From Macrostomum lignano (taxonomy: Eukaryota): DNA of 64,000 nt. Below, one piece after another: positions 1 to 64,000 of the stretch. The stretch spans positions 62,001 through 126,000 of the forward strand of contig NIVC01002259.1 of NCBI GenBank assembly GCA_002269645.1, in the 5' to 3' direction. How positions within the stretch are numbered: position 1 is the first letter of the stretch; each line of letters begins with the position of its first letter. Position numbers and translations under genes: made by a program. Below the pieces are notes generated by a model. That model was not told the origin of the DNA. It worked only from the letters and a program-made list of their open reading frames with translations, and made no database searches.

Positions 1-1112
1 TGTTAATTACCTGGTAGAGAAAGCAGTTGACAATTAATTAGTTGATACAACAACGAACTGTCTATGGCCGAAGCCCCGTTTTAGGCCATTGACTGTCTAT
101 TTAGAAATAGTCTATGGTTAGCGGGCAGGGGCTTCTCCCTCAGTCAAAGTGTCCATCTACGCCGCTCCAGATACTCTATCTAGAACTCCTGGCGCTCTCT
201 GCAGCTGGCGCCTCTGATCAGCTCTACATTTCTCAGCATTATTTCCTGCCCACTCAGTGTCTGCCTGGCTGTCTCGTCTCTGTAGGTCCCTCGCTCCCAT
301 ATACACATTTTGGGCTAAGGCTGGTAAAGCATACATGTAACGAGTATACGCACCCTAAATAGCATTTACAGAAACTTTCTCGGCTGGTTAAAAGCTTTGT
401 CATTAAAAAAATCCAATTTAATTATGACTTTCCTTACTAAGTATATAGTGTATTAGAGTTATAGACTACTTTTTTGAGAATAGACAAGCATCAAATTCAG
501 ACACCACAATTCGACTGTTGATAGCGGCCAATAATAAGCGCGTCATGCCCTGTCAGTTCCAGTTAAACGCTCACCCTACTTCTCAACTTTCAACTTCAAC
601 AGCAGTCCTCCCCAATTATGCAATGTTGCCAAAAAACACACACAGTCAATTTCTCCTGCACTCTCCGCTCCACTTGTTCTCAACAATTGACTGTCAATTG
701 TAATCTTGAGTTTTATAATATGCCATTGGAGCAGCGACAGGCCAAATAATATAAATGAAAAATCTGAGAACAAAAAAGGGGGCGGAGCCCTAAGCTGTGT
801 TGTGTTATTCTTTTGCTGCGGAAACATGATCTATACTCACCTCTGCAGCTCAGAGTCTCATGGCCTATACGAGGCTATGGGAAGAATGAGAGAAAGGGGA
901 AATTGCAGTGTGGTTTTGCAGGTGTGTTTTTTGGGGAGATTCGAGATTGGCTTCCCAGTTTTGTTCTGCGCATTCTGACAGATCTAACTGGTTTACTCGC
1001 TCTTCTGTCTGTTATACACTAACTCTATCAGATATGAAACTGTAACCTGCTGGTGTGCGTCATTATGCTTTTATCTATTTTCAATGCCCTGCTTTCTGCT
1101 TCCATTCTAACT

Positions 1113-2870
1113 TCTCACTCTACTCAATCTAGCCGATCTACTTATACTCAATCTACTCAATCTACTCAATCTACTCAATCTACTCAATCTACTCAATCTA
1201 CTCAATCTACTCAATCTACTCATTCTACTCATTCTACTCAATCTACCCAATCTACTCAATATAGCCAATCTACTCAGTCTACTCAATCTACTCAATCTAC
1301 TCAATCTACTCAATCTACTCAATCTACTCATTCTACTCAATCTACCCAATCTACTCAATATAGCCAATCTACTCAGTCTACTCAATCTACTCAATCTACT
1401 CAATCTACTCAATCTACTCAATCTACTCAATCTACTCAATCTAGCCAATCTACTCAATCTACTCAATCTACTCAATCTACTCAATCTACTCAATCTAGCC
1501 GATCTACTTAATCTACTCAGTCTACTCAATCTAGCTAATCTACTCAATCTAGCCAATCTACTCAATCTAGCCAATCTACTCAATCTACTCAATCTACTTA
1601 TTCTACTTAATCAAGCTACTCAATCTACTCAATCTACTCAATCTAGCCAATCTACTCAATCTACTCAATCTACTCAATCTACTCAATCTACTCAATCTAC
1701 TCAATCTACTCATTCTACTCATTCTACTCAATCTACCCAATCTACTCAATATAGCCAATCTACTCAGTCTACTCAATCTACTCAATCTACTCAATCTACT
1801 CAATCTACTCAATCTACTCATTCTACTCAATCTACCCAATCTACTCAATATAGCCAATCTACTCAGTCTACTCAATCTACTCAATCTACTCAATCTACTC
1901 AATCTACTCAATCTACTCAATCTACTCAATCTACTCAATCTAGCCAATCTACTCAATCTACTCAATCTACTCAATCTACTCAATCTACTCAATCTAGCCG
2001 ATCTACTTAATCTACTCAGTCTACTCAATCTAGCTAATCTACTCAATCTAGCCAATCTACTCAATCTAGCCAATCTACTCAATCTACTCAATCTACTTAT
2101 TCTACTTAATCAAGCTACTCAATCTACTCAATCTACTCAATCTAGCCAATCTAGCCAATCTACTCAATCTACTCAATCTACTCAATCTACTCAATCTAGC
2201 CAATCTACTCAATCTAGCCAATCTACTCAATCTAGCCAATCTACTCAATCTACTCAATCTACTTATTCTACTTAATCAAGCTACTCAATCTACTCAATCT
2301 ACTCAATCTAGCCAATCTAGCCAATCTACTCAATCTACTCAATCTACTCAATCTACTCAATCTAGCTAATCTACTCAATTTACTCAATCTACTCAATCTA
2401 CTCAATCTACTCAAGCTACTCAATCTACTTATTCTACTTAATCAAGCTACTCAATCTACTCAATCTACTCAATCTAGCCAATCTAGCCAATCTACTCAAT
2501 CTACTCAATCTACTCAATCTACTCAATCTAGCCAATCTACTCAATTTACTCAATCTACTCAATCTACTCAATCTACTCAATCTAGCCAATCTACTCAATC
2601 TACTCAATCTACTCAATCTACTCAATCTACTCAAGCTACTCAATCTACTTATTCTACTTAATCAAGCTACTCAATCTACTCAATCTACTCAATCTAGCCA
2701 ATCTAGCCAATCTACTCAATCTACTCAATCTACTCAATCTACTCAATCTAGCCAATCTACTCAATTTACTCAATCTACTCAATCTACTCAATCTACTCAA
2801 GCTACTCAATCTACTTATTCTACTTAATCAAGCTACTCAATCTACTCAATCTACCCAATCTACTCAAGCT
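1113..2870. repeat. 9-bp minisatellite (TCTACTCAA)n with higher-order structure
   Basis: Direct tandem array; variants TCTAGCCAA, TCTACTCAT; marker ACTTATTCTACTTAATCAAGCT recurs at about 1596, 2095, 2261, 2427, 2647, 2813. Confidence 0.97.
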
Positions 2871-3861
2871 CTCACCCTGCAGAAGTTTCACTCAGTTCAG
2901 CCGACAACAAGCAAAACTAACTGCAAAGTGAAGGTTTGCTGGTGGGCGGAAGGCTGTCAGACCAACCCAGAGCCACCCACCCCCCTTGCACTCAACTTTT
3001 TGCGCAACAGAGAGCTAACGTTCTCCTATTATTGGAAAGGAAAATTGCGAAATAATGAGGCAGACAACATTGTTAGGACTATTATATAGATGGGAAACAG
3101 ATATACAGATTGGAGTGCTCTAAACGATGATTGCTAAAATTAAATGCTCTTCCATAGAGAAGTTGCGCAATTTCTCTCGAGTCAACTCCAAAGCGTTGCG
3201 TGCATCAAAATTTTTAAAGGAACCGACTTAAAATGCGGCAACTGTTTTCAAACTCCAAATTCGAATATCTAGTAAACTATCTTGATAGAGACTCGCCATC
3301 AAGGGCCTCGGTATTAAGGCGGGATGGTCCGCTAACTCTTGTCCTCGATCGGCCATGATTGCTCCACACTATATAGATAAGCATCTAAAATCCGCCAGGT
3401 AACCAACGGACACCACCTGAGGCTTAAGGAATCTCATCATCATTTAATATCATAGTCGCGATATATGCAGGAATTGATCCGAGAGAGGGAGACAGACAGG
3501 TGATCTACGCCCTCGCTCCGGTGCGCACAGATCACAGAGCCAATGCTCACACGTGACCCGCGCCTGACTCCCCGCCATCACGAGTAATGTGTCTGCATTG
3601 CGGAGATTTTGAAAGAGAAAGGATATTTTAGCCAATATAGACAATATAGTAGAGTTTTTTGTTCCACCATCAAGATAAACCGCAGACACGCATGTCCGAG
3701 CTGTCCGAGCCGTCCGCACCGGCCTGCTCGTCCAGGTTACAGCCTGTCAGCTTTGATTGAGCTGACTGCGAGTCTCTGACACACAGATTCTGATACCGTG
3801 CTATGCTTTCTAACCATCATGGAATCTGAGTCCTGGCGAGCAGCTCCGAAACTATTAAGCT

Positions 3862-4572
3862 CATAAACTCTTAAACTCCCAAACTCCTAAACTCCCAAAC
3901 TCCTAAACTCCCAAACTCCTAAACTCCTAAACACCTAAACTCATAAACTGCTAAACTGCTAAACTACTAAACTACTAAACTGCTAAACTGCTAAACTCCT
4001 AAACTCCTAAACACCTAGACTCATAAACTCATAAACTCCTGAAACTGCTAAACTCCTAAACTTCTGAAAGCTCCTAAGCCCTAAACTCCTAAGCTCCTAA
4101 ACTGCTAAACTGCTAAACTCCTAAACGCCTAAACTCCTAAACTCCTAAGCTCCTAAGCACCTAAACCCATAAACTCCTTAGCTCCTAAGCACCTAAACCC
4201 CAAAACTCCTTAGCTCCTAAGCACCTAAACCCATAAACTCCTTAGCTCCTAAGCATCTAAACCCCTAAATTCCTTAGCTCCTAAGCACCTAAACCCATAA
4301 ACTCCTTAGCTCCTAAGCACCTAAACCCATAAACTCCTTAGCTCCTAAGCATCTAAACCCCTAAACTCCTTAGCTCCTAAGCACCTAAACCCATAAACTC
4401 CTTAGCTCCTAAGCATCTAAACCCCTAAACTCCTTAGCTCCTAAGCACCTAAACCCATAAACTCCTTAGCTCCTAAGCACCTAAACCCTTAAACTCCTTA
4501 GCTCCTAAGCACCTAAACCCATAAACTCCTTAGCTCCTAAGCACCTAAACCCTTAAACTCCTTAGCTCCTAG
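3862..4572. repeat. Compound minisatellite: 9-bp CTAAACTCC-like units grading into a 31-32-bp unit (AAACTCCTTAGCTCCTAAGCACCTAAACCC..)
   Basis: Visible tandem periodicity. Confidence 0.92.
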
Positions 4573-5332
4573 CCTCCAAATTCTTACAGTTATGAAAAAG
4601 TTATAGAACAGAGAATAGGAAACTTCTACCGAGTGAGAGTACGGAGGCCACACTGCGGCTCCTGAAAATTTAAGATTCTCAGCATTCACAAGTCGCACTC
4701 ACGATGCACATGGACTGCAGCGGGCAGACAGGTCGCGGGCTCGATTCTCTTGGGAGATCCGATTTTTCCAATTTGATTTCATCATCATTCGCGAGTCGAA
4801 TCAACCTCCAGTCTCAACCCCTCCCTTCCGAAAAATCATTTCCACAGGTGATGAAGGAGATTAAAAACAACTTCCCCTTCGCCAGCATCCTCAGGAGGCC
4901 TGCGCAGCGCATCATCAAAGGAGGCAGCGGAGGCTGGAAACCCGAACTTGCGCAGCATCTCAGCTGAATGAAAAAGCAATATCCAACCCTCCTGACGCCC
5001 GGGCGCCCCGCTGCGCAGGGGATTAACGCACGAATGAGCTGCCGATCAGGCGATCTTTGATCAGCAAATCAAAACAGATTTATTTTTGCTTAGAGACAAG
5101 CAGGCAGGCTACAGAAGTTCCAGGCAGGTAAGGTGGTGTATTCAATATTCACCCAAGTCTTCCTATTGCGATTTTGTATTCAATTTTCCATTTTTGAGAA
5201 ACCGAACCGCTAGGCCTCGGTGAGATGAAATTCGGGAAAATTGCATGCAGTGCCTGAACACTCGACTGGAGCCGCTGATTCCTAATCGAATTACCGAGGT
5301 TTGCCCACCCGACTGAAGATTTTGCATCGAAT

Positions 5333-6150
5333 CGGGATAGAAATAGCACTCCAAGAATAGAAATGGCACCTATCGGGATAGAAATGGTACTCCAAGAATA
5401 GAAATGGCACCTATCGGGATAGAAATGGCACCTATCGGGATAGAAATGGTACTCCAAGAATAGAAATGGCACCTATCGGGATAGAAATGGCACCTATCGG
5501 GATAGAAATGGCACCTATCGGAATTGAAATGGCACCTATCGGGATAGAAATGGCACCTATCGGAATTGAAATGGCACCTATCGGGATAGAAATGGCTCCT
5601 ATCGGGATAGAAATGGCACCTATCGGGATAGAAATGGCTCCTATCGGGATAGAAATGGCACCTATCGGGATAGAAATGGCACCTATCGGGATAGAAATGG
5701 CACCTATCGGGATAGAAATGGCACCTATCGGGATAGAAATGGCTCCTATCGGGATAGAAATGGCACCTATCGGAATTGAAATGGCACCTATCGGGATAGA
5801 AATGGCACCTATCGGGATAGAAATGGCACCTATCGGGATAGAAATGGCACCTATCGGGATAGAAATGGCCCCTATCGGGATAGAAATGGCTCCTATCGGG
5901 ATAGAAATGGCACCTATCGGGATAGAAATGGCACCTATCGGGATAGAAATGGCACCTATCGGGATAGAAATGGCCCCTATCGGGATAGAAATGGCTCCTA
6001 TCGGGATAGAAATGGCACCTATCGGGATAGAAATGGCACCTATCGGGATAGAAATGGCACCTATCGGGATAGAAATGGCACCTATCGGGATAGAAATGGC
6101 ACCTATCGGGATAGAAATGGCACCTATCGGGATAGAAATGGCACCTATCT
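5333..6150. repeat. 21-bp minisatellite (ATAGAAATGGCACCTATCGGG)n
   Basis: Highly homogeneous tandem array; produces the spurious MAPIGIE/DRCHFYP ORFs. Confidence 0.97.
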
Positions 6151-6816
6151 GTATAGAAATGAAAAATGGCACTCCTTAGGATAAGAATGGCATGGCACCC
6201 ATTTGGAAAAATGGCACCTATTGAGATAAAAATGGCACTCCGAGGAACAAGCGGCAAAGGACACTCACTTCTTGCTGATGCGTCTGCGCCTCTTGGTGGC
6301 GTACATTGTCTTGATGACCCAGTCGTCAACCATTTAGCAGGGAAGACAGCTTTAGTGGCGGAGGCTGGCAAGTTTCGCAATAAACGAACTGCCAACCTGT
6401 ACCTTAATGCGCTGCTCAAGGACTATTGCTACTAATGAGAACAGCTGGACTGTGCTGCCAAGAAGTTCCAGACCGAGTCAACTAAACTGTAAAAAAAACT
6501 CAAACAAGAATGTCGGAGCTTCAGTCTGAATTGATTTTTGCCGCTTTTGATTGAATTTGACATCGCCCGGAGTCTCATTGTGGGCTACGGGCTCGGCCAA
6601 CCCCTGCGCCGGCACCGCTCAGCACTCTGAGCAGCCAACCGACTGTGAGCTCGGGCAGGGCCCTGAAATCCTGTTGGCTGAGCCCGGCCGCTGCCTGCTG
6701 GGGGCGGAGGGACTCAGCGGAGACGACTGCTCACCCTCTCCCTGCTGTTGCCCTCCTTCTAGCCAATCAGCCTTCAACACAGGTCGCCTGCCTCTGCCTG
6801 TCTGCCTGCCTCTGCC

Positions 6817-8236
<1,420 letters not shown>

Positions 8237-8785
8237 CAATAGCAATACATTGAATGGTCTAGCAACATGGTTATTTTTAAGCAAGATAGGCCTCCCTCTT
8301 TTCTCCACCCATGCGTATATGGGAATTTAGGCTGGCAATCCTTTTGATCTCCCCTGCAGGAAGGAAAGAACAAGCGGTCGGTTGGAGAAGAATTTCTCCC
8401 TGCCAGTCCAACACTGTTGCCATGAGCGACCCAGCTCAAGCAGCAGGCATTCAAGCATCAATTCCTCCGACTTAAGCCCTCCATTGCCTTGCAACTCAGC
8501 CGCACTCCAAATCCCCAATTATCAGCTCAGCGAAGAGTTTTAAGAAGAATCTGAGCTCCCCAAAACCCATGCCGTCTTCCCAGCCCTGCTGCCCACTCCA
8601 TCCAGCCGGCGTCGTGCCAATCAAACACAAAAAACCAAATCTGCCAGCGAGCCTTCCATTTCTCGGACCGACGGAAGAAGTCATTCCGCATCGCTTGGCT
8701 CCGTTGCCTCCCTGTGTGAGCTCCGGGTCCTGCGTTGGAGTTCCTGCTTCCCTAAAGCAAGCGGAAAATCTCTTGAGGTTCTTCA

Positions 8786-9145
8786 TCCTGTCTCTCTGGA
8801 GTGCTTCCCCCCAGTATCTCCGTCCTGTCTCTCCCCCGGGTATCTCCATCTTGTCCATCCTGTCTCTCTGGAGTGCTTCCCCCCCCAGTATCTCCGTCCT
8901 GTCTCTCCCCAGCATCCCCATCTTGTCCACCCTGTCTCTCCCCCGGTATCTCCATCTTATCCACCCTGTCTCTCCCCGGTATCTCTTTCTTGTTCACCCT
9001 GTCTCTCCCCGGTATCTCCATCTTGTCCATCCTGTCTCTCCCCCGGGTATCTCCATCTTGTCCATCCTGTCTCTCCCCCGGGTATCTCCATCTTGTCCAT
9101 CCTGTCTCTCCCCCGGGTATCTCCATCTTGTCCATCCTGTATATC
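8786..9145. repeat. 33-35-bp minisatellite (GGTATCTCCATCTTGTCCATCCTGTCTCTCCCC..)
   Basis: Tandem periodicity. Confidence 0.9.
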
Positions 9146-9894
9146 TGGAGTGTCTCCCCACGGTATTTCCCTGATCAGAGGTCCAAGAAGGAAGAAGGTG
9201 AAAGATTTTGTGAATCCTTTCTACGGCTCGTATCTTGCTAAATTTATTCTGAAACGAAATTGGTGTTTTCAAGAACATCCCCATGGCTTAACGCCGACTT
9301 GTAACGTCCGTGATCAAAGCATCACACGCCTCAGTGCTCCCATGGAACTAAACTACACGACAGTCAGTCTTGGAGTGGCGGAACCCTATGACAGAATGCA
9401 TTATAATTTATTTCTTATAAAGTTTTCAACACAGGGAGTGAACACAGAACTGTTGCCAAACAGGTTTAGAGCGGATCCCATGCCAGTCTGCATTTCATGC
9501 GCTTGACTTGTTAGGCCTAATTAAAGGCTTGAATACATTTGTAAAGAGGTCTAAAGTTAATTTCTGTATTCTATACCTATTAGATATTTAAGGCTTATTC
9601 CGAAAGCCACCGGAACTGCATGCAGCGCGAGGCTCAAGACTCTGTAATTCGCCCTGACAACTGGGCGACGAACCCCCCTCGCCCATTACATTGACGACAA
9701 ATTGGCAGTTATTTTACGCTTGAATTGAATTTTATTGTTGCCAACTAAATTTATATTTTATATATCCCGGCAAAGCGAAGATGCAAGTACAGTTAAATAC
9801 TCCTTAAAGTAGGCAACTGCGAATTTTAAGGCATCGCATTTATATCATATTTTCGATTTTGGCATGCTTCAGGTATCAATTTGTTATGATGCAC

Positions 9895-10690
9895 TGATGC
9901 CAGTCCCTAATCAGTGTGTCTCATTTGATGCCAGTCCCTAATCAGTGTGTCTCATTTGATGCCAGTCCCTAATCAGTGTGTCTGCACTGATGCCAGTCCC
10001 TAATCAGTGTGTGTCTGATTTGATGCCAGTCCCTAATCAGTGTGTCTGATTTGATGCCAGTCCCTAATCAGTGTGTCTGATTTGATGCCAGTCCCTAATC
10101 AGTGTGTGTCTGATTTGATGCCAGTCCCTAATCAGTGTGTGTCTCATTTGATGCCAGTCCCTAATCAGTGTGTGTCTGATTTGATGCCAGTCCCTAATCA
10201 GTGTGTCTGATTTGATGCCAGTCCCTAATCAGTGTGTCTGATTTGATGCCAGTCCCTAATCAGAGTGTGTCTGATTTGATGCCAGTCCCTAATCAGTGTG
10301 TCTGATTTGATGCCAGTCCCTAATCAGTGTGTGTCTGATTTGATGCCAGTCCCTAATCAGTGTGTCTGATTTGATGCCAGTCCCTAATCAGTGTGTGTCT
10401 GATTTGATGCCAGTCCCTAATCAGTGTGTGTCTCATTTGATGCCAGTCCCTAATCAGTGTGTGTCTGATTTGATGCCAGTCCCTAATCAGTGTGTCTGAT
10501 TTGATGCCAGTCCCTAATCAGTGTGTCTGATTTGATGCCAGTCCCTAATCAGTGTGTGTCTGATTTGATGCCAGTCCCTAATCAGAGTGTCTGCATTGAT
10601 GCCAGTCCCTAATCAGTGTGTCTGATTTGATGCCAGTCCCTAATCAGTGTGTGTCTGATTTGATGCCAGTCCCTAATCAGTGTGTCTGAT
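9895..10690. repeat. 31/33-bp minisatellite (TGATGCCAGTCCCTAATCAGTGTGTCTGATT)n
   Basis: Tandem periodicity, length variation in the GT tract. Confidence 0.96.
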
Positions 10691-10891
10691 TGGAGCAAGT
10701 CAGCTGGTAATCACGAGTACGCAAAGCAATGAATGGCAAGTCCCCCTTTTGGCCACAGACCAAATGGCTCATCAATCTTATTCAGCTGGTTGAGAACGCC
10801 AGTTCGCGCAACCGCAGCTTATTAATCGATAGAAACTGCTCTCTGCGAGTGAGCCAGCGCCAGACGGATCCAACGGCAGAGCGCGCTGAAA

Positions 10892-13800
10892 ATGTTGAAC
10901 AGCCTGTCAGCATCGAAGTCGTCAGCATGCCGCTTATTCAGAGAGCTGGACAGCGTCGGGGCCACGGCAGCCTCGGCCTGCTGGTCGGCCTCGCAGGAGA
11001 GCCTGGCCAGCCTGGAGGAGTTCAGCTGCCTGGAGGTGGCGCTGGACTGCCTGGACGATATCGCCCACGAAAACTATCAATTCGTCGTCGAAGAGATGTT
11101 CTTCGAAGCGGTCATCGTTGAGGTGAACGCCGAGCTGCGCAGGCAGCCGGCCGGGCTCATCGCCGAGCAGCTCATCGAGACGACCGTGCGAGCTCAGGCC
11201 GCCGCTTGCTGCCTGGCAGCCGTCAGCCAGAAGACCCGCGGGCCCGGCAACAACAGGAACAGCAACAACAACCACTGGAGCAGCCGGGTCGACCACAACA
11301 ACGATACGACATTCTGCGATCTGGACCTCGACTACGAAGGCTGCCAGATGGCCAAGGCGGAGTGGCTTAGCCGGCCTATCGCCGAAGCTCTGGACCGCCT
11401 CTACGAAGTCTGGACCTCCGCCGCGGTGGAGGAGGTCTGTCTGGAGACCCTCGTCGAATTGGTGTGCGAGCGGCTTGTGCAGGTGCTGTACAAGTCCAGC
11501 CACTCCAAGTCCCAATTCGAGTGCCGCATTGTCAAAGCTGTTGGCCGCTTCAACCAGACCCTGGACCGGCTGGCGGCCACCAACCAGGGCGAGCGGAAGC
11601 AGCTGCAACAGCAGCAGCGTCGACTGGACGCCGGTCGAGTCGCCGACAGCTTCTTCGACTGCGTCGTGGACACCGTGGCCGATCCGGACTCGCGCAGGGC
11701 GTCGAACGCTATGACGGGCATACTGCTGGCTGCTGTACCCGACGAGCCGGGAGACTTCGGCGGTGGGAACCGAGGGAGCAACGGCGTCTACGATAACTGG
11801 CGGCTGCTGGGCATCGCGCGGGCGGCATTCGTTCGCTCGATCCGCGGCCAGCTGAGCCGCCTGGCCAAGAAGAGCCAGGAGAAGCACGCAGCACAGAGCC
11901 TGAAGCAGCAGCGGCGCTCGGCTCTGGCCGCGCACGTGCTTGACGTTGGCAACTGCAGCCTGTCTGACGAGCTCGAGAGCCTGCCGTCGGACACGGAGAC
12001 AGCCTCCATTAGCGCCGCTCCACCGAATCCGCCCGTAGCGACGCGGAAAACTGCAAGCGGCTCCAGCAGAAGCTCGGGCTGGCAGGTGCAGCAGCAACGG
12101 TGTTTTCCGTACAGGCTGGAGCGAATCAGCGAAGCCCCTCAGCACTCCAAGCTGTCCGCGGCTGTCGAACTCGAAGTCAGGACGTTGGCGGAGACGGCCG
12201 CGCCGACGAGTTCAACGCAGCAGCAAACAGAGGAGGCCGCCGGGTGCATCAGCGCAGGATTCGGCAGCCGCTTAGTCCGCATCAGCGCCAGCTACTCGGA
12301 GGCGACCGAGGGCGATTCGGTGGAAATTCGATTGGCCCCGGCCGGCCGAGTCAGCTGCTGCTGCTCAGCGGCCTCGAGCGGCAGGCGGGCAAAAATTCTG
12401 GCCCTGACAGCGCCTTCGGCCGCTTTCGCCAGCCAGCTGTCGGCAGGCCGAGCCGAGGCCTCCGCCACCCTGGCAACGGTTGCCACGGTCGGCCCCAGTC
12501 TGCTCGACTGCTCCACAATGGCTGCCGATTCTGGCGCCGCACTGAAGCTGCCCGTCACTCTGCTGGCACTGTCGGCTGCAGAAGCGTCGGCGGCTGCTGT
12601 AGCCTCGGGCGTCGAGTTCGCGACAGCCGCTGCGCCCACCGTGGCGCCGGTTCTGATCGCCTCCATGGTGCACCGGCCGCGGCCGCTGATGCGCCTCGCC
12701 CGCTGCCGTTTCGTGCTGCGCCGGCTGGATGCAGCGCCACAGTCCGCCGTCGTTGTCCGAGTGCCGCAGTTGCCGCTGGCCACGCCGAGCCCGCTGACGA
12801 ACCGCTGCGTTGTAGACGTGCCAGCCATCTGGTCCGTGCACGCGGGGGTGCGCCCGTCACGCAGTCACTGCTGCCCGCTGAGCCACCTGCCGGAGCCGCC
12901 GCCCCGGCTGCCAGGGGCCAGCGGCAGCCACCTCTCGGCCGCGGCCAAGCTGGACCTGGCGCCGGCGCCGGCCATTCGGCTGACCGCATCGACACAGCCG
13001 ACAGTCGGCACCCGGTTGGTTGGCGTGTCGGCCGGCCGGGCCGCCCGATCAGCGCCGACGCCGTGGCGCGCTAACGGAACCGGCGCCGCCAGCATCGGCG
13101 ACGTCCGCCAGCGGGGCTCGAGCCTTCAACTGCCGGCGACAGAGCGCGCCCTGGCCACCGCAGCGGATCAGCCGGCGCCAGGTGGCGGCGCCCTCTGGCC
13201 GGAGCGGCCCGTGCGGCATTGGCTGCAAGCTCGGCAGTCGACTGGCTGGCTGCGGCCGACGCTGTCCCCGGTCACGTTGGCGACGTCGACGCCTGCGGCA
13301 GCTGTATCAGCGTCGTCCCAGGCGGAGCTGTTCGACTCCAGCGACAGCGTCGGCGCCTTTTTCGCGGCGCCATTCGAAGCGCCAGAAGTTTGCACTCTCG
13401 GAGGACTCGCTAACTCGCTGCCAATTTTGGCCATCGACTGTCAGTCGGTCGAGTGCCGCCTGGAAGCCGACAGAGTCGCCGGTTCGGGACCGACGGGCGG
13501 CCCGACAGTGTTGGAGCCTCCAACAATCGGGACCTCCGCCACTTCAGTCAACAAGTTCGAGGATCCCGATGAGGATTGGGAGGATGACGGAGCTCACCTG
13601 GAGACGGTGATCACCATCCAGTCGATTTTCACAGTCGGGATAGTCGACGAAGAGCAGGAACTTGAGCAGGAGCAGCAGGAGGATGAGACGGAGGTTGGGT
13701 CAAGGCCGGTCGTCATGGCGATAGAGACGCCGCGACGCAGACCGTTGCCAGGAGGCAACCGCATTCCGATTGGTCGCAGTCGCAGCGCCAGCTCGTCGGG

Positions 13801-13954
13801 CTCTTCAACGGCCAGCAGCATCGATGGGCTGCCCGTCTGGCCGGCTCTGTGGCAGCGGCAGCAGCAGATGCAAATTGCCGCTCTGCATCCCACGGCGACA
13901 AGATCAAAGCCCAGTCGACAAGTTGAACATATTAGCAGACAATCGAGCCAGTGA
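10892..13954 (+). CDS. Hypothetical protein, 1020 aa; predicted helical acidic N-terminal third, Ala/Ser/Pro-rich remainder
   Basis: 3-kb uninterrupted non-repetitive GC-rich ORF in AT-rich surroundings; no family recognised; true start could lie in an upstream exon. Confidence 0.7.
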   Translation: MLNSLSASKSSACRLFRELDSVGATAASACWSASQESLASLEEFSCLEVALDCLDDIAHENYQFVVEEMFFEAVIVEVNAELRRQPAGLIAEQLIETTVRAQAAACCLAAVSQKTRGPGNNRNSNNNHWSSRVDHNNDTTFCDLDLDYEGCQMAKAEWLSRPIAEALDRLYEVWTSAAVEEVCLETLVELVCERLVQVLYKSSHSKSQFECRIVKAVGRFNQTLDRLAATNQGERKQLQQQQRRLDAGRVADSFFDCVVDTVADPDSRRASNAMTGILLAAVPDEPGDFGGGNRGSNGVYDNWRLLGIARAAFVRSIRGQLSRLAKKSQEKHAAQSLKQQRRSALAAHVLDVGNCSLSDELESLPSDTETASISAAPPNPPVATRKTASGSSRSSGWQVQQQRCFPYRLERISEAPQHSKLSAAVELEVRTLAETAAPTSSTQQQTEEAAGCISAGFGSRLVRISASYSEATEGDSVEIRLAPAGRVSCCCSAASSGRRAKILALTAPSAAFASQLSAGRAEASATLATVATVGPSLLDCSTMAADSGAALKLPVTLLALSAAEASAAAVASGVEFATAAAPTVAPVLIASMVHRPRPLMRLARCRFVLRRLDAAPQSAVVVRVPQLPLATPSPLTNRCVVDVPAIWSVHAGVRPSRSHCCPLSHLPEPPPRLPGASGSHLSAAAKLDLAPAPAIRLTASTQPTVGTRLVGVSAGRAARSAPTPWRANGTGAASIGDVRQRGSSLQLPATERALATAADQPAPGGGALWPERPVRHWLQARQSTGWLRPTLSPVTLATSTPAAAVSASSQAELFDSSDSVGAFFAAPFEAPEVCTLGGLANSLPILAIDCQSVECRLEADRVAGSGPTGGPTVLEPPTIGTSATSVNKFEDPDEDWEDDGAHLETVITIQSIFTVGIVDEEQELEQEQQEDETEVGSRPVVMAIETPRRRPLPGGNRIPIGRSRSASSSGSSTASSIDGLPVWPALWQRQQQMQIAALHPTATRSKPSRQVEHISRQSSQ

Positions 13955-13979
13955 TTAGTTTTAATTTTTGTATTTAGAC

Positions 13980-14422
13980 CAGGGGTCGGCAACACATTTT
14001 TGCCTGCAGGGCCAGATAAACAATCCGGTTCATGACTGCTGGCCAGATTAGAAAGGAAAGGAGAGGGAATAAAGGGGAGAGAAGAGAAAAAAGGAGATGA
14101 GAGATGAGAATCGAGAAGAGAAGAGAGAAGAGAAGATAAGAGATAAGAGAGAAGAGAAGAGAGAAGATAAGAGATAATAGAGAAGAGAGAAGAGAAGAGA
14201 AGAGATAAGAAATAAGAGAGAAGAGAGAAGAGAAGAGAGAAGAGAGAAGAGAGAAGAGAAGAGAGAAGAGATAAGAGAGAAGAGAAGAGAGAAGATAAGA
14301 GATAAGAGAGAAGAGAGAAGAGAGCTGAGAAGAGAAGCATTTTGAGCAGGCAGTTGTGAAGCCTCAAAGGACTCGAGGGCCCGATGGAGAGGGTTCGCGG
14401 GCCGGAGTTTGCCGACCCCATG
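13980..14422 (+). mobile_element. Non-autonomous hAT (Buster/Charlie-like) MITE with internal GA-rich tract, copy 1
   Basis: TIRs CAGGGGTCGGCAAC / GTTTGCCGACCCCATG; 8-bp TSD ATTTAGAC/ATTAAGAC (7 of 8 match); homologous copy at 22560-24316. Confidence 0.8.
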
Positions 14423-15659
14423 ATTAAGACTATTCATTATTATCTGTGTTAAGCTGATTCGGAGTCCATATTTCATAGAAGGTCATTTATCCATAGAGTT
14501 TTTAAAACCCCCAGCATCAGTGTAAGAAGTTACTGTATAACTTGAGTTGCAGCCCCGTGGCCTGTACTTGAGGTGAGCAATTTTTCAAGCTTATTGATAA
14601 GCGTTTATTTTCTAGCGTTTATTTCAACTCGTCATTTATCCATAGTTTTGCTGCGGAGCTGAAGCAATAAACTAATTGCCACCTTTGTTAGGGTACAAAT
14701 AGGAGTGAAAACTGCCGCGGTGCAGGTGTTGAAATACTACGTGCCCGAGTCACGAAATTCAAATGATAGTGCCGCGTCTTTATGATTTTAAATTTAATTC
14801 TAGTGCTGTCAGAGTCCAGTGGGGCGTCAGGAATTTTATATGGTGATGTCAGAGTAGTTCTTGATGCATAGCATCAAATGGCGTTTTACCATAGACACTC
14901 TTGGGACTGGAGAAATTGCAAAAGAAACGGCAATTTCAATCCACTTTTGCGCGTTTGACTTCGGTGAAATTAACCATTGTTCAGCAAATTAAAGTGACGA
15001 AGCTTTACAATAAACTGACTATATAGAACTTCTTGGTCCTTGCGGTGGTACACATCTCATTGTCAAGTGGTTTCATAAATAAGAAACACAAAAATAGCGA
15101 TGAAATGTCTCCCAGAATTAATCTCTCTGAGTGAAAATGAAAACGAGAAAAATAGGTTTCAGATGTTTCTGTTGTTAAGAGTTGCTCGTTTTCTTTCAAT
15201 AAAAATGCTTTAACTATTTAAACAAAATAGAAACAATGTTTAAATATGAAATTACATTTTGGTGACAATTTAAACAAAAGAGATTATCTAGCCAAGCTGT
15301 TGATTATCAAAGCTAATTAGATAATAACTGAACAGCAGCTGCTAAAAGTGCAAAATTAAAGCAATCAGCTGACTCTGAATAATTGGAGGCGCTATTTGCC
15401 TCTGTCTGGGTCAGGCAGTTTATGTACTATTTGAAGTACAACACAACCAAAATTAGTTAGGCGTGTGCACAAGCAAGTAAACCAATTAATGAAATGTTTG
15501 AGTTTCAACTCATTTGGAAACAGTTTCAAGATTTTCCTTTCAAAAAAACAGACACTTGGTGTTGATTTTCTATCAGATTAGTTTGCTATACTAAAGCCTG
15601 GCTGCTGTCAGTAGTACGTATGGAATATTTCAATAACAGACGATGGGAATAAGGGTGCA

Positions 15660-17740
15660 TAAGGGATAAATGGGGATCTGGGAGAATATGGGATGAATAA
15701 GGGATCATCAGGGAGCATATGGGATGAATGGGGATCTGGGAGCATATGGGATGGATGGGGATCAGGGAGCATATGGGATGAATGGGGATCTGGGTGCATA
15801 TGGGTCATGGGATGGATGGGGATCAGGGAGCATATGAGACGGATGGCGATCAGGGAGCATATGAGATGGATGGGGATCTGGGAGCATATGGGATGAATGG
15901 GGATCTGGGAGCATATGAGATGAATGGGGATCTGGGAGCATATGGGATGAATGGGGATCTGGGAGCATATGAGACGGATGGCGATCAGGGAGCATATGAG
16001 ATGGATGGGGATCAGGGAGCATATGGGATGAATGGGGATCTGGGAGCATATGAGATGAATGGGGATCTGGGAGCATATGGGATGAATGGGGATCTGGGAG
16101 CATATGGGATGAATGGGGATCAGGGAGCATACGGGATGGATTGGGATTCAGGGAGCATACGGGATGGATGGGGATCAGGGAGCATACGGGATGGATGGGG
16201 ATCTGGGAGCATACGGGATGGATGGGGATCTGGGAGCATATGGGATGGATGGGGATCTGGGAGCATATGGGATCAGGGAGCATATGGGATGGATGGGGAT
16301 CAGGGAGCATATGGGATGGATGGGGATCAGGGAGCATACGGGATGGATGGGGATCAGGGAGCATACGGGATGGATGGGGATCTGGGAGCATATGGGATGG
16401 ATGGGGATCAGGGAGCATACAGGATGAATGGGGATCTGGGAGCATATGGGATGGATGGGGATCAGGGAGCATACGGAATGGATGGGGATCTGGGAGCATA
16501 TGAGATGAATGGGGATCAGGGAGCATACGGGATGGATGGGGATCTGGGAGCATACGGGATGGATGGGGATCTGGGAGCATACGGGATGGATGGGGATCTG
16601 GGAGCATACGGGATGGATGGGGATCTGGGAGCATACGGGATGGATGGGGATCAGGGAGCATACGGGATGGATGGGGATCTGGGAGCATATGGGATGGATG
16701 GGGATCAGGGAGCATACGGAATGGATGGGGATCAGGGAGCATATGGGATGAATGGGGATCTGGGAGCATACGGGATGGATGGGGATCTGGGAGCATATGG
16801 GATGGATGGGGATCAGGGAGCATACGGAATGGATGGGGATCTGGGAGCATATGGGATGGATGGGGATCAGGGAGCATACGGGATGGATGGGGATCAGGGA
16901 GCATATGGGATGGATGGGGATCTGGGAGCATACGGGATGGATGGGATCTGGGAGCATACGGGATGGATGGGGATCAGGGAGCATATGGGATGGATGGGGA
17001 TCAGGGAGCATACGGGATGGATGGGGATCTGGGAGCATACGGGATGAATGGGGATCTGGGAGCATACGGGATGGATGGGGATCAGGGAGCATACGGGATG
17101 GATGGGGATCAGGGAGCATATGGGATGGATGGGAATCTGGGAGCATACGGGATGGATGGGGATCTGGGAGCATACGGGATGGATGGGGATCTGGGAGCAT
17201 ACGGGATGGATGGGGATCAGGGAGCATACGGGATGGATGGGGATCAGGGAGCATACGGGATGGATGGGGATCTGGGAGCATACGGGATGGATGGGGATCA
17301 GGGAGCATACGGGATGGATGGGGATCTGGGAGCATACGGGATGGATGGGGATCAGGGAGCATACGGGATGGATGGGGATCTGGGAGCATATGGGATCAGG
17401 GAGCATATGGGATGGATGGGGATCTGGGAGCATACGGGATGGATGGGGATCAGGGAGCATACAGGATGGATGGGGATCAGGGAGCATATGGGATGGATGG
17501 GGATCTGGGAGCATACAGGATGGATGGGGATCAGGGAGCATATGGGATCAGGGAGCATATGGGATGGATGGGGATCTGGGAGCATACGGGATGGATGGGG
17601 ATCAGGGAGCATACAGGATGGATGGGGATCAGGGAGCATATGGGATGGATGGGGATCTGGGAGCATACAGGATGGATGGGGATCAGGGAGCATATGGGAT
17701 GGATGGGGATCTGGGAGCATACGGAATGGATGGGGATCTG
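15660..17740. repeat. 27-bp minisatellite (GGGAGCATACGGGATGGATGGGGATCA/T)n
   Basis: About 2-kb G-rich tandem array; source of the MLPDPHPSR/GAYGMDGDQ ORFs. Confidence 0.97.
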
Positions 17741-18526
17741 AAGAACAGAGCCAATTGAGTGGGATAAATGGTATTGTATATTGACAATAGGGCACATAAA
17801 GTAAGTGTAAGCAGAAACGGGCACAGTGGGGAATACCAAAGATTCCCTGAGTGCACAAAACAAAACCGAACAGCTGAAGGGCAGGCACGGAAGCTCAGCA
17901 CAAAAGCAAATGAAAGCATAGCTAATGCAGATATTTAACATATAGCAGCAGATGCAGATCCCAGAGTTGACCTTGAAACCGCAGTGCAATAAGGGCACTT
18001 ATACTCTATTGTTAACAAAATAGTCGAATAATAACAATTTTTACTATTTTAATTATGCAAATTATTGAAAGTCGTAGTAAAGCTTGACTGGACTTGAAAG
18101 AGTAGTTTGAAAACTCCATCAAATAAAAATTAATCAACCATAAACTAGAAGCCTACTCATAGTAGCTCGTATTGCCGATTAAATATTTTGTTCATTTTTG
18201 CATTGAAAATAAGCCATATAGATAAACGGCACTGCACAGTCAGATTAACAGTTATTTATGACCAATGAAAACTTTAAAATACAAATGAAAATTAGATGTA
18301 TACATAACACTCTTACAGTAAGCAGTTTTTCCACTTAGTAACAATAATCAGAAACATACAAGTCTTGTTTGTCCTTATGTGTCTGTCTGTCTGTCTACCA
18401 ACCTACCTGTCTGTAAGCATCAACTTTGGAGCATCAGCATCAAGTCTATCTGTTTCTCTGTCTGTCTATCTTAGTGTCTGCCTGTCTGTCTTAGCGTCTG
18501 TCATCTGCCCGCCTGTTCGCGGCTAT

Positions 18527-18806
18527 CCCAGCAGACACCCCGACAGACACTCCAGCAGACATCCCAACAGGCACTCCAGCAGACATCCCAGCAGACACCC
18601 CAACAGGCACTCCAGCAGACATCCCAGCAGACACCCCAACAGGCACTCCAGCAGACATCCCAGCAGACACCCCAACAGGCACTCCAGCAGACATCCCAGC
18701 AGACACCCCAATAGGCACTCCAGCAGACATCCCAGCAGACACCCCAACAGGCACTCCAGCAGACACCCCAGCAGGCACTCCAGCAGACACCCCAACAGAC
18801 ACTCCA
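18527..18806. repeat. 12-bp unit (CCAGCAGACAYC) with 36-bp higher-order period, in the 3' UTR of the Bcl-2-like gene
   Basis: Tandem periodicity beginning a few bases past the TAG at 18812. Confidence 0.9.
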
Positions 18807-18811
18807 GCCGA

Positions 18812-20805
18812 CTAATCCAGCTCGGACTCGTCCGTATCTTCAACCACGGCCTCCCAGCCGCCGTGCCGCACCACCCACATAGCGTAATGCTCTTCAAAGT
18901 AGCGCAGACAGGCGGCTTTGGCCGAATCGGTCAGATCCGGCCGACGCTTGCACAGCAGCCTGGCGATGCGGTACAGCATGGCGATGCAGCGCCAGGCCAT
19001 CCGGCCGTCGCACAAGATGCGAGTCAGTCGCTCGCTAAATAATTCATAATCAGCCAGACAGTCCAACAGTTGGTCGACATCCGACGCAGTTGGTGATGCC
19101 TCCTCGAGCTGCGGCCTCGCTTTCTTGGCCGCCTCAGCCTCCTCCTCCGTCGCTGTTGGCCCGCCCAACGATGAAGAGGAGGCCTTGGCCCGCGATCGCC
19201 GGTTCTTGGCTCGTAGCGCCAGGCCCAGACTGAAGCTGGTGGCGTCGGCGTCGGCGGAATCGCCGACCAGCTCCCTGGCGATCCGGTCCAGCATCTGCGC
19301 CACCCGGTCAAGGCGCTGCTCTTCGTCTTCATCGCCGGCTGGTGACTGCAGCTGGTGCTGGTGGCAATGCTGCTGCAACCTGTGCTGATGGTGCCAGCAG
19401 GCCCGACGAAAGTCTCGAACTACAATTGCCCGACGCTGTAACTGCTGACGAGTGTGGAACGATGAAGGCGTCGTCGCTGCTGTCGAAGAGCGACGGCCGG
19501 ATCTCGAGGCGGATACCGCAGCCTCCGTGTCTAACAGGGAGCAGCTGTCAGACTGGCGGATGAAAGCATGGGAGAGAAATTGCAGTCAGACGGAGGCTCT
19601 GCCAAACTGACAGATGCGAGGTAGGGAATGGGAGATCTGCTGACGGACTGGGATCTTAAACTTCTCTGATCCTCAAACTTGGATCTTAAAACTTCTTTAA
19701 TCCTCAAACTGGGATCTTAAAACTTCTTTGATCCTCAAACTGGGAACTTAAAACTTCTTTAATCCTCAAACTGGGATCTTAAAACTTCTCTGATCCTCAA
19801 ACTCGGATCTTAAGCTTTTCTGATCCTCAAACTGGGATCTTAAACTTCTCTGATCCTCAAACTGGGATCTTAAAACTTCTTTAATCCTCAAACTGGGATC
19901 TTAAAACTTCTCTGATCCTCAAACTCGGATCTTAAGCTTTTCTGATCCTCAAACTGGAATCTTAAACTTCTCTGATCCTCAAACTGGGATCTTAAACTTC
20001 TCTGATCCTCAAACTGGGATCTTAAACTTCTCTGATCCTCAAACTGGGATCTTAAAACTTCTCTGATCATCAAACTGGGATCTTGACAAGCGGAGATCTG
20101 CTGACGGACTGGGTGAAGAGAGTCGGAGATCTGCTTCTGACTCAATGAAAGATACTGGCTGGAGTATAGCAGTTGCCGCAGTGGCAAAAGCCGCTATCCC
20201 AGCAACAGTAGCTAACCAGAACTTACCCGGCGGCCTCTGCCTCGACCTGGCAGGCTGGAGTGCCTCAGCCTGGCAGCCTCAACGTTGAACGCAATTTCAA
20301 CGAGGCCTGAGCCTGCGCCAGTCCGACGCCGCCTGTGCCCGCTAGCCGAGGCGGCGGAGGCGACAGCGGCGGCTACAGCAGCGGCCGAGACGGCACCGCC
20401 GCCACCATTGTTAACATGGCCGTCGCCTTCGCTAAACGTGAAAGAGCGCAGCCGGCCGCCATTGCCGTCCATGTCGACGTCGCCGCTGGCCAGAGTCGTG
20501 TCGCCGATGCAAGCGGCGCAGGCGCTGCAGCCGGGATCGGAGGCCAGCAATGACGCTGGCGGAGCCTGGGAGGGTGACGAGTCGCTGCGCTGCTCGGCAA
20601 TGACAGCCAGCGGGCTGTCGCTTTCATTGCAATTACTATTAATTTTAATGCTGTTGTTATTGTCACTGCCGACCGATTTGATGTCGCCCTCGCTGCCGCG
20701 CCGACGCAAGAAAATCTCTAACAATAATCGGGCATCGTCTGCAATGGCCCCGGCGGTGGCTGTGGAGTCTGGCTGGAAGGAATGCGACCGGCGCACAGAG
20801 GGCAT
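18812..20805 (-). CDS. Bcl-2 family protein, Bcl-G/BCL2L14-like, no C-terminal TM; about 439 aa
   Basis: Exons 20805-20227 (donor GTAAGT, phase 0) and 19552-18812 (acceptor CCGCCAG), in frame. BH3-like RVAQMLDRIAREL, BH1-like MAWRCIAMLY, BH2 YAMWVVRHGGWEAVV, acidic end EDTDESELD*. Confidence 0.8.
19648..20083. repeat. 30-31-bp minisatellite (CTGGGATCTTAAACTTCTCTGATCCTCAAA)n in the Bcl-2-like intron
   Basis: Tandem periodicity; flanked by 22-bp direct repeat GGAGATCTGCTGACGGACTGGG. Confidence 0.93.
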
Positions 20806-22915
20806 CCTGCTGCGGGCAGCGCCAGTGCTGCTGCGGGTTGGGGGCCAGTCGGCCTGGAAAAGGCGGGTTTCTTATGCAGATTGTCAGCGCAATAGAAAGA
20901 AAGGGAAGCCAGTTATAGTAGACTAGCTCACTAAGCCCCCCATGGGGGGCATCCAAATTCATAATATTTGACTCAGCACTTCCAAATCGAATTTTTCATT
21001 GCAGAATTTTCTTTATTTTTCTATGCATATCGCCTTTGGCAGTTTTGTATTTTTCGATACATATCGGCTTCATTTCTCTAGTTTCATATTTTCCCAATGC
21101 AGACAGACAGACAAACAGCGCAAAATTATAGTAGAGATTAGAGGTTGGGCTCAGTATGGACCCTACAAATATTCTCATTTCTATTGGTATCAGACTATGT
21201 AATTAGGCTGTCTATTAAGATATTTAATAGAGTTCTGCTGCAACCATAACAAGTTTTTACCATCGCCTATCTTTCCCATCTTGTCCCAAACTGACAGCAA
21301 AATTGTAACCTTATCACTCATTAACAAGTCTCATTTATTGTACAAGAATGCCCCCCCCCACTACACCAACCATACAATGTGCATTTGGCATAGAAAATCT
21401 CTGTTGCTTGAGTAGCCTTGAAAATTTGCTTTTTTGGCCTATAGTTAGGTGTACACAGGCACAACTAAACCCTAATGACAATACCAAAAAACAATCATTG
21501 TGACGTTAGTTTTATAATGAAAACATGAAAGTCTCCCATCTCAATTTTTCTTTTCTATAGTGCATTTTTGCACAAACTAGTCTTCAAAAACTTTCTAAGA
21601 AACAAACTGTCCAATCTTGCTTTGATTACTGCATGGGATCCTTGCAGCCAACCAAGCCCATAGAATCAGTAATACTGATATCCGAAGCCTATATTTTTAT
21701 TTATTTGAAAAGAAATGTTCATAATTTATCTTTAATATTATAAATATGATAGCTATCAATTACTTTCTTATGAATTTATTAATAGGTAGCTTTAGATTTT
21801 ATTCAAGTCTTCCATTATGCAATACACAAGCATGATAGCAATAATATATTAAATGAACTTTGATTTGACTAGAATATGGAATAGGGCATGGAACTTAATT
21901 TTTTATAGTATAGAAAAATGATACTGTTGCATTAGTTGCCACAATAGATTTTGTTATCATTTTGCTATTTGTCCAGTTAAATTGCTAATACAAGTAGGCC
22001 TATCTATTTGTTTAGTGATGAATGTCGTAGATTTTTTAAACCTTTTCTCATATCCTGATTAATATTTTGTTATATACTAGTGCAAGCAAAGCAGATATGT
22101 GTAATGCATATGCAATTGGGCATAATTTGATGTATAATACATATACTAGTATAATAATATAATAATCAAGATAGTACTTAGAAGTCTTTAAAGTCCAAGA
22201 ATATTCACCCTTAAGGCTCATTCACATTGCAATCAAATGAAAGACCAAATCACATGACTTGTTTGACCACATAGAATTTCTAACTTTTTCAGTGATCACT
22301 TGAAATCTTAGCTAACTTAGAAAATTTTCAAATTCAGTGACAAAAGTTAATAACGTGAGGGCCAGTTTAGTTAATCAACTAAAATGTTGTACATTGGTTG
22401 CTTGCCTCTTACACAGCACCCCAAGTTGCGCAACACAAAATTCAACTCAAGCCACTCTATTTCAACAACTCTCTGTCTCGTCTAACTGTCATTTTAAAAT
22501 TGATTGGTCATCACACCAGTCAGGTTATTAGCTATTTTATTATTTTCCATCACATGAGCCAGGGGTTGGCAAACTCCAGCCTTACAAAGCCTCTTCATCT
22601 GGCAGTCCTTTGAAACTGCACAATAGCAATCCGGCCCTTGTTGTTTGTCTCTTCTCAGCACTCTTCTCTTTTCTCTCCCCTCTTCTTTCCTCTTTCCCCT
22701 CCTCTCTCTTTCCTACTCTCCCTCTCTTCTTTTTTATCTGATACTTTCTTAGCCTGATTCAATTCTCTTCTACTCTCTCTTCTAGTCTCTCTTTCCTACT
22801 CTCTTTCTTTCTTCTCTTTTCTACTCTCCTAGTTAAATTCATCTTTCCTCTCATTTCTCCTCATTGCTCCTTTATTCTCTCATCTCTCCCTTCTTTATCT
22901 CCTTTCTTTCTTTTT

Positions 22916-24234
22916 TATGAGGGGTATGCAAAAAGTCTTGGCAACTGGCTCATAACTTTTTTAAATAAATGTTTAAATGTAACCATTCTTTAATCTCATA
23001 AATACGAGTATATTTTGCATTTGTTCATAAATTTTCAGCTTATTGCACTGACTTTTTTGCCTCCTAGAGCATTTTGATTAGCGTACAGTCTTGTTTTCAG
23101 CCTTCAAATGGAAAATATCACTGCTGATCAATGGAGATTTTATGTTTTCATGCAATCACAGCTTGGTGAAAACGGAACCAAAATTCATGCCAAGCTAGTT
23201 CAAGTTGTAGCAGATCAGGCCCCTTTATACCACACCATCGCCTGTTGGATTGAATTGGTCAATGCTCCATGACCGACAGCCCTCATTTTGGGAGGCCAAT
23301 GACATCCGTGACCAAGCAGAACATTGTAGCTGTGCAATAGCTAGTGGACAAAGATTGCAATATCACCGTTGCACTACTTAGCCAGACAATTGGCATTTTT
23401 GATGGCAGTGTCCAAACCATCCTGCATGACCATCTTGGCCTCCGCAAGGTCACAGCCCATTGGGTACCTCATGCACTTACAGCAGAGCAGAAGCAGGAGA
23501 AGGTTCAATGCAGCCAAGAATTTCTGCGCTGCTTTGGCAAAGGTGGCACTAAACAACTTACTGATGTCGTGACTAGTGATGAGAAGTGGTTTTACTACTT
23601 CCAAGTGCCTTACAAGAACCAAAACAAGGTTTGGATTGGTCTGATGAAGACTGTCCAACTGTTCTGCGCCCTGGGTTTTGCTCACGGAAGCAGATATTCA
23701 TCATCTTTTTTAGCATCAATGGGCCAGTTGTTATGGTGCCAAATGGACAGAATGTCAATGCCACATTCTATACTGGCGAGGTTTTGCCTAAAGTCGTGGC
23801 TTCAGTCATGGAAAAGCAGCCAACCTGCCTCCAAAGTGGCAGAATTCACTTGCACCACAACAACACCTCTAGCCACATTGTGGCCATGACAATGAGCTTT
23901 TTGGCTGATAACAAGCTCAAGGTGATACTGCACTCTCCATACAATCCTGACTTGGCACCCTGTGACTTCTGGGCCTTCCCAAAGCTAACCAAATGCATGG
24001 CTGGATGCCATTTTCAGTGGCCCCAAGACCTGGCTCACCGCATCAATTCAGAGCTGAACACTATGCTAGCTTCAGAGTACCACACTGCCTTTGAGACATG
24101 GATCCGCTGTCACCAGAAATGCATAGAACATGGTGGAGATTACATTGAAGGACTTTATTAAAGTTTTAAGATTTACTAACAATTCATTTGCAATTGGGAA
24201 CCCAGTTGCTATAACTTTTTGCGCACCTCTCATA
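22916..24234 (+). mobile_element. Mariner (DD34D) DNA transposon, about 1.3 kb, degenerate
   Basis: About 33-bp TIRs TATGAGGGGTATGCAAAAAGT.. / ..ACTTTTTGCGCACCTCTCATA, TA at both ends (coordinates include them). Confidence 0.92.
23108..24161 (+). pseudogene. Mariner transposase pseudogene
   Basis: MENITADQWRF.. start; motifs WVPHALT, VVTSDEKWFYY, HHNNTSSH (degenerate HHDNA), HSPYNPDLAPCDFWAFPKL; frameshifts and a stop split it across ORFs 23344 and 23586. Confidence 0.92.
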
Positions 24235-26296
24235 TTCCCTCTCATCTCCTCTTTCCTCCAGATCACAGTCATGCTCTTTATCTGGCCCTTGGGATAAAAA
24301 AGTTTGCCAATCCCTGACATAAGCAAAATGAGCAAGCGTGAAAAAAATAGTGCTTGTTGGTTGCTACTAGAACCCCTGGTAAACAAAGTGCAAGAAAATC
24401 CTGCTCTATATACAACCTTTTTTCCTTTGGCACCCTGACAATTGAAATACCAGGAAAAAGGACAATTGGAAAAAGTTTAGATGCTAGGTTGTTTGTTATC
24501 TTGCGCCAGTTATATTAACAAGAGCACTGGCATTTGTATCTAATACAGATTGTATACTAGTATTGAATTCAAAGCAAAAAATAGTTTTCTCAAATATGCT
24601 AAAAATATGTATAATTTTGAGCTTAGCTAGAGATATGTGCACATAGTATTGCTTGTGCAACAAATTGGAAAACTTGCATCACCCTCCTCTAAACCCCAGC
24701 CCAGTCATTCTTCTTAGTATATTAGTTGATTACAGTGTAAACACTTGCAATCACACGTAAGTCTGTTGATGTCATGCAAAACTAAGGTGATTGTCAAAGA
24801 TATGTTAATCATCAATTGAAATTTTGTGTGATCACTCAAAAAACTGGCCTCATTTGATGGCAGTGTGAATGGGCTTTTATAGTTTCTGTAAAATTGAATA
24901 TCAATTTAATTGGACAAATAACAAAATGTCTATTTGTCTAATATTAACTAGATAAATAGGGAAACATGACTAGGCTATTATCCAATAACTGGACAAATTA
25001 CCATATTGCTATTTGTCCAGTCATTGAACAAATAACTGCCATGAAAAAATAGGCCTATCCAATTCCAATTACCAAAATTAAATGCTAGACCTACTTAACA
25101 AATTTGAATAATAGGCCTAGTTGAAGTAGCTAAATATAAAATGTTGAATTTGAATGTTAGCTTGTTGAAATAGAATGGAAAAAAGTTTATACTAGGCCTA
25201 TTATTAATTTTTTTAGTTATATATATTATTAACTTATTATCATCTCTATAGTGAAAGATTATTGCAATTTTTTATGTTAAAACTAGTTAGAAGTAGCCTA
25301 AGATGTCTGATTCTAGGCTGATTATAGTTTTAGATGCAAATATTATACTCATGACATTATACTTTAGACTTAGGCCTAGTAAGTAAAGCAGAGCTTTATT
25401 TTCCTTTTTAAGCCAAGAAATATTCTATTAAGTACAAGAAAAATAGGAAAATATTGAATAGGCTAACTTGCAGTATAGGCCTTACCTATGACTTCAAAAT
25501 TAGATTTTTCTAAGAAATTTGTGTAAAAATAGCTATAGTATTTTAGGACTAGGTGTAATAATAATAGCTAAAAATAGCAGTTGATGTTGATGCAAAAGTA
25601 AATAGAATAGGCCTACTGTATCAGGTAATATGCCAAGTAATAGGAGTAAGTTTTATAGACAATTGAATAAGATGTAGCAAAAGTTATTTCAAGGCCAGAA
25701 GCCTTAGCTGCATGCTTAAATGCCTTAGCTGCAAATTCATAGCATCAAACCTGTTTGTCGAAAATTCAGTTTAAATGTACTTGTAGAGTCGTAGACAGAC
25801 GACACTGGGCATTGTATAGTTCTCAGAAAATGGGTAAAAAATTCCATATTTAAATATACGCCATTGTATTTGTAGTTTTGTATACGCCAAGGACGACTAA
25901 GTATATGCCTTGGTATACGCCTTTTCTTAGGGTGACGGTATGATAGGCCTACAATTAGCCTTACCCCCCAAAAAGGTTTAAATTTTATATCAAATCACTT
26001 TAACATCAGAAATTATTTATAAAACATAGAGTTCCTCTCTTTGCCTTAGATATATTTTTATAGAGTTTATTCTACGTTACGCTATGTTTAAAGTTAGACC
26101 TGAAATAAACTACCATTTAGGTACATGTTTTCCTGTAGTGTGCAAGCAATTGACATAGTGCGCAATTAAATTCAAACATCAACTATTCATGTATTTAAGA
26201 TCTAGCAGCAAGACCAACACTGCACTCTACATGAGGGCATGCTTGATGCAGCCTTCCAACCTGCTATATAGCCAATATAGGTGGCAACTTCAACTG

Positions 26297-26560
26297 GGAG
26301 CCTCTTCACGGCAATCGATTCCAGAACCAGAATCGGTTCGGATTTCCAAGAAAAAAAGCAGTATAACTATTTAACTTTGTTGAATGTTCGAGTGCCCTAA
26401 CAGCATCACTTTGCACAATTTTTCACTTTCTTCTTGGCTATTGCCATTCAATAATCAAAGTATTAAAGCACTAATATCCCTCTAGTTATGGAGACAAAAA
26501 GTTAAACTTTACAAATTGGTTCTGGTTCTAGAACCAGAACAAGCAATATGAAGAGCCTCT
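26297..26560 (+). mobile_element. About 265-bp MITE-like dispersed repeat, copy 1
   Basis: Colinear with 52004-52268 (TTCCAGAACCAGAATCGGTTCGG..CTAGTTATGGAGACAAAAAGTTA..GGTTCTGGTTCT); degenerate TIRs. Confidence 0.75.
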
Positions 26561-27130
26561 GGCTAGCCATGTCATATCATCCAGTCGGAGGCTTGTTGCC
26601 AGTCGGAGACTACTACTCAAACTGCAAGGACCATAGGCCTATAGGCTAGGCTAAGGGCGCATGACAAGATATTCTAACAGGCTTTTGACCAATGTTGGCA
26701 CCCCAGACCAAGCTAGGGGTAGGCCCTATGACTTTCTGAGGGCTATGGCCCAGAGATATACTCTCTGACTTCTCCCCTTTCTAGCCATTGTGTGGCTGGC
26801 GGGTGAATTACTTTGTTGTTGTTATTGGGTCTCTAGTATATGCAATGTATATTTTTTGGCAATCTTAGGCCTACCACATAAAATATGATTAAGGCCTTAT
26901 TTATTGATTGATATAAGGCCTAACTAGGCCTATTATTTTCAATTGTTTAATTTCTATGCATGTTTTTTTATAGTTTTTACAATTTGGAACATCAAAATAA
27001 CATAGGCCTACAAAAGTAGTGCACATATGGCAAATAGATTGTCTCCCAAAAAATATTATTAATTATACTATGCTATTTAGATTAGTAGCACAACCAGAAA
27101 TTTGTTAAGGGAGCCAAGAGGATAGATTCT

Positions 27131-27865
27131 AGAAAAAGTAGAATTAAGAAGGTGAGTGCTATCATTTTTTATGCGACATGTTTTGCCTCGCGTTAGGCAT
27201 TGTGGACTAGTTTCCACAAAGAAATTTGCTTTATTAGCACCTATTTTTCCAAAAACAACTACCTGAAACAGTTCCTCGATTACCACATTAGGAAATTCAT
27301 TGATGGTAAAGTCGCAAATCCTAACAATAGACAGAATAAGGAAGAACAGAAAGATCTGAGGATTGATTGCACCTATATCTTCATTCCTTTCTATGGGCCT
27401 GCTTCTGTTCATTTTAAAAAGAACCTCATCAGAGCATTTTATAAGTATTTAAATGTGAAGCTCATGGTCACTTTCCATTGCAAGAAAATCAATCATTTTG
27501 TTAAGAATTTGAAATGCCAAATTCCCAGCTCCTTATAGGCAGGTGTTGTTTACCAATTCAATGCTCTGGCAACTAGAGTATCACCTACATAGGTGAAACT
27601 ACCCGATACCTATACGTGAGAAGTAGAGAACATAGGCAAAAGATGTCGGCCATGCACGACCACCTGATGATATGCAAAGAATGCTGTGACAGCCAAATAG
27701 ATAAAAACTTTTCCACCATCCATATGTGCTCAAATGAGTACAGACTAAAAGTGCTTAAAGCCCTGTATATAAAATTGCGTAAACTAATCCTAAATAAGCA
27801 ACTTGCCAATCACAGTGCCAGTGCCCTCTTTAGAGTATTCTAGGTGTACACTTGTGCTCATCTCA

Positions 27866-27912
<47 letters not shown>

Positions 27913-28135
27913 CCTCTCTCCCCTCATTGCAACTCTGTGAGTGCTCCGTTGGACTGTACAATCTACTGTTAATTTATATACATTTCTGACTTTTATCAAC
28001 CCGTTCTTAGTCTTAATTGGTAAATATTAATGAACAAATAAATTGTTACTAATTTTAAAAGCCTGACAATGCCTGACGCAAGGCGAAACATGTTGCATAA
28101 AAAATGATAGTGCTCACCTTAATTCTACTTTTTCT
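27131..28135 (+). mobile_element. Penelope-like retroelement remnant (RT C-terminal region plus GIY-YIG) with inverted terminal arms
   Basis: Disrupted frame WTSFHKEICFISTYFSKNNY..YIFIPFYGP..AGVVYQFN/CSGN*SITYIGETTRYLYVRSREH..ALYIKLRKLILNKQ; 27131-27203 is the reverse complement of 28066-28135. Confidence 0.85.
28061..28096 (+). ncRNA. Degenerate minimal hammerhead ribozyme in the Penelope terminal repeat
   Basis: G-CCTGACAA-T-GCCT[GACGCA]AGGC-GAAACATGTT-GC: CUGAnGA-like core (G8 to A), stem II GCCT/AGGC, GAAA, palindromic ACATGT stem III; position typical of Penelope-element hammerheads. Confidence 0.55.
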
Positions 28136-28645
28136 TAGACGCGCAACTTAACCACAGATTCTAGAAAGTAAAGACCCAAGGGGGATGAAGTGGGTGTGGC
28201 TCTGTATTTTGGCAAAAATTTGCTTGGTCATCCTTTGATTTTTTTGGTCCTAACTCAATTCCTAAAGGATTGCCCCTAAGGGAAAGGGCAACTGACTCTT
28301 CTCTTACCCTCCTAGTTATACCAATAATCCTGTCTTCCTGACAATGGTCTAGACTTAGATAATATTATAATATTTGAGACATAGATTACACAGATTAGCT
28401 TATAGAATATATTAGCATATTTTTATTTATAGCTGTTCAATATACTATTTGTATCCTGTGATATAAGAAAATATATACAAGTTTTATTATAAACCCTTTA
28501 GGCATATTCTAGTTTATAGTCTTGAAAAATATGAATGCATAGCTAAATGCTCTTACAGTTTGTTTCTATATTATATACTTTTACAATGATACATTAATAA
28601 ACTTTTTATGCTAACAGAAGTTGGCTACATTAAAGAAGTTTCCAC

Positions 28646-31339
28646 ATGTCCAACAGATGGCGCTTATTGACAATTGACTTTCTCTCCTGCTTTGGCAATA
28701 GAGATGATGTTTCTAACCAGGTATGGTATATTAAAACAGAATGTATTGCATTAATTTTTCCTTTGTACTATCTATAGTAAATAAATTTGACTAATTAGTT
28801 AAAATCTCTTTATTCCTAATCACTACATAGTGTTAATGTTTACAGAGAAAATGGTTGATTATAAAGATGACAAGAATGTTTGTGATTTAGTGATCATACA
28901 TGTGCAACCTTGGGAATCACCTAGCCGTTTCTATTGGCAACACACATGTAAGTCGCTATTGGCTGAGAGCAGTCATGTGACTACTATTCCATCCAATAGC
29001 AACTTAAATGTGTGTGTTGCCAATAGAAACAGCCGGGTGAATCCCTAAGTTGTGCCCAAGCATGTTAGTGATGGTCTGGTTTAGTTAATGAATCCATTTT
29101 TAGTGTGGGGAGATTCAGATTAGGGCAAGGGGGTAAGTGCAGGGATAGGGATTAGAGTGAGAGAATAGGGATCAGACTGAGGGGATAGAGATTAGAGTGA
29201 GGGATAGGGATTAGTGTGGGGGAATATTGATCAGGGTGAGGGGGTAGGGATTAGAGTGAGGGGATAGAGATTAGAGTGAAAGGATAGGGATTAGTGCAGG
29301 GGAGTATGGATCAGGGTGAGGGGGTAGGGATTAGAGTGATTGGATAGAGATTAGAGTGAAAGGATAGGGATTAGTGCGGACGAGTATGGATCAGGGTGAG
29401 GGAATAGGGATTAGAGTGAGGAGATATGGATTGAGTGAAGGGTTAAGGATTAGAGTGAGGGGATTGTTCTAGTAAACAGACAATAAAATAAGATAAGCTG
29501 AAAAGGATTAAACTAGCTTAACTCCCAATATTTTGCTACCTTAGCCAAATGTGCAGAAAAGCACACTGAGCCCTGGCCTCTCAATCAATACATGACAATT
29601 CTAGAGACGGTTGATCGATCGCAGTGCTATCGGTGAACCAACGGGATTCCGGCACACTGGGCACATAGGCAGCGACTCCGCTGCTATAGTTGACGTGAGT
29701 TTCAAGCCTGCGCTTATACCATTTATAAACTTGAAACATCACATCGAATTTGAAACCTCAAACTAGCTCTGTCCCATGCCCCCTGTGCCCTCCCTCATGC
29801 CCCCTGTGCCCTCCCCCATGGTCATGTGCCCTTCCCCATGGTCATGTGCCCTTCCCCATGGTCATGTGCCCTTCCCCATGGTCATGTGCCCTTCCCCATG
29901 GTCATGTGCCCTTCCCCATGGTCATGTGCCCTTCCCCATGGTCATGTGCCCTTCCCTATGGTCATGTGCCCTTCCCCATGGTCATGTGCCCTTCCCCATG
30001 GTCATGTGCCCTTCCCATGGTCATGTGCCCTTCCCCATGGTCATGTGCCCTTCCCCATGGTCATTTGCCCTTCCCCATGGTCATGTGCCCTTCCCCATGG
30101 TCATGTGCCCTTCCCCATGGTCATGTGCCCTTCCCTATGGTCATGTGCCCTTCCCCATGGTCATGTGCCCTTCCCCATGGTCATGTGCCCTTCCCCATGG
30201 TCATGTGCCCTTCCCCATGGTCATTTGCCCTTCCCCATGGTCATGTGCCCTTCCCCATGGTCATGTGCCCTTCCCCATGGTCATGTGCCCTTCCCCATGG
30301 TCATGTGCCCTTCCCATGGTCATGTGCCCTTCCCCATGGTCATGTGCCCTTCCCCATGGTCATGTGCCCTTCCCCATGGTCATGTGCCCTTCCCCATGGT
30401 CATACCCAAGTGCCCTTCCCCATGGTCATACCCAAGTGCCCTTCCCCATGGTCATACCCAAGTGCCCTTCCCCATGGTCATACCCAAGTGCCCTTCCCCA
30501 TGGTCATACCTTCCCCATGGTCATACCCAAGTGCCCTTCCCCATGGTCATACCTTCCCCATGGTCATATGCCCTCCCCCATGGTCATACCCAAGTGCCCT
30601 TCCCCATGGTCATACCCAAGTGCCCTCCCCCATGGTCATACCCAAGTGCCCTTCCCCATGGTCATACCCAAGTGCCCTTCCCCATGGTCATACCCAAGTG
30701 CCCTTCCCCATGGTCATACCTTCCCCATGGTCATACCTTCCCCATGGTCATACCTTCCCCATGGTCATACCTTCCCCATGGTCATACCTTCCCCATGGTC
30801 ATACCTTCCCCATGGTCATACCTTCCCCATGGTCATACCCAAGTGCCCTTCCCCATGGTCATACCTTCCCCATGGTCATACCTTCCCCATGGTCATACCC
30901 CAGTGCCCTGCCCTTGGTCATACCCCAGTGCCCTGCCCTTGGTCATACCCAAGCGGTTGATTGATCCGAGAGAATTCGCCCTTCCAATCAATCGTATTCC
31001 CATTCACAGTTCAGCAGCATCGATCAGCAGCAGCAGCAGCAGTTCTCCCAGGCCGACAGTAGCAGTGGTGTCCCAGCCTCCAGCCGCTTCATCGACTTAG
31101 CCGTTCTGCGGGAGCAGAACTTTGAGCTGGCTAAATTAAGCGCCTATTTTCGCGGCCCGAGCTCCGCCTCGGCGGCGGCCGATGCTGTACCGAAAGAGCC
31201 CGGCGATGCCGACAGTGACAGCGGCCCGGATGCTGCCGTCGCCGAAGCTTCAACGGCGGGCGACGTAACGGCGGCTTATTTGGCGGCCTCTATGTCGCGC
31301 CCGTCGCCTGCGGCGGCCGCCACCGCTGCGGCTTTGTAA
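28646..31339 (+). CDS. CDC42SE: CDC42 small effector (SPEC/CDC42SE)-like CRIB protein, 164 aa
   Basis: Exons 28646-28720 (MSNRWRLLTIDFLSCFGNRDDVSNQ, GTATGG), 29605-29694 (RRLIDRSAIGEPTGFRHTGHIGSDSAAIVD, GTGAGT), 31010-31339 (FSSIDQQQ..AAAL*), all phase 0. CRIB ISxPxxFxHxxHxG preceded by the SPEC-type RRxIDRSxIGEP. Confidence 0.85.
29115..29465. repeat. About 20-bp degenerate minisatellite (GGGATTAGAGTGAGGGGATA) in CDC42SE-like intron 1
   Basis: Tandem periodicity. Confidence 0.85.
29772..30950. repeat. Minisatellite built on CCCATGGTCAT; 20-bp unit shifting to 26-bp and 18-bp units, in CDC42SE-like intron 2
   Basis: CCCATGGTCATGTGCCCTTC, then CCCATGGTCATACCCAAGTGCCCTTC, then CCCATGGTCATACCTTCC. 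Confidence 0.96.
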
Positions 31340-31971
31340 ATTAATCAGGGACTAACCACAGATGCTATAATGATGGCTAGATGGGCCGTTTTATGCATGC
31401 AGCCGTTAATGTACATTAGCCCAGCGCCACTGAGAATGTACATGGCGGGCAGCCTTAAGCCATGAAATAAGGAGCCATTGCAAACAACTCGCTGGTAACT
31501 AAGTGCTCAGTAATTCTACAGCGACCTCAGAGTCGCAGACAATAAAACACCTCAAATTGACCCTTAGGCGACTGACTCTTCGACAACTTTTCAGCAACTT
31601 GTACCGTGACATCTCGTCATCTGTAGAGTCACCTCTTTCCTATTTTACCTCTGGTACCTGCACCAACTCTGGTACTCTAGGTACCAGAATTAGAAGTGGT
31701 TGAAGTGGTCCTTCTAGTAGGTATTTATGGTTATCTGTGAGACTATTGCAATAAATAAACTTAAATTATGACAGTGAGTTCAGCCAGTGAGTGCACTGCA
31801 AGATAAGTATGAAGAAAATATAATTTATGCGTGTGTGATAGATATGAAGGACGAGAAAATAGAAGTGTAGAGCAAAGCCAAAGACAGGGGTTGAGACTCG
31901 AGAACGCAATGGAAAGTTGCGAAAAACCCCTAGGAATTCCCACAATGAAGAGGGGCGAAACCCAGGTCCCC

Positions 31972-32475
31972 AATTTTTAAGTCCCAAATCCCTCGTATCT
32001 TAAATCCCAAATCCTTATTTCTTGAAACCCAAATCCACTATTTCTTGAATCCCAAATCCTTTATTTCATAGATCCCAAATCCCTTATTTCTTGAAATCCA
32101 AATCCCTTATTTCTTGAAATCCAAATCCCTTATTTCTTGAAACCCAAATCCCCTATTTCTTGAAACCCAAATCCCCTATTTCTTGAATTCCAAATCCCCT
32201 ATTTCTTGAAACCCAAATCCCCTATTTCTTGAAACCCAAATCCCCTATTTCTTGAATCCCAAATCCCCTATTTCTTGAAACCCAAATCCCCTATTTCTTG
32301 AAACCCAAATCCCCTATTTCTTGAATCCCAAATCCCCTATTTCTTGAATCCCAAATCCCCTATTTCTTGAAACCCAAATCCCCTATTTCTTGAAACCCAA
32401 ATCCCCTATTTCTTGAATCCCAAATCCCCTATTTCTTGAAACCCAAATCCCCTATTTCTTGAATCCCAAATCCTG
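31972..32475. repeat. 23-bp minisatellite (CCCAAATCCCCTATTTCTTGAAA)n
   Basis: Tandem periodicity. Confidence 0.94.
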
Positions 32476-33644
32476 TATTTTTAAATCCCTAATACGTCAT
32501 TTCTTGAACATTAAATCCTTCATTTCCAAGCTGGATTTCCAAGTCCCAAATAAATATTTGGTATTATGCAGCTCTACAAGTGTTTAATTACAATATGCAT
32601 GCAGCTAATTTTATTTAACTAAAAGTATTTTACAGAAATGGCCTGAAAATCGTTAAAAGCAGATTTTTTCACCTCGTACCTTTGAGCTATTTCATTCATA
32701 TTTTCCATTAGTAATTGGTCATTTGACGAAGCCACCGACCGATACCAAAATAACTAGATGGGGCCACTCAGGCATATATGCTTAGTAAAAGCTTAGCAAA
32801 ACAGCTTTCTACTTTCAGTTCAGTAGCAGAGGAGAACATTAGGCTATTTTATAAAAATAAAGGAAGCTGAAATGACTTTGATAAGTTTAGAAGCCCAAGC
32901 TTGCAGGCGTAAACAACTTGCTAATTGGTTCAGCAATAATGTACATTGGCCAGTCCACTGAAATGTACATGGCAGCTTTAGGCTGAATTCCGAGAAAGGC
33001 AATAAAAATTGGGGCGGGGGCAGTGTGGAAAGGCGCGGTTGGAGGGTTTAAGCTGGGGGAAAGAGCCAATAAATGAGCCTTCGCTTTAAAAATACATTAA
33101 AATGCTTCCGTTTAACTTACTACTGAACTGAAAGTAGCTTACACGCTGAGTGACCCATCCAGTTATTCTAGTATCTGTGGACGAAGCATGCAACATTTCG
33201 AAAGCTTTATATTGTGTCTTAGTAAATTCTGATGCCCTATACACAATGCAATACAAATTTATATGCAATAGTATTAGCAGTTATGAGACTCCACATTGCA
33301 TATTATTAACTCAGATTTATCACTTCCATGCATAGATTTCCAAATATTCATGCTTTGCATATTATTTGAATATTCACTGATTATTGACGCCGTCGCGGCA
33401 CATTATTTGATTATTGTTCTGATCTTTTCCATGTTATGACAATCTTTCTGAAAGCTAACTTTTTCTTTACTAATTAATTTTTAAAGTACTCACTTTATAA
33501 ATTGCGTTTTTATTGATTTTTGTTACACGCTATAATTATAGCTAGGATTTTCAAAATGCGATTGCTACCGCTAGTAGTAGTATTTTTAACATTGCTGATA
33601 ATAGAACCTCATAAATGCGAAATCTAATCTTGATCTAGATTTGA

Positions 33645-34820
33645 TTCAAGCTAGATTTAGCTAAATTTGATGCTGTCTGTAGCTAGATCTCAAACTAGAT
33701 GTAGCTAGATCTCCAGCTAGCTGTAGCTAGATCTCCGGCTAGCTGCAGCTAGATCTCAGGCTAGCTGTAGCTAGATCTCCGGCTAGCTGTAGCTAGATCT
33801 CTGACTAGATGTAGCTATATCTCAGGCTAGCTGTAGCTAGATCTCCGGCTAGATGTAGCTAGATCTCCGGCTAGATGTAGCTAGATCTCTGGCTAGATGT
33901 AGCTAGATCTCCGGCTAGATGTAGCTAGATCTCCGGCTAGATGTAGCTATATCTCTGACTAGATGTAGCTAGATCTCAGACTAGATGTAGCTAGATCTCC
34001 GGCTAGCTGTAGCTAGATCTCTGACTAGATGTAGCTATATCTCAGGCTAGCTGTAGCTAGATCTCCGGCTAGCTGTAGCTAGATCTCTGACTAGATGTAG
34101 CTAGATCTCAGACTAGATGTAGCTAGATCTCAGGCTAGCTGTAGCTAGATCTCTGACTAGATGTAGCTAGATCTCCGGCTAGATGTAGCTAGATCTCCGG
34201 CTAGATGTAGCTAGATCTCTGGCTAGATGTAGCTAGATCTCCGGCTAGATGTAGCTAGATCTCCGGCTAGATGTAGCTAGATCTCTGACTAGATGTAGCT
34301 AGATCTCTGGCTAGATGTAGCTAGATCTGACACCAAATTTAGCTAGATCTCTGGCTAGATGTAGCTAGATCTCAGGCTAGATGTAGCTAGATCTCAGGCT
34401 AGATGTAGCTAGATCTCAGGCTAGATGTAGCTAGATCTCCGGCTAGATGTAGCTAGATCTCAGGCTAGATGTAGCTAGATCTCCGGCTAGATGTAGCTAG
34501 ACCTCCGGCTAGATGTATCTAGATCTGACACCAAATTTAGCTAGATCTCTGGCTAGATGTAGCTAGATCTCAGGCTAGATGTAGCTAGATCTCAGGCTAG
34601 ATGTAGCTAGATCTCCGGCTAGATGTAGCTAGATCTCCGGCTAGATGTATCTAGATCTGACACCAAATTTAGCTAGATCTCTGGCTAGATGTAGCTAGAT
34701 CTCAGGCTAGATGTAGCTATATCTCCGGCTAGATGTAGCTATATCTCCGGCTAGATGTAGCTAGACCTCCGGCTAGATGTATCTAGATCTGACACCAAAT
34801 TTAGCTAGATCTCTGGCTAG
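33645..34820. repeat. 22-bp palindrome-rich minisatellite (GCTAGATCTCCGGCTAGATGTA)n
   Basis: Tandem periodicity; contains TAGCTA, AGATCT and CCGG palindromes. Confidence 0.95.
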
Positions 34821-35323
34821 CTGTTGAAATGTAACTAGATTTTAGAGATTCCAAACCAACAGATTTTAAGACTCAAGCTTCAGCAATGTTGTTCTATTGC
34901 TACTACGTAACGGCTGGATTTGTTGCTGTGTACTTGACGCTTCCATCGATTTATTGTTGAATTGTTTCGTACGGCAGCTGTCTGCCTGTCAATCACTTGC
35001 CATGTCCTCGCAAATTAAACTACGCTGATGCTTGACGCTCTTGACTTCAATATACTGTCCAATCCGCCTTTTGACTAATTTGTCTATTCAAATTCAATTT
35101 AGGTGTTCGATTTTTCCATCCCCTAATATTAAGGCTCAGAACAGTACCGAGACTATTTTTAATTACTGGATTATTGAATAAAACTATATTTAATTTGATT
35201 CTGTTTCTGTTCCGTTTGCCACTGCGGCAGGAATCCAAGCCTTTTTTACCGGCTATTGAAAACTTCCATGAAGTATCTATTTCTTTGTTCTTCTTTTTTG
35301 ACGTTGCCATAAGATCGCATAAC

Positions 35324-35606
35324 AAGGCCCTTTGATGTCTCTTCCATACGGATTGTGCGGCAAGGCCCTTTGATGTCTCTTCCATACGGATTGTGCGGCA
35401 AGGCCCTTTGATGTCTCTTCCATACGGATTGTGCGGCAAGGCCCTTTGATGTCCCTTCCATACGGATTGTGCGGCAAGGCCCTTTGATGTCTCTTTCATA
35501 CGGATTGTGCGGCAAGGCCCTTTGATGTCTCTTTCATACGGATTGTGCGGCAAGGTCCTTTGATGTCTTTTCCAGACGGATTGTGCGGCAAAGCCCTTTG
35601 ATGTCA
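35324..35606. repeat. 38-bp minisatellite (CAAGGCCCTTTGATGTCTCTTCCATACGGATTGTGCGG), about 7 copies
   Basis: Period 38 (35361 to 35399). Confidence 0.94.
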
Positions 35607-36078
35607 CTTCTTAATCGTCAGGCATGTACACTCTGTGCCTTGGGGTTGGCCCTCATGGGTGTGAATCGCACGAATCGCCAATTTTCTTGCCCAAGCCCCA
35701 AATGTGGCTGCGCAAGTGCGCATAGAATCGCGCTGCCCCTGATTGTGCGCAAGTTTCTTTGATGAGTTTGCATTTGATGACTTTTGCATTTTTCAATAAC
35801 AAAAAATCGGTGATCCATCCTGTTTGACTTATTTAAAGTGGAACGCAAATTGTTTTAAGAAGATCTAAGTCGACTCATTTATTTATCGTTGAGGTTTCTA
35901 AAATTGGATGCCCTTGAAAAAGAGAAAGGGAGTAGGCTGTATTTCGATCTGAAAAGCAGTGTAAATAACTTTTTTTAATAATTACCGCGTTTTACACATC
36001 GAGAGAAGCAGAGGAAAATGTTGGGATTTAAAACGCAAATAAAAGGAAGGAAAGTAAAGAAAGTATTTATAAAATCAA

Positions 36079-37735
36079 TCACAAGATGGCGCAGCCCTCC
36101 AGCTCCTCGGAGATCATGTGCTGAAGGTTCATCAGTCCGCTAGCCGATGCCTCCACAATTTCCTGGTTGAGATTCTCCAGTACCGCGCCCTGCTCCTCCA
36201 TGATTTGCTTCTGTTAAATCGAGGTTTTATTAATGAAGTTTAAACTTGTTTGTTAAGATACGTTTAAACCATGGGTCCCTGAGGTTCGGTTCATGCGCAA
36301 GCCAGCCAATCAGATTAAAGATGGGGGGAGGAATAGTGCCAGTCGACTGGGGGCACTGGAGTTGGGTTGAGGCGTAAGCCAGCCAATCAAATTGAAGATG
36401 GGGAAAGGAATAGTGCCAGTCGACTGGGGGCACTGGAGTTGGGTTCAGGCGTAAGCCAGCCAATCAAATTGAAGATGGGGAAGGAATAGTGCCAGTCGAC
36501 TGGGGGGCACTGGAGTTGGGTTCAGGCGCAAGCCAGCCAATCAGATTGACGATGGTGGGAGGAATAGTGTCATTCAAGCCTCACCCGTTTTTCATCAATC
36601 TCCTCGGGCAGTTGGCCCAGCGCGCTGGCTTCCTGAGCCAAGTTGAGCAGCTGTATGGTGACGCCCGGCCCAACCTCACCGCCGTCGTAGATCTCGGTCA
36701 TGGAGGCGTACACTTGGCCAAGCCGGAGACACCGGCTGTGCTCCTCCTCCGTCAGTTCGGCCGCCTTTGACTCCGCGTATTCTGGCAGCTGAATGATACA
36801 GTAGTGTAAAGAAACACGCTATTCATTGTATAGGAACTCGTAAAACTGCTCACTTAAAAACTCACCGCTCTGGCAAGGAACGACACGAACGGGTATTGCA
36901 CATCCTTGGCCAGGTTCTTGGCAAGAATGGGCATCATGAAACTCATGATGAGGTTGCCAGCTGAGTTGACTATTTCGCCGCCAACGCTGTCCTCCATCTC
37001 TTCAAGCAGAGATCCCATCAAACCTTTTTTTGAGGATGCGTTTGAAAGGGGAAATATACTTCGTTCTTTTTTATTATAAGAAATCGATCGAGGGGCCAAT
37101 CAATACGAGCTAAGCCAATAAGGGGTGGGCAACTCCTTATCAGCCAATAAGGGGTAGGCAATTCCTTTTCAGCCAATGGGGGGTGGGCTACTCCTTATCA
37201 GCCAATGAGGGTTGGGCTACTACTGATCAGCCAATATGGGCTACTCCTTATCAGCCAATGAGGGGTGGGCTACTCCTGATCATCCAATAGGGTGGGCTAC
37301 TCCTTTATCAGGCCATGAATACTAATTAAAAGGCTGAATATTGGCTCCTCCTCTCACCAAGAAGCGTGTCCAGCTGCTCGGGTTCCTCTTCCTCCTCTCT
37401 GTGCTCTTCCTCTTCCTCCTCTGGCGAGTCGAACAGGTGATGAAGCCGATTGGTGAGGCTGCTTTTCGCTTGTTGATCGTCTGGGCTGTCCTGAATGTTT
37501 TCATATAAGTAACCAACGTACAGTTTCTAATATAACTAGATATCATGAAACTATTTAGCTATTCTTACATCAAGTGTTCTGCGCGCTTCGTTTAACCAGC
37601 GTATGGTGCGTCGCAGATTCCTCTGGCCGAGCTGGTCGCCAGTACTGCTCATGCTGGGCACCCGCATGAAGCCGGGGAACGCCTGCAGTGCGTTGAACAT
37701 GATCTGGCGCTGTCTGGCCGTCAGCTGCACGCCAC
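36079..37735 (-). CDS. PEX19: Divergent PEX19-like protein (peroxisomal membrane protein receptor) with C-terminal CaaX CAIL; 5' end uncertain
   Basis: Exons 37735-37569, 37490-37358, 37023-36866, 36788-36585, 36210-36079 with GT-AG ends and consistent phases (0,1,0,0). MMPILAKNLAKDVQYPFVSFLARALPEY..QLLNLAQEASALGQLPEEI resembles the PEX19 C-terminal domain (recalled human NLLSKDVLYPSLKEITEKYPEW..LGHPPKEL); ends GCAIL*. Confidence 0.72.
36298..36568. repeat. 77-bp intronic tandem repeat (about 3.5 copies) with CCAAT and palindrome CCAGTCGACTGG
   Basis: GCCAGCCAATC at 36301, 36378, 36455, 36532. Confidence 0.93.
37107..37310. repeat. About 30-bp intronic repeat (CAGCCAATGAGGGGTGGGCTACTCCTTAT)
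   Basis: Degenerate tandem periodicity, CCAAT in each unit. Confidence 0.85.
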
Positions 37736-37855
37736 CTGCGTTGATTGCGTTTGTCCGCGAGGACTTGGTGAAGACAATCAATAGAGATCGATTGACGGAT
37801 TGACGGAAAGCAGTAAAGGCAGGGTACGAGCGCGTTGTGACAGGATTGGCGAGTG

Positions 37856-38135
37856 ACGGGCTGGGGAAGGGAGTAGGCTAGGTACATACAGTTGCAGGGG
37901 CGAGAGACGGGCTGGGCAAGGAAGGGAGTGGGCTATGTACATACAGTTGGAGGGGCGAGAGACGGGCTGGGGAAGGGAGTAGGCTAGGTACATACAGTTG
38001 GAGGGGCGAGTGACGGGCTGGGGAAGGGAGTAGGCTAGGTACATACAGTTGCAGGGGCGAGAGACGGGCTGGGCAAGGAAGGGAGTGGGCTATGTACATA
38101 CAGTTGGAGGGGCGAGAGACGAGCTGGGTAAGGGA
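37856..38135. repeat. 51/55-bp alternating minisatellite upstream of the PEX19-like exons
   Basis: GGGCTGGG(G/C)AAGG..GTACATACAGTTG..GGGGCGAG units. Confidence 0.88.
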
Positions 38136-40049
38136 GTGGGTATAAAGCTAAAGATCAGGGAGCTAAAGATTAGAGAGTCCAGAGAACCTACAGGTTCTCA
38201 GTGGCTTCTACCCTATCTACGTGCATGTAAATAGATCTACAAAGTGCTTGTAACTAGTACATGTACATGCATTCCTGATTACAAATGTATTTCAGTGATG
38301 ATAAAGGATCACTGGCTGCATAAAGCGCACAATCAGGCTTAATTCACTTTCCAGAGAATCCCGATCGTACATCTGCAAAACCAATAATATAGCTGCTTGA
38401 CTTTAAATCAGTGCAACAAAATGGGAAGTGCAGGAAAATTTAATAGGCTACAGCACGCGGCTACAATGAAGCTCATTCAGTGCATGCAAATAATATGTCA
38501 TAAGTTGTATGCAGTTAGTGCATGCTGTACTGTACTTTTATGTTGGCGCCGTACAATATCGATAAAAAGCAGCACAATTTTCGTAATTAATCAGCTGTGT
38601 TTTAATGGTGGGCTATTTCCAGATGTTATACCGTGTCCATAATTTTTTCTATAACTTCTATATTTATTCAACTAATATTCGATAAAAGCTGATTATGTTA
38701 AATTATTTTATTCATGTTAATTGGTGCTATAGAAAGAGCATTGTATAATTAAAAAAATATGAATAGAATCGTGCTATCCGTAGAATGACTATCCAATTCC
38801 ATTAAGCTATTTCAACCCTTCCCTTAGGAATAGGTGAAGACAATATTTTGTCGCAGGAGTTCAAACCCGGAGATTTAAGATTTGTTTGATTTCGAGTCTA
38901 ATTTGAACTTTTGCGACCTAATATAGTTCATCATAAACGAACTTATGAAACTAAAGCAAGCGTTAAAATAACAGAAATTAAAGTCTTAGTAATATTCATA
39001 TTTAATTTTAATTATTGTAAATTTATACTGTACATTTAAGGCATTTCTCTCCCTAGATTTCCGTACTTGTAAATTAAATTTTGAAAGCAAACTACTGTAG
39101 ATTTATCATGTTCATATACTATTTTATTATATACTATCACTGAGGCTCCTTAGTTTCTCTTCCAATAATTATTTCCTACAAAATCGACAGTTTAACAACG
39201 TCTTTTGTTAAAAGTGAAGCATTGAATTTTTTAATTTTAGGCGTACTTTTATTTAACATGTTAAGATTAATTAATTCATTTAAATAAAGGCCGATAAAAA
39301 TTTGATGCAACAAAAGCATTTTTAATATAAAAATCACTTAGTACAGGAAACAAAGGAAGTCGATAATTTTCGTGCCAGCCGTGAGCATAAACTGCAGTAT
39401 CCACTGTTGGGCCAGACTCCCAATACATGCATGCAATTTCAGATATTAATGTATAAAATTAATAACTAATTACAGTTGCCATGCAGATGCAGCTTTGTTT
39501 TAAAGTTTTTTTTCCATTTTAGTTTTAAAAACACAGCCCAGATAGCAGTATTTATAGAGAACTAGTTGAGGCAAAGCGAACAAAAATAAAAAAATTAATT
39601 TCTATAAATCCATTTTATATGTATAAAAGCCCAAGAAAATCACGGAGCAGTTAGTTAAGTAATTAATAGGGGCTTGAGAAGACGGTGCGTGATCGCGACG
39701 ATTCGGCGTGAAGACTTTCTTTGCTGGTTAATAAGAGTAATTTAGTAAAAACTTCCATTCATAGCGGGAAGATAAAAGCGGCAAACGATTAGGCGAGCAA
39801 GTCAAATTCAATCGCATAGAAAACGGTTGCCAGACAGCAAACTAAAAGGGGGGCTTATCTAGCAAAAAGCAATACAAAAACCGGCCCGATTAGGCCAGGA
39901 AAAACTGAAGGCTAAGACACTGAGCGCGCACTTCCTACTCTTAGTAGTAGAGGCGTTGCGTTAGCGCGCGGGCAGAGGAAATTATTGGCAGGTAGGGGGA
40001 GGGGGCGAGGAAGTCAAATCCGGAGGAGGGGCGCGGGGGCACAGGTGAG

Positions 40050-43000
40050 TTACTCATCGCGCGGCTCATCGCCTTCCGCTCCCGCCGCGTCATCTGCAGC
40101 GGCCGGAGCGGCGGCTTCATTCTCTTCCTCACCTGGCGCCGCCGCCGCGGCCGCTGACTCTGCGGCCTCAGGTGCCTCAGGCTCCGCTTCAGCTTCGGCT
40201 CGGGCTTATCCTCAGACTCAGGCTCAGCTTCAGGTTCCGCTTCAGGCTTCGATTCGGCCTCCGGCTCGGCTTCAGGCTGAGGTTCATCAGCTTCAGTCTC
40301 CGGCTTAGCCTCATCAGCTTCAGCCTCGGATTCTGGCTCAGCCTTAGCCTCCGGTTCAGTCTCGTCCTCGACCGCCGCCGGTTCCGCGGGTTCCTCGCTT
40401 TCACCCTCCACGGGTTCCTCGCTTTCACCCTCCGCGGATTTGGCCTCGCCCTGTTCCTGGCCACTCTTGCGCATCTCGGCCACCTCTTTGCGAGCTTGCA
40501 TGCCTACAAGAATCAAGCAGCGTATTTTATAATAAAAATCACACTAGCTTTACATTTTGCTTGAAGCCTGTGGAAACGGATAGAGAGTAACGGATACTCA
40601 CCGCGGAAACCAGCCTGAATTTTGGAAGCCGCCTGATTCTGAGCCGGATCGTTGGGATCCACGGCATTGGCGGCGTCCGAGTCGGCTTCGCCCTTGGCCT
40701 CGTCGGTCTTCTCCTCCTCCTCAGCCGCGGCCGGCTTCTGCTGTTACAATTGAGAAAAGAAATGAGTTGGTGTTTAGGGAGAGTTCGGGTTCGAGCGTCA
40801 AGTGCCGGGGTTTCTGCGGCTAAGGCTGTTTTGCAGTTTTAGTATAGTAGACTAGCCATTTGCTCCCCCTTAAATAAATGCAATCTATAAAATCTAGAAA
40901 TTCAGACGCACAATGCCTCACGACTCTCCAGCCTCAAAATTACTTCCAGATCCATTTAGAAACTGCTTGGGTGTCATCTCACCGTCTCAGGGCTCGAAGA
41001 GGATCTCAGATTAGAGAAGAAGGCGATCAATTTTTTCACCTGTCCGTCTTTTTGACAGCTGGCCATGGCCTAATAAATATATTCTCTTATTTAAACCAAA
41101 CTAATTCTCGCTAGCAAAAAAGCAGAAAAGGTAAAGGATTTGTTTCGTCTTCTTCTTGTTCCGTGAAGAAATCAGCGCTGATAACTAAGCAAAATGCCGC
41201 TCTATTGGTTATGAAGTAGATGAGATTTGCATTCACTAAAACCTCGCTCTTTATTGGCCGTCGCAAAAGGAACGCCAGAAATGAGGAAAAGGTGCGAAAC
41301 GAATAGGGCAAACACGGAGCGCGGTGCGCAGTTCTGTGTTTTACAATTTGCAGCAAGAGGAGAGCTTTGAGTAACAGAGGGAGAGAATGCAGGGCTAGCA
41401 TTGGCGCCATATGGCGTATACAAGTGAGATTTTTGTGACCTCTACTAATGCATTCGCCCATTAAATGCTCTAGAAAGCTTGTCTGCAAATAACAAAGCGA
41501 CTTGGAATTTATTTCTTGTAATTTTTTAATAATACTACTCTCGTAGTTCGAAAACCTTTTAGTCCTCTCCCTAATGTCTTTTAAATATGCAAAAAACTAT
41601 TAAATTTCGCGAAGAACACCTTCCGATAATCAGGTAAAGCGCGAAATCACTAAGCGGTTATTGTACTTGGCTAACAAAAATGCAGTGAAATATTGAGCAG
41701 AGAAAGCCATAAAATCCAGTGCCAAGCTTGCCGTTAATAGTTGCAGAAATCTGACTCTTTGTAAAGGGGCAGGAAAAAACTGACGTTGGTCAAGTTCGAA
41801 TTCATGAAGCCAGCTTGCGAAATGCAGCAGGTTCTGGCTCCATTTTGTTATAATGAGCTGCGTAATGTTGTAGGCTGAGAAAATCCGATTTCAGATACAA
41901 AAATGCCTCTGTTGGCTTTCAACTAAAGCATATTGTGCGGCGGCTTCTATTGCAAAATTGCGACACAAAGCGAGGCTTAATAAAAAGTCAAGCCACTCCC
42001 GATAATTATGTCAGTAATCCGTTGCGACCTCGAAGTCTCGTGAAGAACCATCAGCCGCTGATGACTCGACGGGCGCAGAAAAAGTCTCATCGACCCGTGA
42101 AGACTCAACTGCAGCTTCATCTGCAGCCTCCTCAACCGGTGAAGACTCAACGGCGGCTTCATTAGCAGCCTCATCAACCGTTGAAGACTCAACTGCAGCT
42201 TCATCAGCAGCCTCCTCAACAAGTGAAGACTCAACAGTGGCCTCATCAGCGGCCTCATCAACCGGTGAAGATTTAACTACAGCTTCATCAGCAGCCTCCT
42301 CAACCGGTGAAGACTCAACAATAGCTTTATCAGCAGCCTCCTCAACCGGTGAAGACTCAACGACGGCTTCATCAGCAGCCTCATCAATCGGTGAAGACTC
42401 AACAATAGCTTCATCAGCATCATACTCAACCGGTGAAGACTCAACTGCAGCTTTATCAGCAGCCTCCTCAACCAGTGAAGCCTCAACGATGGCTTCATCA
42501 GCAGCCTCATCAACCGGTGAAGACTCAATGACGGCTTCATCAGCAGCCTCATCAATCGGTGAAGACTCAACAATAGCTTCATCAGCATCATACTCAACCG
42601 GTGAAGATTCAACAGTAGCTTCATCAGCATCATCCTTAACCGGTGAAGATTCAACTGCAGCTTCATCAGCAGCCTCCTCAACCGGAGAAGACTCAACAAT
42701 AGCTTTATCAGCAGCCTCCTCAACCGGTGAAGACTCAACGACGGCTTCATCAGCAGCCTCATCAACCAGTGAAGATTCAACAGTAGCTTCATCAGCATCA
42801 TCCTTAACCGGTGAAGATTCAACTGCAGCTTCATCAGCAGCCTTATCAATCGGTGAAGACTCAACGTTGGCTTTATCAGCAGCCTCCTCAGCAGGTGAAG
42901 ACTCGGCAACCACGGCGGTCTGCAGATCTACCGTCTCCTCAACGGGTGCAGACTCGGCAACCACGGCGGTCTGCAGATCTACCGTCTCCTCAATGGGTGC

Positions 43001-46000
43001 AGACTCGGCAACCACGGCGGTCTGCAGATCTACCGTCTCCTCAATAGGTGCAGACTCGGCAACCACGGCGGTCTGCACATCCACAACCTCATACTCATAC
43101 TCGGTGTCAAAAGTAAGCAAAGCCTCGAATGCAGCCACTTTGTCATTAATTTTAGAGTCAAAGGGGGCTGACTCGGCAATGCTTGTTGTCTGCTTGATGC
43201 TGGGTACCGCACCAGAGGGAAATGGTTGCTAGGGGAAGAGAAATAAAACGGGGGAAACTTAGAACGCATATAAACATACCTGCTTATAATTAACAGCAAA
43301 CTTGAGAATATGGAAAATTTGATGTCAGTGGGAAAATCTTCGATTTATTAGCCTAACAAGATGCAATAATTTCATACCTCAAGTTTTCTGCAAGAAATCT
43401 GTAAAGAAATTTGCCATCATGAAGCTTGACCATAATGAAACTGTGACACACAATATAGTGTACTTGATTCAGAAATAAACGTTTGTTTTAATTTAATCAG
43501 CTTCATTTTGGTAAAGAATCATGATAAGCATCACAGGTTTATCAAGGTCAAGTTTCAAAATCGATCCTTCACAAAGTTCTGCAACAAAGTTCTGAAAGTA
43601 CATGTAGTTGCGTAACCTTCTGTATTGGCACCAACTTTTGCAACAAGATGCTTTTAAAACTCGCCAAAGCGTTGCTTGCAACTGAAGAAGTTGGACGAGA
43701 GGCTCGCTTGTAGAAAATTTTTCAAGTGGGGCAGACCAGGGTCGCCTCATGGTTAAAACAAACGGATTAACCAAAGAGGCTTCTACCTGGTTAAGTACAC
43801 GCCTTGGAATCATTGAAAAGTATAAATTATTTACGACAAAAATAGCAAGAAAATATGCAATTTATGGTCTAATAAAGAAAAGGAAAATTCAAGCAAGAAC
43901 TGCACTGGTTTCTAACCTCTTCCTCGGCCTCTTTCTGCTCCGCCGCTTCGTCCTGCTGCTCCTGGCCTGTTTCGTCCTTCAGCTTCTTGCGAGTCTGATA
44001 GCCTTTGAAGCCGGCCTGGATCTTGATGGCAGCCTGGGCCAGCTCGGGATCGTTCAGGTCGATCTCCTCCTCTGGGTTCTCCTGCTAGATGGGGATTGGG
44101 AACAAATAGAATAGTTAGTGAGCTTGCTCATCCCTTGGTTGCACTGAGCTCAGCTACGAGTCTACGACTCAGAATCTACTTAAGAGCTTAATAACACGTA
44201 TTTTCAAAATATTACATGTTTTTTTCTAAATTACTATTTAGAATGGTATGAGTTTTTGACTAGCTAATGTATATTCTTGATGCTTTAGAAAGGTAAGGAC
44301 TATCGACTAGCTAATGTACATTCTTGATGCTTTAGAAAGGTAAGGACTATCGACATGCTAATGTATATTCTTGATGCTTTAGAAAGGTAAGGACTATCGA
44401 CTAGCTAATGTACATTATTGATGCTTTAGAAAGGTAAGGACTATCTACTAGCTAATGTACATTCTTGATGCTTTAGAAAGGTAAGGACTATCGACTAGCT
44501 AATTTACATTCTTGATGCTTTAGAAAGGTAAGGACTATCGACTAGCTAATGTATATTCTTGATGCTTTAGAAAGGTAAGGACTATCTACTAGCTAATGTA
44601 CATTCTTGATGCATTAGAAGGGAATGAGCTATAGCCTGGCTAATGCACATATAATGCAAAGGTAAGCTTGCTTCATTATACCTGAGGCTCCTCGGCCGCC
44701 TGCTCCTGAGCCTCGTCCTGCTGCTGCGGTTTCTCAGCCTCTTCGCCAGCATCCGGGGCCGCCTCCTTGAATGAAAGAGAGAATTAGAATTAATTTTCAT
44801 ATAAAGCTGCGCTCTACTCGATACGAAATCAAACTGAGACAAAGACAACAGAGAGAAAACTAGGCTACGTGTGAAAAGTGGAAAATGTTAACAAAATGAC
44901 AGTAAAACGAATATTTGGTGAGGTTTAAATTAATATTTTATTAGTAGGGGGGTTACCTTGCTGGCACTCTTGCGACTCAGCGGACCCTTTGACGAGCGCT
45001 CTCGATCGCCAAAGCAACACAGAAGAAATGAGCTCATGCTTCTGAGCCAATAAGTTATCTGAGTCTACACACCACTGGCTTAAGCTATTTGACACTAATT
45101 TGTTTTCTCTGCACAGCTGCACCTTTGTTAATTTGGCGGCAAAAAGTGCACATGCGCCGCCGAGCAATAGCAGGCTTGAGGGTGAGAGTGAGTGAAATAT
45201 CGGAAGCAGGCCAGGAGCGAGAGGCCGAACGCAGAGAGCTTATATTTATGCATTTTATCCGCTGCAGGGTCTCGACTCTCGCCAGCTGAAAACTGTCTGA
45301 CTTTTGGAATAGGAGAGCCGCACGGCCTCACCTGTGCGCGCAGGCCCGCTTCAGTTTTCAGAACTTCTCTCTCTCTCTCTCTCACACTCAACCCTGAATG
45401 CTGTATCCATCGGACCTACAGTTTACTCACACGCCGGAAGCAGATATTACCAATTGATAAACTTGGGACTTCCGTGTGCAAGTAGTCTGACTTAAACATC
45501 CCTCACTGTAAGATTAGTGATGAGCCTCTTACAGCTGCCAGGTGCACAGTCAGGTGGATGACTTAAAACGGTTTGAACGCGCAGGACCTACTGCAGCATC
45601 GCTCGATAAAATTCTAGTCAAGTTCTCCAAAAATAAACCCCGTTGCCTGCTTTCAAATAAACAGCCACTTGTACGGGACTGCCAAATGGAGGCAACTTAG
45701 CAGTTCTTGTGCTGTCAAATTAATAATTCATGGATACTTCTGCTCCAGTTGGACGGTAATCACCACGGAGATTAATTATAGCCTTTTAAGATTTGAGAAG
45801 ATTTGATAGAAGTCTATGCACAGGTGCTGTACAAGAGTGCATAAGCACAGGCAATGTGTACTTTTTGGCAAGGAATTTGCTCTATAGAGTTTCTATGCTC
45901 TATAGTGAGTTAGTAGCGGTCAATTCTGAGCTCTTGTTGAGTCTTGTAACAAGTTGGCTTAAATTCACGGTTGCTGAAGGTTTGCCTAGAAAAGCACAAT

Positions 46001-49000
46001 GAACGAAAAATGCTTTCCAGTGTTAATTAGCGAGCTGTTAATATTGGGATTATGTGAATCTCAACAACACAATGGGACAAAAAACACGGAATAAACTATT
46101 ATCGGTCTCCATGCAGCCTAGAGCTCTTGTTAATAGGCACGAATTGAATTCGGAAACAAAGGAAGGTGATTGAACGATGCAGCATTGAAAGCAAAGCAGG
46201 CATCCCAAACGCTTTGATAACTACAATGTAACAATACGCATAGTAGATGAACTCTACTCAAGTGCTCCCTGCTTGGTGACTGGCTACCAGGGACCCTGGA
46301 ACTCTGAAAACTTTACTTTGTTTCCTTTTTAATCCGAAAACAAATACTTCTGCGCACTTTTCTCTGTGAAAATCTCTAAAATTTCTTCGAGTTCAGTCTT
46401 CCAGTCCAGGGCAGTTCCAGTTGTCCCTGATAATTACTAAGTCAGTCAGTAGTAAAAATGATAAAAGCTAGTACTAATAAAATTGGGACTTAGGAAACTA
46501 AAACAAACTCGGCACTGGGTAAGTGCCAGTGACTGGGAACGCTCGAGCGGCATAGGATACCTTTCCTGTTTCTGCGGAGTTAGCGTCCCCGGAGCGGGAC
46601 TTATGGCTGCTCCATCCGCGTTGAATTTTGACAGCAGCCGCCTGCACCTCTGGGTCGTTCAGATCTATATCTACCTCCTCTTCACCGTCCTTGTCTCTAA
46701 TCTGTCCCGCGGGCTCTGGAGCAGACTCTTCAACTACATCAGGCTCGCTGACTTCATCAGCTTTCTTAGCCCGAGACTTGTGGCTGCTCCAGCCGCGTTG
46801 TATCTTGACGGCAGCTGCCTGAACCTCTGGGTCTTCCAGATCGATGTCTACCTCTTCTTCATCATTTTTCTTCTCTTCTTCCGCAGTTTCTGGAGCGCCC
46901 TCTTCAGCTGGCTTTGCTGCATCATCTTCATCAGCTTTCTTAGCCCGAGACTTGTGACTGCTCCAGCCGCGTTGTATTTTGACAGCAGCTGCCTGAACCT
47001 CCGGGTCTTCAAGATCAATATCTACTTCTTCTTCAACATTGTCCTTCTTCTCTTCCACAGATTCTTGAGCAGTCTCCTTAACAGCATCATCTTCATCTGT
47101 CTTATTGGCTCGAGACTTGTGACTGCTCCAACCACGTTGAATCTTGACAGCGGCTGCCTGCACTTCTGGGTCTTCAAGGTCAATATCTACCTGCTCCTCT
47201 TCGGCTTCGGCCTTTTTATCTTCAACCGGCTCGGGAGCAGTCTGTTCAACTGGCTCAGCTCCATCAGCGTCCTCAGACTTCTTAGAGCGGGACTTGTGGC
47301 TGCTCCAGCCTCGTTGAATCTTAACAGCAGCTGCCTGCACCTCTGGATCCTCCAGATCTATGTCTACTTCCTCTTCTTCATCGTGTTTATTCTCTTCCGC
47401 AGATTCTGAAGCAGTTTCTTTAACTGGTTCGACAGCTTCATCTTGATCAGTCTTTTTAGCCCGAGACTTGTGGCTGCTCCAGCCTTGTTGAATCTTGACA
47501 GCAGCTGCCTGCACCTCTGGATCTTCCAAATCGATGTCAACCTCTTCCTCTTCCTCAGCGTTTTTCTCAACCGGTTTAGCTTCATCAGCTTCATCAGACT
47601 TCTTAGGGCGGGATTTATGACTGCTCCAGCCTTTCTGAATCTTAACAGCAGCCGCTTGCACCTCTGGGTCTTCCAGATCTATGTCTACCTCTTCCGCAAC
47701 CCCCGGGTCCCCTGCCTCGGTCTTGGCAGCAGCGGTGCTTTCATCGGCTGCAGACTGAGCAGCCTCGACGGCTGCTGCTGCTGCCCTCATTGCCTGAAAG
47801 CGTCGCGCAAAAAATGTTCTTGCAGAGTGCGAGTACGCAATGTAGCTTGCAAAAACTAATGCTGTATATTAATTAGCCTTGACACGAACTATTTTTAGCG
47901 AAATAGACATAATTAGAGTTTAATTATTAGAAAGCAATTGTTAAAAAGCAAAGATGTTAAAAAAACAGTAGCGATGCATGATCATGGGGGTTTACAATAG
48001 ACAGTGCCTTATTGTGATCCGCTCATGTATTGACAGCTTATGTGGTAATTTAAATTGAAAATCCAGCTCACCTCTCGCTTGGCCTTCATATCCTTTCGGG
48101 TGCGGTAGCCCTTGTAGCCGGCCTGTATTTTCACGGCCGCCTCTTCCAATTCGTCCTTGGATGGGCCCTCGATGATTTTCTGTCGGGAGAGAGTTGAGAG
48201 TGCACATTTGATTGGTTATTTATTGTTGAAATGACTGCTAGATGTGCAAGAGACCGCTGTCGGGGAGCAGCAATAGCTGCTTGAACTCAATATTATGGAT
48301 AGAGGTGGTACAGACATCTTTAATGACAGTTCACAGCCATTTTTACCCAAATCAGTATTACAGTAAACAAAAATGAGCTGTAGAAATAGTAAAAGTCCCA
48401 ACAAACTGCCATGAATCAAATCGGGATCCAAAATTTGGGAATAATGATTAAATTAACTTTAAAGAAATATTTTAAGGGTTCAATCGTGCTTTCATTAAGC
48501 CAATAGGCTTATGGAAAGCTCTGCCTTCATTTACATTAGAGAACGTCCATATATGGAAATGAATACATTTTACTCTGAGCCATTCATTGCAAAGTTAGAA
48601 ACTTATGCTGCAAATTATCTAGAGCAAACAGCGCACAAATCCAAGTGAAACAGCGAAGATAACCTCATTTACAATCGCTGGCATTGTTATTTATATATTT
48701 CTTGATGTCTGACTGCATAAATACTTTGGCGTGGTAAGAAAGAGTAAGACGTGCATGGGCAAATAAAAATAAATAATATTTAAAGAAGTTAGAAGCGACC
48801 AAAGTCAACTGCAAAACTAATTGGGACCAGAAACGCAGACAGCAGATTGGGTACTTGGCGGTGTTCACGCGGTCCACACCCACACGCAAACTGCAACAAA
48901 CCAAACCGGGCTGTAGGCTCCCCTTTGCGTTGCCAAGCATCTCAGAATGAATATACATGTAAATACCGGCGTATGTGCGCAAATTTGTACCGACTATTTT

Positions 49001-52000
49001 GGGCACAAATGTTAATAATAATAGCATCACAATTCGTATTCGAATTCGGCTACAACTCTGCCAACTCTGTGTTTACTTTAGCTTGGTAGCAAACGCTTCG
49101 CTTGATACCAAACCGCCCGAACGCATTATTCTCTTCGCTCCCCGATGCCAATGAGTAGTAAGTAAAGCATTTAAATGCGCAGATAGTAGCAGTTTCACAA
49201 ATCAGTTTAGATAAGCCGTGAGATTCAATTAACTATGCAAGTTCAGACTTGCAATTTCCACCGTTTCGCCTTGTTTATACAACCGATTACAACCAAGCAC
49301 AGATTACGCAGAACGGGAGCAAGTAACTCATGAGTTTTGGCTTTGCGACCATGATAGCTTTTGGTCTAGGGGGAAGCTAAAGGGTAGGCTGGATTGATAA
49401 TGCGGGTAAATTGAAGCTTGAGATTGAGACTTGTTGATTATTCGCACCTTGGCTAAGCGCTGGATTGGCCAACGTCCTCCACCCCATCCTCACCCGCATT
49501 CGCTCCTCTCTGTCGTGAAACTCCTGCCTCGCTTCGGCTTCTCGCGTCTGGCGGTCGTAGAACCAGTCGGAGAATTTGACAGGCGACGGGGGCCCATTCG
49601 ACGGTGGCGAGAACTGGCGCGGCAGTGACTGCACCGTCGCTCGGTGCGGCGATTTCGGTGCGGCTCTGCTGGCCGGCTGCGTCTCAGCCTCGTCGCCGCC
49701 GTCTTTACCGACCACGCCACCATTCTCGGGCTTCGCGGCCAAGTATCGCTTCTTCAAAGAAGCCCATCTGTCGGCGTAGTTAATATTGTCTTGCTTGCGG
49801 AGGAAATCATACCGACTCATTGTGGCCGCCTTTTTAATATTGCCCGGCTTTGGTGGCGCCTGGTGCATGCTCTGGGACCTAGTCACAGTAATGGTCTCGG
49901 TGACCTCCGATGGCACCTCTGTTGCTGTCTTATCCGCATCCGGTTGACTCGGTGACTCGATAGTTATCTGAGGTGTCACGCGCACTTGTTTGTTGTCTAC
50001 AGTCTTACTGGCCGCAGGTGTGGGAGTCCGATCATTTTCACCGGTTTTCGAGCTAGCCTTCGGCTCAGGAGCATTGCTCTTTCCGCTTTTGCCGCCCGGC
50101 TTTGCAGCATCCTTGTTCTTCTTCTTGCGTCGACCGAAACAGCCCAGCATAGTTTGGCTTTAGACGAATTTCGTTGCCTCGTGCCTTTGTTAAGAGAATG
50201 AAGCTCTATGGAGAGCGCAAAGATCACCTGTCGATTGATGAGTAAATAGCGTCAGAAAATGCTGCCAACCTAGCCGCAGAAGAGGCTGCGCGCCGAGCTT
50301 AGCAACAAGAAATCAAGATGGGGTTGCTTGCCACTCGCCGCTAGCGCACTAGAGCCTGGTGTACAATGCCGGCATCCAGCCAGGCCAGCCAATGACGAAC
50401 AAGGAACCGAGAACTGACGTTATCGTAGAGGAGATATCGCACACACAATGAACGATTAGCTTGTTGCCAAACTGACTGGACAGGAGCAGTGACAAAGCGC
50501 TTGCGCCAAAGCTAAAATTCTGCGCAAATTTGCAGACAGCCACCCGGCTGAGGAGGGCTTACAGTCCAGGCAGAAGGAAAGTGTTTCACTACCTCTTCTA
50601 GTGCAGCTCTTTCCCTGCAACCAACGCGAGCTGAGCAAAGTGGGGCGGGTGCAGCGCTTTACTGTCTTCTGCTTTGGAACTCCTCTTCTTTTGCTTTGGC
50701 TTCTGTCTTCTGGTTGTGTCTTCTGCTTTTTTTATAAAAAAAAGTCGAACCAGCAGACCAATATGCAGCGTTCCGCAGAGCAGTTGAGTTGAATTGGCAA
50801 GAGCGGTTTGCTCCTGGGGCTCCGAATGAAGCGTTCTTCTTCTCTGTCTCTCTCTATTCTCTTTTTAGTTCTTTTTAGTGCAAATTTGTACAGCTCTGTT
50901 CTCTCACACACTCCGCTCTCTCCTCTCTCTCTCCTCGCATGCTTGTAGAACTCGATCTATGCCCAGCGACCAGTGGTGTAGGTGCTGCGCTGCGGTCTTC
51001 TTGGGAGGCGAGGGAGGATGGGTTGGCGCCGGCCAAGTGCGCCGGTACTGCGCAATAAAGAACTCAAGGTCTCGGAGGGGGCCCAGCCCGGTATATACCA
51101 GCCTCACCTCGCAGTCACAGCTCGTACTTGCCAGCCCGTTTCTAAGTGTCCATTTATACAAGATACGCATTAGTGTATATAGCCAACGCTTTAATTAGAA
51201 TTCACTTTGAGCCCAGGGCTGCAAGACAGCATGAATTGGAAGTTGGAACAGATACGTATTATATACAGGCGTATAGCTATTTTTCACAATATTAACGAGC
51301 TGTAATAATGAGTAGGTGGGGCTAAGTACAAGCTTAACAGCTGCACTGGCTAAACTGTCGATCCATTGTGTATTCTATTGTATATTAGTGATCAACTGTC
51401 CGAGTAATACGAATGAAATCGACGAGGAAATTCTATTGTACGTTTAATGAACAATTCCTTTTTATGTGTAGTTCTCTGACTAAATTACATGTACGAATTC
51501 AGATATTCGAATAACTCAGACTAGACACTCCGAGATTCAAGAGATTTATTAGTTTAAGGTGGAAGGAATAATTCGTTTGGTAGGTAATTAATTATGTGTT
51601 TTTGAGTCTGCATGGAGTGACATGGAGTGAAAATGACAATGCTTATAAAAAAACTCGCCAAACTGTGTTTTTGATAATAGCTATTTTAGTAGCGTGAGTA
51701 ACAGCAGTTGTTGTTGTCCCAGAATAATAGACTACATAGCACAGAGCCGCAGGCTATGGGAGGAGCGGCTCTTAACGGTTGTCGCATTAATGTACATTGC
51801 TCCAAATGAATGTACACTGGCCGCAATTAAGCCGAGACCCCTAGACGCCCAGCCCCGTCTCTCTGACCCAGACAGGCTAGGCTGGTGGAGCTCTCGGGTA
51901 AATATTGATTTTTCTCTCTCCCCCACTGTACGCGAAACCGAAGCAAACAAAGCGAGACTTGGGCTCGCCCAGGGGGCAGTGCGACGATAAATAAGCCCTG

Positions 52001-55000
52001 GCCTAGGGCCTTTTCATATTACCAATTCCAGAACCAGAATCGGTTCGGAATTCCAAGAAAAACAGCAGTATAACTATTAAACTCTGTTAATATTTGACTG
52101 CCTTAACAGCCTCACTTTGCACGATTTTTCACTTTCTTTTTGGCGATTGTCATTCAATAATAAAAACTTTATAGCACGTATCTCCCTCTAGTTATGGAGA
52201 CAAAAAGTTATACCTCACAAATTGGTTCTGGTTCTGGAACCAGAACAAGCAATATGAAAAGGCCCCTAGTGGACTACTCTTCCACTTCAGACAAAACCTG
52301 TTGTTGTCTAAAAAACACCCCCAGGCCCTGTCAGCTACTACAAGCCTACATAGAAACTGCGAATTGGCCGGTGCAATGATGACCTTAATGCGAGAAAGCC
52401 TAGTGCAAGCTAGCCACTACTTTACTGGCTAGATTTATCCGTATTTAACTCTCAAACAATAGGAAAGGCAAGGGTGCGTGAGTCAAAATATATCCAACTA
52501 CGCTACTTGCTACGACTACGAGGGTAGTAGTATTTAAAACATTTTTATCAAGCGCAGCTTGTTAAAATCTGCTTCAAACACTCCCTGATTTTAAAAGTTG
52601 CTTAGCTCATACACTGTACAGGACAAAACACTGTAATCATTTAAAACATAGCAGTAGTATATGTGGCATTTTATCTCAACAGACAAAACACCATAAATAA
52701 CTAGGCTTGAAAATGGCCGGCAAAAAAGTCACTTGCTGCGGCAGTAAGCGGGGTAGAATTATAAAAATTTCAGCGTGCACTTTTATTAAAAGCTTCTCCA
52801 TCTGTTCGGCCGTGAAGCCGATGAAAGAAACGGAAACTAAGCAGAAAGAAAGGAGGCGACCGGACGCATGAGCGAGCGGGTCGAGTTGGACAAACATGCC
52901 CTATCCTAGCCGAAGGAAAGGGAAATCTATCCCCTCCCTCAGCCCCATCGCTGCATATTTATCAATGCTAGAGATCGAGAGTGGCTCAAGTGGGGGGCAG
53001 TCGGCAGCAAATCTAGCAGCAAAAGGCATGGTCGAATGTCCCGAAAAAGCAAGAGGAGAGAAAACAGGAGCTGTGCAGACCGCGAAGAATACTTGGGAGA
53101 ATTTAGCGACAGCGAACGATCTATAGCAGGTCAGACAGACCCGGACAGCGCTGTTTGAGGCTGGCAAGAAGTGCATTTCACGCTTTGCTTGTACCAATGA
53201 CTATATGCGCACGCATGCATAGTGTAATAGTAGTACTGCACCCGATACCACAGTTCCCCATGCCCCTGCAGTCGGCCAAATAACTTCAGTCGATAATACG
53301 ATACGAAACAACTTTACTTTCCAAGATATCTGTCGCTAGTGCAAAAGTCTGCAGCATCATATTACAGGATTATGTTAATTATGACTTCGCAGATATAGGC
53401 TATGATAAACTAATAAGAAGACAGCATTGAATGAGTACACACAGGAAGTGCATCCATTATTTGCTTTGCAATTGCCCAAAAATGTACACAGAAGCATGCT
53501 CTTACAGTAAAGCACAAAGACATGCTTACAGAATCTTCTTCCTCCGCATCAGCGGCCGCTGAAGCTGGCTGGTTTTTCTTCTCCAGCAGGTCCTTCCGTG
53601 TTTTGTAGCCTTTGAACCCTGCCTGGATTTTCGCCGCCGCGGCCTCCACCTCGGGATCGTTCAGGTCGATGTCCTGCAGTGGCAAGAGTTGATGAATTTG
53701 GGATGTCAGGGTCTGGCAGGTCTTCAGCTCATCTAGAAATCTTAAGATCATTTTAGAGACCCTGATACTTTTGAAGAGACCCAGACACCCTTGAAGAGAC
53801 CCATACTCTTGTAGAGATCCTGACACCCTTGAAGAGACCCAGACACCCTTGAAGAGACCCATACTCTTGTAGAGATCCTGACACCCTTGAAGAGACCCAG
53901 ACACCCTCGAAGAGTCTCAGACACCCTTGAAGAGACCCAGACACTCTTGTAGAGACCCTGACACCCTTGAAGAGACCGACCCAGACACCCTCGAAGAGTC
54001 TCAGACACCTTTGAAGAGACCCAGACACTCTTGTAGAGACTCAGACACCCTCGAAGAGACCCAGACACCCTCGAAGAGTCTCAGACACCTTTGAAGAGAC
54101 CCAGACACTTTTGTAGAGACTCAGACACCCTCGAAGAGACCCAGACACCCTCGAAGAGTCTCAGACACCTTTGAAGAGACCCAGACACCCTTGAAGAGAA
54201 CCAGACACCCTTTGAAGAGAATCAGACATCCTTAAAGAGACCCAAACACCCTTGAAGAAACTCAGACACCCTTGAAGAGACCCTGAAACCCTTGAAAAGA
54301 CCCAACCCAAACACCCTTACAGAGACCTTGGCACCCGTATACTGTAGAGACCCTGACACCCGTAAAGAGACCCTGAGACCCTTATACTGCAGAGACTCTG
54401 ACATCCTTATAGAGACCCAGACAACCTCAGAGAGACCCTGACACCCTTGAAGAGACCATGACACTCTTGAAGAAACCCTGACACTCTTAAAGAAACCCTG
54501 ACACCCTTGAAGAGACCCTGGCACTCTTGAAGAAACCCTGACACTCTTAAAGAGACCCTGACACCCTTGAAGAGACCCTGGCACTCTTGAAAAGACCCTG
54601 ACACCCTTGGAGAGACTCTGACACCCTTGAAGAGACCCTGGCACTCTTGAAAAGACCCTGGCACCCTTGGAGAGACCTCTAAACCCTCATGGAGAGCCTG
54701 ACACCGTTATCAAGTCTTACACTTACCACTTCCTCAGCCGATCCCTGTTCGGGAGCCGATTGTCTGTAAAATGGAAAGCCAATTCAAACTTTAAATGATG
54801 ATTTGACATCCGATTTTTCCTAGCTGTGCTCTGCACTACGACCTACGCATGTACTACTGCTGCTGCTCGGGAATCACTAGCCAATAGTGATGCATTTAGA
54901 AACTCGAACTAAAAGAGGCGGCCAGATTGATGGCGGATACGGTAAGATTGAGTTGCAGAAATTGGACAGGGCGCCGTCTCTTTCTCGCGGAGGCTGAGTT

Positions 55001-56109
55001 GTCTGGATCGATCGAAGGAATTAGCGAGGGGCGGCAGAGGGAGAACGAACGAGCAGTTCTGATTAATAATGCTATAAGCTTAACTCTGACTTAATCTGGT
55101 TTGCACTTTTTCGTCATAAAGTCTGCGCGACCTTTCTATATGAGATGCTGGCTGATTTACAAAGAATTATTCAGTTGGGAGAATTGCCCGCCCAGGCGTT
55201 ATGAACCTGTGTCTGACTCCGAGACAGACAAGCCAGCAGTTAACCAAACAGACGTGAAAATAACTAAGACACATAGTGTAAAGAGACTGAGACCCCAAGA
55301 CAGACACTGAAACAGGCAGACAAGCAAACGCCAAGACAGACAGTAGTGAAAGGTGGACACTAAGACAGCAGACACTAAGACATCAGGATAGGGGGACACT
55401 AGGACAGACAGACACCAGGACACAGACACCAGGGCAAGTTAGACACTAGGACAGGCAGAAACCAGGACAGGCAGACACCAGGACAGGCAGACACCAGGAC
55501 AGACAGATATTAGGACAGGCAGACACCAGGACAGGCAGACACCAGGACAGGCAGACACCAGGACAGGCAGATATCAGGGCAGACAGACACCAGGACAGAC
55601 AGACACCAGGACAGACAGACACCAGGACAGGCAGACACCAGGACAGGCAGACACTAGGACAGGCAGACACCAGGACAGGCAGACACCAGGACAGACAGAC
55701 TGTGCACCCACTTGATGGCTTCGCGCTCCTGGTGGCCGCGCACAGCAGACTGGATCTCGCTGGCCGCCTTGTCCTCGCGCAATTTGGCGGCCTCCTTTTG
55801 CGCCGCGTGCCGCCTAAAATTGGTCTGGATGACCTTGGAGGCGTCCTGCTGCTGCGGGTCGGATGGGTCGATGGTGGGCTGCTGGAAGGAGGTGTTGTTG
55901 TAGAACCTGTCCTCGACTTTGGCAGCCAGTTGGGCCGGATCGTCGTCGCCAGTTTCCTCGCGTCGGCGGATCAACTCCTCGAAGTACATGGCGCCGAAGG
56001 TGTAGATGTCGGCTGGCTGGGAGCGAAGCACCTCGCGGGCGAGGCCCTCCAGGAGTGATTGAAATCCGCGAGGAACACGGAGCTTCGTGCTGCTGAACGG
56101 TACTGACAT
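40050..56109 (-). CDS. SPA17: Sperm surface protein 17-like giant isoform: RIIa D/D domain plus 13 IQ motifs plus Glu/Ala/Pro tail (about 920 aa)
   Basis: Exons 56109-55712, 54763-54727, 53673-53530, 48179-48072, 47793-46561, 44765-44682, 44084-43917, 40740-40602, 40503-40050, all GT-AG with compatible phases. N-terminus MSVPFSSTKLRVPRGFQSLLEGLAREVLRSQP..AKVEDRFYNN matches the Sp17 signature; apparent 1-nt deletion near 40199 in the last exon. Confidence 0.88.
42011..43228 (-). CDS. Candidate alternative terminal exon of the SPA17-like locus; 405-aa acidic repeat (ESSPVEEAADEAAV)
   Basis: Acceptor TTTCTCTTCCCCTAG at 43229, phase 0, open for 1218 nt to TGA; 42-bp and 51-bp coding repeats with synonymous-type variation. 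Confidence 0.6.
   Translation of the reverse strand, partial: QPFPSGAVPSIKQTTSIAESAPFDSKINDKVAAFEALLTFDTEYEYEVVDVQTAVVAESAPIEETVDLQTAVVAESAPIEETVDLQTAVVAESAPVEETVDLQTAVVAESSPAEEAADKANVESSPIDKAADEAAVESSPVKDDADEATVESSLVDEAADEAVVESSPVEEAADKAIVESSPVEEAADEAAVESSPVKDDADEATVESSPVEYDADEAIVESSPIDEAADEAVIESSPVDEAADEAIVEASLVEEAADKAAVESSPVEYDADEAIVESSPIDEAADEAVVESSPVEEAADKAIVESSPVEEAADEAVVKSSPVDEAADEATVESSLVEEAADEAAVESSTVDEAANEAAVESSPVEEAADEAAVESSRVDETFSAPVESSAADGSSRDFEVATDY
44252..44612. repeat. 47-bp intronic minisatellite, about 7.5 copies
   Basis: ACTAGCTAATGTACATTCTTGATGCTTTAGAAAGGTAAGGACTATCG, period 47. Confidence 0.94.
44957..45037 (-). CDS. Candidate alternative first coding exon MSSFLLCCFGDRERSSKGPLSRKSASK (27 aa; not in the ORF track)
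   Basis: AAGC-ATG context, phase-0 donor AAG|GTAACC matching the phase-0 exon at 44765; di-Cys motif. Confidence 0.6.
46561..47793 (-). CDS. 1233-nt phase 0-0 exon with seven acidic-IQ repeats
   Basis: EEEVDIDLEDPEVQAAAVKIQ(R/K/Q)GWSSHKSR x7; acceptor CTTTCAG, donor AAG|GTATCC. Confidence 0.9.
49494..50150 (-). CDS. Candidate alternative first coding exon MLGCFGRRKKKNKD.. (219 aa)
   Basis: In-frame TAA 12 nt upstream of the ATG, A at -3; phase-0 donor CGG|GTGAGG compatible with the IQ exon at 48179. Confidence 0.65.
52004..52268 (+). mobile_element. About 265-bp MITE-like dispersed repeat, copy 2
   Basis: TIRs TAGGGCCTTTTCATATT / AATATGAAAAGGCCCCTA; colinear with 26297-26560. Confidence 0.78.
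53755..54700. repeat. About 20-bp degenerate minisatellite (AGACACCCTTGAAGAGACCC) filling SPA17-like intron 2
   Basis: Tandem periodicity. Confidence 0.92.
55330..55700. repeat. 16-bp minisatellite (GGACAGGCAGACACCA)n in SPA17-like intron 1
   Basis: Tandem periodicity starting next to the donor. Confidence 0.92.
55712..56109 (-). CDS. SPA17: SPA17-like exon 1: RIIa dimerisation/docking domain plus two IQ motifs
   Basis: LLEGLAREVLRSQPADIYTFGAMYFEEL, KVEDRFYNN, IQTNFRRH, IQSAVRGH; donor AA|GTGGGT. Confidence 0.9.
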
Positions 56110-57617
56110 GGCTGGTGGATAGTTGCTGTAACATGCAATGATGATTAAAATTTACCGTTTAAGATTTCTTTAGCCTCTGATGGTCTCTGACAGATATTTA
56201 AACAGTAATTGTAAAGTTGCATTATGGGCTGGACCAGAAGCAATTTTGAATGTGCTTGGACACAGACTAATATTGGAAATCTGGTAAAAAATAGTTAAGA
56301 ATTCAATTCACTACACATAGTTAATAAATACAAATCATAAGTGCTACTGATTATAAAAAAATACTGACTGTTCTATTGACTAAAAAACTATTAAAAGTAG
56401 CTTTGTATATTTCTTTACTATTTTTAAAAACCCTATTGCTTATAAAAAGTCCTCTTTAAATGCTTAGCTATATAATAAAAAAGGTATTTAGAAGCCATTA
56501 ATTTGGTTTTGTTAGATTTACAGATAAGTAAATATCTTAAGGATTGCTAGCAGAACAGCTGACTTGTAGCAGGCAAGCAATAAAAAATGAAAGAGGAAAA
56601 TACATCATAAAAACTCATTTCATGTTAGCCTTGATGGCTGATGCTAAGATTAAGTAAAACATTAATAATTAAAAGTGAACAATACAATGTACTTTTCCTA
56701 AGCCACTAATTAAAGCAAATAGTTTTTATAAATCAGATATAAGATGTAATTCAGGGTATCCATAAGCCCAGGGGAGCCAAATTAACTTATTATTGCTAAA
56801 TTTAAAATCCATTAGTATGCTACAAATACTTGCTACTGATTATTTAATGACAAAAAGTCAATAAATTTATCACCATAGTTAATGTATAATTTTTTCTGTT
56901 GCTGTGATCAATGGATTACATATTTTATCGCTTCTATTTTAATACATGGGACAAAACTTCACCTAAAACTTTTAATTCAGTAATTAAGATTATAAGAAAA
57001 CTGAGTAACAGTTTTTCAAAAAAAGTTATATAAAGATCAAAACCCGAAAAATGAGCATACAGTAGAAATAGATACGCTTGTAAGTAACCTAGACATGTAA
57101 AAAACTGTTTTAATAATATTTCTTGCAAGTTTTTTGATAAAAAATACACAATAAGAAAACCAATCTGAAAGACATGATCGAGACATTCTCGAAATGCAAC
57201 TCTACTAATCATAAAATCCTGTAACTTAACAAGGATAAAAATTTTCTCGGAAAGGTCAGTTACCGTGGTGATTACCTTGGCAGTCAAGAAGACACAAATT
57301 TCTATTCTTAATAAAGACTTTTCGCAATGAAACTAACCTTAAACAAGTTGTACTTGAACGAAACAATCAAGTAGCTAATGTTTTTTGCAGCAAGGGATCA
57401 ATTTTTGTTTATTCGTTTTATTTTCCCAAACCGTAAGTAAAATACTTACTTGACTATTAATAAAAATAAAACTCAGCATTTCTTTAGTGCTTTATGGCTC
57501 GTTGATTTCTTTGCAGATTGTCAAAGTTAATGAGACGTAGCAGACTCTCGGGATCCATAATTCAATTACATGTGGTGGTCACATGAATGTGCAAGGACTA
57601 CTCAAGTAACATATACA

Positions 57618-58937
57618 TCTTTATCCTTGATGTATCCTTGATGAGTGGTCCTTGATGAATGTGCTGAATACATATGTAACGTAGTATGCATGATCTTGAC
57701 TTTACTTGACTTAGCTGCAGGGGGCATCCGGCGGATGCAGCTAGGAGGTGGAGGAGACCGCCCATTTCGCTAGCCCCCCTGGCGACAATCACTTCCATCG
57801 AAGCGATGTTCCAGCTGAGAACGGGGATAAGGACCCCACACCATGGAGGCCCCCTTTCTGGACAGGCGTCTTAAGAGAGTTGCCGTTCAGGTGGGCCACG
57901 ACATTGCGGTTCCGGCCGGATCATGAACATGATCCACCGGACAAGGTGAGGGTGCGTGGCCCTGGATTCCAGGGCTCTGCAAAAGGCCTTGAAGATGTCA
58001 TTGTCCAAGGCCCCTCAATGTCCTGGACAAGCGAGAGGGCAAAGCCTCTGCCAAGAACGACCCTCTCCAGGAAGTCAACGATGACATATGAGGGCACTCT
58101 CTGTAGACCTGCCCGCGCGGAAGGCGGGCTGGTTCTGCGAGAGTGGGAAGCGCTTCAGCGCGACCGAAAGTAGGCGAAAGCAGGCAGAAAGAGGTGAGGC
58201 TGATAGGCCTAAAGGCTTTCACCGATTGGTAGTCGTTCTTTCCAGGCTTGGGGATAAAGACCACCTGGGCCTCTCTCCACGCAACTGGTACATAGCCCAG
58301 CTCCACACAAGCTCGGAGGAGACGACAGAGGAGGTCTAGAAAGCGGTTTACCGCCTCGTGTGCAAGAACGCTGGATAGATGCCCCGGCGCCTTGAACGGG
58401 TTAAAGGACCTTGCCGCTCTAATAATACGGTCTTTGGTGTAGACTTCGCTAGGCCTTGCCCTCCCACGGTGTGGTCAGACAGGCCCTGCTGAGTCGGAGA
58501 GTCTGAGTCTCTTCAGAGCTGTCTGTGACCGAGCCATCAGGTCTCTTCACAACAGAGAGTTTAGAAAAACAGTCGTTCGGGAGTGCCTTTACCACGCGGG
58601 CTACGAAGCGAGAGCCCTCAAGCCCTTCGCAATATTGGCGCCATTTGGCCGTCTTGGCACTTCTGACTTGGCTTTTAAACTCGTGGATCGCACGGGTAAT
58701 AGGCTCTCTATCAGATGGGTCTTTGGTTTTGAGCGCTCGTCTTTGGAGGGTCCTGGCTCGGCGCCGAAGGGCCCCGAGCTCTGGGTTCCACCAGGGAGCA
58801 GATTTCTTGCCTTTGTAGGCCTGAAGAGGACAGGCTGCCTCATAGGCAGTGGTGATCACCCCGCCCAGGGAGGAGGCGAGATCATCCACGACCCGGCAGT
58901 CAGAGAGGTCACCGTGGAGGTCAAGATCAAGGACTAG
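57618..58937 (-). mobile_element. Truncated, internally deleted non-LTR (LOA/R1-like) reverse transcriptase fragment
   Basis: Pieces APWWNPELGALRRRAR, FNPFKAPG, VPVAWREAQVVFIPKPGKNDYQSVKAFRPISLTSF in shifting frames; flanked by CTACTCAAGTAACATATACA direct repeat. Confidence 0.85.
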
Positions 58938-59136
58938 CTACTCAAGTAACATATACAGGACGCTACACTCGAAATCTAAAGTAAATATTTTGAAGGCAAC
59001 TTTTCGCCGAAAAATACACTACAGAGATAGGGGGGTTTAACTTTTTCAGCACAAAAATTGTTAGTGCTTTTGATAGGAGGCAGATCCGGTGTTCATCTTT
59101 TAATATGTTGTGTCTTTCTTATTGCTCTATCGATAT

Positions 59137-60267
59137 TCAAGCCGCGCCGTCTGGTGCTGCGCGCTGGGTGTCGGTCGTAGCCACCCTCAGCAGCGCGCTC
59201 AGCTTTGCCCGCGCGGCCGTGCTTTTGGACGGGGCGGTTTGCTTTGCCTGGGCAAAAGCTCCCGCCTCGGCCCCGGCCGCCTCCGTGTCCCGCCCGCCCT
59301 GCTCACAGCCACGGGGAGGGTCGGCCTCGTAGGTGCGGATGCGCAGCTTCCAAAGGCCGAGGTTGATGAAGCTGCCGTGCGGATAGCGCCTCATCCAGGC
59401 GTCCGACAGCCCCAGGATGGCTGTGAAGCCAGTGCCGTCGGTGCGCTTAAGGGTGTCATGCACCACTAGGCCCGCGGCGGGAAGCTCTCGGTGGACTGCT
59501 AGCAGTCCTTTCCGGAGCTCATCAGCAGATGTAACGACGCTTCTGGCCGGAACCCAGATTCGATGCCTCTTGGTCCGGGGGCGCTCGTCCTCCCTGCAGA
59601 AGGCTGGGTTGAGGTCCCAGCACTGCTCGGGCAGCAGCTCAAGGAGCCGCCGTCCCGAGTCAGCATCACTGGGCCAAATAAGAAGGCACGAGTCCCTCGT
59701 CGCATTCGAGTGAATGTTCAGAGGCGTGCCCTTCAGAGTAAGCTTCCACAGGAGGCCATCAACGGCACCTCTCACCTGCTTCAGCTGGTTCGGGGACAGG
59801 CGCGCGTCCTTCCCCAGAATGACAACCGCCGGTTGCCTCTTTGCCGCATCAGCGTAGGAGGCCCGGGGGTCGGTCGAGCCTTTTTCAGGAGACCTGTCCA
59901 TCCTTCCGGCTGCATCAGCCTTCCTATCCTGGGCAGGGACTTCAGTGCCCTCTTCCGCCACCGCCCCAGATTGGGAAGCTTCCGCTGCCGCGGGCCGTTG
60001 GCCCATGGCGCCGGTTAGGCTTCCGTCCTCCTTGGCCCGCCTCGCCTTGTTAAGTCGACGGCGGGCAGCTCCAGAGGTGGTGCTCAGCTGCTTGGCAGCT
60101 GGAGTAGCAGGTGTCTTCTCGGAGGCACCGCTCAGAGTTGGCTCCACGGGTCTCGCCGAGGCGTCCCTGATGGTAGCAGATGGTATGGCCGCGGAGTCCA
60201 CGGCCCCGGCCGAGGCCGGAGGCACTGTGTCATCCACAGCCGGTTGGTTACTTCGGCTAGAAGCCAT
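59137..60267 (-). CDS. Non-LTR retrotransposon ORF1 (gag-like, LOA/R1-type), 376 aa
   Basis: Low-complexity N-terminus, SGAARRRLNKARR and SYADAAK motifs typical of LOA/R1 ORF1; same strand and upstream of the RT fragments; GC-rich 5' region to about 60575. Confidence 0.65.
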   Translation of the reverse strand: MASSRSNQPAVDDTVPPASAGAVDSAAIPSATIRDASARPVEPTLSGASEKTPATPAAKQLSTTSGAARRRLNKARRAKEDGSLTGAMGQRPAAAEASQSGAVAEEGTEVPAQDRKADAAGRMDRSPEKGSTDPRASYADAAKRQPAVVILGKDARLSPNQLKQVRGAVDGLLWKLTLKGTPLNIHSNATRDSCLLIWPSDADSGRRLLELLPEQCWDLNPAFCREDERPRTKRHRIWVPARSVVTSADELRKGLLAVHRELPAAGLVVHDTLKRTDGTGFTAILGLSDAWMRRYPHGSFINLGLWKLRIRTYEADPPRGCEQGGRDTEAAGAEAGAFAQAKQTAPSKSTAARAKLSALLRVATTDTQRAAPDGAA

Positions 60268-61379
60268 TGGCTGGAAGTAAAAAGGTGGGACTTCCTGCAG
60301 AGCACAGGCAAAGAGCCGCAAGGCCGCAACTCCAAACCAAGCGGCGGGTCCACAAAAAGCAAAAAACGAGCACCACCCTGTGGGGGACCCAAAAGCCCAG
60401 GGGAACCGTTAGCGACCAGACTACTCCCTGGCCAAGCGTCCACCAGCACGGAGTTACACTGGGACCTTAGAGGGTGCGTCTAAGGACCAGGACCAGGCGC
60501 CAACGAATCAGCTCGGCAAGGCCCAAGGAGGCCTACCTGAACACCCACGGGATGAGTACCCTTCGAAGTGCACCTTCGAAGTGCAGTTAGTTTATAAGTT
60601 AATTCTTATAGAGTTCCGGTAAAGATTTAACATTATGCTTATTGTAAGGTTCCTTTGCTACATGTACATGTACAAATAAATGGTATTTATACTGTACAAA
60701 TTGTAAATGCAACAATTTGTTTGTAAATATACACAATTGGGGACAGCTACCGGTGAACATACTGAATAAAACACATATTCTATAGCTTCATAAAAGTATG
60801 CATTGTCTCCATGCAGTACAAGTAGCAGTGTCAACCATTTGTGTAAAATTCGTGCACAAGTTGCTTTTAATTAATTCTCAATTTACTGGAGAACTAATCC
60901 TACCGCCTACTCGTATACTCGCACGCATTATCTGACGTCCGGTCGACGCTAATTACTCGGCCGTCAGCCGGGTTAGTAACATCCAATTTCGCCCAGTACA
61001 CTCGCTGGGGCGGATCAATTGCAAGCAGCTTGAATACCGGTTATACTGGAGTAGAAGATTTAGCAGGCAGTGATGAGGCGCACTGCCGCACTACACTCGA
61101 GCAGCTGCGAGAGGATGCGTGGGCATAAAAGGTACAGCTGATACGAGATTGCCTAAATAAGCGCCCGAAGCAAATACACCAGCATAATTAGTCAGAGCGA
61201 TAAAGCACGAATGATAAAAACTGTCTGATACTCGTAATGTGCTAAGCAATATAAAGACAAGCAAAAGACTCCTGATCTTAATCTGAACTTACCCTTAATG
61301 TGAATGCGAATTTTCATAAATTATTAATTGATTATTTGATAAAATATTAGTTAGATGCTCATGACTTGACAGGTGGAGA

Positions 61380-62065
61380 GCAGGGTGAATCTTCCCAGCT
61401 ACCATTTCCGGAGTGAATCAATTCCCAGCTACAATTTCCGGAGTGAATCAATTCCCAGCTACATTTCCGGATTTCCAATTGCTACCATTTCCGGAGTGAA
61501 CAATTCCCAGCCGGAACATTTCCGGATTTCGAGTCAATTCCCAGCTACCATTTCCGGAGTGAATCAATTCCCAGCTACAATTTCCGGAGTGAATCAATTC
61601 CCAAATTTCAATTCTAACATTTCCGTGAATAATTCCCAGCTAATCCGGAATTTCATCAATCAATTCCCAACTACCATTTCAGGAGTGAATCAATTCCCAG
61701 CTACCATTTCCGGAGTGAATCAATTCCCAGCTAACATTTCCGGAGTGAATCAATTCCCAGCTAACATTTCCGGAGTGAATCAATTCCCAGCTACCATTTC
61801 CGGAGTGAATAAATTCCCAGCTACCATTTCAGGAGTGAATCAATTCCCAGCTACCATTTCCGGAGTGAATCAATTCCCAGCTACCATTTCCGGAGTGAAT
61901 CAATTCCCAGCTACCATTTCCGGAGTGAATCAATTCCCAGCTACCATTTCCGGAGTGAATCAATTCCCAGCTACATTTCCGGTCTGTGAATAATCCCAGC
62001 CAATTCGGAGTGGAGTGAATCTTCCCGGAGTGATTTCCAGAGTAATCTAGCATTTCGGAGTGAAT
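61380..62065. repeat. 30-bp minisatellite (CCGGAGTGAATCAATTCCCAGCTACCATTT)n
   Basis: Tandem periodicity, degenerate flanks, homogeneous core. Confidence 0.94.
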
Positions 62066-64000
62066 CAATTCTTCCACCATCTCCAGCGTGACATGCCAGA
62101 GTAATAATTTTCGGAAAATGCCGATACCCTCCAACAACCCCTCAGGGTAGAATCAAAGAGGCAACTGTTTACCTTAGATGAAATGGCATGGTGGAACTGT
62201 TTACCTTAGATGAGCTGTTTTAACATGCATGAGCTGTTTACTGTTACGATAAATCATGATCACAGTAATAGCAGTAATAGCACAAAAGAGTCGAATGCTA
62301 ACAAGAGAGACTCAGCGAGGAACTCAGACAGATATTGCGTGCAGCAGAAAGTCAGCGGTTATTGCTTTTAGTGTTTCATGTGACCTTTTGTCAGGGCATT
62401 GGATGAAATATAATATTACTGAGGTATCTAGAGCAGATTAGGCAAAATGTATCCGGAACTGGTCCTGAATTCGCTAGCAGAACAAATGGGGATGCCAATT
62501 TGATCGCTGGAATGGAACCTAAAGCAAGGAACCGAGAGCTGGTTGAGATTATCCCATGCTCTGCTGTTAGAGACCTGAACCTCCTGCACATCATCAGCCA
62601 CACAGTTGATGTTGGTGCATCAGACGTGCTGTGGTGCCGTACAGTATACAGCTATCAAGATTTAACGGTGCGGGCGATAACTGCTGCAACGAGATGCTGA
62701 GAACACGATTATCCAGGACTCCTGCGGGTGGCTCCTCCGGATTAGTCAGGCAGCTAAGTTAGTGTGAACTTGCTTAGAAAATGCCGCTGCAGCTGCAGCT
62801 CGTCCATGAAGTGTTGCCGTCTTGGCTCTGACTGTTGGCTCGGACGTCATCAAGTTGGTCATTATTGCGGTGTGCACCTCTCTACCCTGACTGAAACTGT
62901 GTCCTGCATAGCAACCCAAGAGTTTTAGCACAGTCTGCAGTCCTACTCAAGGAGTCGCCTACCTCTTGACATACAAAGAGGTATAAAGTTAACATACACT
63001 TTTTGAGCCGACTTGCTGATCCCGAACGAAGAGGAGATCGGGATGGAATCTCTCGGCATTTACTGACTCAACAGTTACTGACTCCAGTATAGGTTTGGTG
63101 CGGGGTTCCATTGTAGAGCCCTAAATTGGCATCGTTTTTGTAGGTCAGAGTTATAAAAACAAAACTGCTGCCACCTCAATGCGCTCAGAGGAAGTTTAAT
63201 TCCGTTTGTTAAACTGCATCCAATCTAAATTGGCGTCAAAAGGGACGCAACTGTTAAACAATCTTTAAACAGCCTATTAACTACCCTAAAACCTTAACTA
63301 CCTTGAGAATCGGATCTGGTCAATAGAATCGCGTCAGGGCAACCTTGCGGCCCTTGAATGATGTCGATTTGTTTGAATTAAACAAATGCAATCTTTTGCC
63401 AACAAGAAAATGTCTATTGATAAGAATTCTTTTATCCAGCAGACTAAGCTGCTCTGTCAGTCAAGTTCCTAGAAATTTCCGGAGTCCTTCTGCGCGTGCC
63501 AGAATGCGAGATTTGCCTTTCAGAGCGCAGAGTAAAAACACCAAAAAAGTGTAGACTTTGGGGCCTATATCGATATTCTGCAGTCTAAATTTAGAGCCAT
63601 CTTCGTGCAAAACATATTTGCAATTTTTTATCAATGATGACGTTAAGGCTCGTACAGCTAGGGTCGTGGTTTGATTCAGCCTGTTTTCAAAGAATTTAGG
63701 GTCCTGTTTTTACAGTTCTGTTCAATGATCATTATTTCAAAACAGGCATTGTTGTCGTGAAAAATTGGTGTCCATGAGTTTTCAAAAAAAATATTTTTTT
63801 CACTTTTTGTATAAAATTGTTCATTGTTGCAACAAGCAGTCTTTAGCGTACCAAAATGATTTCCCTAGGAAAGTCTAAAAATGACATGAAATTCTATGAA
63901 AAAAAAATCTGAAGAAAAACCGGAAACAAGAAGATCGTACTAAAAAATGGGAAGAAGAGATGCTGCGATATCTTGGGAGCGAAGACAATTTTATATTCAA

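What the first reader, a model, noticed from the sequence alone, without database searches (positions are those of the whole stretch)
40050..56109. SPA17-like locus as a modular calmodulin-binding system with swappable targeting heads
Seen: one minus-strand locus has an RIIa D/D N-terminus, 13 IQ motifs, two further Met-initiated exons in introns (MLGCFGRRKKK at 50150, MSSFLLCCFG at 45037), and two possible terminal exons. Every junction from 53673 to 40740 is phase 0, so exons can be mixed freely. Known: mammalian Sp17 is a short protein with a D/D domain that binds AKAPs plus one IQ motif; N-terminal Cys plus basic residues is the acylation/membrane signal of GAP-43. Inference: alternative promoters let one gene make an AKAP-anchored (ciliary/sperm) form or lipid-anchored membrane forms, with 1 to 13 IQ motifs. 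I do not recall such an arrangement being described.
Basis: partly seen in the sequence, partly recalled or inferred. Interest (0 to 1): 0.85.

Follow-up and report, generated by a model that had tools for sequence, protein, structure and literature searches.

The report
Sp17 calmodulin-binding locus with alternative heads
In the flatworm Macrostomum lignano, one strand carries a cilia-docking Sp17 start exon, two GAP-43-like cysteine "membrane-anchor" start exons and 13 calmodulin-binding-type motifs; the pieces are real and mostly conserved, but it is unproven whether they are mixed into isoforms of one gene or belong to neighbouring genes.

Summary
The window is Macrostomum lignano DNA (NCBI contig NIVC01002259.1). 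Its minus strand, 56109-39941, carries an Sp17-type RIIa exon, 13 IQ-like motifs found nowhere else in the window, and two Met-Cys start exons. All junctions from 53673 to 40740 are phase 0.

Corrections:
- A 37-nt exon (54763-54727) was missed.
- Only 5 IQ motifs pass Pfam's cut-off. The 7 in the big exon are degenerate but under strong purifying selection.
- The acidic-repeat "terminal exon" shows no coding signature.
- The last exon is out of frame by one base relative to the species' own protein model.

Head B (MLGCFGRRKKK) is a conserved translation start of a Macrostomum-only family. Its junction to the next IQ exon, and the last two exons, are matched in paralogues. Those paralogues are stand-alone genes with no RIIa exon upstream. 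No transcript evidence for this locus could be obtained.

Precedent exists. Annelid and mollusc Sp17 have many IQ units of the neurogranin/PCP4 acidic-IQ type. Zebrafish nrgnb is an Sp17-neurogranin fusion. Mouse Nrgn and Spa17 are neighbours.

I put 0.5 on a complex locus with shared IQ exons and 0.35 on separate genes.

The parts
55712..56109 (-). Exon A1. The Sp17 head: RIIa dimerisation/docking domain, the KVEDRFYNN block and two head-type IQ motifs. Donor ATCAA|GTGGGT, phase 2.
   Evidence: Pfam RIIa E 2.4e-13 and IQ 24.3 bits. Sp17 chains 8j07_K and 9fqr_Ic match at E 2e-30 and 8e-30. All named homologues are Sp17. P0059 residues 1-133 map here.
54727..54763 (-). Acceptor TTTTACAG|A, donor GTG|GTAAGT. 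It ends in phase 0.
   Evidence: P0059 mapping and sequence. With E2 it rebuilds the conserved EEVDIDLNDPEV unit seen uninterrupted in Owenia, Elysia and JGI P0058.
53530..53673 (-). Exon E2. An acidic/IQ unit, DIDLNDPEVEAAAAKIQAGFKGYKTRK. Phase 0 at both ends.
   Evidence: Pfam IQ 23.2 bits. Collinear with teleost Sp17/neurogranin P0009. Matches the PCP4 acidic/IQ region (2n77_B, E 0.009) and the RSP23 IQ.
50908..50999 (-). Exon X. It is used only in the predicted model P0059 to bridge E2 to a site 7 nt upstream of the head-B ATG. It may be a 5' UTR exon of head-B transcripts or glue added by a gene predictor.
   Evidence: GA-rich, low-complexity sequence. An in-frame TAA lies 12 nt upstream of the head-B ATG both here and in the related species.
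49494..50150 (-). Head B: MLGCFGRRKKK plus a roughly 200-aa domain found only in Macrostomum. Donor CGG|GTGAGG, phase 0.
   Evidence: Orthologue P0053/L001 has the same donor. dN 0.22, dS about 2.0. Only 6 homologues exist among 1.84e9 representatives, and the ones that carry a name are all Macrostomum lignano; apart from P0059 they all start at this Met.
48072..48179 (-). Exon E3: KIIEGPSKDELEEAAVKIQAGYKGYRTRKDMKAKRE. This is the IQ exon that follows head B in the paralogues. Phase 0 at both ends.
   Evidence: Pfam IQ 26.8 bits. The junction is conserved in P0063, P0060 and P0062.
46561..47793 (-). Exon E4. Seven 58-aa repeats, each with the core VDIDL(E/N)DPEVQAAAVKIQxGWSSHKSR. Phase 0 at both ends. 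It starts 278 nt downstream of E3.
   Evidence: Tandem-repeat period 174. Of 29 variable nucleotide columns in the 81-nt core, 25 are at codon position 3, with 228 synonymous against 17 non-synonymous pairwise codon differences. Each unit scores only about 12 bits on Pfam IQ. The Trp after IQ-x-G is shared with Owenia Sp17 units.
44957..45037 (-). Head C: MSSFLLCCFGDRERSSKGPLSRKSASK. Donor AAG|GTAACC, phase 0. It lies 191 nt upstream of E5.
   Evidence: Sequence. The [GC]CFG-after-Met pattern occurs only at heads B and C in the window. No homologue was found. Unverified.
44682..44765 (-). Exon E5. An acidic linker, EAAPDAGEEAEKPQQQDEAQEQAAEEPQ. Phase 0 at both ends.
   Evidence: Included in P0059.
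43917..44084 (-). Exon E6. An acidic/IQ unit, (Q)ENPEEEIDLNDPELAQAAIKIQAGFKGYQTRKKLKDE. It has a tandem TAG|CAG acceptor (44084 or 44081). Phase 0 at both ends.
   Evidence: Pfam IQ 27.4 bits. 58% identical over 40 aa to the teleost neurogranin ORF, pairwise E 2e-13.
42011..43228 (-). Candidate terminal exon TA. An acidic region with 14-aa and 17-aa repeats, ending ...ATDY*. Its coding status is unverified.
   Evidence: Phase-0 acceptor CCCCTAG|C. Repeat periods of 42 and 51 are multiples of 3. There is no purifying-selection signature: 173 synonymous against 521 non-synonymous differences. It is not in P0059.
40602..40740 (-). Exon E7. The first half of the last IQ (...NQAASKIQAGFR|G). The donor is phase 1 and falls inside the IQ.
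   Evidence: P0063 has the same intron position. Matches the second IQ of P0060 and P0061. The best PDB match is the Chlamydomonas RSP23 IQ at E 2e-6, then Sp17.
39941..40503 (-). Exon E8. The rest of the IQ (GMQARKEVAEMRK) plus an acidic E/P/A tail. The window is one base short at about 40199. The corrected frame stops at 40053; the literal frame stops at 39941.

Best explanation
This is the Macrostomum lignano Sp17 locus. I read it as a complex locus with three alternative 5' coding exons feeding a shared, downstream set of phase-0 exons that encode calpacitin-type acidic/IQ modules.

Head A (RIIa plus two IQs) would dock the protein on AKAP-type helices of the axoneme, as Sp17 does. Head B (MLGCFGRRKKK plus a Macrostomum-specific domain) and head C (MSSFLLCCFG) would be S-acylated on Cys next to basic or hydrophobic residues, as in GAP-43 and neurogranin, and so tether the same kind of IQ array to membranes. 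The IQ modules would hold apo-calmodulin locally.

Shown:
- The exons, their phases, and the RIIa and IQ identities.
- Selection on head B and on E4.
- Homology of the B->E3 junction and of E7/E8 with the head-B paralogues.
- The interleaved exon order A1-A1b-E2-[B]-E3-E4-[C]-E5-E6-(TA)-E7-E8.

Inferred:
- Which exons are actually joined in this copy.
- That separate promoters exist.
- Acylation.
- Calmodulin binding, especially for the seven divergent IQxGWSSHKSR units.
For: - Exons that homology assigns to different heads are interleaved on one strand. E2 (with A1b) completes the Sp17-type EEVDIDLNDPEV unit and ends in phase 0 with a good GTAAGC donor and no stop, so head-A transcripts must continue past head B.
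- E3 follows head B in the paralogues.
- E4 starts 278 nt after E3 and shares the IQ-x-G-W signature with Owenia Sp17 units.
- E7/E8 match the second IQ of head-B paralogues, and the phase-1 intron position matches the last IQ exon of P0063. Head C, E5 and E6 lie between E4 and E7.
- Each Met-Cys head sits in the intron just upstream of the exon it would join: B is 1.3 kb before E3, and C is 191 nt before E5. This is the usual layout of alternative first exons.
- All cassette exons are phase 0 at both ends.
- Head B is a real N-terminus. Conservation begins at the Met, there is an in-frame stop 12 nt upstream here and in L001, and the paralogues and the transcript-like contig L007 start there.
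- The species' own predicted model P0059 strings A1 to E8 into one gene.
- Precedent: teleost and zebrafish Sp17-neurogranin fusion proteins.
Against: - No transcript evidence was obtained for this locus. P0059 is a predicted model that also forces head B in as an internal exon.
- Head-B paralogues are independent genes with no RIIa exon within 10 kb upstream. The window's B unit could equally be a separate gene.
- Head C has no detectable homologue.
- The E2 and E4 donors could go unused, because read-through stops exist at 53410 and 46498 with AATAAA/ATTAAA hexamers downstream.
- About 30% of M. lignano genes are SL trans-spliced and many lie in operons (PMC8629364). That offers a way to run several genes from one strand without sharing exons.
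- The window copy carries a 1-nt frameshift in E8.
Confidence: 0.5

Rival explanations
1. Two or three separate genes lie in tandem or nested on one strand, with no exon sharing. These would be an Sp17 orthologue (A1-A1b-E2, perhaps also E4), a head-B GAP-43-like gene (B-E3-...-E7-E8), and a small head-C neurogranin-like gene (C-E5-E6-TA). They might be resolved from a common precursor by SL trans-splicing.
For: Head-B paralogues are stand-alone genes without an RIIa exon upstream. L007 is an intronless, transcript-like contig that starts at MPFGCFG after an in-frame stop. The Elysia annotation also splits its IQ array into at least two models. Mammals have SPA17 and NRGN as separate neighbouring genes (PMC4098794). 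SL trans-splicing and operons are common in this species. C-E5-E6-TA forms a closed ORF.
Against: E2 and E4 end in phase 0 at consensus-like donors without a stop. Their read-through tails look like non-coding sequence (VSMSLCFTVRACF..., VSYAARAFPV...). B's homology-assigned exons (E3, E7/E8) flank E4, C, E5 and E6, so the units must at least overlap. TA shows no coding selection. A same-strand nested gene with its own poly(A) site would tend to terminate its host's transcript.
Confidence: 0.35
2. There is one long gene with a single promoter, as in the UniProt model P0059. Head B would be an internal exon reached through exon X, and the Met-Cys 'heads' would never be N-termini.
For: P0059 joins E2-X-(QT)MLGCFG...-E3 in frame through canonical sites.
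Against: Conservation in the head-B family begins exactly at the Met, and the other five homologues all start there. An in-frame TAA lies 12 nt upstream both here and in L001. The only usable acceptor is 7 nt upstream here but 2 nt upstream in L001, so the phase is not conserved. X is GA-rich, low-complexity sequence. P0059 also uses cryptic sites inside E4.
Confidence: 0.07
3. The window copy is a decaying duplicate in a hidden-polyploid genome. It would be transcribed little or not at all, so its architecture says little about function.
For: There is a 1-nt deletion in E8 relative to P0059 and a V/A difference. None of the 32 guessed products is on record, although other ORFs of this contig are annotated.
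Against: All other exons are intact, with canonical splice sites. The E4 repeats keep their protein sequence across 228 synonymous differences. The assembly is PacBio-based, so single-base indel errors are expected.
Confidence: 0.06

Closest known systems
SPA17 (sperm surface protein Sp17), an R2D2/RIIa-domain axonemal protein
   Same: It has the N-terminal RIIa domain, the KVEDRFYNN block and a following IQ. Exon A1 aligns end to end with the whole 151-aa human protein.
   Different: The mammalian protein stops after one IQ. Here, as in Owenia and Elysia, the head is followed by many acidic/IQ units, and two Met-Cys start exons lie inside the locus.
Zebrafish nrgnb (= spa17) and the teleost 'Sp17' models that contain the neurogranin ORF
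   Same: An Sp17 head is followed by a DI(P/D)L(D/N)DPE...AAAKIQAGF(R/K)G unit. Window A1+A1b+E2 is collinear with Poecilia P0009 (E 3e-42). PMC9415131 records that nrgnb is also called spa17.
   Different: The teleost gene has one such unit, whereas this locus has nine or ten. In teleosts the Cys-containing neurogranin start (MDCH...) is read as internal sequence.
Calpacitins: neurogranin, GAP-43/neuromodulin and PCP4/PEP-19 (and Drosophila igloo, recalled from memory)
   Same: They have an acidic stretch directly before an IQ. PCP4 reads [23 protein letters not shown] and the window reads EEVDIDLNDPEVEAAAAKIQAGF. GAP-43 and neurogranin have an N-terminal Cys acylation motif encoded by a tiny first exon (from memory). 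GAP-43 has an acidic E/A/P-rich tail.
   Different: There is no detectable homology outside the IQ unit, and no Pfam neuromodulin hit. The PKC-site Ser of IQASFRGH is Gly here, as in teleosts. There are many IQ units rather than one, and they are linked to an RIIa head.
Chlamydomonas radial spoke protein RSP23 (NDK plus IQ repeats)
   Same: It is the best PDB match of the E7/E8 and E2 IQ units. RSP23 reads DDPAQLDEAATKVQAAFRGYQARKEVAVMR and the window reads NDPAQNQAASKIQAGFRGMQARKEVAEMR. It is an axonemal calmodulin-binding protein that sits in the same radial-spoke structures as the RIIa proteins RSP7 and RSP11.
   Different: The catalytic head is different (NDK), and the similarity is confined to the IQ region.

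Membership tests
SPA17 / Sp17 | N-terminal RIIa dimerisation/docking domain | tested here: met
   Pfam PF02197 at E 2.4e-13, 50 bits against a cut-off of 22.4.
SPA17 / Sp17 | Collinear similarity to vertebrate Sp17 beyond the RIIa domain (central DRFYNN block, then an IQ) | tested here: met
   8j07_K residues 1-134 align with query residues 1-132 at E 2e-30. All named database hits are Sp17.
SPA17 / Sp17 | AKAP binding and axonemal or fibrous-sheath localisation | not testable with these tools
   Inferred only, from the RIIa domain and from Sp17 chains appearing in PDB entries 8j07 and 9fqr.
IQ calmodulin-binding motif (Pfam PF00612) | Score at or above the Pfam gathering cut-off of 20.3 bits | tested here: inconclusive
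   Met by E2 (23.2), E3 (26.8), E6 (27.4), E7/E8 (25.8), and by head IQ 2 in the context of the whole exon (24.3). Not met by head IQ 1 or by the seven E4 units (about 12 bits or none).
Calpacitin acidic/IQ module (neurogranin, PCP4) | An acidic D/E-rich stretch immediately N-terminal to the IQ, of the DIxLDDPxxxxAAxKIQ type | tested here: met
   PCP4 2n77_B matches at E 0.009 across the acidic stretch plus the IQ. The teleost neurogranin ORF is 58% identical over 40 aa.
Calpacitin acidic/IQ module (neurogranin, PCP4) | PKC-phosphorylated Ser inside the IQ (IQASFRGH) | tested here: not met
   All window units have Gly, Lys, Gln or Arg at that position (IQAGF..., IQRGW...). Gly is also the teleost state (PMC9415131).
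GAP-43 / neuromodulin | Sequence homology to the neuromodulin N-terminal or body domains | tested here: not met
   Head B has no Pfam family at E <= 0.1, and head C plus its exons hit only IQ. Heads B and C are therefore GAP-43-like in layout, not family members.
GAP-43 / neuromodulin | N-terminal Cys residue(s) next to basic residues that are S-palmitoylated and target the protein to membranes | not testable with these tools
   The motif is present: MLGCFGRRKKK, invariant in 6 homologues, and MSSFLLCCFG. Gly is not at position 2, so N-myristoylation is not expected. Acylation itself is untested.
Head-B family (unnamed, Macrostomum-only) | N-terminal M-x(1,2)-GCFG-(R/K)-RKK, the RYDFL...DRW...LK..YL block, the SLPRQFSP block, the F-S-x-W-F block, and REE before an IQ exon | tested here: met
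   There are 48 invariant columns in the 6-sequence alignment. Only 6 proteins match among 1.84e9 representatives, and the named ones are all M. lignano.

The most novel reading that the evidence does not exclude
The ancestral bilaterian Sp17 gene was an RIIa head followed by an array of phase-0 acidic/IQ exons. The calpacitins arose from that array when internal IQ exons acquired their own Cys-bearing start exons and promoters. These are neurogranin, which is still next to SPA17 in mouse and still fused to it in zebrafish nrgnb, and by genome duplication probably GAP-43 and PCP4 as well. The Macrostomum locus would then show the same process caught in the act, or repeated independently. Heads B and C are embedded in the Sp17 locus, and head-B paralogues have already escaped as stand-alone genes. 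A further twist specific to this species follows from the spliced leader, which ends in ATG. Trans-splicing onto any phase-0 acceptor would put that ATG in frame, allowing headless IQ isoforms. E2 (CTGCAG) and E4 (TTTCAG) fit the published trans-acceptor motif.
Probability: 0.3. Interest if true: 0.75.

Novelty: new variant of a known kind. Interest (0 to 1): 0.55.

Why it matters
If the heads really share IQ exons, one locus would place the same calmodulin-holding array either on the axoneme (RIIa head) or on membranes (acylated heads). That would be a simple genetic switch for where calmodulin is buffered. It would also give the origin of the neuronal calpacitins (neurogranin, GAP-43, PCP4) a concrete, testable starting point in a ciliary protein. 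Their invertebrate ancestry has been obscure, and the SPA17-NRGN neighbourhood has gone largely uncommented: only 3 papers in the searched library mention both genes, and none draws this connection. The seven conserved IQxGWSSHKSR units are also a natural experiment on how far an IQ can drift and still be kept by selection. M. lignano is transgenic-tractable, so all of this can be tested.

Tried and rejected
1. Transcript-based models for the locus. Exact-sequence look-ups of 32 candidate products all returned 'not in the collection'. The candidates were read-through ORFs and combinations of heads A, B and C with E3-E8 and TA.

2. Similarity searches. The search for homologous proteins returned no M. 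lignano protein, not even P0059, which is identical to the query. The species appears to be held out of that index. The species identification came from the representative search and cluster names and from an exact ORF match to NCBI contig NIVC01002259.1.

3. Owenia locus. P0066 is not on record for contig retrieval. Contig L009 turned out to be a genomic terminal exon with 3 IQs and no information about heads.

4. Poly(A) hexamers are uninformative. There are 26 in about 18 kb, and one lies downstream of every candidate end.

5. Trans-splice acceptor motif. Only A1b, E2, E4 and the site upstream of the A1 ATG fit [T/C]TNCAG. The sites just upstream of heads B and C do not. This is inconclusive (and sequence).

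6. Rfam found nothing in the window.

7. A PDB profile search with the head-B alignment found no fold relative; the best E-value was 0.04, on the IQ part.

8. Bacterial or phage readings were set aside at once, because the locus has canonical GT-AG introns and metazoan homologues.

9. N-myristoylation of head B was considered and dropped, because Gly is at position 3 or 4, not 2.

10. I considered that E7/E8 is 'the' Sp17 C-terminal IQ. It is more similar to the mammalian Sp17 IQ than head IQ 2 is. However, in Owenia the head IQ 2 is equally similar, so this does not decide which transcripts use it.

Full report
**What the window is.** The 1020-aa ORF at 10892-13954 is found exactly in NCBI assembly GCA_002269645.1, contig NIVC01002259.1, at 72892-75954. 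The window is therefore about 62001-126000 of a Macrostomum lignano contig. A full HMMER scan with the MLGCFG exon returned a 100%-identical, 898-aa protein. It is UniProt A0A1I8GWL3, 'RIIa domain-containing protein', M. lignano (P0059). The DNA is rich in simple repeats and has canonical GT-AG introns. Rfam finds nothing in it.

**Checking the observation.** On the minus strand, an ATG at 56109 opens a 133-codon exon.
- Pfam RIIa matches it at E 2.4e-13.
- Human Sp17 (8j07_K) aligns from end to end at E 2e-30.
- Every named database hit is Sp17.

A stricter pattern gives 12 hits, all in this locus on this strand, against 0.52 expected from shuffles.

I rebuilt the exons from the sequence and from the mapping of P0059:

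| Exon | Coordinates | Note |
|---|---|---|
| A1 | 56109-55712 | RIIa head |
| E2 | 53673-53530 | |
| head B | 50150-49494 | |
| E3 | 48179-48072 | |
| E4 | 47793-46561 | |
| head C | 45037-44957 | |
| E5 | 44765-44682 | |
| E6 | 44084/44081-43917 | tandem acceptor |
| TA | 43228-42011 | ends in a stop |
| E7 | 40740-40602 | |
| E8 | 40503 onward | |

All junctions from the E2 acceptor to the E7 acceptor are phase 0, as claimed. A1->A1b is phase 2, and E7->E8 is phase 1 and splits the last IQ.

Taken unit by unit, Pfam's IQ model passes only E2, E3, E6 and E7/E8, plus the second head IQ when scored in the whole exon. The seven E4 units (IQxGWSSHKSR) score about 12 bits.

**Which parts are demonstrably real.**
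- *Head B.* It has an orthologue in another Macrostomum-like genome (P0053/L001) that is 66-70% identical, with the donor at the same codon. dN is 0.22 against dS of about 2.0.
- *E4.* Across the 27-codon core of its seven repeats, 25 of 29 variable nucleotide columns are third positions. Pairwise codon differences are 228 synonymous against 17 non-synonymous. This divergent 'IQ' is therefore old and strongly constrained.
- *TA.* It shows no such signal (173 synonymous, 521 non-synonymous), although its repeat periods (42 and 51) are multiples of three. The same is true of the arrays in E4 (174) and E8 (24), and is not true of the arrays in introns (47, 20, 16). I leave TA as unverified.
- *Head C.* It has no homologue. 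However, a Met followed within six residues by [GC]CF[GS] occurs only at heads B and C in all six frames of the window. My rough estimate is about 0.004 chance hits in that intron.
- *E8.* It differs from P0059 by a missing base at about 40199.

**What relatives say about exon connectivity.**

*Sp17 side.* Three relatives all have RIIa, two head IQs, and then EEVDIDLxDPEV...KIQAG(F/W)(K/R)G units:
- Owenia fusiformis P0066 (348 aa).
- A JGI contig, P0058 (254 aa).
- The Elysia marginata locus L003, which has nine IQ units in tandem on one strand. Its annotation splits them into at least two models, one misnamed as an ASPM homologue.

A1b+E2 reconstitutes exactly this unit across an intron, so A1-A1b-E2 belong together. 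E2 has no stop and a good donor, so head-A transcripts should continue downstream.

*Head-B side.* The family has only six members among 1.84 billion representatives. The ones that carry a name are all from M. lignano.
- Apart from P0059, all members begin M-(L/PF)-GCFG-(R/K)-RKK.
- There are 48 invariant columns in the alignment.
- All run from ...REE(R/K)xx into an IQ exon. The window reads REERMR|KIIEGP..., and P0063 reads REERMQ|LIIEGP....
- The second IQ of P0060 and P0061 (DESDPRxNxAAxKIQAGFKGMQARKEVxELRK) corresponds to the window's E7/E8.
- P0063 has an intron at the identical position, phase 1 after FR.
- The contig carrying P0061 has no introns and has an in-frame stop before the Met, so it looks like a transcript.

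By homology, then, a head-B transcript here comprises B, E3, E7 and E8. It therefore spans E4, head C, E5, E6 and TA.

Against a single shared gene, the paralogous loci L005 and L006 have no RIIa exon within 10 kb upstream. The head-B unit can clearly exist as an independent gene.

**The existing model.** P0059 joins A1-A1b-E2-X-(QT)headB-E3-part of E4-E5-E6-E7-E8. It is a predicted model, and there are reasons to doubt it at head B:
- It enters head B through a GA-rich exon X at a site 7 nt before the ATG.
- An in-frame TAA lies 12 nt upstream both here and in L001.
- The nearest acceptor in L001 is in a different phase.

I therefore read head B as a start exon. X is at most a 5' UTR exon.

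I could not get transcript-derived models for this locus. Thirty-two exact-sequence guesses were absent from the collection. The similarity index seems to hold out this species.

**Mechanism.** The best-supported reading (0.5) is a complex locus. Three alternative coding first exons (A, B, C) feed interleaved phase-0 acidic/IQ cassette exons.
- The RIIa head docks on AKAP-like helices of the axoneme. Sp17 is modelled in PDB entries 8j07 and 9fqr, which from memory are axonemal maps. RIIa proteins RSP7 and RSP11 and the IQ protein RSP23 sit together in Chlamydomonas radial-spoke structures.
- Heads B and C resemble the GAP-43 and neurogranin acylation signals, with Cys next to basic or hydrophobic residues. 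Gly is not at position 2, so palmitoylation rather than myristoylation is expected.
- The IQ units are of the calpacitin acidic/IQ kind. PCP4 reads [20 protein letters not shown]. Teleost neurogranin is 58% identical over 40 aa. By analogy they would hold apo-calmodulin.

Everything about acylation, calmodulin binding, promoters and actual isoforms is inferred, not shown.

The main rival (0.35) is separate tandem or nested genes, possibly resolved by SL trans-splicing. About 30% of genes in this species are trans-spliced (PMC8629364). Minor rivals are a single-promoter long gene (0.07) and a decaying duplicate copy (0.06).

**Comparison with what is known.**
- Mammalian Sp17 (151 aa) corresponds to exon A1 alone.
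- Zebrafish nrgnb is also called spa17 and encodes 188 aa (PMC9415131).
- Salmon and Poecilia 'Sp17' models carry the whole neurogranin ORF after the Sp17 head.
- The window's A1+A1b+E2 is collinear with the Poecilia protein at E 3e-42.

The RIIa-plus-neurogranin-type-IQ arrangement is thus ancient. What is new here is the pair of Cys-bearing start exons embedded in an invertebrate Sp17 locus, the lineage-specific head-B family that has already spun off stand-alone paralogues, and the seven selected non-canonical IQ units.

The most novel reading not excluded (0.3) is that calpacitins originated from the Sp17 IQ array by acquiring their own heads. A further possibility is specific to this species. 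Its spliced leader ends in ATG, which would be in frame on any phase-0 acceptor. E2 and E4 fit the trans-acceptor motif.

**Verdict.** It is a new variant of a known kind. I score interest at 0.55. It is a tidy, testable locus with an evolutionary angle, but the central claim that exons are shared between heads still lacks any transcript evidence.

Noticed in passing
window about 40199 (exon E8): The window lacks one base relative to the species' own protein model P0059 (GAG[G]CCGAAG). Read literally, the acidic tail switches to a basic/Pro-rich tail ending at 39941 instead of DEPRDE* at 40053. There is also a V/A difference at about 40420. This is either a PacBio indel error or an allele or paralogue-specific frameshift.
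   Followed up: partly
window 46561-47793 (exon E4): Seven IQ-like units have Ser-Ser in place of the canonical (R/K)-G (IQxGWSSHKSR). They fail Pfam's IQ cut-off, yet they are conserved across 228 synonymous changes. They are a selected, non-canonical IQ variant whose ability to bind calmodulin is unknown.
   Followed up: partly
window 39800-56300: Tandem arrays inside putative exons have periods that are multiples of 3 (24, 42, 51, 174). Arrays inside introns do not (47, 20, 16).
   Followed up: yes
window 40602-40740 and 40503 onward; 53530-53673: The best solved-structure match of the tail IQ and of E2 is the IQ region of Chlamydomonas radial spoke protein RSP23 (7jrj_K, E 2e-6 and 3e-5), ahead of mammalian Sp17. 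The pre-IQ 'DDPAQ' is shared as well. This hints at a very old axonemal IQ type.
   Followed up: partly
proteins P0005, P0009; PMC9415131; PMC4098794: Teleost 'Sp17' models consist of the Sp17 head plus the complete neurogranin ORF. Zebrafish nrgnb is also called spa17. Mouse Nrgn and Spa17 share one locus. Only three papers in the library mention both genes, and none of them discusses an evolutionary link.
   Followed up: partly
L003 (Elysia marginata BMAT01007356.1) 20456-35955: Nine IQ units lie in tandem on one strand. The public annotation splits them into at least two gene models and names one an 'abnormal spindle-like microcephaly-associated protein homolog'. It is an Sp17 orthologue whose RIIa exon lies outside the retrieved 10 kb.
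   Followed up: partly
L002 (ENA ERZ4576001 contig) about 511: There is an in-frame TAA where Owenia P0066 has Glu (GHRDR*KVK against GHRDREKVK). The frame continues into a VDIDLNDPEV IQ. This is probably an error in a contig with 1.4x coverage, and it truncated the called protein P0001.
   Followed up: yes
window 18812-19378 (minus), possibly with 20212-20805: An ORF ending ...WVVRHGGWEAVVEDTDESELD matches Pfam Bcl-2 at 27.9 bits (E 3.7e-6), just under the cut-off of 31.4. It is probably a Bcl-2-family gene. It is not listed among the called genes of the NCBI record in that stretch.
   Followed up: partly
window 10892-13954 (plus): A GC-rich (about 0.6-0.67) single-exon ORF of 1020 aa is annotated as a gene in the NCBI record but has no Pfam domain. 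Long antisense ORFs overlap it.
   Followed up: no
window 47793, 53673 and other phase-0 acceptors: The M. lignano spliced leader ends in ATG (PMC8629364). Trans-splicing onto a phase-0 acceptor would put that ATG in frame. The E4 acceptor (TTTCAG|GCA ATG...) and the E2 acceptor (CTGCAG|) fit the published trans-acceptor motif. E4 also has its own ATG as its second codon. This is untested.
   Followed up: no
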